Source of the DNA: Balanoglossus misakiensis
Lineage: Eukaryota > Animalia > Hemichordata
Assembly (NCBI GenBank): GCA_040954595.2
Contig: CM082583.2
Span: forward strand, 1,312,925 to 1,376,924
DNA: 64,000 nt
Direction: 5' to 3'
Shown: positions 1-64,000 of the stretch, piece by piece
How the letters are laid out: every line of letters begins with the position of its first letter
How positions within the stretch are numbered: position 1 is the stretch's first letter
Translations under genes and position numbers: made by a program
The notes under the pieces: model-generated
Databases searched by the model: none
What the model was told of the DNA's origin: nothing
The model's input: only the letters and a program-made list of their open reading frames with translations

Positions 1-70
1 CATGTAAATTAGGTACCCTGAAATCAGACTGAGTAGTATTAATAGCAAGGCATCTATAATCGCAGCCGCA

Positions 71-3000
71 GTGAAACGGGCGGAACTGATGACTCGTATG
101 GCAGGTTTGGAGGAAAAACAGAAATTAGACGAATTGGAATTCAAAATAAACGAAGAACAATCCAAAATAAACAAACAAAAACAATTGTTGGAAATCAAAA
201 CAGAAATTGCTGAACAGAATGCAATAATCGATGTGTATCGTCATTTTGAAAATGGTGAAGATGAAAGTAGTTTACAAGAATACAACCTACAAGATCTCTT
301 TAAGACACCCGCTGCATTTCGGGGCAACATCAAGACGAAGAGTTCAAGTGCTAGCAACTTGGGTAGTTTCCACACATGTGATAGTCCCAACGTTACTAAG
401 TCTGATAGTCCTGTCGACAGCATTGTATGCAGTCCAGAAAAAAAGAAAACCCGATGTAAACAAGCAGACGAAATTCAGTCCTGACCTTGGTTCGTGTACA
501 GGTAGCAATAGCAGCCACAGTTCCTGTAGTGATCATAACCTAGCCACAGTTACTAAACTGTTGTTTGAGCATAACAAGCGTGCCGCTTTACCGCCGCAAT
601 CGATACCCGTGTTCGATGGGGACCCATTGCAGTATAAATCATTTATACGTGCCTTTCGGCATGGCATAGAATCTAACACTGAAGATCCTGATGATCGTTT
701 GTATTACTTGGAGCAGTATACACGTGGTGAACCGAGAGAAATAGTGAGCAGTTGCATTCACATGGAAGCGAATGAAGGATACGAAAGAGCCAGAAAATTG
801 CTTGAAACTGAGTTCGGCAATCCATACGTGACGGCCAGAGCCTACACCAAGCAAGCAGAAGATTGGCCGGAATTGAAATCCGAGGATAAGACCGCTTTGA
901 AAGATTTCGCTCTTTTCTTGACCAAGTGTGAAAATGCTATGAAAGGTGAATCACATCTGAGAGAGCTCAACCACTACAAAAACTTGCAAATGTTGGTTTA
1001 CAAACTGCCTTTCAAGTTGAGAGACCGGTGGCGCAGCAGAACATACAGTATCGTACAACAACGATCAGTGCAGTTCAAAGATCTTGTGGAATTTGTCAAC
1101 AGGGAAGCCAAGATAATGTCCCAAGAGGTGTTTGGTAACCTCGCCGGCATTCCATCCAAGGACAAGGGAGCAAAGAACATCAAGAAAGCAACTAGTGGTA
1201 CACAAAGACGCAACGCCTACACAGTCAGCACAGAGACTGTTACTCCGTGTTTGTGTTGTGCAGACAGTACACATGAATTTCAAGACTGTCAAGTGTTTGC
1301 CTCCAAGGCTTACGATGACAAGAAACGGCTCATAAAAACGAAAGGGTTATGTTTTGGTTGCCTGAAAGATGGAAAACATATGGTGAAAGACTGTACAAGC
1401 AAGCTGACTTGTGAAAAATGTGGCAAGCTGCATCCGACCGTGTTGCACTTCAACAAAACCAAAGACCAGTCTGGAAAACCCGTGTTAACGAATGTGGGGA
1501 TGATTGACGCATCATGTAGATCTGCGGGGAATGGAGAGTGTGCATATAAACCCGTGATTATTCCCGTCAAGGTCAAATGTAGATCGAGTGGTCTTAGTGT
1601 ACAAACGTACGCCTTTATTGACAACGGCAGTGACACAGTATTCTGTACGGAAACACTTCGTCGACAACTGAACGTCGGTGGTAAGAAAACAAAGATTATG
1701 CTGAACACTATCACTGGAAGTAAATCAGCTGATAGTCGTGTTATCAAGGGTCTAGAAGTTTCAGATCTTGATGAGCATTACATCATCAAACTTCCAGCTA
1801 CATATACGCAAGAGAAAATTCCTGCTTCGAAAGATCTCATCGTTACACAAGATGACATTGGCAAGTATCCTTATTTGCGTAAGGTACGCCTGCCTGAGAT
1901 AGATGCGGAAATAGGCCTACTCATCGGTGGTAACGTTCCTGAAGCGTTTGAACCATGGGAAGTGATAAACAGTAATGGAGATGGACCATTTGCCGTACGT
2001 ACCCGTTTAGGCTGGTTCGTAAATGGTTTCCTTACGGGGGCTGGCGTGTCAGAAAATGAAACTGCCGCAACAGTCTGTGGAATACAATTTGGACCGGCGA
2101 TTGATCAGCAGTTAATCAACCTCTTCAATCACGAGTTCAGCGAGCGCATCATAAATGACAAACCCGAAGATTCAGTTGAAGATAGAAAGTTCATGAGGAT
2201 TGCGTACGAACAAACGCAGTTTGTTGATGGTCATTACCAGGTGCCATTACCGTTTCGTGATGACGGTGTTACGATGCCAAACAACAAAGTGGCAGTAGAA
2301 TATCAGCTTTCTCAGTTGGGAAAGAAATTTAGAAACAACGATGACTATCGTCAAGAATATACTACCTTCATGGAAAGTATTATAGACAAAGGCTATGCTG
2401 AAAGGGTGCCACAGGAAGAATTGGAAGGCAATCCTGGAAAGAAATGGTATCTTCCCCATCATGGAGTATACCATCCACAGAAACAGAAAATCCGGGTAGT
2501 CTTCGACTGTGGTGCAGAATACAAGGGAACTTCTTTGAACAAGGAATTAATGCAAGGACCGGATCTGACCAGTTCACTTGTAGGAGTGCTTATACGTTTT
2601 CGTGAAGAGCGGATAGCACTGATGTCAGATATAGAGGCTATGTTCTCTCAAGTTGGCGTGTCGCAAGAAAACCGAGATTTCCAGCGTTTTCTGTGGTGGC
2701 CTAATGGTAATGTAGAGGAACCTCCTGTCGAGTACCGAATGACAGTGCACATCTTCGGGGCTACATCGTCACCCAGTTGTGCAAACTTCGCGTTGAAGAA
2801 AGCTTCAGACAATACTTCTGATCTGAGTGTCAAGAACACCATATCTAGAAACTTCTACGTTGATGACATGTTGAAGGCAGCATCAACAGTGATGGAAGGA
2901 AAGTCTTTGGCTGAAGGGCTGACAGACACCTGTAAGAAATCAGGGTTCAAGCTCACAAAGTGGATCAGCAATACGCGTCCAGTTTTGGAAGCAATACCTG

Positions 3001-4515
3001 AAGAACGAAGGGCGATAGAGGTGAAGAACTTAGACTTGGAGCGAGATGACTTGCCAATGGAGCATGCACTCGGTATGCAATGGAACGTGGAATCTGACGA
3101 ATTCGGATTCAGAAATCGTACTAAAGAGAAACCAGCGACCAGACGAGGAATTCTGGGAGTGGTTAGTTCATTATACGACCCACTGGGCATGGCAGCACCA
3201 GCGCTTCTGCCACCCAAGATGCTTTTGCAGCAGCTGTGTAAAGCAAAACTAGGCTGGGATGATGATATTCCTGGAAAACAACGCAAAGTGTGGGAGAATT
3301 GGTTGAGGGATCTACCGAAATTAGAAGAGTGTTTCCCAGTACCCAGATGTATAAAGCCCGAGCACTTTGGTGAAGAAGACACAGCTCAGCTACATCACAT
3401 TGCTGATGCCAGCGAAAATGGATATGGCGCTGTATCATATCTTAGGTTGATCGACAAAAGCGGAAACATCCACAGCACTTTGATGATGGCCAAAGCAAGA
3501 GTGGCTCCATTGAAGCAAATATCGATCCCACGAATGGAATTAACTGCAGCTACTGTAGCAGTGAGGCTTGACAAACTTCTCAGAAAGGAGATGGATTTGC
3601 CAATCAATGAATCCGTGTTTTGGACGGATAGCAAAACCGTGCTGCGGTACATAAACAACGAAACCACAAGATTTCATACCTTCGTGGCGAATAGACTAGC
3701 AGTGATTCGAGGAGGATCAGACCCAGCGAACTGGCGCTACATTAATACCAGTGACAACCCGGCAGATGAGTGCTCTAGAGGTCAGAAAATAGATGCTTTT
3801 CTGAAGAACGAAAGATGGATAGGTGGTCCTGATTTCTTGCGGAAGACACAAGACAAATGGCCAAGTGATAGCTACAATACACAGCTAGATCCAGAAGATC
3901 CAGAGGTGAAGAAATCTGCACTAGTGCATAGAATAGCCTTGAGGTCGGAAGAAGAAACTGTACCCGTGTGTTGGGAACAGTACCTGTTGTTTCGGGAGAA
4001 CGACAGACGCCTGACAAAGGGGCGGATCGATCCATGTCCGTTAATGCGGAGGAGACGGTTCAGAAAATGATAGACCACTACTCCAGTTGGTATAAACTGA
4101 AGAAAGCAGTGGCCTGGATACGTAAAGTGGGTGACACATTGTTGAGATGTGCCAAGAACAGAAGTCGTCGTACAGATGGACCGCATGAGATTACAGTATC
4201 GTCGGACGACGCTAGAGACTTAAAAGCATTGACACCCAGTATGTTGCTTACTATGAAGGGAGTAGCAACACCCCCTGGTGTGACGGAGAAGAACGACTTG
4301 TATGCTGTACACAGATGGAAGCAAGTGCAGTATCTGTCAGATTTGTATTGGAAAAGGAGGAGAACACCTCCAGAAATGCGTGGCCTTTGGGTGTAATCGT
4401 CAAAGTTATGCCTGATCGGAAAGGGGTGGTGAGACGAGTATTGGTGAAGACCAGATCCAGTGTTTTAGAAAGACCATATGATAAGTTGTGCACATTGTTG
4501 GAAGCACAGACTTAG
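71..4515 (+). pseudogene. BEL/Pao gag-pol, frameshifted, integrase core deleted
   Basis: DUF1759-like IPVFDGDPLQYKSF, Cys/His knuckles (CFGCLKDGKH, CEKCGKLH), protease FIDNGSD, RT FYVDDML, RNase H-like HHIADASENGYG and KARVAPLK, C-terminal WPLGVIVKVMPDRKGVVR. Frame breaks near 440, 3960 and 4360; no HHCC or D,D35E integrase region. Confidence 0.9.
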
Positions 4516-4883
4516 TGGTATTGGTATGGTTGCAGTTACCAGCAGCTGTAATAACAACGATCTCAAGTAGTGGCCAGTCTATCCACTACGTCCAGCGTTT
4601 GATCTTATCTTTGAAGTACAGATGTGTTGGATATCATGCTTGGCAGCATGATTGACCGGACGAGGTCTGGGCATGGTCTAGGATGTATCATCACATTCAT
4701 GAAGAAAAGGATTCTTGTATTCGCGTTTCCTGAAAAACTTTCGACTTCGCGTTTCGAGATATTTATAGATATTGTTTTGTAATTTCTATTTGATATGTAA
4801 TTTCGGCACATATGGATGTTGGCGTTTTGAATTTGCTAGGATGGAAATTGTTAATGTTTTTTGATGAACAATTTGGGGGCTGG

Positions 4884-5270
4884 TGTAAGGACGCCCAGTT
4901 CTTAGAGAAACTGAAATATTTAGTCTAGCGCCCTCGAGCTGTGAGTACATTAGCGCATGCGCTTTTGTTTAGAAAATATCTGGAAAATTCCATGGCGCAC
5001 ATGTGAGGACTTTTGCACAGTTAGCCTGGGGATTTTTGCCAGTTTTCTACGGAAACTTCAACCACCGCGACGCATCATCCAGTGCCAGTGTTGTGTGTTC
5101 AGTCATTAAATGTTCGTGTAAAGTTCCGAGCAGCGTTTTCTGTGACATCTGACAAGGAATGTTCGTCGGCGATGGTGAGCTCCAGTTAGTTAACGGCAAA
5201 TACTATAGAACCCTGTGGCCTTTGATGTGAATTAGGGCGCCATTTGAGACGGCACATCGAGGTTACTACA
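4884..5270 (+). repeat. 3' LTR of element A (387 bp)
   Basis: Starts TGTA right after the purine tract, ends TACA at the satellite junction; ATTAAA at ~5105. Partner LTR not in window. Confidence 0.75.
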
Positions 5271-6319
5271 CTGGTAACGTTGAACAAGTCGATTTTTCTA
5301 GGGCCTGGCTTGGCTAAATCTCCGTCACAATATGACAGACACTAGCGTACGTTAGCAACGGTGATCAAGTCAGATTTTCTACGGCATGGCTTGGATAAAG
5401 CCCCGGCACTCTAGAGCAGAAACACGCGTACAGAGACCACGTTGATCAAGTCTGATCTCCTACGGCTTGGCTCGACTGAAACCCCGGCACACTATGACAG
5501 ACACTAGCGTTCGTTAGCAACGTTGATCAAGTCAGATTTCCTACGGCATGGCTTGGCTAAAGCCCTGGCACTCTAGAGCAGAAACACGCGTACAGAGACC
5601 ACGTTGATCTACTCACATTTCCTTCGGCCTGGCACGGCTGATGCCCCAGCACTATATATAGGACACAGACTGGCGTAAGTTAACAACGGTAATCACGTCG
5701 GGTTTCCTACGGCCTGGCTCAGCTGAAGCCCCGGCACTCTAGAGCAGAAACAGGCGTACATTGACCACGTTGATCAAGTCAGATTTCCTACGGCGTGACT
5801 CGGCTGGTGCACCGGCTCTATATGACACAGACTGGCGTAAGTTATCAACGGTGATTACGTCGGATTTCCTACGGCCTGGTTTAGCTTAAGCCCTGGCACT
5901 TTAGAGCGGAAACACGCGTACATTGACCACGATGATCAAGTCAGATCTCCTACGGCCTGGCTCGACTAAAACCCCGGCACACCATGACAGACACTAGCGT
6001 TCGTTAGCAACGGTGATCAAGTCGGATTTCCTTCGGCCTGGCTCTGCAAAAGACCTGACACTCTAGTACAAAGACGTTGGCTAAGTCGGGCGAACCGAAG
6101 AGGGAAAGTCACAGCGGGTCAACACTCGACATTTGTTCGGGTAGGACTGCATTATTGCCTGTCAATTTATAGAGAAAGCTCGAATTTAACCAGGGCGTTT
6201 CAAACACCGACGTTAGTTGGGGGCACGGCCTGCAGTACTGCCGGGTAAGCTGACATCGGCGTACCACATGTAATGTAGGGGGGGGGGGAAACAGAACGGT
6301 TCAATACTACATTTATCAG

Positions 6320-7210
6320 ATATCAGCTAATTTTGGACAATCATCTTAAATATATCTAAATCATTTTTTCATATTTGGATATCTGATGATGTATGAAATT
6401 TCTATTATATGTACAAATGGTGCTGATTATAAAAAATGCACTCTGAATGAGCTGATTTAATACAAAATTGCGTTTTATTCGTTTTTGCACCAAAAAGGTC
6501 ATTTTTAGGCAAAACATTCTTTATTTTTTTTAATTCGGTGACCTGATCATATATAAACAATTGCTTGTATGTTAAAAGTTTTTATGACTTTTAAAAGCAA
6601 TGACACTGGCGGCATTCAACACGAAAATAACAATTTTAGCCACAATTTGGTCAAAATGGTAAATTTTTGAAAATTACAAAAAATACCTGTTTTCTACATT
6701 TTCGGAAATCTGATGGAGTATAGAATGCTCTTCGTATGTATATATCGATACAAATTCCACAAAATACAGTCTAATTTGGCTCACTGCAGACGAAATTGCG
6801 TTTTACCAAATTTTCCTTGAAAATGTCATTTTTAGAAAAAAAATAAAAAAATCTTTGTTCTTCGAATTTGGTGCCCTGATCATACATGACATGTTGATTG
6901 TATGTTAAAACTTTCGACCACTCCAAAAATGCGGAGATATTGACGGAATTCAAGAAAAAAATAGCCATTTTGGCCATATTTTGACAAAAATGGTAAATTT
7001 TAGAAAAATCTTAAACAATTAACTCTTTTCTTCATTTTCGGAAATATTATGAAGCATGAAGTGTCGTTCTCTTGTAAAAATTGCTGCCAATTCCAGAAAA
7101 GGCAGTATAATTTGAATCACCCAAGACAAAATTACCATTTCCGACTTTTTTCGAAAAATTGTCTTTTTTACAAAATAAATAAGAATAAATTCTTTTCTTA
7201 GTTTCAAACG
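6320..7210. repeat. AT-rich block of a representative unit: ~2.7 degenerate ~333-bp subrepeats
   Basis: CCTGATCAT at 6542/6875; AAAATGGTAAATTT at ~6653/~6987; GGATATCTGATG, GGAAATCTGATG, GGAAATATTATG at ~6378/~6704/~7040; AAATTGCGTTTT and AAATTACCATTT at ~6465/~6793/~7129. Confidence 0.8.
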
Positions 7211-7256
7211 GGTAGAGATACTTTCCACACGGGTTTTCTAAAATTGAATTCTCGTT

Positions 7257-8130
7257 CATCAACTCAGATTTCCTACAGCATAAGTCGGCTAAAACCCTGA
7301 CACTCTAGAGCAGAAACAGTTGCACACTGGTAACGTTCAAGAAGTCGATTTTTCTACGGCCTGGCTCGGCTAAATCTCCGTCACAATATGACAGACACTA
7401 GCGTACGTTAGCAACGGTGATCAAGTCAGATTTTCTACGGCATGGCTTGGATAAAGCCCCGGCACTCTAGAGCAGAAACACGCGTACAGAGACCACGTTG
7501 ATCAAGTCTGATCTCCTACGGCTTGGCTCGACTAAAACACAGGCTTACTATGACAGACACTAGCGTTCGTTAGCAACGTTGATCAAGTCAGATTTCCTAC
7601 GGCATGGCTTGGCTAAAGCCCTGGCACTCTAGAGCAGAAACATGCGTACAGAGACCACGTTGATCTACTCACATTTCCTTCGGCCTGGCACGGCTGATGC
7701 CCCGGCACTATATATAGGACACAGACTGGCGTAAGTTAACAACGGTAATCACGTCGGGTTTCCTACGGCCTGGCTCAGCTGAAGCCCCGGCACTCTAGAG
7801 CAGAAACAGGCGTACATTGACCACGTTGATCAAGTCAGATTTCCTACGGCGTGACTCGGCTGGTGCACCGGCTCTATATGACACTGACTGGCGTAAGTTA
7901 TCAACGGTGATTACGTCGGATTTCCTACGGCCTGGTTTAGCTGAAGCCCCGGCACTTTAGAGCGGAAACACGCGTACATTGACCACGATGATCAAGTCAG
8001 ATCTCCTACGGCCTGGCTCGACTAAAACCCCGGCACACCATGACAGACACTAGCGTTCGTTAGCAACGGTGATCAAGTCGGATTTCCTTCGGCCTGGCTC
8101 TGCAAAAGACCCGACACTCTAGTACAAAGA
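7257..8130. repeat. GC-rich block of a representative unit: ~11 x 81-bp monomers in A/B alternation
   Basis: In the first unit TGATC-type landmarks fall at 5362, 5443, 5524, 5605, 5690, 5771, 5852, 5933, 6014 (spacing 81, once 85). A monomers carry CTCTAGAGCAGAAAC; B monomers carry ATGACAGACACTAGC or GACACAGACTGGC. Confidence 0.93.
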
Positions 8131-11100
8131 CGTTGGCTAAGTCGGGCAAACCGAAAAGGGAAAGTCACAGCGGTTCAACACTTGACATTTGTTCGGGTAG
8201 GACCGCATTATTGCCTGTAAATTTATAGAGAAAGCCCGAATTTAACCAGGGCGTTTCAAACACTGACGTTAGTTGGGGGCACAGCCTGCAGTACTGCCGG
8301 GTAAGCTGACATCGGCGTACCGCATATAATGTAGGGGGGGGGGGAAACAGAACGGTTCAATACTACATTTATTAGATATCAGCTAATTTTGGACAATCAT
8401 CTAAAATCTAAATCATTTTTTCATATTTGGATATCTGATGATGTATGAAATTTCCATCATATGTAAAAATGGTGCTGATTATAAAAAATGCACTCTGAAT
8501 GAGCTGATTTAATACAAAATTGCGTTTTATTCGTTTTTGCACCAAAAAGGTCATTTTTAGGCAAAACATTCTTTATTTTTTTTAATTCGGTGACCTGATC
8601 ATATATAAACAATTGCTTGTATGTTAAAAGTTTTTATGACTTTTAAAAGCAGTGACACTGGCGGCATTCAACACGAAAATAACCATTTTAGCCACAATTT
8701 GGTCAAAATGGTAAATTTTTGAAAATTACAAAAAATACCTGTTTTCTACATTTTCGGAAATCTGATGGAGTATAGAATGCTCTTCGTATGTGTATATCGA
8801 TACAAATTCCAAAAAAGACAGTCTAATATGGCTCACTGCAGACAAAATTGCGTTTTACCAAATTTACCTTGAAAATGTCATTTTTAGAAAAAAAAAAAAA
8901 AAAAAAACTTTGTTCTTCGAATTTGGTGCCCTGATCATATATGACATGTTGATTGTATGTTAAAACTTTCGACCACTCCAAAAATGCAGAGATATTGACG
9001 GAATTCAAGAAAAAATAGCCATTTTGGCCATATTTTGACAAAAATGGTAAATTTTAGAAAAATCTTAAACAATTAACTCTTTTCTTCATTTTCGGAAATA
9101 TTATGAAGCATGAAGTGTCGTTCTCTTGTAAAAAGTGCTGCAAATTCCAGGAAAGGCAGTAAAATTTGAATCACCCAAGACAAAATTACCATTTTCGACT
9201 TTTTTCGAAAAATTGTCTTTTTTACAAAATAAATAAGAATAAATTCTTTTCTTAGTTTCAAACGGGTAGAGATACTTTCCACACGGGTTTTCTAACATTG
9301 AATTCCCGTTCATCAACTCAGATTTCCTACAGCATAAGTCGGCTAAAACCCTGACACTCTAGAGCAGAAACAGTTGCACACTGGTAACGTTGAACAAGTC
9401 GATTTTTCTACGGCCTGGCTCGGCTAAATCTCCGTCACAATATGACAGACACTAGCGTACGTTAGCAACTGTGATCAAGTCAGATTTCCTACGGCCTGGT
9501 TTAGCTGAAGCCCCGGCACTTTAGAGCGGAAACACGCGTACATTGACCACGATGATCAAGTCAGATCTCCTACGGCCTGGCTCGACTAAAACCCCGGCAC
9601 ACCATGACAGACACTAGCGTTCGTTAGCAATGTTGATCAAGTCAGATTTCCTACGGCATGGCTTGGCTAAAGCCCTGGCACTCTAGAGCAGAAACACGCC
9701 TACAGAGACCACGTTGATCTACTCACATTTCCTTCGGCCTGGCACGGCTGATGCCCCGGCACTATATATAGGACACAGACTGGCGTAAGTTAACAACGGT
9801 AATCACGTCGGGTTTCCTACGGCCTGGCTCAGCTGAAGCCCCTGCACTCTAGAGCAGAAACAGGCGTACATTGACCACGTTGATCAAGTCAGATTTCCTA
9901 CGGCGTGACTCGGCTGGTGCACCGGCTCTATATGACACAGACTGGCGTAAGTTATCAACGGTGATTACGTCGGATTTCCTACGGCCTGGTTTAGCTGAAG
10001 CCCCGGCACTTTAGAGCGGAAACACGCGTACATTGACCACGATGATCAAGTCAGATCTCCTACGGCCTGGCTCGACTAAAACCCCGGCACACCATGACAG
10101 ACACTAGCGTTCGTTAGCAACGGTGATCAAGTCGGATTTCATTCGGCCTGGCTCTGCAAAAGACCCGACACTCTAGTACAAAGACGTTGGCTAAGTCGAG
10201 CAAACCGAAGAGGGAAAGTCACAGCGGTTCAACACTTGACATTTGTTCGGGTACGACTGCATTATTGCCTGTCAATTTATAGAGAAAGCCCGAATTTAAC
10301 CAGGGCGTTTCAAACACCGACGTTAGTTGGGGGCACGGCCTTCAGTACTGCCGGGTAAGCTGACATCGGCGTACCGCATGTAATGTAGGGGGGGGGGGGG
10401 AACAGAACGGTTCAATACTACATTTATTAGATATCAGCTAATTTTGGACAATCATCTAAAATCTAAATCATTTTTTCATATTTGGATATCTGATGATGTA
10501 TGAAATTTCCATTATATGTAAAAATGGTGCTGATTATAAACAATGCACTGTGAATGAGCTGATTAAATACAAAATTGCGTTTTATTCGTTATTGCACCAA
10601 AAAGGTCATTTTTAGGCAAAACATTCTTTATGTTTTAATTCGGTGACCTGATCATATATAAACATTTGCTTGTATGTTAAAAGTTTTTATGACTTTTAAA
10701 AGCAGTGACACTGGCGGCATTCAACACGAAAATAACCATTTTAGCCACATTTTGGTCAAAAATGGTAAATTTTTGAAAATTACGAAAAATAACTGTTTCC
10801 TACATTTTCGGTAATCTGATGGAGTATAGAATGCCATTCGTATGTATATATCGATACAATTTCCACAAAAGACAGTCTTATTTGGCTCACTGCAGACAAA
10901 ATTGCATGTTATCAAATTTTGCTTGAAAATGTCATTTTTAGAAAAACAATTAAAAAAAGCTTTATTTGTTCTTCGAATTCGGTGCCCTGATTATATATGA
11001 CATGTTGATTGTATGTTAAAAGTTTCGACCACTCCAAAAATGCTGAGATATTGACGGAATTCAAGAAAAAATAGCCATTTTGGCCATATTTTGACAAAAA

Positions 11101-14100
11101 TGGTAAATTTTTAAAAAATCATAAAAAATTAACTCTTTTCTTCATTTTCGGAAATATTATGGAGCATGAAGTGTCGTTCTCTTGTAAAAAGTGCTGCAAA
11201 TTCCAGAAAAGGCGGTATAATTTGAATCACACAAGACAAAATTACCATTTTCGACTGTTTTTCGAAAAATTGTCTTTTTTACAAAATAAATAAGAATAAA
11301 TTCTTTTCTTAGTTTCAAACGGGTAGAGATACTTTCCACACGGGTTTTCTAACATTGAATTCCCATTCATCAACTCAGATGTCCTACAGCATAAGTCGGC
11401 TAAAACCCTGACACTCTAGAGCAGAAACAGTTGCACACTGGTAACGTTCAACAAGTCGATTTTTCTACGGCCTGGCTCGGCTAAATCTCCGTCACAATAT
11501 GACAGACACTAGCGTACGTTAGCAACGGTGATCAAGTCAGATTTTCTACGGCATGGCTTGGATAAAGCCCCGGCACTCTAGAGCAGAAACACGCGTACAG
11601 AGACCACGTTGATCAAGTCTGATCTCCTACGGCTTGGCTCGACTAAAACACAGGCTTACTATGACAGACACTAGCGTTCGTTAGCAACGTTGATCAAGTC
11701 AGATTTCCTACGGCATGGCTTGGCTAAAGCCCTGGCACTCTAGAGCAGAAACATGCGTACAGAGACCACGTTGATCTACTCACATTTCCTTCGGCCTGGC
11801 ACGGCTGATGCCCCGGCACTATATATAGGACACAGACTGGCGTAAGTTAACAACGGTAATCACGTCGGGTTTCCTACGGCCTGGCTCAGCTGAAGCCCCG
11901 GCACTCTAGTGCAGAAACAGGCGTACATTGACCACGTTGATCAAGTCAGATTTCCTACGGCGTGACTCGGCTGGTGCACCGGCTCTATATGACACAGACT
12001 GGCGTAAGTTATCAACGGTGATTACGTCGGATTTCCTACGGCCTGGTTTAGCTGAAGCCCCGGCACTTTAGAGCGGAAACACGCGTACATTGACCACGAT
12101 GATCAAGTCAGATCTCCTACGGCCTGGCTCGACTAAAACCCCGGCACACCATGACAGACACTAGCGTTCGTTAGCAACGGTGATCAAGTCGGATTTCATT
12201 CGGCCTGGCTCTGCAAAAGACCCGACACTCTAGTACAAAGACGTTGGCTAAGTCGAGCAAACCGAAGAGGGAAAGTCACAGCGGTTCAACACTTGACATT
12301 TGTTCGGGTACGACTGCATTATTGCCTGTCAATTTATAGAGAAAGCCCGAATTTAACCAGGGCGTTTCAAACACCGACGTTAGTTGGGGGCACGGCCTTC
12401 AGTACTGCCGGGTAAGCTGACATCGGCGTACCGCATGTAATGTAGGGGGGGGGGGGAACAGAACGGTTCAATACTACATTTATTAGATATCAGCTAATTT
12501 TGGACAATCATCTAAAATCTAAATCATTTTTTCATATTTGGATATCTGATGATGTATGAAATTTCCATTATATGTAAAAATGGTGCTGATTATAAACAAT
12601 GCACTGTGAATGAGCTGATTAAATACAAAATTGCGTTTTATTCGTTATTGCACCAAAAAGGTCATTTTTAGGCAAAACATTCTTTATTTTTTAATTCGGT
12701 GACCTGATCATATATAAACATTTGCTTGTATGTTAAAAGTTTTTATGACTTTTAAAAGCAGTGACACTGGCGGCATTCAACACGAAAATAACCATTTTAG
12801 CCACATTTTGGTCAAAAATGGTAAATTTTTGAAAATTACGAAAAATAACTGTTTCCTACATTTTCGGTAATCTGATGGAGTATAGAATGCCATTCGTATG
12901 TATATATCGATACAATTTCCACAAAAGACAGTCTTATTTGGCTCACTGCAGACAAAATTGCATGTTATCAAATTTTGCTTGAAAATGTCATTTTTAGAAA
13001 AACAATTAAAAAAAGCTTTATTTGTTCTTCGAATTCGGTGCCCTGATTATATATGACATGTTGATTGTATGTTAAAAGTTTCGACCACTCCAAAAATGCT
13101 GAGATATTGACGGAATTCAAGAAAAAATAGCCATTTTGGCCATATTTTGACAAAAATGGTAAATTTTTAAAAAATCATAAAAAATTAACTCTTTTCTTCA
13201 TTTTCGGAAATATTATGGAGCATGAAGTGTCGTTCTCTTGTAAAAAGTGCTGCAAATTCCAGAAAAGGCGGTATAATTTGAATCACACAAGACAAAATTA
13301 CCATTTTCGACTGTTTTTCGAAAAATTGTCTTTTTTACAAAATAAATAAGAATAAATTCTTTTCTTAGTTTCAAACGGGTAGAGATACTTTCCACACGGG
13401 TTTTCTAACATTGAATTCCCATTCATCAACTCAGATGTCCTACAGCATAAGTCGGCTAAAACCCTGACACTCTAGAGCAGAAACAGTTGCACACTGGTAA
13501 CGTTCAACAAGTCGATTTTTCTACGGCCTGGCTCGGCTAAATCTCCGTCACAATATGACAGACACTAGCGTACGTTAGCAACGGTGATCAAGTCAGATTT
13601 TCTACGGCATGGCTTGGCTAAAGCCCTGGCACTCTAGAGCAGAAACATGCGTACAGAGACCACGTTGATCTACTCACATTTCCTTCGGCCTGGCACGGCT
13701 GATGCCCCGGCACTATATATAGGACACAGACTGGCGTAAGTTAACAACGGTAATCACGTCGGGTTTCCTACGGCCTGGCTCAGCTGAAGCCCCGGCACTC
13801 TAGTGCAGAAACAGGCGTACATTGACCACGTTGATCAAGTCAGATTTCCTACGGCGTGACTCGGCTGGTGCACCGGCTCTATATGACACAGACTGGCGTA
13901 AGTTATCAACGGTGATTACGTCGGATTTCCTACGGCCTGGTTTAGCTGAAGCCCCGGCACTTTAGAGCGGAAACACGCGTACATTGACCACGATGATCAA
14001 GTCAGATCTCCTACGGCCTGGCTCGACTAAAACCCCGGCACACCATGACAGACACTAGCGTTCGTTAGCAACGGTGATCAAGTCGGATTTCCTTCGGCCT

Positions 14101-14707
14101 GGCTCTGCAAAAGACCCGACACTCTAGTACAAAGACGTTGGCTAAGTCGGGCAAACCGAAAAGGGAAAGTCACAGCGGTTCAACACTTGACATTTGTTCG
14201 GGTAGGACCGCAATATTGCCTGTCAATTTATAGAGAAAGCCCGAATTTAACCAGGGCGTTTCAAACACTGACGTTAGTTGGGGGCACAGCCTGCAGTACT
14301 GCCGGGTAAGCTGACATCGGCGTACCGCATATAATGTAGGGGGGGGGGGGGGACAGAACGGTTCAATACTACATTTATTAGATATCAGCTAATTTTGGAC
14401 AATCATCTAAAATCTAAATCATTTTTTCATATCTGGATATCTGATGATGTATGAAATTTCCATCATATGTAAAAATGGTGCTGATTATAAAAAATGCACT
14501 CTGAATGAGCTGATTTAATACAAAATTGCGTTTTATTCGTTTTTGCACCAAAAAGGTCATTTTTAGGCAAAACATTCTTTATTTTTTTTAATTCGGTGAC
14601 CTGATCATATATAAACAATTGCTTGTATGTTAAACGTTTTTATGACTTTTAAAAGCAGTGACACTGGCGGCATTCAACACGAAAATAACAATTTTAGCCA
14701 CAATTTG

Positions 14708-15043
14708 TATGGAGAAGTGAGAGATTTACTCCAGAAGGATCACGTGACGGAAACTCTTACCCTATCAGAGTTGACTTTGTTTCCCGCCAAACTTTATACT
14801 TGTAGCAGATTTATTGTAATTTTTGAGTGTTTGCTCCGGCGTTCGTGGGACTTATATATAACCCAGTTTTGGCGCTTTCGGGCAGCTTTTTGTAAGGAGC
14901 TCTGTGGTGTTACTTTGTTGTTGGATTCAGATGGTAATAAACCAGTGTTTTACCTAGCACTGAATCGTTCGCTTCTTTTCCGACGTCAGTATACTCGAAC
15001 CCCCTCCCGGGAGTATTGATCACTGCCACGATACTTCCCCACA
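14708..15043 (+). repeat. 5' LTR of B copy 1
   Basis: TATGGAGAAGT...ACTTCCCCACA imperfect terminal IR; TATA-like box 14855-14861; AATAAA 14936-14941. Confidence 0.95.
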
Positions 15044-15047
15044 TTTT

Positions 15048-15065
15048 TGGTGCCGAGACCAGTAT
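15048..15065 (+). promoter_or_regulatory. Primer-binding site, probably tRNA-His
   Basis: TGGTGCCGAGACCAGTAT 4 nt after the LTR; resembles TGGTGCCGTGACCAGGAT, the complement of the invertebrate tRNA-His 3' end (from memory). Confidence 0.75.
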
Positions 15066-15076
15066 AACAGAGCAAG

Positions 15077-18000
15077 ATGTCGGAACAAGAACACATCGCG
15101 CCACAAGATGGACAACAAGAGGATCAGCCAACAGCGTTGACAAAACTGAAGAGATCGCGTCGTGGTCAACGCGCACAAGTGACCCGACTGTTCAACAGGG
15201 CCGACACCCTCATGAACAATTTCGTAGACGTCGGTACAGACAAGCCGACTACACTCGACACGCTGGAAGGGCTGAACGAACAACTTTAGAACAAGATCCG
15301 TCTACTCGCCGACCTCGAGGTGAGAATCCTCGATCTAATTGACGATGAACACTTTGACGAAGAAAATGAAACTTCAGGCGACTACCAGGCCGAAATCTTC
15401 GAACACAATCATCGCATCGCATCTTTCATCAAGAAAAACAAATCGGAGATGCGGACAACTACTACTAGTACTGGTAATGTAACGGGAAGCAGTCTCGGCA
15501 ACGCGACGCCTCGTAAAACAGTAACTCTACCGAAACTCCAGCTGCAAACTTTCTCAGGCAATGTAATAGAATGGTCGAGTTTCTTCGATGTATTCAAGTC
15601 TTCGATACCTTCGGACACTAATTTGGACAACATTCAGAAGTTTACGTATTTGCGGAGTGTACTCAAAGATGAAGCAGCGAGAACAATCAACGGATTGCCA
15701 CTCACGCACGCGATTGACTTATTGACCGAAAGATACGGACAAACCCATCTCATAGTAGATGCTCATATGACCGCGTTGTGGAATCTACAAAGCCCAACCG
15801 CCGACGTACAAAGTTTAAGGCATTTCTACGACTCGATTGAAAATCACGTTCGAGGTCTTCAGTCGCTGGGTAAGGAGGAAACCACATACGGCGAACTTTT
15901 GGTTCCAATAATACGGGAGAAATTACCTCCTAACATTCGAGAGCAGATAGCAAGAAAACATGGTAATGCTGCGTGGACATTAGCAGATCTACGAAAAGCC
16001 ATTCAACACGAGATAAACACCCTTCAAGCCGGCAACCGGGTCGACGAGATAACAATGGCCACTACCAGAGAACCGGAAATAACCGCGTTTCACACGAAAA
16101 CGCAGATGACAGGTAAACAGAAGTTTCGTGCCCCTGTCAAAACGTGCCCGTTCTGCAAAGGGTCACACTTCGCGTCAAATTGCACTGTGGTAACTGATAC
16201 GCGCGAGAGACTGGACATTGTGAAGAAGGACAGACTATGTTTTAATTGCTTTGGAAAACATAGAGTTGCGGAGTGTAAATCAAAATACTCCTGCAGAAAG
16301 TGTAGGAAACGTCATCACTCTGCGCTACACTACGACGTTCCCACCGCTACAACGACGCCAACCGGAGCGTCGTCCTCGCCATCGCCATCATCAAGTACTT
16401 CTGATGTCAAAGTAACATTGACTAATACCGATACATTTACGGATAAGAAGATAAACACTGGGCCAGTGCTGCTGAAAACTGCGTTTGTACCACTGTCTGT
16501 CGGACGGGGAGCCCCCATTCATGCCGTCATCCTGTTTGATGAAGGAGCAAATAAGACATTCGTCACTGAGAGATTCGCCCGTCAGCTGTCCGCGAAAGCT
16601 ACGCGGCACGAACACATAAAGTTATCGACCTTCGGTGGCAAGGACTCCAAAGTACGCACCATGGGATTCACCGAACTAACTGCTCATGAACTGAACGGGA
16701 ATACTTCAACTATTCACGCGATGATAATTCCAGAGATATCGTCGGACTTAACAAATCACATTTCTCAGGAAGTCCATAATATGAGCCACCTGAAAGGGCT
16801 ACCATTCGCACATCCAGTTTCGAGTGATCAGTCGTGGCCAATTGATGTTCTAATCGGAGCCGACCAATATTGGAATTTCGTGGGCTCACACGTTATTTCT
16901 GGCGCGTCCGGCCCCACTGCTGTGTCATCCAAATTTGGATACTTACTCTCCGGACCCCTCGGAACTCCCAAAGTGGATTCTAATGCGCATATCTTACACG
17001 TGATTTCTACTGCTGATAGTTTCAGAGAACTCTATCAACGGACTGCATGGAGATCGCGCAACTGACATGTATACACCGATGTATAGTACTGCGATCGGCC
17101 GAGAACCACAGGTCCAAAATATGTGGGACTTTGAATTGATCGGTATTCAGGACAATCCAACAGTTGATGAACAGTTGACGTACGAGTCTTACAGAGACAC
17201 GCACTTGAGAGTTGACCGAGGAAAATACGTAGCTAAACTACCGTGGAAGGAAGATCACCCTCCACTACCCACCAACTACGATGTCGCCATGAAACGCACG
17301 CGTAATATGATACGCAGGTTACCCTCTGAACTCATCAAGAAATATGACGACATAATCAATGAACAGAGACGTCGCGACTTCATCGGAGAGGTTGACGAAG
17401 ACGACGTGAATATCGGACACTATTTGCTACATCGTCCGGTGGTTAAGAATTCGACCACAACACCCATTCGCATCGTTTATGATTGCTCTTGTAAGAAGGA
17501 TTCTAATTATCCAAGTTTGAATGATTGCTTGCAAACTGGACCGTCATTAATAAATGACCTGCCAGCGATTCTGCTGTGATTCCGCGCCAATAACATTGCT
17601 TTCACAGCTGACATTGAGAAAGCATTCCTGAACATTCGGTTGGAAGAAGATGAGAGGAAATTCACGAAATTTCTGTGGCTGTCGGACATTAACGACCCAG
17701 AAAGTGACTTCATAACTTTGCAGTTTAAGTCTGTCTTGTTTGGAGCAGTCTGTTCCCCATTCATCCTCAATGCGGTTATCAAGACGCATTTAGAGAACAA
17801 TAGTCAACTTCCCACCGCTGACAGATTGGGAAATAATATTTATGTGGATAATGTGATCGATGGAGTTGATACTGCAGAAAATGCCATGAAATACTACCAT
17901 GAAGCCAATGAGTTGATGACATCAGGCGGATTCAAACTCAGAGCATGGTCTTCCAACTGTCAACAAATAAACGAACTCGCTACATGTGACAATCTGAACG

Positions 18001-20679
18001 AACCCACCGAAGATGTATCCGTTTTGGGAATGCAGTGGTCAACAAAATCTGACGAATTGACTTACTCCAAAGTGGTTAATATGTCGTCGCGTGCCGAACT
18101 CGTGACCAAACGTGACATTGTCAGCTATGTGGCGATGCTATTTGATCCGTTTGGATTTCTCGCCCCTGTAATGATCAAAGCCAAATTGTTCATTCAGTTA
18201 CTATGGAAACTGGAATTAGACTGGGATGAACCTATCAACGCAGATCTCTACACTCAATGGATGCACATCGCAGAAGATCTCAAAGACTCGCGAAACACGA
18301 AGATCGAACGACAATATTTTGATGAACTTGAAGGCGACAATGAATGCGAGCTACACGCCTTTGCAGACGCAAGCCAGAGAGCGTATGGGGCAGTAGTGTA
18401 TTTGAAGAGGACAGCAAACGTCGTTTGTGATGGCGAAGACTAGAACCGCACCAGTGGCTGAAACTACACTCCCGCGACTGGAATTGATGGCTGCGTTAAT
18501 AGCCACACGTCTCAGCAAGTACTAGTACGCTAAAGAAGCCCTGTCCTCCAAATATGACATAGTTCGTTGTTATTTATGGAGTGACAGCCAAATTGTCCTT
18601 CACTGGCTGAACAGTGAGAAGAGACTTCCGGTGTTTGTGAAGAATCGAGTAGATGAAATTCGCGAATTTCAGTCCACAAAGAAATACTGCCCATCAGAAC
18701 ACAACCCAGCTGATCTTTTAACCAGAGGGGTAACCTACGAAATGATGGAACGCTCTGAACTATGGCGTAATGGACCAACATGGCTAAAGACAAGCGATTG
18801 GCCTAGTTGCCCAGCGTTTGATGTTAATGTGATGCATACCGCAATCGAACCAGATGAGACGGACAGATTGCCGCCGCGTTTCGGCAACGGAATCAACGAT
18901 CAGTCTACCGAGAACGCAGAAATACTCGCTCCCCCCAAAGCCAGACGATGTACAGATCGCGAAAATCTGGAAATTACCAGTCCCAATGACTACGGAATTC
19001 AACACGTTGTTGACATTTCCAGATTCAACAACTTGGATAGGCTATTACGAGTGACAAGTTATGTCCTCAGATTCATCGCACGGATGAAAAAATCTACCGA
19101 GGTGAAACACGGGAGAATTACCTCTGATGAGCTGCACCGAGCGGAAAATATGTGGGTTAAACATATTCAACGGCAGTTCTATGACGCCGAAATCCAGTCT
19201 GTGAAATTGAACTTGAGTACATGTGCGCCCATTGTTCGACAACTGAACTTATTTGTTGAAGAAGAAGACGTACTTCGCTGTGGGAGTAGAATCCATAACG
19301 CGCCGATCGATTTCGTCACAAGATTTCCCGCCTTGATACCCTCGCATCATAAATTGACAAATTTGATAATACGGAAATCACACGAACTGACGCTTCACCA
19401 GGGAGTCCAATCTACAGTGACAAAGATAAGGCAAAGATATTGGATCCCCAAAATTCGGATTATTGTACGCGGTGTCTTACGTGGTTGTGTCATTTGCAAC
19501 AAAGTTACCGGGAAACCTTACGCGAATCCAGTGCAAGCGCCGCTACCAAGTTATCGAGTGAACATTGTCCCAGCATTTACTGTAACAGGCGTGGATTTCA
19601 CGGGTAATCTTTATACCAAGGCCAAAGATGGGACACGTGCCAAAGCCTATATCTGTTTATTCACCTGTGCGGTGACGCGTGCCATTCACCTAGAACTGGT
19701 TCCTGATATGTCAACCCAGACGTTCATGCACGCGTTCAGAAGATTCGCCGCGAGACGTTCTTTGCCGAGTAGGATGCTGTCAGACAACGCATCGACTTAT
19801 TTATCGGCTGCCAATGAAATCAAAACACTGTTTGATACGCCAGAAGTAAATGACTTTCTCGCCGCACATCGTGTACAATGGACGTTTATACCGAAGCGCG
19901 CGCCCTGGTTTGGTGGCTTCTGGGAGAGGCTGATTGCTTTGACAAAGAACGCTATTAGGAAAACTCTCGGTCGAGCTTACCTAACCTTTGATGAACTCGC
20001 AACAGTTGTGACTGAAATTGAAGCCGTTTTAAACGACAGGCCGTTAACGTACGTGTCATCCAGTATAAACGACAACATTGGATTGACCCCAAATCACTTG
20101 CTACATGGCAGGACACTGACCTCATTGCCGTACATCGAGATCACCGACGAAGAGGTGATTGACCCATCTTACTGTGATAATCGTGAAATCAACAAAAGAT
20201 ATGAACATCTATCAAGATTACACGATCAATTTTGGCGAAGATGGTCGTCCGAGTATCTGACTTCCCTACGTGAACGACATCCCACCAAAGGAACTCGTGA
20301 TAATGTCATCAAGGTCGGAGATGTCGTGATAATACACAGTGACACTGACAAACGTCCGAAATGGCATTTAGGAACTGTAACAAGGTTGATCTTCGGTAAG
20401 GATAAACTGGTACGATCTGCGGAGTTGAACACCGCAGGTGGTCCTACAAACCGACCTATCCATAAATTGTACCCATTGGAAGTTGTCTCCAAGGAGCTGT
20501 CAACTGTGTCTGGAGATAATACAGGTATTGGAGCAGATTCCAACACGAATACTGAAACAGTCGACACAGCTGGAGCCTCTGAAGATTCCTCGGTAAAGGC
20601 GGATGTTGTACCCCCGAGACGACCTCTCAGAGACACTGCAGTTGCCGCTCGAGTACGAATAGCGGATCTCTCTGTTTGA
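15077..20679 (+). pseudogene. BEL/Pao gag-pol of B copy 1
   Basis: LPKLQLQTFSGN, three Cys/His knuckles, LFDEGANK protease, YVDN RT, HAFADAS RNase H, integrase GVDFTG/SDNAS/GGFWER. Versus copy 2: TAG at 15287, 11-bp deletion at ~17018, TGA at 17577, 2-bp deletion at ~18406, 6-bp insertion at ~18523. Confidence 0.95.
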
Positions 20680-20841
20680 CTTTGAAATTGGAAAACAATT
20701 TCGATCGCATTGTGACTGTTATCATGTTTACTGACACAATGAACATTAGTTTATTATCCTTGAACACTTTAGGTGACTTTAATCATATTTCATGTTATTT
20801 GATGTTTTTTTTCTGACGATTTTCGAGACTTTCCTTTGCGC

Positions 20842-20850
20842 GGGGGAGAA
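20842..20850 (+). promoter_or_regulatory. Polypurine tract of B copy 1
   Basis: GGGGGAGAA immediately before the 3' LTR. Confidence 0.85.
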
Positions 20851-21186
20851 TATGGAGAAGTGAGAGATTTACTCCAGAAGGATCACGTGACGGAAACTCT
20901 TACCCTATCAGAGTTGACTTTGTTTCCCGCCAAACTTTATACTTGTAGCAGATTTATTGTAATTTTTGAGTGTTTGCTCCGGAGTTCGTGGGACTTATAT
21001 ATAACCCTGTTTTGGCGCTTTCGGGCAGCATTTTGTAAGGAGCTCTGTGGTGTTACTTTGTTGTTCGATTCAGATGGTAATAAACCAGTGTTTTACCTAG
21101 CACTGAATCGTTCGCTTCTTTTCCGACGTCAGTATACTCGAACCCCCTCCCGGGAGTATTGATCACTGCCACGATACTTCCCCACA
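20851..21186 (+). repeat. 3' LTR of B copy 1
   Basis: 336 bp; about 4 differences from the 5' LTR by eye. Confidence 0.95.
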
Positions 21187-24100
21187 ATTTGGTCAAAATG
21201 GTAAATTTTTGAAAATTACAAAAAATACCCGTTTTCTACATTTTCGAAAATCTGATGGTGTATAAAATGCTCTTCGTATGTATATATCGATACAAATTCC
21301 ACAAAAGACAGTCTAATATGGCTCACTGCAGACAAAATTGCGTTTTACCAAATGTTCCTTGAAAATGTCATTTTTAGAAAAAAAAAGAAAAAAACCTTTG
21401 TTCTTCGAATTTGGTGCCCTGATCATATATGACATGTTGATTGTATGTTAAAACTTTCGACCACTCCAAAAATGCAGAGATATTGACGGAATTCAAGAAA
21501 AAATAGCCATTTTGGCCATATTTTGACAAAAATGGTAAATTTTTAAAAAATCATAAAAAATTAACTCCTTTCTTCATTTTCGGAAATATTATGGATCATG
21601 AAGTGTCGTTCTCTTGTAAAAAGTGCTGCAAATTCCAGAAAAGGCGGTATAATTTGAATCACCCAAGACAAAATTACCATTTTCGACTTTTTTTCGAAAA
21701 ATTGTCTTTTTTACAAAATAAATAAGAATAAATTCTTTTCTTAGTTTCAAACGGGTAGAGATACTTTCCACACGGGTTTTCTAACAATGAATTCCCGTTC
21801 ATCAACTCAGAATTCCTACAGCATAAGTCGGCTGAAACCCTGACACTCTAGAGCAGAAACAGTTGCACACTGGTAACGTTGAACAAGTCGATTTTTCTAC
21901 AGCCTGGCTCGGCTTAATCTCCGTCACAATATGACAGACACTAGCGTACGTTAGCAACGGTGATCAAGTCAGATTTTCTACGGCATGGCTTGGATAAAGC
22001 CCCGGCACTCTAGAGCAGAAACAAGCGTACAGAGACCACGTTGATCAAGTCTGATATCCTACGGCTTGGCTCGACTAAAACCCCGGCACACTATGACAGA
22101 CACTAGCGTTCGTTAGCAACGTTGATCAAGTCAGATTTCCTACGGCATGGCTTGGCTAAAGCCTTGGCACTCTAGAGCAGAAACACGCGTACAGAGACCA
22201 CGTTGATCTACTCGGATTTCCATCGGCCTGGTTCTGCAAAAGACCCGACACTCTAGTACAAAGACGTTGGCTAAGTTGGGCAAACCGAAGAGGGAAAGTC
22301 ACAGCGGGTCAACACTCGACATTTGTTCGGGTAGGACTGCATTATTGCCTGTCAATTTATAGAGAAAGCCCGAATTTAACCAGGGCGTTTCAAACACCGA
22401 CGTTAGTTGGGGGCACGGCCTGCAGTACTGCCGGGTAAGCTGACATCGGCGTACCGCATATAATGTAGGGGGGGGGGGGGAACAGAACGGTTCAATACTA
22501 CATTTATTAGATATCAGCTAATTTTGGACAATCATCTAATATCTAAATCATTTTTTCATATTTGGATATCTGATGATGTATGAAATTTCCATTATACGTT
22601 AAAATAGTGCTGATTATAAAAAATGCACTCTGAATGAGCTGATTTAATACAAAATTGCGTTTTATTCGTTTTTGCACCAAAAAGGTCATTTTTAGGCAAA
22701 ACATTCTTTATTTTATTAATTCGGTGACCTGATCATATATAAACAATTGCTTGTATGTTAAAAGTTTTTATGACTTTTAAAAGCAGTGACACTGGCGGCA
22801 TTCAACACGAAAATAACAATTTTAGCCACAATTTGGTCAAAATAGTAAATTTTTGAAAATTACAAAAAATACCTGTTTTCTACATTTTCGGAAATCTGAT
22901 GGAGTATAGAATGCTCTTCGTATGTATATATCGATACAAATTCCACAAAAGACCGTCTAATTTGGCTCACTGCAGACAAAATTGCGTTTTACCAAATTTT
23001 CCTTGAAAATGTCATTTTTAGAAAAAAAAATAAAAAAAACCTTTGTTCTTCGAATTTGGTGCCCTGATCATATATGACATGTTGATTGTATGTTAAGACT
23101 TTCGACCACTCCAAAAATGCAGAGATATTGACGGAATTCAAGAAAAAATAGCCATTTTGGCCATATTTTGACAAAAATGGTAAATTTTTAAAAAATCATA
23201 AAAAATTAACTCCTTTCTTCATTTTCGGAAATATTATGGATCATGAAGTGTCGTTCTCTTGTAAAAAGTGCTGCAAATTCCAGAAAAGGCGGTATAATTT
23301 GAATCACCCAAGACAAATTTACCATTTTCGACTTTTTTTCGAAATATTGTCTTTTTTACAAAATAAATAAGAATAAATTCTTTTCTTAGTTTGAAACGGG
23401 TAGAGATACTTTCCACACGGGTTTTCTAACATTGAATTCCCATTCATCAACTCAGATTTCCTACAGCATAAGTCGGCTGAAACCCTGACACTCTAGAGCA
23501 GAAACAGTTGCACACTGGTAACGTTGAACAAGTCGATTTTTCTACGGCCTGGCTCGGCTAAATCTCCGTCACAATATGACAGACACTAGCGTACGTTAGC
23601 AACGGTGATCAAGTCAGATTTTCTACGGCATGGATTGGATTAAGCCCCGGCACTCTAGAGCAGAAACAAGCGTACAGAGACCACGTTGATCAAGTCTGAT
23701 ATCCTACGGCTTGGCTCGACTAAAACCCCGGCACACTATGACAGACACTAGCGTTCGTTAGCAACGTTGATCAAGTCAGATTTCCTACGGCATGGCTTGG
23801 CTAAAGCCCTGGCACTCTAGAGCAGAAACACGCGTACAGAGACCACGTTGATCTACTCACATTTCCTTCGGCCTGGCACGGCTGATGCCCCCGGCACTAT
23901 ATATAGGACACAAACTGGCGTAAGTTAACAACGGTAATCACGTCGGGTTTCCTACGGCCTGGCTCAGCTGAAGCCCCGGCACTCTAGAGCAGAAACAGGC
24001 GTACATTGACCACGTTGATCAAGTCAGATTTCCTACGGCGTGACTCGGCTGGTGCACCGGCTCTATATGACACAGACTGGCGTAAGTTATCAACGGTGAT

Positions 24101-27100
24101 TACGTCGGATTTCCTACGGCCTGGTTTAGCTGAAGCCCCGGCACTTTAGAGCGGAAACACGCGTACATTGACCACGATGATCAAGTCAGATCTCCTACGG
24201 CCTGGCTCAACTAACACCCCGGCACACCATGACAGACACTAGCGTTCGTTAGCAACGGTGATCAAGTCGGATTTCCTTCGGCCTGGCTCTGCAAAAGACC
24301 CGACACTCTAGTACAAAGACGTTGGCTAAGTCGGGCAAACCGAAGAGGGAAAGTCACAGTGGGTCAACACTCGACATTTGGTCGGGTAGGACTGCATTAT
24401 TGCCTGTCAATTTATAGAGAAAGCCCGAATTTAACCAGGTCGTTTCAAACACCGACGTTAGTTGGGGGCACGGCCTGCAGTACTGCCGGGTAAGCTGACA
24501 TCGGTGTACCGCATATAATGTAGGGGGGGGGGGGGAAACAGAACGGTTCAATACTACATTTATTAGATATCAGCTAATTTTGGACAATCATCTAAAATCT
24601 AAATCATTTTTTCATATTTGGATATCTGATGATGTATGAAATTTCCATTATATGTAAAAATGGTGCTGATTATAAAAAATGCACTCTGAATGAGCTGATT
24701 TAATACAAAATTACATTTTATTCGTTTTTGCACCTAAAAGGTCATTTTTAGGCAAAACATTCTTTATTTTTTTAATTCGGTGACCTGATCATATATAAAG
24801 AATTACTTGTATGTTAAAAGTTTTTATGACTTTTAAAAGCAGTGACACTGGCGGCACCAACGCGAAAATAACAATTTTAGCCACAATTCGGTCAAAATGG
24901 AAAATTTTTTCAAAATTACAAAAAATACCTGTTTTCTACATTTTCGGAAATCTGATGGAGTATAGAATGCTCTTCGTATGTATATATCGATACAAATTCC
25001 ACAAAAGACCGTCTAATTTGGCTCACTGCAGACAAAATTGCGTTTTACCAAATTTTCCTTGAAAATGTCATTTTTAGAAAAAAAATAAAAAAACCTTTGT
25101 TCTACGAATTTGGTGCCCCGATCATATATGACATGTTGATTGTATGTTAAAACTTTCGACCACTCCAAAAATGCAGAGATATTGACGGAATTCAAGAAAA
25201 AATAGCCATGTTGGCCATATTTTGACAAAAATGGTAAATTTTTAAAAAATCATAAAAAAATAACTCTTTTCTTCATTTTCGGAAATATCATGGAGCATGA
25301 AGTGTCGTTCTCTTGTAAAAAGTGCTGCAAATTCCAGAAAAGGTGGTATAATTTGAATCACACATGACAAAATTACCATTTTCGCCTTTTTTTTCGAAAA
25401 ATTGTCTTTTTTACAAAATAAATAAAAATAAATTCCTTTCTTAGTTTCAAACGGGTAGAGACACTTTCCACACGGGTTTTCTAACATTGAATTCCCGTTC
25501 ATCAGCTCTGATTTCCTACAGCATAAATCGGCTAAAACCCTGACACTCTAGAGCAGGAACAGTTGCACACTGGTAACGTTGAACAAGTCGATTTTTTTAC
25601 AGCCTGGCTCGGCTAAATCTCCGTCACAATATGACAGACACTAGCGTACGTTAGCAACGGTGATCAAGTCAGATTTTCTACGGCATGGCTTGGATAAAGC
25701 CGCGGCACTCTAGAGCAGAAACACGCGTACAGAGACCACGTTGATCAAGTCTGATCTCCTACGGCTTGGCTCGACTAAAAACCCCGGCACACTATGACAG
25801 ACACTAGCGTTCGTTAGCAACGTTGATCAAGACAGATTTCCTACGGCATGGCTTTGCTAAAGCCCTGACACTCTAGAGCAGAAACACGAGTACAGAGACC
25901 ACGTTGATCTACTCACATTTCCTTCGGCCTTGCACGGCTGATGCCCCGGCACTATATATAGGACACAGACTGGCGTAAGATAACAACGGTAATCACGTCG
26001 GGTTTCCTACGGCCTGGCTCAGCTGAAGCCCCGGCACTCTAGAGCAGAAACAGGCGTACATTGACCACGTTGATCAAGTCAGATTTCCTGCGGCGTGACT
26101 CGGCTGGTGCACCGGCTCTATATGACACAGACTGTCGTAAGTTATCAACGGTGATTACGTCGGATTTCCTACGGCCTGGTTTAGCTGAAACCCCGGCACT
26201 TTAGAGCGGAAACACGCTTACATAGACCACGATGATCAAGTCAGATCTCGTACGGCCTGGCTCGACTAAAACCCCGGCACACCATGACAGACACTAGCGT
26301 TCGTTAGCAACGGTGATCAAGTCGGATTTCCATCGGCCTGGCTCTGCAAAAGACCCGACACTCTAGTACAAAGACGTTGGCTAAGTCGGGCAAACCGAAG
26401 AGGGAAAGTCACAGCGGGTCAACACTCGACATTTGTTCGGGTAGGACTGCATTATTGCCTGTCAATTTATAGAGAAAGCCCGAATTTAACCAGGGCGTTT
26501 CAAACACCGACGTTAGTTGGGGGCACGGCCTGCAGAACTGCCGGGTAAGCTGACATCGGCGTACCGCATATACATGTAATGTAGGGGGGGGGGGAACAGA
26601 ACGGTTCAATACTACATTTATTAGATATCAGCTAATTTTGGACAATCATCTTAAATCTAAATCATTTTTTCATATTTGGATATCTGATGATGTATGAAAT
26701 TTCCATTATATGTAAAAATGGTGCTCATTATAAAAAATGCATTCTGATTTAATACAAAATTGCGTTTTATTCGTTTTTGCACCAAAAAGGTCATTTTTAG
26801 GCAAAACATTCTTTATTTTATTAATTCGGTGACCTGATCATATATAAACAATTGCTTGTATGTTAAAAGTTTTTATGACTTTTAAAAGCAGTGACACTGG
26901 CGGCATTCAACACGAAAATAACAATTTTAGCCACAATTTGGTCAAAATAGTAAATTTTTGAAAATTACAAAAAATACCTGTTTTCTACATTTTCGGAAAT
27001 CTGATGGAGTATAGAATGCTCTTCGTATGTATAAATCGATACAAATTCCACAAAAGACCGTCTAATTTGGCTCACTGCAGACAAAATTGCGTTTTACTAA

Positions 27101-30100
27101 ATTTTCCTTGAAAATGTCATTTTTAGAAAAAAAAAAAAAAAAACCTTTGTTCTTCGAATTTGGTGCCCTGATCATATATGACATGTTGATTGTATGTTAA
27201 AACTTTTGACCACTCCAAAAATGCAGAGATATTGACGGAATTCAAGAAAAAATAGCCATTTTGGCCATATTTTGACAGAAATGGTAAATTTTAGAAAAAT
27301 CTTAAACAATTAACTCTTTTCTTCATTTTCGGAAATATTATGGAGCATGAATTGTCGTTCTCTTGTAAAAAGTGCTGCAAATTCCAGAAAAGGCGGTAAA
27401 ATTTGAATCACCCAAGACAAAATTACCATTTTCGACTTTTTTCGAAAAATTGTCTTTTTTACAAAATAAATAAGAATAAATTCTTTTCTTAGTTTCAAAC
27501 AGGTAGAGATACTTTCCACACGGGTTTTCTAACATTGAATTCCCGTTCATCAACTCAGATTTCCTACAGCATAAGTCGGCTAAAACCCTGACACTCTAGA
27601 GCAGAAACAGTTGCACACTGGTAACGTTGAACAAGTCGATTTTTCTACGGCCTGGCTCGGCTAAATCTCCGTCACAATATGACAGACACTAGCGTACGTT
27701 AGCAACGGTGATCAAGTCAGATTTTCTACGGCATGGCTTGGATAAAGCCCCGGCACTCTAGAGCAGAAACACGCGAACAGAGACCACGTTGATCAAGTCT
27801 GATCTCCTACGGCTTGGCTCGACTGAAACCCCGGCACACTATGACAGACACTAGCGTTCGTTAGCAACGTTGATCAAGTCAGATTTCCTACGGCATGGCT
27901 TGGCTAAAGCCCTGGCACTCTAGAGCAGAAACACGCGTACAGAGACCACGTTGATCTACTCACATTTCCTTCGGCCTGGCACGGCTGATGCCCCGGCTCT
28001 ATATGACACAGACTGGCGTAAGTTATCAACGGTGATTACGTCGGATTTCCTACGGCCTGGTTTAGCTGAAGCCCCGGCACTTTAGAGCGTAAACACGCGT
28101 ACATTGACCACGATGATCAAGTTAGATCTCCTACGGCCTGGCTCGACTAAAACCCCGGCACACCATGACAGACACTAGCGTTCGTTAGCAACGTTGATCA
28201 AGTTGGATTTCCTTCGGCCTGGCTCTGCAAAAGACCCGACACATTAGTACAAAGACGTTGGCTAAGTCGGGCAAACCGAAGAGGGAAAGTCACAGCGGGT
28301 CAACACTCGACATTTGTTCGGGTAGGACTGCATTATTGCCTGTCAATTTATAGAGAAAGCTCGAATTTAACCAGGGCGTTTCAAACACCGACGTTAGTTG
28401 GGGGCACGGCCTGCAGTACTGCCGGTTAAGCTGACATCGGCGTACCGCATGTAATGTAGGGGGGGGGGGAACAGAACGGTTCAATACTACATTTATCAGA
28501 TATCAGCTAATTTTGGACAATCATCTTAAATATATCTAATTCATTTTTTCATATTTGGATATCTGATGATGTATGAAATTTCCATTATACGTAAAAATGG
28601 TGCTGATTATAAAAATGCACTCTGAATGAGCTGATTTAATACAAAATTGCGTTTTATTCGTTTTTGCACCAAAAAGGTCATTTTTAGGCAAAACATTCTT
28701 TATTTTTTTAATTCGGTGACCTGATCATATATAAACAATTGCTTGTATGCTAAAAGTTTTTATGACTTTTAAAAGCAGTGACACTGGCGGCATTCAACAC
28801 GAAAATAACAATTTTAGCCACAATTTGGTCAAAATGGTAAATTTTTGAAAATTACAAAAAATACCTGTTTTCTACATTTTCGGAAATCTGATGGAGTATA
28901 GAATGCTCTTCGTATGTATATATCGATACAAATTCCACAAAAGACCGTCTAATTTGGCTCACTGCAGACAAAATTGCGTTTTACTCAATTTTCCTTAAAA
29001 ATGTCATTTTTAGAAAAAAAATAAAAAAACCTTTGTTCTTCGAATTTGGTGCCCTGATCATATATGACATGTTGATTGTATGTTAAAACTTTCGACCACT
29101 CCAAAAATGCAGAGATATTGACGGAATTCAAGAAAAAATAGCCATTTTGGCCATATTTTGACAAAAATGGTAAATTTTAGAAAAATCATAAACAATTAAC
29201 TCTTTTCTTCATTTTCGGAAATATTATGGAGCATGAATTGTCGTTCTCTTGTAAAAAGTGATGCAAATTCCAGAAAAGGCGGTATAATTTGAATCACCCA
29301 AGACAAAATTACCATTTTCGACTTTTTTTCGAAAAATTGTCTTTTTTACAAAATAAATAAGAATAAATTCTTTTCTTAGTTTCAAACGGGTAGAGATACT
29401 TTCCACACAGGTTTTCTAACATTGAATTCCCGTTCATCAACTCAGATTTCCTACAGCATAAGTCGGCTAAAACCCTGACACTCTAGAGCAGAAACAGTTG
29501 CACACTGTTAACGTTGAACAAGTCGATTTTTCTACGGCCTGGCTCGGCTAAATCTCCGTCACAATATGACAGACACTAGCGTACGTTAGCAACGGTGATC
29601 AAGTCAGATTTTCTACGGCATGGCTTGGATAAAGCCCCGGCACTCTAGAGCAGAAACAGGCTAACATTGACCACGTTGATCAAGGCAGATTTCCTACGGC
29701 GTGACTCGGCTGGTGCACCGGCTCTATATGACACAGACTGGCGTAAGTTATCAACGGTGATTACGTCGGATTTCCTACGGCCTGGTTTAGCTGAAGCCCC
29801 GGCACTTTCGAGCGGAAACACGCGTACATTGACCACGATGATCAAGTCAGATCTCCTACGGCCTGGCTCGACTAAAACCCCGGCACACCATGACAGACAC
29901 TAGCGTTCGTTAGCAACGGTGATCAAGTCGGATTTCCTTCGGCCTGGCTCTGCAAAAGACCCGACACTCTAGTACAAAGACGTTGGCTAAGACGGGCAAA
30001 CCGAAGAGGGAAAGTCACAGCCGTTCAACACTTGACATTTGTTCGGGTAGGACTGCATTATTACCTGTCAATTTATAGAGAAAGCCCGAATTTAACCAGG

Positions 30101-33100
30101 GCGTTTCAAACACCGACGTTAGTTGGGGGCACGGCCTGCAGTACTGCCGGGTAAGCTGACATCGGCGTACCGCATATAATGTAGGGGGGGGGGGGGGGAA
30201 ACAGAACGGTTCAATACTACATTTATTTGATATCAGCTAATTTTGGACAATCATCTAAAATCTAAATCATTTTTTTCATATTTGGATATCTGATGATGTA
30301 TGAAATTTCCATTATATGTTAAAATGGTGCTGATTATAAAAAATGCACTCTGAATGAGCTGATTTAATACAAAATTGCGTTTTATTCTTTTTTGCACCAA
30401 AAAGGTCATTTTTAGGCAAAACATTCTTTATTTTTTTAATTCGGTGACCTGATCATATATAAACAATTGCTTGTATGTTAAAAGTTTTTATGACTTTTAA
30501 AAGCAGTGACACTGGCGGCATTCAACACGAAAATAACAATTTTAGCCACAATTTGGTCAAAATGGTAAATTTTTGAAAATTACAAAAAAACCTGTTTTCT
30601 ACATTTTCGGAAATCTGATGGAGTATAGAATGCTCTTCGTATGTATATATCGATACAAATTCCACAAAAGACCGTCTAATTTCGCTCACTGCAGACAAAA
30701 TTGCGTTTTACCAAATTTTCCTTGAAAATGTCATTTTTAGAAAAACAAATAAAAAAACCTTTGTTCTTCGAATTTGGTGCCCTGATCATATATGACATGT
30801 TGATTGTATGTTAAAACTTTCGACCACTCCAAAAATGCAGAGATATTGACGGAATTCAAGAAAAAATAGCCATTTTGGCCATATTTTGACAAAAATGGTA
30901 ATTTTTTAAAAAATCATAAAAAATTAACTCTTTTCTTCATTTTCGGAAATATTATGGAGCATGAAGTGTCGTTCTCTTGTAAAAAGTGCTGCAAATTCCA
31001 GAAAAGGCGGTATAATTTAAATCACCCAAGACAAAATTACCATTTTCGACTTTTTTTTCGAAAAATTGTCTTTTTTACAAAATAAATAAGAATAAATTCT
31101 TTTCTTAGTTTCAAACGGGTAGAGATACTTTCCACACAGGTTTTCTAACATTGAATTCCAGTTCATCAACTCAGATTTCCTACAGCATAAGTCGGCTAAA
31201 ACCCTGATACTCTAGAGCAGAAACAGTTGCACACTGGTAACGTTGAACAAGTCGATTTTTCTACGGCCTGGCTCGGCTAAATCTCCGTCACAATATGACA
31301 GACACTAGCGTACGTAAGCAACGGTGATCAAGTCAGATTTTCTACGGCATGGCTTGGATAAAGCCCCGGCACTCTAGAGCAGAAACAGGCTAACATTGAC
31401 CACGTTGATCAAGGCAGATTTCCTACGGCGTGACTCGGCTGGTGCACCGGCTCTATATGACACAGACTGGCGTAAGTTATCAACGGTGATTACGTCGGAT
31501 TTCCTACGGCCTGGTTTAGCTGAAGCCCCGGCACTTTCGAGCGGAAACACGCGTACATTGACCACGATGATCAAGTCAGATCTCCTACGGCCTGGCTCGA
31601 CTAAAACCCCGGCACACCATGACAGACACTAGCGTTCGTTAGCAACGGTGATCAAGTCGGATTTCCTTCGGCCTGGCTCTGCAAAAGACCCGACACTCTA
31701 GTACAAAGACGTTGGCTAAGACGGGCAAACCGAAGAGGGAAAGTCACAGCCGTTCAACACTTGACATTTGTTCGGGTAGGACTGCATTATTACCTGTCAA
31801 TTTATAGAGAAAGCCCGAATTTAACCAGGGCGTTTCAAACACCGACGTTAGTTGGGGGCACGGCCTGCAGTACTGCCGGGTAAGCTGACATCGGCGTACC
31901 GCATATAGTGTAGGGGGGGGGGGGGGAACAGAACGGTTCAATACTACATTTATTTGATATCAGCTAATTTTGGACAATCATCTAAAATCTAAATCATTTT
32001 TTTCATATTTGGATATCTGATGATGTATGAAATTTCCATTATATGTAAAAATGGTGCTGATTATAAAAAATGCACTCTGAATGAGCTGATTTAATACAAA
32101 ACTGCGTTTTATTCGTTTTTGCACCAAAAAGGTCATTTTTAGGCAAAACATTCTTTATTTTTTTAATTCGGTGACCTGATCATATATAAACAATTGCTTG
32201 TATGTTAAAAGTTTTTATGACTTTTAAAAGCAGTGACACTGGCGGCATTCAACACGAAAATAACAATTTTAGCCACAATTTGGTCAAAATGGTAAATTTT
32301 TGAAAATTACAAAAAAACCTGTTTTCTACATTTTCGGAAATCTGATGGAGTATAGAATGCTCTTCGTATGTATATATCGATACAAATTCCACAAAAGACC
32401 GTCTAATTTCGCTCACTGCAGACAAAATTGCGTTTTACCAAATTTTCCTTGAAAATGTCATTTTTAGAAAAACAAATAAAAAAACCTTTGTTCTTCGAAT
32501 TTGGTGCCCTGATCATATATGACATGTTGATTGTATGTTAAAACTTTCGACCACTCCAAAAATGCAGAGATATTGACGGAATTCAAGAAAAAATAGCCAT
32601 TTTTGGCCATATTTTGACAAAAATGGTAAATTTTTAAAAAATCATAAAAAATTAACTCTTTTCTTCATTTTCGGAAATATTATGGAGCATGAAGTGTCGT
32701 TCTCTTGTAAAAAGTGCTGCAAATTCCAGAAAAGGCGGTATAATTTGAATCACCCAAGACAAAATTACCATTTTCGACTTTTTTTCGAAAAATTGTCTTT
32801 TTTACAAAATAACTAAGAATAAATTCTTTTCTTAGTTTCAAACGGGTAGAGATACTTTCCACACGGGTTTTCTAACATTGAATTCCCGTTCATCAACTCA
32901 GATTTCCTACAGCATAAGTCGGCTAAAACCCTGACATTCTAGAGCAGAAACAGTTGCACACTGGTAACGTTGAACAAGTCGATTTTTCTACGGCCTGGCT
33001 CGGCTAAATCTCCGTCACAATATGACAGACACTAGCGTACGTTAGCAACGGTGATCAAGTCAGATTTTCTACGGCATGGCTTGGATAAAGCCCCGGCACT

Positions 33101-34809
33101 CTAGAGCAGAAACACGCGTACAGAGACCACGTTGATCAAGTCTGATCTCCTACGGCTTGGCTCGACTAAAACCCCGGCACACTATGACAGACACTAGCGT
33201 TCGTTAGCAACGTTGATCAAGTGAGATTTCCTACGGCATGGCTTGGCTAAAGCCCTGGCACTCTAGAGCAGAAACACGCGTACAGAGACCACGTTGATCT
33301 ACTCACATTTTCTTCGGCCTGGCACGGCTGATGCCCCGGCACTATATATAGGACACAGACTGGCGTAAGTTAACAACGGTAATCACGTCGGGTTTCCTAC
33401 GGCCTGGCTCAGCTGAAGCCCCGGCACTCTAGAGCAGAAACAGGCGTACATTGACCACGTTGATCAAGCCAGATTTCCTACGGCGTGACTCCGCTGGTGC
33501 ACCGGCTCTATATGACACAGACTGGCGTAAGTTATCAACGGTGATTACGTCGGATTTCCTACGGCCTGGTTTAGCTGAAGCCCCGGCACTTTCGAGCGGA
33601 AACACGCGTACATTGACCACGATGATCAAGTCAGATCTCCTACGGCCTGGCTCGACTAAAACCCCGGCACACCATGACAGACACTAGCGTTCGTTAGCAA
33701 CTGTGATCAAGTCGGATTTCCTTCGGCCTGGCTCTGCAAAAGACCCGACACTCTAGTACAAAGACGTTGGCTAAGACGGGCAAACCGAAGAGGGAATGTC
33801 ACAGCCGTAAAACACTTGACATTTGTTCGGGTAGGACTGCATTATTGCCTGTCAATTTATAGAGAAAGCCCGAATTTAACCAGGGCGTTTCAAACACCGA
33901 CGTTAGTTGGGGGCACGGCCTGCAGTACTGCCGGGTAAGCTGAAATCGGCGTACCGCATATAATGTAAGGGAGGGGGGGGGGGAAACGGAACAGTTCATT
34001 ACTACATTTATTAGATATCAGCTAATTTTGGACAATCATCTAAAATCTAAATCATTTTTTCATATTTGGATATCTGATGATGTAGGAAATTTCCATTATA
34101 TGTAAAATTGGTGCTGATTATAAAAAATGCACTCTGAATGAGCTGATTTAATACAAAATTGCGTTTTATTCGTTTTTACACCAAAAAGGTCATTTTTAGG
34201 CAAAACATTCTTTATTTTTTTTAATTCGGTGACCTGATCATATATAAAGAATTGCTTGTATGTTAAAAGTTTTTATGACTTTTAAAAGCAGTGACACTGG
34301 CGGCATTCAACACGAAAATAACAATTAGGTCGAAATGGTAAATTTTTGAAAATTACAAAAAATACCTGTTTTCTACATTTTCGGAAATCTGATGGAGATA
34401 GAATGCTCTTCGTATGTATATATCGATACAAATTCCACAAAAGACCGTCTAATTTGGCTCACTGCAGACAAAATTGCGTTTTACCAAATTTTCCTTGAAA
34501 ATGTCATTTTTAGAAAAAAAACTAGAAAAACCTTTGTTCTTCGAATTTGGTGCCCTGATCATATATGACATGTTGATTGTATGTTAAAACTTTCGACCAC
34601 TCCAAAAATGCAGATAGTCCGTGGGCTGGAGGGGTCCACCGAGCACCCCCCCCCCCCCCCCCATAAACCTACCACTTGGGTATTTTTTTGTTCTTTAGAC
34701 CGTGCTGAACAAGAAAAAAAGATGTTAACATTGAATATTTTGGGTTGCACTACCCCTCCGGGGTGGTTTTTGAATGGTATGTGCCGCTCAAAATGGCGAA
34801 AAATGGGTT

Positions 34810-35819
34810 GGGGTAGGGGGTACTATATTTTCTCCTAAAAAATAAAACTACCATGAAATTACATAAACCTTATATTTTTAGAAAGCTTAGATACTGCTCT
34901 TTACGGGAAGCACAAACTTTATTAAACAATATTTATGAATATTTAATTAGATGATTTTTAAATTAATTTTTTGGGCAATTTTGAAAGTTTTCACTCAAAA
35001 GACAATGTTACAATTGTGATTTTCTTTTTGTGAAGCAAATTTTTGACAACTTTTTAGGTTTGGATTTTTTAATTTTATATATTAAACAAGAAAACAAATG
35101 TTAACATTAGTTATTTAACAATACAATACTTCTTTAGAGACAACTTTGATATGCATGTATCCTATGGGATTACGCATGGTCTTGGGGTAGGGGGTACTAT
35201 ATCCTCTCCTAAAAAAATAAAACTAGCAAAAAATTACATAAACCTTATATTTTTAGAAAGCTTAGACACTGCTCTTTACGGGAAGCACAAACTTAAGTAT
35301 AAAAAAATTATGAATAATTAATTATAAGATTTTTAAATTAATTTTTTCGGCAATTTTGAAAATATTCACCCTAAAGACAACGCAACAATTGTGATTTTCT
35401 TTTTGTGAAGCAAATTTTTGACGTCTTTTGGGGGTTTGGATTATTGACTTCTATTTATTAAACAAGAAAACAAATGTTAACATTAGTTATATAACAATAC
35501 AATACTTCTTTAGAGACAACTTTGAAATGCATGTATCCTATGGGATTACGCATGGTCTTGGGGTAGGGGGTACTATATCCTCTCCTACAACAATAAAGTT
35601 AGCTTCAATGTACATAAACCTTATATTTTTAGAAAGCTTAGACACTGCTCTTTACGGGAAAAGAAAATAGGAGTGAAATTAATTTTTGAATATTTAATTA
35701 TATGATTTTTAAATTATTTTCTTCGGCAATTTTGAAAATATTCACCCCAAAGACAAAGCAACTATTGTGATTTTTCTTTTTGTGAAGCAAATTTTTGACA
35801 ACTTTTTAGGTTTGGATTA
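34810..35819. repeat. ~375-bp internal tandem repeats (~2.7 copies) of the TIR element
   Basis: GGGGTAGGGGGTACTATAT at ~34810, ~35184, ~35560; TAGAAAGCTTAGA.ACTGCTCTTTACGGGAA three times. Confidence 0.85.
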
Positions 35820-38467
35820 TTTTTTTTATTGTCATAAACTAGACAAAACATCTCTACATCTCAAAAGAAAACAAAATGTTCAAGTACAGAATTTTTTGAA
35901 AATATTCCAGTACCTGTAGTGTGTGTGATTCTCCATTGCCTTTGCTTGGTAAGTATCAATTTTTTGTATATTATTGAGGTAAGATAAAAATGTGCGAAGG
36001 TTTGGCAATACTGGCTTAAATTTATATTTAAAGATAAAATTCTTTGAAAGTAATATAAAGTAATTCAGGGCTAACCACTCACCGTTTGTGTGGTTACTTT
36101 GAAAATTCTATTTTATACCCACCAAAACATCAAAAGGGGACAGCTCAATGGCAATATTACACTTTGTCTGTAATTGCAACTCTACATCCTTCCAGAAAGA
36201 CAAAATACAGTCGCATTCGAAAAATAAATGTATAAGGATTTCCTCATAATTTTCACAGAAGGTGCATTTCACAGAATCGCATTTTCCCCCTTATCTTTAA
36301 AAATGTATTTGTAGTACAGATTCTACTAGCAGTTCTGAATTGAAAATTACGCAAAGTAGAATCCTTTGTTACAATAAATGGTAAAGCATAGTGTAATTGC
36401 GAATCAAAATTCCCGAAGAGGTCTTTCCATTTTTGCGTACATCTCATCGGTTTAAGATTATTCTTCAAAAATAACTTATTATAAGTAAAATAGAGTAGGT
36501 TTTTTTCAGGATCTATTTGTGTAAAACATGTTTGGGTGGTCATTATTTACAGAGCCTTGTTGCTGAATCTTTCTGAACCGTGATCTTGGAATAGCGTTGA
36601 TTAAACCCATATGAAGTTTGGTGAAAAATTATGTCTGTTACTAAAATCTTGGAGAGATAAAATGGAACCGGAAAAATCTAATAAATCCGAAATATACATT
36701 ACAACATTATCATACCAGTTTTTATAAAATATGGTAGCGTTGTTAACTTTCAGCTCTGGTTGAACCATATACACTTTTTTATGTTATTAATAGGGTCGGG
36801 GGGGGGGGGAGTTTTTGACCAACATAGTAGTACTGAGTACCAGAAGCTATGACGTGAAAATCTGTTTCTGGCAAACTCCACGACCTGAGCGGGGGTGAAG
36901 TGGGTAAGATAGCAGGGGATATACCCACAGTTTAAACATTTCTATCCACTGAGAATATTGATTGGACATTAATCTGTTAATCCACGAAGCATGCACTGCT
37001 TGAACGAATGAGGGAAGATGGGTCATTCGCAAACCCCACTCATCACAATTACAACATAATCTTAATCTATTGACTTTATCGGGTTTTGAATTCCGATAAA
37101 ACTCTAATAAGTGTACATATTTGATTATCTGACATGGGAGGTAAGGATGAGAAAATATGAATAAACTTTGACAAAGCAAGTGTTTTAGCTATTGTAATCT
37201 TGCCAAATAAGGTCACAGGTCGCCATGACCACTTAGTAAGCAGTGTGGACACTTCCCTTACTTTTGGTGTAAAATTTAACATATCGAGCCCAACAAGATC
37301 AACGTTTAGGTTAATACCAAGAACTGTTAACAGTTCATCAACCCATAATAAGTTCTTGTTTGGCAACAAAATATCATGTGAATGGCATTTAGCGCCAAAC
37401 CAAACCAATTTAGTTTTTTGGTAGTTAATTCGCAAACCCGACAGAAAAGTAAAGAAACCCAAGGTAGCAAACAGATTTGTCAGAGAACTTTCAGAACCAT
37501 CTAAATATACAAAAATATCATCTGCGTATTGCCCCAATAATTTTTTTTTATCTCTAAGTGTAATTCCTTCTATATTACTATGAGCTCTGATTTCATGCGC
37601 AAGTTTTTCAACACAGGTGATAAACAGGTACGGTGATAGAGGATCACCTTGTCTAACACCTCTCTCGAGGGGAAAAATCAGGAAAGTTTCCGTTATTTAT
37701 AACACAACTAGTGGTGTTTTTATAAAACACTTTGACCCATTTTCTGAAAGAGGGATAAAAATTAAACTTTCTCAATGCTTTATCGATAAATTCCCAAGAA
37801 AGCGTGTCAAACGCCATTTCAAAGTCTAGAAGTACAAGAAAACCTTGTCTATCTTTGAAGTTAACAATACATCATCAATCAAACGTGTATTTTCACCAAT
37901 ATACCTTCCTTTCCTCAAAAAAAACTTTCTAGTCAGGGTGAATAATTTTTGGCAAGAACCGTTTCATACGGTTTGCTATAACACCAGATGCAATCTTATC
38001 ATCCGTGTTTAGCAATGTAATACGGCGCCAATTTTTCATGTGAAATATATTCTTGTTGGGTTTCGGGATACAAGTAACAATTCCCCGCTTTTGAGAAATA
38101 GACATTTCGCCTGAGGAGTAGGCGGAATTAATTGCACGGGCTATATAAACACCAATGTCGGGCCAAAAAAATTTCGGCAGAAAAACCGTCTGTTCCTGGT
38201 GACTTATTATTTGCTATTGACTTCAACACTACTCCACATTCATGCTTAGACAGGGCCCCTTCCAAAGAATCCCGTTCCTCAGTACTAAAAGTAGGCAAAG
38301 TATTTCCATGCTGCATAAAATTATCTAACTGATCAATATTGCAAGCAACGTTTTTGGTAGCCGCATATAGATTCCGGTAAAACTTAGATTGTTCACGAAG
38401 GATGTCTTCGTCCTCAGTTATTGTGGAGCCAACACTCAGGCACAGCTAACCGATGGTTTTATTGGTG
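35820..38467 (-). mobile_element. 5'-truncated, degenerate L1/Tx1-clade LINE nested in the TIR element
   Basis: Minus-strand fragments NNKSPGTDGF, WRRITLLNTDDKI, GVRQGDPLSPYLF (~37622-37660), QYADD...SGLRINYQKT, LRNFQFR; AATAAA/oligo-A end at ~35820-35830; many frameshifts. Confidence 0.85.
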
Positions 38468-39076
38468 CAAAATTGCCGAAAAAATTAATTTAAAAATAAT
38501 CTAATTAAATATTCATAAATATTGTTTAATAAAGTTTGTGCTTCCCGTAAAGACCAGTATCTAAGCTTTCTAAAAATATGAGGTTTATATAATTTCATGG
38601 TAGTTTTATTTTTTTAGGAGAGAATATAGTACCCCCTACCCCAACCCATTTTTCGCGGCACATACCATTCAAAAACCACTCCGGAGGGGTAGTGCAACCC
38701 AAAATATTCAATGTTAACATGTTTTTTCTTGTTCAGCACGTTCTAAAAAACAAAAAAATACCCAAGTGGTAGGTTTATGGGGGGGGGGGGGGTGCCTGGT
38801 GGACCCCTTCAGCCCACGGACTAAGAGATATTGACGGAATTCAAGAAAAAATAGCCATTTTGGCCATATTTTGACAAAAATGGTAAATTTTTAAAAAATC
38901 ATAAAAAATTAACTCTTTTTTTCATTTTCGGAAATATTATGGAGCATGAAGTGTCGTTCTCTTGTAAAAAGTGCTGCAAATTCCAGAAAAGGCGGTATAA
39001 TTTGAATCACCCAAGACAAAATTACCATTTTCGACTTTTTTTTCGTAAAATTGTCTTTTTTACAAAATAAATAAGA

Positions 39077-40222
39077 ATTAAAGCTGCAAGCAGCGTTGGC
39101 GGGGCACAAGCGGTTCCCATGGTAACCAGCAAATGCCAAGGCTGTATCTGCTGTGGATACCAAGATATGGGAAAGTTGGTCAAAGGTCACCTGAGGTCAC
39201 CCCAAATTTGGGCAAAAAAATCGGAACCCATACTAGTCTAGGTCCAACAAAAACCAGACCCCTAGCTTTATTGGTTCGCCTAGAATTAGGTATGCGCATA
39301 ATTAATGAGGTCTAGTGTAAGGCATAAAATTTTGACCCCAGAGTGGGCCATGTCCAACTAAAACCAGACCTCTAGCCCTATTGGTTAGCCTGGAATTATA
39401 TATGCAGAAAAATGATGTTTCAGAAATAGGTCAAGGGTCATTGTCAAAATTACCAAAATATTTGTGTCATGTCCTGGCACCATGTCCACAAAATTCATGA
39501 CTGTGGTGCTTTGACAAGAGGAGGTATGGGGAATATGCATATATAATTTGTTGTTTTAAAACCGGGTCAAAGGTCATGTGAAAATTGCCCCGAAAAATTG
39601 TGACAACTTCCGGTCATATGATGACTCATATCCGAAAAAAGAATTTCCATGCTGCCAACATTTTGGCTACAAAACGGAATTTTCATTTTTCAATGGTTTT
39701 CCGAAAATCCAACATGGCCGCCATAATGATCGACCAATCACAGTGCGCTTCGCAAACTTGATAGACATAGGTTAGGTGACCACATACCCCGAATCCCGTG
39801 ACTCGGCAATCGCTGGTTTTGGAGAAGAAGATTTTTAAAGTTTTAAGTAGTGATTCAGAAAAACAATTGTAGCAAAAAAACTTTGTGTGACGTCATGATA
39901 TCAATGGGCTAAAATGATGGACAGAAGGTAGGCTACCTGCACACCAAATTTGAACTCGATCAGCCCAGTGGTTTTTGAGAACGACTCGTTTAACGATTTT
40001 CAGGAAATCCAATATGGCCGCCAGGTCACGTGACTAATTAAATATTCACGAGCCACTGCACGTCTACCCATTGGCCCCTACCACCCTACCAAGTTTCAGC
40101 CCCCTAGGTGCTGCGGTTTTCCAGATGTACAATGACATATTTCTCGGAAGAAGAATAATAATAAAGAAGAAATATTCCAACAATACCAATAGGGGCACAA
40201 GCCCGATAGGCTTGTGCCCCTA
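39077..40222 (-). mobile_element. Non-autonomous Helentron/HINE (DINE-1-like), ~1146 bp
   Basis: 14-bp hairpin TAGGGGCACAAGCC/GGCTTGTGCCCCTA 40190-40222, adjacent AAG/AAT microsatellite, subTIR GGGGCACAAGC 39101-39111, terminal stem-loop GCTGCAAGCAGC 39083-39094; insertion between two T (minus strand) with no TSD. Confidence 0.85.
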
Positions 40223-43200
40223 ATAAATTCTTTTCTTAGTTTCAAACGGGTAGAGATACTTTCCACACGGGTTTTCTAACATTGAATTCCCGTTCATCAA
40301 CTCAGATTTCCTACAGCATAAGTCGGCTAAAACCCTGACATTCTAGAGCAGAAACAGTTGCACACTGGTAACGTTGAACAAGTCGATTTTTCTACGGCCT
40401 GGCTCGGCTAAATCTCCGTCACAATATGACAGACACTAGCGTACGTTAGCAACGGTGATCAAGTCAGATTTGCTATGGCATGGCTTGGATAAAGCCCCGG
40501 CACTCTAGAGCAGAAACACGCGTACAGAGACCACGTTGATCAAGTCTGATCTCCTACGGCTTGGCTCGACTAAAACCCAGGCACACTATGACAGACACTA
40601 GCGTTCGGTAGCAACGTTGATCAAGTCAGATTTCCTACGGCATGGCTTGGCTAAAGCCCTGGCACTCTAGAGCAGAAACACGCGTGCAGAGACCACGTTG
40701 ATCTACTCACATTTCCTTCGGCCTGGCACGGCTGATGCCCCGGCACTAACATAGGACACAGACTGGCGTAAGTTAACAACTGTAATCACGTCGGGTTTCC
40801 TACGGCCTGGCTCAGCTGAAGCCCCGGCACTCTAGAGCAGAAACAGGCGTACATTGACCACGTTGATCAAGTCTGATCTCCTACGGCTTGGCTCGACTAA
40901 AACCCCGGCACACTATGACAGACACTAGCGTTCGTTAGCAACGTTGATCAAGTCAGATTTCCTACGGCATGGCTTGGCTGAAGCCCTGGCACTCTAGAGC
41001 AGAAACACGCGTACAGAGACCACGTTGATCAAGTCAGATTTCCTACGGAGTGACTCGGCTGGTGCACCGGCTCTATATGACACAGACTGGCGTAAGTTAT
41101 CAACGGTGATTACGTCGGATTTCCTACGGCCTGGTTTAGCTGAAGCCCCGGCACTTTCGAGCGGAAACACGCTTACATTGACCACGATGATCAAGTCAGA
41201 TCTCCTACGGCCTGGCTCGACTAAAACCCCGGCACACCATGACAGACACTAGCGTTCGTTAGCAACGGTGATCAAGTCGGATTTCCTTCGGCCTGGCTCT
41301 GCAAAAGACCCGACACTCTAGTACAAAGACGTTGGCTAAGTCGGGCAAACTAAGAGGGAAAGTCACAGCGGTTCAACACTTGACATTTGTTCGGGTAGGA
41401 CTGCATTATTTCCTGTCAATTTATAGAGAAAGCCCGAATTTAACCAGGGCGTTTCAAACACCGACGTTAGTTGGGGGCACGGCCTGCAGTACTGCCGGGT
41501 AAGCTGACATCGGCGTACCGCATATAATGTAGGGGGGGAACAGAACGGTTCAATACTACATTTATTAAATATCAGCTAATTTTGGACAATCATCTAAAAT
41601 CTAAATCATTTTTTCATATTTGGATATCTGATGATGTATGAAATTTCCATTATATGTAAAAATGGTGCTGATTATAAAAAATGCACTCTGAATGAGCTGA
41701 TTTAATACAAAATTGCGTTTTATTCGTTTTTGCACCAAAAAGGTCATTTTTAGGCATAACATTCTTTATTTTTTTAATTCGGTGACCTGATCATATATAA
41801 ACAATTGCTTGTATGTTAAAAGTTTTTATGACTTTTAAAAGCAGTGACACTGGCGGCATTCAACACGAAAATAACAATTTTAGCCACAATTTGGTCAAAA
41901 TGGTAAATTTTTGAAAATTACAAAAAATACCTGTTTTCTACATTTTCGGAAATCTGATGGAGTATAGAATGCTCTTCGTATGTATATATCGATACAAATT
42001 CCACAAAAGACCGTCTAATTTGGCTCACTGTAGACAAAATTGCGTTTTACCAAATTTTCCTTGAAAATGTCTCATTTTTAGAAAAACAAATAAAAAAAAC
42101 TTTGTTCTTCGAATTCGGTGCCCTGATCATATATGACATGTTGATTGTATGTTAAAACTTTCGACCACTCCAAAAATGCAGAGATATTGACGGAATTCAA
42201 GAAAAAATAGCCATTTTGGCCATATTTTGACAAAAATGGTAATTTTTTAAAAAAATCATAAAAAATTAACTCTTTTCTTCATTTTCGGAAATATTATGGA
42301 GCATGAAGTGTCGTTCTCTTGTAAAAAGTGCTGCAAATTCCAGAAAAGGCGGTATAATTTAAATCACCCAAGACAAAATTACCATTTTCGACTTTTTTTT
42401 CGAAAAATTGTCTTTTTTACAAAATAAATCAGAATAAATTCTTTTCTTAGTTTCAAACGGGTAGAGATACTTTCCACACGGGTTTTCTAACATTGAATTC
42501 CGGTTCATCAACTCAGATTTCCTACAGCATAAGTCGGCTAAAACCCTGACACTCTAGAGCAGAAACAGTTGCACACTGGTAACGTTGAACAAGTCGATTT
42601 TTCTACTGCCTGGCTCGGCTAAATCTCCGTCACAATATGACAGACACTAGCGTACGTTAGCAACGGTGATCAAGTCAGATTTTCTACGGCATGGCTTGGA
42701 TAAAGCCCCGGCACTCCAGAGCAGAAACACGCGTACAGAGACCACGTTGATCAAGTCTGATCTCCTAAGGCTTGGCTCGACTAAAACCCAGGCACACTAT
42801 GACAGACACTAGCGTTCGTTAGCAACGTTGATCAAGTCAGATTTCCTACGGCATGGCTTGGCTAAAGCCCTGGCACTCTAGAGCAGAAACACGCGTACAG
42901 AGACCACGTTGATCTACTCACATTTCCTTCGGCCTGGCACGGCTGATGCCCCGGCACTATATATAGGACACAGACTGGCGTAAGTTAACAACAGTAATCA
43001 CGTCGGGTTTCCTACGGCCTGGCTCAGCTGAAGCCCCGGCACTCTAGAGCAGAAACATGCGTACATTGACCACGTTGATCAAGTCAGATTTCCTACGGCG
43101 TGACTCGGCTGGTGCACCGGCTCTATATGACACAGACTGGCGTAAGTTATCAACGGTGATTACGTCGGATTTCCTATGGTCTGGTTTAGCTGAAGCCCCG

Positions 43201-45996
43201 GCACTTTCGAGCGGAAACACGCGTACATTGACCACGATGATCAAGTCAGATCTCCTACGGCCTGGCTCGACTAAAACCCCGGCACACCATGACAGACACT
43301 AGCGTTCGTTAGCAACGGTGATCAAGTCGGATTTCCTTCGGCCTGGCTCTGCAAAAGACCCGACACTCCAGTACAAAGACGTTGGCTAAGTCGGGCAAAC
43401 CGAAGAGGGAAAGTCACAGCGGGTCAACACTCGACATTTGTTCGGGTAGGACTGCATTATTGCCTGTCAATTTATAGAGAGAGCCCGAATTTAACCAGGG
43501 CCTTTCAGACACCGACGTTAGTTGGGGGCACGGCCTGCAGTACTACCGGGTAAGCTGACATCGGCGTACCGCATATAATGTAGGGGGGGGGACAGAACGG
43601 TTCAATACTACATTTATTAGATATCAGCTAATTTTGGACAATCATCTAAAATCTAAATCATTTTTTCATATTTGGATATCTGATGATGTATGAAATTTCC
43701 ATTATATGTAAAAATGGTGCTGATTATAAAAAATGCACTCTGAATGAGCTGATTTAATACAAAATTGCGTTTTATTCGTTTTTGCACCAAAAAGGTCATT
43801 TTTAGGGAAAACATTCTTTATTTTTTTAATTCGGTGACCTGATCATATATAAACAATTGCTTGTATGTTAAAAGTTTTTATGACTTTTAAAAGCAGTGAC
43901 ACTGGCGGCATTCAACACGAAAATAACAATTTTAGCCACAATTTGGTCAAAATGGTAAATTTTTGAAAATTACAAAAAATACCTGTTTTCTACATTTTCG
44001 GAAATCTGATGGAGTATAGAATGCTCTTCGTATATATATATCGATACAAATTCCACAAAAAACGGCCAACTTGGCTCACTGCAGACAAAATTGCGTTTTA
44101 CCAAATTTTCCTTGAAAATGTCATTTTTAGAAAAAAAAATAAAAAAAACCTTTGTTCTTCGAATTTGGTGCCCTGATCATATATGACATGTTGATTATAT
44201 GTTAAAACTTTCGACCACTCCAAAAATGCAGAGATATTGACGGAATTCAAGAAAAAATAGCCATTTGGCCATATTTTGACAAAAATGGTAAATTTTTAAA
44301 AAAATCATAAAAAATTAACTCTTTTCTTCATTTTCGGAAATATTATGGAGCATGAAGTGTCGTTCTCTTGTAAAAAGTGCTGCAAATTCCAGAAAAGGCG
44401 GTATAATTTGAATCACCCAAGACAAAATTACCATGTTCGACTTTTTTTCGAAAAATTGTCTTTTTTACAAAATAAATAAGAATAAATTCTTTTCTTAGTT
44501 TCAAACGGGTAGAGATACTTTCCACACGGGTTTTCTAACATTGAATTCCCATTCATCAACTCAGATTTCCTACAGCATAAGTCGGCTAAAACCCTGACAC
44601 TCTAGAGCAGAAACAGTTGCACACTGGTAACGTTGAACAAGTCGATTTTTCTACGGCCTGGCTCGGCTAAATCTCCGTCACAATATGACAGACACTAGCG
44701 TACGTTAGCAACGGTGATCAAGTCAGATTTTCTACGGCATGGCTTGGATAAAGCCCCAGCACTCCAGAGCAGAAACACGCGTACAGAGACCACGTTGATC
44801 AAGTCTGATCTCCTAAGGCTTGGCTCGACTAAAACCCAGGCACACTATGACAGACACTAGCGTTCGTTAGCAACGTTGATCAAGTCAGATTTCCTACGGC
44901 ATGGCTTGGCTAAAGCCCTGGCACTCTAGAGCAGAAACACGCGTACAGAGACCACGTTGATCTACTCACATTTCCTTCGGCCTGGCACGGCTGATGCCCC
45001 CGGCACTATATATAGGACACAAACTGGCGTAAGTTAACAACGGTAATCACGTCGGGTTTCCTACGGCCTGGCTCAGCTGAAGCCCCGGCACTCTAGAGCA
45101 GAAACAGGCGTACATTGACCACGTTGATCAAGTCAGATTTCCTACGGCGTGACTCGGCTGGTGCACCGGCTCTATATGACACAGACTGGCGTAAGTTATC
45201 AACGGTGATTACGTCGGATTTCCTACGGCCTGGTTTAGCTGAAGCCCCGGCACTTTAGAGCGGAAACACGCGTACATTGACCACGATGATCAAGTCAGAT
45301 CTCCTACGGCCTGGCTCGACTAAAACCCCGGCACACCATGACAGACACTAGCGTTTGTTAGCAACGTTGATCAAGTCGGAATTTCCTCGGCCTGGCTCTG
45401 CAAAAGACCCGACACTCTAGTACAAAGACGTTGACTAAGTCGGGCAAACCGAAGAGGGAAAGTCACAGCGGGTCAACACTCGACATTTGTTCGGGTAGGA
45501 CTGCATTATTGCCTGTCAATTTATAGAGAGAGCCCGAATTTAACCAGGGCGTTTCAGACACCGACGTTAGTTGGGGGCACGGCCTGCAGTACTGCCGGGT
45601 AAGCTGACATCGGCGTACCGCATATAATGTAGGGGGGGGGGACAGAACGGTTCAATACTACATTTTATTAGATATCAGCTAATTTTGGACAATCATCTAA
45701 AATCTAAATCATTTTTTCATATTTGGATATCTGATGATGTATGAAATTTCCATTATATGTAAAAATGGTGCTGATTATAAAAAATGCACTGTGAATGAGC
45801 TGATTTAATACAAAATTGCGTTTTATTCGTTTTTGCACCAAAAAGGTCATTTTTAGGGAAAACATTCTTTATTTTTTTAATTCGGTGACCTGATCATATA
45901 TAAACAATTGCTTGTATGTTAAAAGTTTTTATGACTTTTAAAAGCTGTGGCACTGGCGGCATTCAACACGAAAATAACAATTTTAGGCACAATTTG

Positions 45997-46332
45997 TATG
46001 GAGAAGTGAGAGATTTACTCCAGAAGGATCACGTGACGGAAACTCTTACCCTATCAGAGTTGACTTTGTTTCCCGCCAAACTTTATACTTGCAGCAGATT
46101 TATTGTAATTTTTGAGTGTTTGCTCCGGCGTTCGTGGGAATTATATATAACCCAGTTTTGGCGATTTCGGGCAGCTTTTTGTAAGGAGCTCTGTGGTGTT
46201 ACTTTGTTGTTGGATTCAGATGGTAATAAACCAGTGTTTTACCTAGCACTGAATCGTTCGCTTCTTTTCCGACGTCAGTATACTCGAACCCCCTCCCGGG
46301 AGTATTGATCACTGCCACGATACTTCCCCACA
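45997..46332 (+). repeat. 5' LTR of B copy 2
   Basis: 336 bp, same termini as copy 1. Confidence 0.95.
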
Positions 46333-46336
46333 TTTT

Positions 46337-46354
46337 TGGTGCCGAGACCAGGAT
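46337..46354 (+). promoter_or_regulatory. Primer-binding site, probably tRNA-His
   Basis: TGGTGCCGAGACCAGGAT, 17/18 match to TGGTGCCGTGACCAGGAT. Confidence 0.8.
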
Positions 46355-46365
46355 AACCGAGCAAG

Positions 46366-49300
46366 ATGTCGGAACAAGAACACATCGCGCCACAAGATGG
46401 ACAACAAGTGGATCAGCCAACAGCGTTGACAAAACTGAAGAGATCGCGTCGTGGTCAACGCGCACAAGTGACCCGACTGTTCAACCGGGCCGACACCCTC
46501 ATGAACAATTTCGTAGACGTCGGTACAGACAAGCCGACTACACTCGACACGCTGGAAGGGCTGAACGAACAACTTTCGAACAAGATCCGTCTACTCGCCG
46601 ACCTCGAGGTGAGAATCCTCGATCTAATTGACGATGAACACTTTGACGAAGAAAATGAAACTTCAGGCGACTACCACGCCGAAATCTTCGAACACAATCA
46701 TCGCATCGCATCTTTCATCAAGAAAAACAAATCGGAGATGCGGACAACTACTACTAGTACTGGTAATGTAACGGGAAGCAGCCTCGGCAACGCGACGCCT
46801 CGTAAAACAGTAACTCTACCGAAACTCCAGCTGCAAACTTTCTCAGGCAATGTAATAGAATGGTCGAGTTTCTTCGATGTATTCAAGTCTTCGATACCTT
46901 CGGACACTAATTTGGACAACATTCAGAAGTTTACGTATTTGCGGAGTGTACTCAAAGATGAAGCAGCGAGAACAATCAACGGATTGCCACTCACGCACGC
47001 GATTGACTTATTGACCGAAAGATACGGACAAACCCATCTCATAGTAGATGCTCACATGACCGCGTTGTGGAATCTAAAAAGCCCAACCGCCGACGTACAA
47101 AGTTTAAGGCATTTCTACGACTCGATTGAAAATCACGTTCGAGGTCTTCAGTCGCTGGGTAAGGAGGAAACCACATACGGCGAACTTTTGGGTCCAATAA
47201 TACGGGAGAAATTACCTCCTAACATTCGAGAGCAGATAGCAAGAAAACATGGTAATGCTGCGTGGACATTACCAGATCTACGAAAAGCCATTCAACACGA
47301 GATAAACGCCCTTCAAGCCGGCAACCGGGTCGACGAGATAACAATGGCCACTACCAGAGAACCGGAAATAACCGCGTTTCACACGAAAACGCAGATGACA
47401 GGTAAACAGAATTTTCGCGCCCCTGTCAAAACGTGCCCGTTCTGCAAAGGGTCACACTTCGCGTTAAATTGCACTGTGGTAACTGATACGCGCGAGAGAC
47501 TGGACATTGTGAAGAAGGACAGACTATGTTTTAATTGCTTTGGAAAACATAGAGTTGCGGAGTGTAAATCAAAATACTCCTGCAGAAAGTGTAGGAAACG
47601 TCATCACTCTGCGCTACACTACGACGTTCCCACCGCTACAACTACGCCAACCGGAGCGTCGTCCTCGCCATCGCCATCATCAAGTACTTCTGATGTCAAA
47701 GTAACATTGACTAATACCGATACATTTACGGATAAGAAGATAAACACTGGGCCAGTGCTGCTGAAAACTGCGTTTGTACCACTGTCTGTCGGACGGGGAA
47801 CCCCCATACATGCCATCATCCTGTTTGATGAAGGAGCAAATAAGACATTCGTCACTGAGAGATTCGCCCGTCAGCTGTCCGCGAAAGCTACGCGGCACGA
47901 ACACATAAAGTTATCGACCTTCCGTGGCAAGGATTCCAAAGTACGCACCATGGGATTCACCGAACTAACTGCTCATGAACTGAACGGGAATACTTCAACT
48001 ATTCACGCGATGATAATTCCAGAGATATCGTCGGACTTAACAAATCACATTTCTCAGGAAGTCCACAATATGAGCCACCTGAAAGGGCTACCATTCGCAC
48101 ATCCAGTTTCGAGTGATCAGTCGTGGCCAATTGATGTTCTAATCGGAGCCGACCAATATTGGAATTTCGTGGGCTCACACGTTATTTCTGGCGCGTCCGG
48201 CCCCACTGCTGTGTCATCCAAATTTGGATACTTACTCTCCGGACCCCTCGGAACTCCAAAAGTGGATTCTAATGCGCATATCTTACATGTGATTTCTACT
48301 GCTGATACCAGTAACGTAGTTTCAGAGAACTCTATCAACGGACTGCATGGAGATCGCGCAACGGACATGTATACACCGATGGATAGTACTGCGATCGGCC
48401 GAGAACCACAGGTCCAAAATATGTGGGACCTTGAATTGATCGGTATTCAGGACAATCCAACAGTTGATGAACAGTTGACGTACGAGTCTTACAGAGACAC
48501 GCACTTGAGAGTTGACCGAGGAAAATACGTAGCTAAACTACTGTGGAAGGAAGATCACCCTCCACTACCCACCAACTACGATGTCGCCATGAAACGCACG
48601 CGTAATATGATACGCAGGTTACCCTCTGAACTCATCAAGAAATATGACGACATAATCAATGAACAGAGACGTCGCGACTTCATCGGAGAGGTTGACGAAG
48701 ATGACGTGAATATCGGACACTATTTGCCACATCGTCCGGTGGTTAAGAATTCGACCACAACACCCATTCGCATCGTTTATGATTGCTCTTGTAAGAAGGA
48801 TTCTAATTATCCAAGTTTGAATGATTGCTTGCAAACTGGACCGTCATTAATAAATGACCTGCCAGCGATTCTGCTGAGATTCCGCGCCAATAACATTGCT
48901 TTCACAGCTGACATTGAGAAAGCATTCCTGAACATTCGGTTGGAAGAAGATGAGAGGAAATTCACGAAATTTCTGTGGCTGTCGGACATTAACGACCCAG
49001 AAAGTGACTTCATAACTTTGCAGTTTAAGTCTGTCTTGTTTGGAGCAGTCTGTTCCCCATTCATCCTCAATGCGGTTATCAAGACGCATTTAGAGAACAA
49101 TAGTCAACTTCCCACCGCTGACAGATTGGGAAATAATATCTATGTGGATAATGTGATCGATGGAGTTGATATTTTGCTAAGATTTTCGAAGCTGTCATTG
49201 TCCCTCATATCTACCAGCATGTTCAACCAAATATATCCATTGATCAGCATGGATTTGTTAAAAATAGATCTACCACAACCAACTTAGTGGCTTACACTGA

Positions 49301-52300
49301 TTTCATTTCAGCTTCATTGAACAACAAAGAACAGGTAGATTCAATCTACACTGATTTTAGCAAGGCGTTTGACAGTGTCTGTCACACACTACTGCTGTAC
49401 AAAGCCGCCAATTTTGGTATATGTGGCAATTTGCACAGCTGGCTGGCGTCGTATCTCCATCTCAGACAACAGAGGGTGGTGTTTGGCAGTCACTCGTCAA
49501 ACAGCTTCACTGCTACATCGGGGGTCCCACAAGGTTCACTCTTGGGGCCACTACTTTTTGTAATGTATATAAATGATATATCACTGTTAGATATTTCTGC
49601 AAAGCTCAGCATGTATGCCGACGATGCTAAGATTTACCGTACCATCACCTCCTCCGCTGATTGTGACTTGTTACAGAAAGACCTTGATAAATTTGCTCTC
49701 TGGTGTGACAACTGGAAGTTGTCACCTAATATCAATAAATGCAAATTCATCAGTTTCACCCTAAAGAAAAGGGTTATTTCATCTACTGACTACTCTATCA
49801 ATGGCACTCCCCTTCAACGTGTTTCTGTAATCAAGGACTTAGGGATATACCTTACTTCTAATCTCAATTATTCTTTCCACATAAATAACACAGTTTCCAG
49901 AGCCTTCAAATCTCTGGGTTTTATTAAGCGCCTCTGCCAGCCTTTTAATGACATATCCGCTATTATTTCTCTATATTTTGTTTATGTAAGATCTATTCTA
50001 GAGTATGGCTCTGTTGTGTGGTCACCCCACCAAAAGGGCCTGTCAGACAAGATTGAGCGGGTACAAATTAAGTTTGTGAAGTACATTTGTTGCAAACTCA
50101 ATATTCACTGCAGCAGGTCCAGCTACCCTATTTATTGTAGATTACTGAATATCCCAATGTTATATAACAGAAGACTCACCCTTGACATGTTTTTTTATAC
50201 AAAATTATCCACTCACAGTATGATTCACCTGGTATTTTAAATCAAATATGTTTTTACGCCCCTAGTAGAAATTTACGCAAGAAACCCCTTTTTAAACCCG
50301 ACTTGCGCTCCGTTAATTGTAGAAAATTCTCGACAATGCTCAGATGCATGTCTGCTTTTAATGAGATTTCTTCTAAATGTGATATTGATATTTTTTCTAC
50401 GCTCCACAGTTTTAAATCTATTTTATCCAGTCATTTTAATGGTACTGTTCCTTGATTTGTATTTATATTTTACGTGACATGTGTTACTTTTTTGGTGTCT
50501 TGTTTTTCAGTTAATTTTTGTTTTGTGACTTAATTGTTTTTATTGTTTCCCAGATCTGTAAGTGGGTTTGCCCGTTGATCTGTGTAATAAATAAATAAAA
50601 AAAAATACTGCAGAAAACTCCATGAAATACTACCATGAAGCCAATGAGTTGATGACATCAGGCGGATTCAAACTCAGAGCATGGTCTTCCAACTGTCAAC
50701 AAATAAACGAACTCGCTACATGTGACAATCTGAACGAACCCACCGAAGATGTATCCGTTTTGGGAATGCAGTGGTCAACAAAATCTGACGAATTGACTTA
50801 CTCCAAAGTGGTTAATATGTCGTCGCGTGCCGAACTCGTGACCAAACGTGACATTGTCAGCTATGTGGCGATGCTATTTGATCCGTTTGGATTTCTCGCC
50901 CCTGTAATGATCAAAGCCAAATTGTTCATTCAGTTACTATGGAAACTGGAATTAGACTGGGATGAACCTATCAACGCAGATCTCTACACTCAATGGATGC
51001 ACATCGCATAAGATCTCAAAGACTCGCGAAACACGAAGATCGAACGACAATATTTTGATGAACTTGAAGGCGACAATGAATGCGAGCTACACGCCTTTGC
51101 AGACGCAAGCCAGAGAGCGTATGGGGCAGTAGTGTATTTGAAAAGAGGACAGCAAACGTCGTTTGTGATGGCGAAGACTAGAACCGCACCAGTGGCTGAA
51201 ACTACACTCCCGCGACTGGAATTGATGGCTGCGTTAATAGCCACACGTCTCAGCAAGTACGCTAAAGAAGCCCTGTCCTCCAAATATGACATAGTTCGTT
51301 GTTATTTATGGAGTGACAGCCAAATTGTCCTTCACTGGCTGAACAGTGAGAAGAGACTTCCGGTGTTTGTGAAGAATCGAGTAGATGAAATTCGCGAATT
51401 TCAGTCCACAAAGAAATACTGCCCATCAGAACACAACCCAGCTGATCTTTTAACCAGAGGGGTAACCTACGAAATGATGGAACGCTCTGAACTATGGCGT
51501 AATGGACCAACATGGCTAAAGACAAGCGATTGGCCTAGTTGCCCAGCGTTTGATGTTAATGTGATGCATACCGCAATCGAACCAGATGAGACGGACAGAT
51601 TGCCGCCGCGTTTCGGCAACGGAATCAACGATCAGTCTACCGAGAAGGCAGAAATACTCGCTCCCCCCAAAGCCAGACGATGTACAGATCGCGAAAATCT
51701 GGAAATTACCAGTCCCAATGACTACGGAATTCAACACGTTGTTGACATTTCCAGATTCAACAACTTGGATAGGCTATTACGAGTGACAAGTTATGTCCTC
51801 AGATTCATCGCACGGATGAAAAAATCTACCGAGGTGAAACACGGGAGAATTACCCCTGATGAGCTGCACCGAGCGGAAAATATGTGGGTTAAACATATTC
51901 AACGGCAGTTCTATGACGCCGAAATCCAGTCTGTGAAATTGAACTTGAGTAAATGTGCGCCCATTGTTCGACAACTGAACTTATTTGTTGACGAAGAAGA
52001 CGTACTTCGCTGTGGGAGTAGAATCCATAACGTGCCGATCGATTTCGTCACAAGATTTCCCGCCTTGATACCCTCGCATCATAAATTGACAAATTTGATA
52101 ATACGGAAATCACACGAACTGACGCTTCACCAGGGAGTCCAATCTACAGTGACACAGATAAGGCAAAGATATTGGATCCCCAAAATTCAGATTATTGTAC
52201 GCGGTGTCTTACGTGGTTGTGTCATTTGCAACAAAGTTACCGGGAAACCTTACGCGAATCCAGTGCAAGCGCCGCTACCAAGTTATCGAGTGAACATTGT

Positions 52301-53411
52301 CCCAGCATTTACTGTAACAGGCGTGGATTTCACGGGTCATCTTTATACCAAGGCCAAAGATGGGACACGTGCCAAAGCCTATATCTGTTTATTCACCTGT
52401 GCGGTGACGCGTGCCATTCACCTAGAACTGGTTCCTGATATGTCAACCCAGACGTTCATGCACGCGTTCAGAAGATTCGCCGCGAGACGTTCTTTGCCGA
52501 GTAGGATGCTGTCAGACAACGCATCGACTTATTTATCGGCTGCCAATGAAATCAATACACTGTTTGATACGCCAGAAGTAAATGACTTTCTCGCCGCACA
52601 CCGTGTACAATGGACGTTTATACCGAAGCGCGCGCCCTGGTTTGGTGGCTTCTGGGAGAGGCTGATTGCTTTGACAAAGAACGCTATTAGGAAAACTCTC
52701 GGTCGAGCTTACCTAACCTTTGATGAACTCGCAACAGTTGTGACTGAAATTGAAGCCGTTTTAAACGACAGGCCGTTAACGTACGTGTCATTTAGTATAA
52801 ACGACAACATTGGATTGACCCCAAATCACTTGCTACATGGCAGGACACTGACCTCATTGCCGTACATCGAGATCACCGACGAAGAGGTGATTGACCCATC
52901 TTACTGTGATAATCGTGAAATCAACAAAAGATATGAACATCTATCAAGATTACACGATCAATTTTGGCGAAGATGGTCGTCCGAGTATCTGACTGCCCTA
53001 CGTGAACGACATCCCACCAAAGGAACTCGTGATAATGTCATCAAGGTCGGAGATGTCGTGATAATACACAGTGACACTGACAAACGTCCGAAATGGCATT
53101 TAGGAACTGTAACAAGGTTGATCTTCGGTAATGATAAACTGGTACGATCTGCGGAGTTGAACACCGCAGGTGGTCCTACAAACCGACCTATCCATAAATT
53201 GTACCCATTGGAAGTTGTCTCCAAGGAGCTGTCAACTGTGTCTGGAGATAATACAGGTATTGGAGCAGATTCCAACACGAATACTGAAACAGTCGACACA
53301 GCTGGAGCCTCTGAAGATTCCTCGGTGAAGGCGGATGTTGTACCCCCGAGACGACCTGTCAGAGACTCTGCAGTTGCCGCTCGAGTACGAATAGCGGATC
53401 TCTCTATTTGA
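46366..53411 (+). pseudogene. BEL/Pao gag-pol of B copy 2
   Basis: Open from 46366 to the LINE junction at 49171, resumes after ~50605, one TAA at 51009-51011, then open through the integrase to 53411. Confidence 0.95.
49172..50604 (+). mobile_element. 5'-truncated CR1/T1-type non-LTR retrotransposon
   Basis: QHGFVKNRSTTTNL, QVDSIYTDFSKAFD, SGVPQGSLLGPLLF, YADD, VRSILEYGSVVWSP; 3' (TAAA)n/oligo-A tail; absent from B copy 1; at most a 3-bp duplication ATA. Confidence 0.92.
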
Positions 53412-53583
53412 CTTTGAAATTGGAAAACAATTTCGATCGCATTGTGACTGTTATCATGTTTACTGACACAATGAACATTAGTTTATTATCCTTGAACACT
53501 TTAGGTGACTTTAATCATATTTCATGTTATTTAATGTTTTTTTTTCTGATGATTTTCGAGACTTTCCTTTGCGCGGGGGAGAA

Positions 53584-53919
53584 TATGGAGAAGTGAGAGA
53601 TTTACTCCAGAAGGATCACGTGACGGAAACTCTTACCCTATCAGAGTTGACTTTGTTTCCCGCCAAACTTTATACTTGTAGCAGATTTATTGTAATTGTT
53701 GAGTGTTTGCTCCGGCGTTCGTGGGACTTATATATAACCCAGTTTTGGCGCTTTCGGGCAGCATTTTGTAAGGAGCTCTGTGGTGTTACTTTGTTGTTGG
53801 ATTCAGATGGTAATAAACCAGTGTTTTACCTAGCACTGAATCGTTCGCTTCTTTTCCAACGTCAGTATACTCGAACCCCCTCCCGGGAGTATTGATCACT
53901 GCCACGATACTTCCCCACA
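53584..53919 (+). repeat. 3' LTR of B copy 2
   Basis: 336 bp; about 6 differences from its 5' LTR by eye. Confidence 0.95.
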
Positions 53920-56900
53920 ATTTGGTCAAAATGGTAAATTTTTGAAAATTACAAAAAATACCCGTTTTCTACATTTTCGAAAATCTGATGGAGTATAAAA
54001 TGCTCTTCGTATGTATATATCGATACAAATTCCAAAAAAGACAGTCTAATATGGCTCACTGCAGACAAAATTGCGTTTTACCAAATTTTCCTTGAAAATG
54101 CCATTTTTAGAAATAAAAATAAAAAAACCTTTGTTCTTCGAATTTGGTGCCCTGATCATATATGACATGTTGATTGTATGTTAAAACTTTCGACCACTCC
54201 AAAAATGCAGAGATATTGACGGAATTCAAGAAAAAATAGCCATTTTGGCCATATTTTGACAAAAATGGTAGATTTTTAAAAAATCATAAAACATTAACTC
54301 TTTTCTTCATTTTCGGAAATATTACGGATCATGAAGTGTCGTTCTCTGTAAAAAGTGCTGCAAATTCCAGAAAAGGCGGTATAATTTGAATCACCCAAGA
54401 CAAAATTACCATTTTCGACTTTTTTTCGGAAAATTGTCTTTTTTACAAAATAAATAAGAATAAATTATTTTCTTAGTTTCAAACGGGTAGAGATACTTTC
54501 CACTCGGGTTTTCTAACATTGAATTCCCGTTCATCAACTCAGATTTCCTACAGCATAAGTCGGCTAAAACCCTGACACTCTAGAGCAGAAACAGTTGCAC
54601 ACTGGTAACTTTGAACAAGTCGATTTTTATACGGCCTGGCTCGGCTAAATCTCCGTCACAACATGACAGACACTAGCGTACGTTAGGAATGGTGATCAAG
54701 TCAGATTTTCTACGGCATGGCTTGGATAAAGCCCAGGCACTCTAGAGCAGAAACACGCGTACAGAGACCACGTTGATCAAGTCTGATCTCCTACGGCTTG
54801 GCTCGACTAAAACCCAGGCACACTATGACAGACACTAGCGTTCGTTAGCAACGTTGATCAAGTCAGATTTCCTACGGCATGGCTTGGCTAAAGCCCTGGC
54901 ACTCTAGAGCAGAAACACGCGTACGGAGACCACGTTGATGTACTCACATTTCCTTCGGCCAGGCACGGCTGATGCCCCGGCACTATATATAGGACACAGA
55001 CTGACGTAAGTTAACAACGGTAATCACGTCGGGTTTCCTACGGCCTGGCTCAGCTGAAGCCCCGGCACTCTAGAGCAGAAACAGGCGTAGATTGACCACG
55101 TTGATCAAGTCAGATTTCCTACGGCGTGACTCGGCTGGTACACCGGCTCTATATGACACAGACTGGCGTAAGTTACCAACGGTGATTACGTCGGATTTCC
55201 TACGGCCTGGTTTAGCTGAAGCCCCGGCACTTTAGAGCGGAAACACGCGTACATTGACCACGATGATCAAGTCAGATCTCCTACGGCCTGGCTAGACTAA
55301 AACCCCGGCACACCATGACAGACACTAGCGTTTGTTAGCAACGTTGATCAAGTCGGAATTCCTTAGGCCTGGCTCTGCAAAAGACCCGACACTCTAGAGC
55401 AGAAACACGCGTACAGAGACCACGTTGATCTACTCGGATTTCCTTCGGCCTGGCTCTGCAAAAGACCCGACACTCTAGTACAAAGACGTTGGCAAGTCGG
55501 GCAAACCGAAGAGGGAAAGTCACAGCGGGTCAACACTCGACATTTGTTCCGGTAGGACTGCATTATTGCCTGTCAATTTATAGAGAGAGCCCGAATTTAA
55601 CCAGGGCGTTTCAAACACCGACGTTAGTTGGGGGCACGGCCTGCAGTACTGCCGGGTAAGCTGACATCGGCGTACCGCATTTAATGTAAGGGGGGGGGGA
55701 ACAGAACGGTTCAATACTACATTTATTAGATATCAGCTAATTTTGGACAATCATCTAAAATCTAAATCATGTTTTCATATTTGGATATCTGATGATGTAT
55801 GAAATTTCCATTATATGTAAAAATGGTGCTTATTATAAAAAATGCACTCTGAATGAGCTGATTTAATACAAAATTGCGTTTTATTCGTTTTTGCACCAAA
55901 CAGGTCATTTTTAGGCAAAACATTCTTTATTTTTTTAATTCGGTGACCTGATCATATATAAACAATTGCTTGTATGTTAAAATTTTTAAGACTTTTAAAA
56001 GCAGTGACACTGGCGGCATTCAACACGAAAATAACAATTTTAGCCACAATTTGGTCAAAATGGTAAATTTTTGAAAATTACAAAAATACCTGTTTTCTAC
56101 ATTTTCGGAAATCTGATGGAGTATAGAATGCTCGTCGTATGTATATATCGATACAAATTCCACAAATGACCGTCTAATTTGTCTCACTGCAGACAAAATT
56201 GCTTTTTACCAAATTTTCCTTGAAAATGTCATTTTTAGAAAAAAAAATAAAAAAACCTTTGTTCTTCGAATTTGGTGCCCTGATCATATATGACATGTTG
56301 ATTGTATGTTAAGACTTTCGACCACTCCAAAAATGCAGAGATATTGACGGAATTCAAGAAAAAATAGCCATTTTGGCCATATTTTGACAAAAATGGTAAA
56401 TTTTTAAAAAATCATAAAAAATTAACTCTTTTCTTATTTTTTCGGAAATATTATGGAGCATGAAGTGTCGTTCTCTTGTAAAAAGTGCTGCAAATTCCAG
56501 AAAAGGCGGTATAATTTAAATCACCCAAGACAAAATTACCATTTTCGACTTTTTTTTCGAAAAATTGTCTTTTTTACAAAATAAATAAGAATAAATTCTT
56601 TTCTTAGTTTCAAACGGGTAGAGATACTTCCCACACGGGTTTTCTAACATTGAATTCCCGTTCATCAACTCAGATTTCCTACAGCATAAGTCGGCTAAAA
56701 CCCTGACACTCTAGAGCAGAAACAGTTGCACACTGGTAACGTTGAACAAGTCGATGTTTCTACGGCCTGGCTCCGCTAAATGTCCGTCACAATATGACAG
56801 ACACTAGCGTACGTTAGCAACGGTGATCAAGTCAGATTTTCTACGGCATGGCTTGAATAAAGCCCCGGCACTCTAGAGCAGAAACACGCGTACAGAGACC

Positions 56901-59852
56901 ACGTTGATCAAGTCCGATCTCCTACGGCTTGGCTCGACTGAAACCCCGGCACACTATGACAGACACTAGCGTTCGTTAGCAACGTTGATCAAGTCAGATT
57001 TCCTACGGCATGGCTTGGCTAAAGCCCTGGCACTCTAGAGCAGAAACACGCGTACGGAGACCACGTTGATGTACTCACATTTCCTTCGGCCAGGCACGGC
57101 TGATGCCCCGGCACTATATATAGGACACAGACTGACGTAAGTTAACAACGGTAATCACGTCGGGTTTCCTACGGCCTGGCTCAGCTGAAGCCCCGGCACT
57201 CTAGAGCAGAAACAGGCGTAGATTGACCACGTTGATCAAGTCAGATTTCCTACGGCGTGACTCGGCTGGTACACCGGCTCTATATGACACAGACTGGCGT
57301 AAGTTACCAACGGTGATTACGTCGGATTTCCTACGGCCTGGTTTAGCTGAAGCCCCGGCACTTTAGAGCGGAAACACGCGTACATTGACCACGATGATCA
57401 AGTCAGATCTCCTACGGCCTGGCTAGACTAAAACCCCGGCACACCATGACAGACACTAGCGTTTGTTAGCAACGTTGATCAAGTCGGAATTCCTTAGGCC
57501 TGGCTCTGCAAAAGACCCGACACTCTAGAGCAGAAACACGCGTACAGAGACCACGTTGATCTACTCGGATTTCCTTCGGCCTGGCTCTGCAAAAGACCCG
57601 ACACTCTAGTACAAAGACGTTGGCAAGTCGGGCAAACCGAAGAGGGAAAGTCACAGCGGGTCAACACTCGACATTTGTTCCGGTAGGACTGCATTATTGC
57701 CTGTCAATTTATAGAGAGAGCCCGAATTTAACCAGGGCGTTTCAAACACCGACGTTAGTTGGGGGCACGGCCTGCAGTACTGCCGGGTAAGCTGACATCG
57801 GCGTACCGCATTTAATGTAAGGGGGGGGGGAACAGAACGGTTCAATACTACATTTATTAGATATCAGCTAATTTTGGACAATCATCTAAAATCTAAATCA
57901 TGTTTTCATATTTGGATATCTGATGATGTATGAAATTTCCATTATATGTAAAAATGGTGCTTATTATAAAAAATGCACTCTGAATGAGCTGATTTAATAC
58001 AAAATTGCGTTTTATTCGTTTTTGCACCAAACAGGTCATTTTTAGGCAAAACATTCTTTATTTTTTTAATTCGGTGACCTGATCATATATAAACAATTGC
58101 TTGTATGTTAAAATTTTTAAGACTTTTAAAAGCAGTGACACTGGCGGCATTCAACACGAAAATAACAATTTTAGCCACAATTTGGTCAAAATGGTAAATT
58201 TTTGAAAATTACAAAAATACCTGTTTTCTACATTTTCGGAAATCTGATGGAGTATAGAATGCTCGTCGTATGTATATATCGATACAAATTCCACAAATGA
58301 CCGTCTAATTTGTCTCACTGCAGACAAAATTGCTTTTTACCAAATTTTCCTTGAAAATGTCATTTTTAGAAAAAAAAATAAAAAAACCTTTGTTCTTCGA
58401 ATTTGGTGCCCTGATCATATATGACATGTTGATTGTATGTTAAGACTTTCGACCACTCCAAAAATGCAGAGATATTGACGGAATTCAAGAAAAAATAGCC
58501 ATTTTGGCCATATTTTGACAAAAATGGTAAATTTTTAAAAAATCATAAAAAATTAACTCTTTTCTTATTTTTTCGGAAATATTATGGAGCATGAAGTGTC
58601 GTTCTCTTGTAAAAAGTGCTGCAAATTCCAGAAAAGGCGGTATAATTTAAATCACCCAAGACAAAATTACCATTTTCGACTTTTTTTTCGAAAAATTGTC
58701 TTTTTTACAAAATAAATAAGAATAAATTCTTTTCTTAGTTTCAAACGGGTAGAGATACTTCCCACACGGGTTTTCTAACATTGAATTCCCGTTCATCAAC
58801 TCAGATTTCCTACAGCATAAGTCGGCTAAAACCCTGACACTCTAGAGCAGAAACAGTTGCACACTGGTAACGTTGAACAAGTCGATGTTTCTACGGCCTG
58901 GCTCCGCTAAATGTCCGTCACAATATGACAGACACTAGCGTACGTTAGCAACGGTGATCAAGTCAGATTTTCTACGGCATGGCTTGAATAAAGCCCCGGC
59001 ACTCTAGAGCAGAAACACGCGTACAGAGACCACGTTGATCAAGTCCGATCTCCTACGGCTTGGCTCGACTGAAACCCCGGCACACTATGACAGACACTAG
59101 CGTTCGTTAGCAACGTTGATTAATTCAGATTTCCTACGGCATGGCTTGGCTAAAGCCCTGGCACTCTAGAGCAGAAACACGCGTACAGAGACCACGTTGA
59201 TCTACTCACATTTCCTTTGGCCTGGCACGGCTGATGCCCCGGCACTATATATAGGACACAGACTGGCGTAAGTTAACAACGGTAATCACGTCGGGTTTCC
59301 TACGGCCTGGCTCAGCTGAAGCCCCGGCACTCTAGAGCAGAAACAGGCGTACATTGACCACGTTGGTCAAGTCAGATTTCCTACGGCGTCACTCGTCTGG
59401 TGCACCGGCTCTATATGAGACAGACTGGCGTAAGTTATCAACGGTGATTACGTCGGATTTTCTACGGCCTGGTTTTGCTGAAGCCCCGGCCAATGTGGGA
59501 TTTCCCTTTATTGTGTGTTTTACAATTGGTAAAGCAGTTTCTCACACTGTTAAACTATTTTTATTGATGGAAAAGTGGTAAAAATACTGGAGAAACAATG
59601 TAAAATCACCTTTTACTGAGTTTTCTCTTACTAATTAGCATAAAAATTGTTATAAAACAGTAAACGATCCAGTGTATTTTTACACACACACACCTCTCTC
59701 GACTCACACAGATCTGCAGAATGTATGCATGTGTTATGGTACATATTCTGAAATGATTCACAGCAAGATCACTACATATACATTGAAACTTTTTAAATTC
59801 GAAACGACAATATACATATATATACATTATCTACTGTTCAACAATCTTTATT

Positions 59853-62800
59853 TCACTTTTGGTATGGCCCACGTTTTTTTACTTCTGGTACAACATGGCT
59901 GGGGTGTGATTTTATGTGGTGATCTTTCATCATTAACTCTACCTTCTTTAGATTGTCCCCAGGTACACAGTTATAACTTCTCAGTGATTTATTCATGCGA
60001 TGGTGGGTTGATTCTATCCCTTGTTCAGAAAACAAGCCCAACCCTCTCTGAAAATGCCTCACCCTTTTTGCAACATGGCACTCAAGCAGATGGAGTTTGG
60101 GAAAAACATTCTGGGATGGGAACGTTTCTCTGTAATGCTGTAGTAGCTGTGAAATAGCAGAATCTGAAAAAAGGAAAGAATTATAAAATAGCATATGCAT
60201 AGTGAAAACATTACAAAAAATTTCTATGTATCATCTACAGTTTCTCATATTACTTTCCACACTTGTATATTCACAACTGAATCTATATATATGCTATATA
60301 TATATAGAACAAAAATCATGCACTGCTATAAGATTGCATTGGGATGCTTACTTGTATTATATATTTAATGATGCTAGTAGGAAGTGCACAAGGAACTGTA
60401 GTTGATTTGTAGAACAATAACATGAAGTGTTTACAAACAATGAAGCTGTAATATATTTGAAGTTATTTGTGACATTAAAAAACTACTGAAAAATACAGTA
60501 CAATAAAAATACTGAACTAAAAGCATGCAGGAATACTTATCCGAATAAATAACAAGCTTATATCCTGTGCATGGATTGATATCCCAAATTGTAGAATACA
60601 ACAGTATGTTATCCAAACTTTGCGATGGAAATCATTTAACTAAACAAATGCAGAAACAGAGAAAATATTAGTAGGGAAATCAAATCTCCAAAATACAATC
60701 TTCTTCATGTTGGCATGCAAACAGCACCTGAGAAATAAATACTGTACAACTAGAAACTCTATTACATGAAAAGGTAAATAAAATCTTTCATGAGACATTG
60801 TATACTCAACACACCCAATGTATCAATTTCCTCTGCGCAGAGTTCTCTATTCACAGAATATATGTTATGGCAGGTAGCAAAGTGTGTAAACAGTTGTTGA
60901 TGCTTTGACATAATTTGCCGAGCGTTGCTGAAAAGATCAGGACAACATTTCTCAGTTGTAGTTACTACACTGTCACAAAGGATAGTAACATGCTTTGGCT
61001 GAAAAGTAAAATAGATGGTTACTCCACTGACATGTACACGAAGGCATGTTCAGAACATAGAAAAAATTAAACCTAAAATTTGTAACAATTGAAAACTATT
61101 GACATTTATGCAGTCTTTTAACATTTTCTTTCACAAAGATATAAAATCAATTATGTATGTAAATAAATGTAAAATGAAAATTATGAACTAACTACATGTT
61201 TACTATCTGCATAGTACATTTCACAAAAGTAAAACCTGATTACAACTAATGTTGATTCACATTAATGCATGCTTATGATTGGTGGACATGCACAAAAACT
61301 GAAAAGCAAAATGTTTGTATTTAAAAAAAGAAAACACATTCTGAAAGAGAACTTGAAACAAATTGACAAAGTGTCAGTGGTCATGCAAACTCAGAACAAT
61401 ATTTATCCTACATGGTATGACAAACCTTGCAACATTTGTTGACATGATTGCCAACAAAGGCCTGGCTATGGTAATCCTGCAAGTGTACATTAATTTTTGC
61501 AAGGGCTCTATCAAGAGCCCTCACAGTATAACCTGCATGTTGCGGGAGTTTTCCTTTCAAGTCTTCAATTATCTGAAGCTAAGAAAGTATGATAATCCAT
61601 TTGTTACTTTTCCTGTAAAGTGAATAAAAGTAAAATTAGATGAAAAACAATTGAAAGTCGAACAACATTAAGATATTAACCTTTTCCTTTGCCTGATCAT
61701 GTAATTGTGAACACTCCTTTTCCATTTGCATGGCCTGGACAAGTGAGGGTTGACTGTCGTCATTGTCGTCATCATCATCATCATCGTCGTCCCCACTTTC
61801 TTCCAGTAACATTGCTTTGTCAATGGCACCTCTAACACTTTCTGCCCTATCCTGTAGCTCAGCCAGTAAGGATTCTTCTTTCATGATTTTGTTGATGATG
61901 TTGACATACTCGTCAAACAACTCACAGGGCAGAACGGGCTCATCAATATCATCCTCTCTTGCTAAACGCAGGAAGATTTCAACATCATGCAATCTGCATG
62001 CCTCTTGCAGCATCTTAAACCATCGGTGAAAAATTCCAAGAGAAATGTGTAACACTGGCAGAGCAACCTAAGTGTATATGAAGAAGATCATTAGAGGGAC
62101 AATATCTGTAACTTTAGGCTACTTTTGTCAGTATCTTCTTGACATGAAATCACTTTTTAGCATAAACAACCATGCTCGAACTCACATATATGAGGTTTAC
62201 TGAGCAAATTAATAATAAACGTTTCATATGGGGGTGGGGGACTCAAGGTACACACTTTTTAACAAAATAAAAATACTGACAAAAGTTGCTAAATGAAGCT
62301 TTAAATACTAATATAATAATCTAAAGAATCTGGTTGAGAAAAAAGAAATATTAATATTGTTGATGAATGTCAATTTCACTAACCCTTTTAAGTGGGATAT
62401 TGAACAATGGTTTACGTATACAGTTGTTAAATTCTTTCGCATCTTTCAGGTTTGATCCTTTCTCTGTAAACCGGGCATAGTCTTGATGAATCCGGGTGAG
62501 CGTCCTCGCTGGAATGGGTGGTCTGCGCTCAGGGTCCAAAAGTGATGTTTCCTTGGTAATCAGGCACCACAGACAGAAGTACTTTCCTGTCAAACACAAT
62601 TTATTTGTTGTTTTTCAAAAGATGAAATTTTGAAAGTTAGAGTATCCAACTGCAAAATGCATTATTTGACAAGACGTAAATTGAGCACCTGCCACTTGCT
62701 CCAGACAACCCGTAGCTCTTACAAAGGTACTCATAGTCACTAGTAATGTGTACGCGGAGTAACCATTCCCTAAACAGTGCACATAAAAAGAATTAAATAC

Positions 62801-64000
62801 AAAGATAATATTCATTCATGACAAAATACAGTCATTACCCTTAGCAAGTGAAACAAGATGTAAATAAAAACAGAAAGGTACTTACTTCCATTTGTGTTCA
62901 TCGAGCAGATCTATTTGGCCTGAATTCACAGTCATTGCTCTGCGGAGGTTTCTGTAGCTGTCACCAGCTAGGAACAAATTCCAAACAACCGTGTTTTCAA
63001 CACTGTTAGGTTGTTCAACGTTGAGGATCTGGAAGGTTGATTTCATTGAGCCACCTCCGTGATCACCACCAACTTTAATCCAGATCTCATTTGCAGGGAT
63101 ACCCTTGTGTGAAACAAGCTTTGATGTACTAGTCAAATAAAAAGAAATCAACAAATTTATGAGACACATTTTCTGAAAGCAACTTTATATTGTAGGTAAA
63201 ATGCTTTCAATGAGTCGTTCAAAAATGGGCACCTGTGAAATATTTTAAGGTCTATTGATTTTCATGAAACATGTGTTTTGCTGACTAAACTATTGTACAT
63301 TATGCATTATGAGTATGGACTTCATGCAATAACATGTACCTTCACAGTATCAATTTCGCCTACCTTCGTAATTTCCTCAATGTTGACCAAGTGATATCAA
63401 GGTCGGTTTTCAAAAGTAACCCAGCACCAGGTGGTGCGTTAGCTGCTATGCCGAGTGATTCCAGAATCGATTCCTTATTTTCTTTGCCCATCCTTTTGAA
63501 GTCAGCACCAGCTTGTATAGTGGAGGAATCGCCTCCACCACTGACTGTCTCTCTTACTTCTTTCAAACTCTTCGACCTCTCTATTAATGTATATTTACTA
63601 CAGTCCTGGCTTGTTATACGCGGTTTGGTTATTTTTGCCATGATTAAAGGCTGCAAAGTAAATGATAGAATTTCCTTCTTTACAGTGTTTTTAAACATGA
63701 TATAGTTTTGCTATCCTTTATGTATCAATGATTGGGTTTGACTAGCAATATAATTTTGACATACACACAGTGACATGATTTCAAAGGTAAATCTTGAAAC
63801 TGCTTTTTAAACGGATCTCATACTCACTTGTCCCCCTGTCTTAAATCTAACGGTGTTGTCCTCTGCCATGCTCATATTTTCTTTCAGAATTCTGGTAGCC
63901 AGGACCTCAAACTCTCTGTATTCTCTGAACTGATGCATTCTATCCAGAATTGTAGCAGTAGCTGTGGTAGTTGACTGTAGTGGCGAAGTTTGCTCTGTTG
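59853..64000 (-). CDS. Multi-exon RAG1/Transib/Chapaev-like DDE transposase, 5' end outside window (~671 aa visible)
   Basis: Phase-consistent exons 64000-63828, 63650-63364, 63128-62886, 62769-62693, 62586-62384, 62067-61681, 61578-61426, 60998-60815, 60163-59853, with no internal stops. Motifs KVGGDHGGGS, TSDYEYL..YGLSGASG, CLWC, LHISLG, FVGNH, PKLHLLECH, SEQGIESTH. Confidence 0.82.
61755..61790 (-). repeat. Coding (GAT/GAC)n microsatellite giving a poly-Asp tract
   Basis: TCGTCATTGTCGTCATCATCATCATCATCGTCGTC on +, encoding DDDDDDDDDNDD in the exon frame. Confidence 0.8.

What the first reader, a model, noticed from the sequence alone, without database searches (positions are those of the whole stretch)
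59853..64000. Intron-rich RAG1/Transib-like transposase gene with an open spliced frame and a complete active site
Seen: nine minus-strand exons join in phase into ~671 aa without a stop. Three of them (62769-62693 VHITSDYEYLCKSYGLSGASG; 61578-61426 QDYHSQAFVGNHVNK; 60998-60815) are not recovered in frame by the ORF track. Established: mouse RAG1 uses D600, D708 and E962, with Zn ligands C727/C730/H937/H942. Here GGDHG, TSDYE, CLWC, LHISLG, VGNH, HLLECH and SEQGIESTH occur in the same order as RAG1 SCDGM, GYDEK, CTLC, LHCDIG, NGNF, HKTLAH and SEGNESGN. TGGQP...KPR loosely recalls the GGRPR start of the nonamer-binding domain. Inference: a young or constrained member of the RAG1/Transib/Chapaev radiation. 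Only 362 bp lie downstream of the stop, so there is no room for a tail-to-tail RAG2-like gene as in ProtoRAG.
Basis: partly seen in the sequence, partly recalled or inferred. Interest (0 to 1): 0.8.

Follow-up and report, generated by a model that had tools for sequence, protein, structure and literature searches.

The report
Chapaev transposase copy missing one exon
This is a real spliced gene for a cut-and-paste jumping-gene enzyme of the known Chapaev family, a distant cousin of the antibody-gene recombinase RAG1, but it lacks a whole exon that its relatives keep and shows no family-type end downstream, so it is likely a dead or crippled copy sitting at the edge of a satellite array.

Summary
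In detail: nine minus-strand exons splice to 671 codons without a stop, with the D/D/E, CxxC, LH and HxxxxH motifs in order. One junction needs a GC donor. The protein is a Chapaev transposase (Pfam DUF1280), not RAG1L or Transib. Its nearest relatives carry the Chapa zinc finger, some with a RING, and related loci are single-gene 4.4-4.9 kb elements with CAC ends and 4-bp target duplications. A relative's model matches RAG1 (Z 26).

All 88 of 88 relatives spanning this region keep them, and in 9 of 10 loci tested they form one phase-2/phase-2 exon. Its loss keeps the frame open but likely removes part of the DDBD and most of the preR-equivalent region. No family-type 3' end is present. A deep contig from a run holding this stretch has the same intron 2 and a stop at codon 183.

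Verdict: a young, likely defective Chapaev copy beside a 2.1-kb satellite. Ordinary.

The parts
63828..63998 (-). Exon 1 of the visible gene (aa 1-57), open at the window edge; ends in TGGQ. The Chapa/RING N-terminus of relatives would lie beyond 64000.
63364..63650 (-). Exon 2 (aa 58-152), NBD-like helices and start of the DDBD-like region; ends LRKLR at a phase-2 GT donor
63129..63363 (-). Intron 2 (235 nt). Site where relatives have intron + 207-228 nt exon + intron; no trace of that exon in any frame
62886..63128 (-). Exon 3 (aa 153-233), first catalytic Asp D175 in GGDHG; Pfam DUF1280, E 2.1e-11, 44.3 bits against a cut-off of 25
62693..62769 (-). Exon 4 (aa 234-259), second catalytic Asp D245, preceded by Ser where 127 of 132 relatives have Gly; followed by a GC donor
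62384..62586 (-). Exon 5 (aa 260-327), C264/C267 (C(2)C motif)
61681..62067 (-). Exon 6 (aa 328-456), L333-H334 and a long helical, acidic insertion
61426..61578 (-). Exon 7 (aa 457-507), YH..AFVGNH
60815..60998 (-). Exon 8 (aa 508-568)
59853..60163 (-). Exon 9 (aa 569-671 and stop), H593/H598 (H(4)H motif) and catalytic E619
59491..59852 (-). 3' flank, 362 bp, ending at the satellite; holds no CACGG-type terminus
5268..59490 (.). Satellite array of about 2.1-kb monomers with 81/162-bp subrepeats (34.5 kb of satellite, interrupted by other elements); cut mid-monomer at 59490

Best explanation
This is a Chapaev-family DNA transposase gene that lacks one whole exon kept by its relatives and shows no family-type 3' end, and it is likely a young but defective transposon copy that cannot move itself. 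Intact members likely work as single-subunit, RAG1-fold cut-and-paste enzymes: an RNase H-like D/D/E site and a C2H2 zinc module cut at short CAC..GTG ends and insert with a 4-bp duplication (ends and duplications shown in relatives; chemistry inferred from the RAG1/Transib fold). In this copy a deletion between two phase-2 introns likely removed a 70-codon exon, so exon 2 can splice to exon 3 in frame; the open frame is therefore explained by exon symmetry and youth and is not evidence of function. The lost piece is a well-ordered helix-hairpin-helix unit in the relative's model and likely equals the second half of the DDBD and most of the preR region of RAG1. The copy probably also lost its 3' end at the satellite junction, and any extra copies were probably multiplied passively with the satellite.
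For: Family: exon 3 hits DUF1280 above its cut-off and none of 9 exons hits a RAG1 family at E<=1; DUF1280 is described as Chapaev transposase (PMC3985635); 30 of 30 relatives scanned hit DUF1280, 10 of 30 RAG1_imp_bd at the N-terminus, 9 of 30 a RING, none a RAG1 core family; the window protein groups with P0115, P0091 and the Chapa+RING protein P0151 (FastTree support 0.95). Element type: 8 of 10 related loci with both ends read have a 4-bp duplication and CACGG/CGCGG ends. Fold: model of P0059 (pLDDT 85) matches RAG1 Z 26.0, rmsd 3.9 over 453; BbRAGL Z 23.9; HzTransib Z 22.9; P element 11.8. Missing exon: 12 residues against 71-88 in 36 of 36 full-span relatives; 88 of 88 proteins spanning both flanks keep it; 59 of 61 loci score for it and the other two show degenerate versions by eye; it is one phase-2/phase-2 exon of 207-228 nt in 9 of 10 loci tested; no trace in six frames of the window; run X1 contigs bridge intron 2 in the window's form. 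Decay: X1's 3067-bp contig carries a stop at codon 183 and Gly at 244; 5 nonsynonymous, 2 synonymous, 17 intronic differences, p 0.09. End: best match to relatives' ends in the flank has 4-5 mismatches in 12, the shuffle level; flank 380 nt against 509-574 nt in 6 relatives.
Against: The window's frame has no stop or frameshift and keeps 48 of 50 highly conserved columns. Nonsynonymous differences are fewer per site than intronic ones (0.0032 against 0.0080), a non-significant trend toward constraint. The stop is seen in one contig of one run; X2 shows no countable depth at that base. Inactivity was not assayed, the window's own spliced protein was not folded, and the mapping of the lost exon onto RAG1 domains rests on a profile alignment at one end and on distance to the first Asp at the other. 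The 5' end and N-terminus lie outside the window. Copy number rests on contig depths that the tool says are no copy number. The tree had no RAG1, RAG1L or Transib outgroup. An X2 loose end at 63233 hints that some molecules differ inside intron 2.
Confidence: 0.8

Rival explanations
1. The gene is an intact, active or constrained RAG1-like transposase.
For: Open 671-codon frame, D175/D245/E619 and C264/C267/H593/H598 present; near-identical contigs at 99% or more in run X1 show youth.
Against: Exon kept by 88 of 88 relatives is absent; it forms ordered core structure in the relative's model, pLDDT 93-98; no family-type 3' end; stop codon in the X1 contig. At 0.4-0.8% divergence a neutral copy keeps an open frame with probability 0.16-0.40 under a simple model that assumes indels at a tenth of the substitution rate.
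Confidence: 0.04
2. The exon-less gene is kept by the host or the element as a DNA-binding, catalytically crippled regulator, for example a repressor of intact Chapaev copies or a satellite-associated protein.
For: Clean in-frame loss of one exon, all other exons open; position at a satellite edge; contig depth about 300 against about 40 for a diverged relative in X1; weak trend to fewer nonsynonymous changes.
Against: Nonsense codon in the X1 contig and G-to-S at a 96% conserved site in the window; constraint not significant; symmetric exons are lost in frame without any selection.
Confidence: 0.07
3. The missing exon or the satellite junction is an assembly artefact, and the real locus is a full-length Chapaev element.
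For: The region is highly repetitive; contigs break at 63233 and one X2 contig has a loose end there.
Against: X1 contigs run 60167-63232, 63203-63263 and 63234-63917 with overlaps and no insertion, at depth 188-317; an X1 contig with a variant at 59492 aligns across the satellite junction. X1 and X2 are one sample and may be the source of the assembly, so this is not independent of the organism but is independent of the assembler.
Confidence: 0.05
4. The gene belongs to RAG1L (ProtoRAG/TransibSU) or to Transib and not to Chapaev.
For: The best solved-structure matches of the relative's model are RAG1, BbRAGL and HzTransib; the family profile hits RAG1 at E 9e-10.
Against: No Chapaev entry appeared among the listed solved-structure matches, so RAG1 is simply the nearest solved fold; identity is 12-14%; the profile hit comes mostly from the N-terminal zinc finger and NBD, while core-only RAG1 chains score E 0.004-0.13, BbRAG1L E 0.16; exon 9 and P0001 find no RAG1 chain at E<=10; relatives have 4-bp, not 5-bp, duplications and no convergent ORF above 66 codons.
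Confidence: 0.03

Closest known systems
Chapaev transposases, Chapa+RING subgroups (Chapaev-1/2_BF, Chapaev-1/2_NV type; Pfam DUF1280 PF06918; described in PMC4411706, PMC4079192, PMC3985635)
   Same: DUF1280 match; D/D/E with C(2)C, LH and H(4)H motifs; nearest relatives (37% identity to P0151 of Ptychodera flava over the core) start with a Chapa zinc finger of the pattern shown in supplement 5 of PMC4411706 (compared by eye and by a pattern of my own) and often a RING; shared intron positions with related loci that have CAC ends and 4-bp duplications.
   Different: This copy lacks one 70-codon exon, has a GC donor at intron 4 where 10 of 11 relatives use GT, and has no family-type 3' end. 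Its N-terminus and 5' end could not be seen. No direct comparison with Repbase Chapaev core sequences was possible.
RAG1 and RAG1L of ProtoRAG (PDB 6dbo, 5zdz, 4wwx, 6b40)
   Same: Same overall core fold in a relative's model (Z 24-26), same order of catalytic and zinc residues, related N-terminal zinc finger and NBD-like region.
   Different: 12-14% identity; no RAG2-like partner in bounded relatives; 4-bp instead of 5-bp duplication; a long helical insertion after the LH motif.
Transib (HzTransib, PDB 6pqx)
   Same: Same core fold (Z 22.9, rmsd 3.7 over 400); single-gene element with CAC ends.
   Different: Canonical Transib has no Chapa or RING domain (PMC4411706) and usually a 5-bp duplication; the family profile finds no HzTransib chain at E<=10.

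Membership tests
Chapaev transposase (protein family) | Match to DUF1280 (PF06918) above the curated cut-off | tested here: met
   Exon 3: 44.3 bits against 25, E 2.1e-11; DUF1280 = Chapaev per PMC3985635
Chapaev transposase (protein family) | DDE triad with C(2)C, LH and H(4)H motifs (PMC4079192, PMC12730594) | tested here: met
   D175, D245, E619, C264/C267, L333-H334, H593/H598, each conserved in at least 98% of aligned relatives
Chapaev transposase (protein family) | Groups with Chapa-bearing transposases | tested here: met
   Clade with P0115, P0091, P0151, support 0.95; no RAG1/Transib outgroup in the tree
Chapaev transposase (protein family) | N-terminal Chapa zinc finger, with RING in some subgroups (PMC4411706) | not testable with these tools
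   Lies beyond 64000; no genome held. Present by pattern in 28 of 35 relatives of 850 aa or more, RING in 11 of 35
Intact Chapaev transposon (element) | 5'-CAC...GTG-3' terminal inverted repeats | tested here: not met
   3' side only: no CACGG in 59481-59853; best match to relatives' ends at shuffle level. A CACTG at 59545-59550 does not continue like relatives' ends. The copy is therefore not filed as an intact element
Intact Chapaev transposon (element) | 3-4 bp target-site duplication | not testable with these tools
   Far end outside the window; 4-bp duplication in 8 of 10 related loci with both ends read
Intact Chapaev transposon (element) | Complete transposase core | tested here: not met
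   About 70 residues missing, kept by 88 of 88 relatives
RAG1L / ProtoRAG / TransibSU | Core more than 30% identical to RAG1 (PMC4411706) | tested here: not met
   No RAG1 chain found by exon 9 or P0001 at E<=10; 12-14% in structural alignments of relative P0059
RAG1L / ProtoRAG / TransibSU | Convergent RAG2-like gene | tested here: inconclusive
   None in the 362-bp flank, but that flank is probably clipped; 0 of 6 bounded relatives have a convergent ATG-ORF above 66 codons (unspliced ORFs only)
RAG1L / ProtoRAG / TransibSU | 5-bp target-site duplication | not testable with these tools
   Not visible for the window; relatives show 4 bp
RAG1-fold DDE transposases (works like) | RNase H-like core with ZnC2/ZnH2 module as in RAG1 | tested here: met
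   Tested on relative P0059 (34% identical), not on the window's own protein: Z 26.0 to RAG1, next unrelated fold Z about 8
Canonical Transib | Core only, without Chapa or RING (PMC4411706) | tested here: inconclusive
   Window N-terminus not visible; its nearest full-length relative P0151 has both

The most novel reading that the evidence does not exclude
An exon-less Chapaev transposase with all catalytic and zinc residues is expressed and kept at a satellite edge, either as a minimal RAG1-fold enzyme that does without the DDBD/preR segment or as a dominant-negative regulator of intact copies that was multiplied along with the satellite.
Probability: 0.06. Interest if true: 0.6.

Novelty: new member of a known kind. 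Interest (0 to 1): 0.12.

Why it matters
As it stands it matters little: Chapaev elements are described, widespread in marine animals (2455 clusters at E<=0.001 for one relative) and often met in this scan (96 earlier notes in at least 44 genomes). The case is a useful warning that an open spliced frame with a full active site can still be a deletion derivative when a symmetric exon drops out. The side results, a conserved ten-exon plan and bounded relatives with CACGG ends and 4-bp duplications, point to better candidates (L042, L044, L035, L054, L010) for anyone who wants to test how the Chapaev sister group of RAG1 transposes; PMC4079192 (2014) calls Chapaev biology largely uncharacterised and a 2026 preprint says Chapa-domain function has not been tested.

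Tried and rejected
No whole genome is held, so copies, the 5' end and the N-terminus could not be searched. Single-exon and single-protein searches of solved structures found no RAG1. A word-based search with exon 3 found nothing, and one with the N-terminal 130 residues of P0004, meant to collect RAG1/RAG1L sequences for an outgroup, found only P0004; the tree therefore has no outgroup. No RNA holder listed. A hidden mini-exon in intron 2 was sought by profile (scores at or below 0.3 bits) and by listing AG/GT-GC pairs (none in frame); rejected. The idea that exon loss is a trait of the sub-lineage was rejected: sister protein P0115 keeps the segment. CACTG at 59545 and CAATG at 59491 were considered as termini; neither resembles relatives' ends beyond chance. 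The idea that the 2.1-kb satellite monomer is a tandem non-autonomous element with inverted ends found no support (no inverted repeat at E<0.2 in the monomer). Locus L010 gave no candidate in the exon-phase script; L006 and L052 showed no duplication. A paper search for Chapaev with satellite DNA gave 11 papers, seen as listing only, none on this subject by title. Look-ups of earlier findings by place, by sequence and for Chapaev in this genome returned nothing.
Full report
Observation. The minus strand of 59853-64000 holds nine exons that splice to 671 codons and a TGA (coordinates under parts). All eight introns end in AG, seven begin with GT and intron 4 begins with GC; exons are 39-47% GC and introns 25-31%. 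The model is not a chance join: it aligns collinearly with P0001 over exons 3-9 (31% identity, E 6e-74), a profile of 36 relatives hits all exon regions in the expected frames, and related loci have introns at the same profile positions, about 242, 341, 408, 490, 517, 585, 691, 737 and 800. At intron 4, 10 of 11 relatives read by eye use a GT donor at the same phase-1 site, so the GC is probably a change in this lineage; a GT four bases upstream would keep the frame at the cost of one residue.

Family. Of nine exons scanned, only exon 3 hits Pfam: DUF1280, 44.3 bits against a cut-off of 25. PMC3985635 (passages) says DUF1280 corresponds to Chapaev transposases and places it in one clade with RAG1. 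A search with P0001 gave 2455 clusters at E<=0.001, of which 150 were returned. Of 30 scanned (30 of 150, chosen for length), 30 hit DUF1280, 10 hit RAG1_imp_bd at the N-terminus, 9 a RING family, none a RAG1 core family. By a pattern of my own, 28 of 35 core-covering relatives of 850 residues or more begin with a Chapa-type zinc finger and 11 have a RING. PMC4411706 (passages and part 1 of 2 of supplement 5) describes this Chapa, RING, core layout for two Chapaev subgroups and says canonical Transib has the core only and TransibSU is more than 30% identical to RAG1. In a FastTree tree of 90 cores (75 of 157 proteins and 18 loci entered, 4 rows dropped for gaps; no outgroup) the window protein is sister to P0115 (0.98) and joins P0091 and P0151 (0.95); these are named as uncharacterised proteins of Ptychodera flava. 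P0151 has Chapa and RING.

Fold. The window's spliced protein was not folded. A relative, P0059 (951 aa, 34% identical), folded with 70 sequences gave pLDDT 85. Foldseek ranks RAG1 first (E 2.5e-14), then BbRAGL and HzTransib. VIA-align gives RAG1 Z 26.0 (rmsd 3.9, 453 aligned, 14% identity), BbRAGL 23.9, HzTransib 22.9, P element 11.8, Hermes 8.2. The family profile aligns GDYE with RAG1 GYDE, CLWC with CTLC, KxHxxxxH with HKTLAH, and the second Glu of EQGxE with E962, which is Gln in the mutant chain (these core stretches score weakly). D175 = D600 is inferred from order and invariance (116 of 116). So it works like RAG1/Transib by fold, and belongs by sequence to Chapaev.

Related elements. 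A scan of metagenome contigs gave 74 loci. Several form dispersed families of 4.4-4.9 kb with sharp ends. Of 10 loci with both ends read, 8 have CACGG or CGCGG ends and a 4-bp duplication; L052 and L006 show CAC ends without one. Seven of the eight come from two families in one assembly series, so they are not independent. PMC4079192 (passages) gives CAC..GTG ends, 3-4 bp duplications and C(2)C, LH, H(4)H as Chapaev hallmarks, with 3 bp TWA for Chapaev3 (also PMC3014272, passages). None of 6 bounded relatives has a convergent ATG-ORF above 66 codons.

The missing exon. Between the end of exon 2 and the start of exon 3 the window has 12 residues where 36 of 36 full-span relatives have 71-88. 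All 88 proteins, of 157 held, that span both flanks keep the segment, including P0115. Of 74 loci, 61 span both flanks; 59 score for the segment and L036 and L064 show degenerate versions by eye. In 9 of 10 loci tested the segment is a single exon of 207-228 nt between two phase-2 introns. A profile of it finds nothing in six frames of the window or in intron 2, and no in-frame mini-exon exists there. Because both flanking introns are phase 2, loss of the exon leaves the frame open. In the P0059 model the segment is residues 393-464, pLDDT 93-98: a helix, a long hairpin and a helix. The end of exon 2 aligns near RAG1 residue 485-490 and exon 3 starts about 20 residues before the first Asp, so the loss likely spans about RAG1 486-580. 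By the boundaries in PMC13056857 (passages) that is half of the DDBD (459-515) and most of preR (515-588), both listed among the essential core subdomains in PMC7204232 (passages). That the exon-less protein is inactive is inference.

Reads. Two runs of one sample hold the stretch; no RNA holder is listed. X1 contigs cover 59493-64000 in overlapping pieces at depth 224-317 and bridge intron 2 in the window's form; one contig continues 1.5 kb beyond 64000. The X1 contigs differ from the window at 25 listed sites: 17 intronic, 1 in the 3' flank, 2 synonymous, 5 nonsynonymous. One of these is a stop at codon 183, eight residues after the first Asp, and one gives Gly at 244, the family residue, where the window has Ser. 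X2 has no countable depth at the stop site. Nonsynonymous differences per site (0.0032) are below intronic ones (0.0080) but not significantly (Fisher p 0.09). A diverged relative (84% over exon 2, depth 43, with a frameshift) shows 8 synonymous changes among the 14 listed of 58, a sign of past selection on the family; it leaves the window 37 bases into intron 2 and its next 30 letters end in a pyrimidine run, AG and G, as an acceptor for the missing exon would (my reading of a loose end, weak). The depth ratio of about 7 in X1 and about 10 in X2 hints at several near-identical copies, but the tool warns that depth is no copy number.

Setting. The window is mostly a satellite of about 2.1-kb monomers with 81/162-bp subrepeats, 34.5 kb in all, broken by other elements. 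The gene-bearing segment meets it mid-monomer at 59490/59491. No CACGG lies in the flank, the best match to relatives' ends is at shuffle level, and the flank is 380 nt from the profile end against 509-574 nt in six relatives; the 3' end was probably clipped. An X1 contig aligns across this junction and no X1 loose end was listed there (17 rows not shown). The same BEL/Pao element sits twice at the same monomer position, 98.5-98.9% identical, which fits block duplication of the array but also a preferred target site.

Against my reading: the window's frame is unbroken, 48 of 50 highly conserved columns are kept (the second exception, Y473, is shared with P0151), the stop rests on one contig, and an X2 loose end at 63233 is unexplained.

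Literature seen: passages of PMC3985635, PMC7642931, PMC12730594, PMC4411706 (plus one part of one supplement), PMC3014272, PMC4079192, PMC7204232, PMC13056857 and preprints 10.64898/2026.01.24.700457 and 10.64898/2026.08.26.747230; other papers as search listings only. The original Repbase reports and Repbase sequences were not seen, and preprint supplements were closed, so this exact family may already be catalogued. The names BEL/Pao for the neighbouring retroelements and the idea of deletion derivatives acting as repressors come from my own knowledge, not from a call.

Verdict. Observation confirmed, interpretation partly supported. A new member of a known kind: a Chapaev transposase gene, likely defective through loss of a symmetric exon and of its 3' end. 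Interest 0.12.

Noticed in passing
window 5268-59490: Satellite of about 2.1-kb monomers, each with a block of 81/162-bp subrepeats and an AT-rich part; 34.5 kb here and extremely deep in both runs.
   Followed up: partly
window 14708-21181 and 45997-53914: Two copies of one LTR retrotransposon (BEL/Pao-like by recalled motifs, 331-bp LTRs), 98.5-98.9% identical, at the same monomer position; the second holds an insertion with a reverse-transcriptase ORF near 49170-50240.
   Followed up: partly
window 1-5267: Another LTR retrotransposon of the same kind with a 1280-codon ORF, abutting the satellite.
   Followed up: no
window 34615-38823: 4.2-kb element with long terminal inverted repeats starting TAGTCC, an internal 376-bp tandem repeat and a reverse-transcriptase fragment at 37076-37696, inserted in the satellite with an apparent AGA duplication.
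   Followed up: no
window 39082-40221: 1.14-kb non-satellite insertion in an AT-rich part of the monomer; not identified.
   Followed up: no
window 63233: Contigs of both runs break here at a cryptic AG in intron 2; one X2 contig continues with 27 unrelated letters. Could be an insertion allele or a chimera.
   Followed up: partly
window 63327-63688 (run X1, record 7): A diverged Chapaev copy in the same sample, 84% identical over exon 2, with a frameshift; may keep the exon that the window lacks.
   Followed up: partly
L042 5550-10409, L044 5531-10406, L035 5575-10359, L054 5564-10338, L010 285-4729: Cleanly bounded Chapaev elements with CACGG ends and 4-bp duplications; in the L042 family a GGGCAC motif lies 16 nt from the 5' tip and 27 nt from the 3' tip, an asymmetry of about one helical turn.
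   Followed up: no
L013, L021, L024: Related loci whose core is one uninterrupted ORF, so intron-less versions occur beside the ten-exon plan.
   Followed up: no
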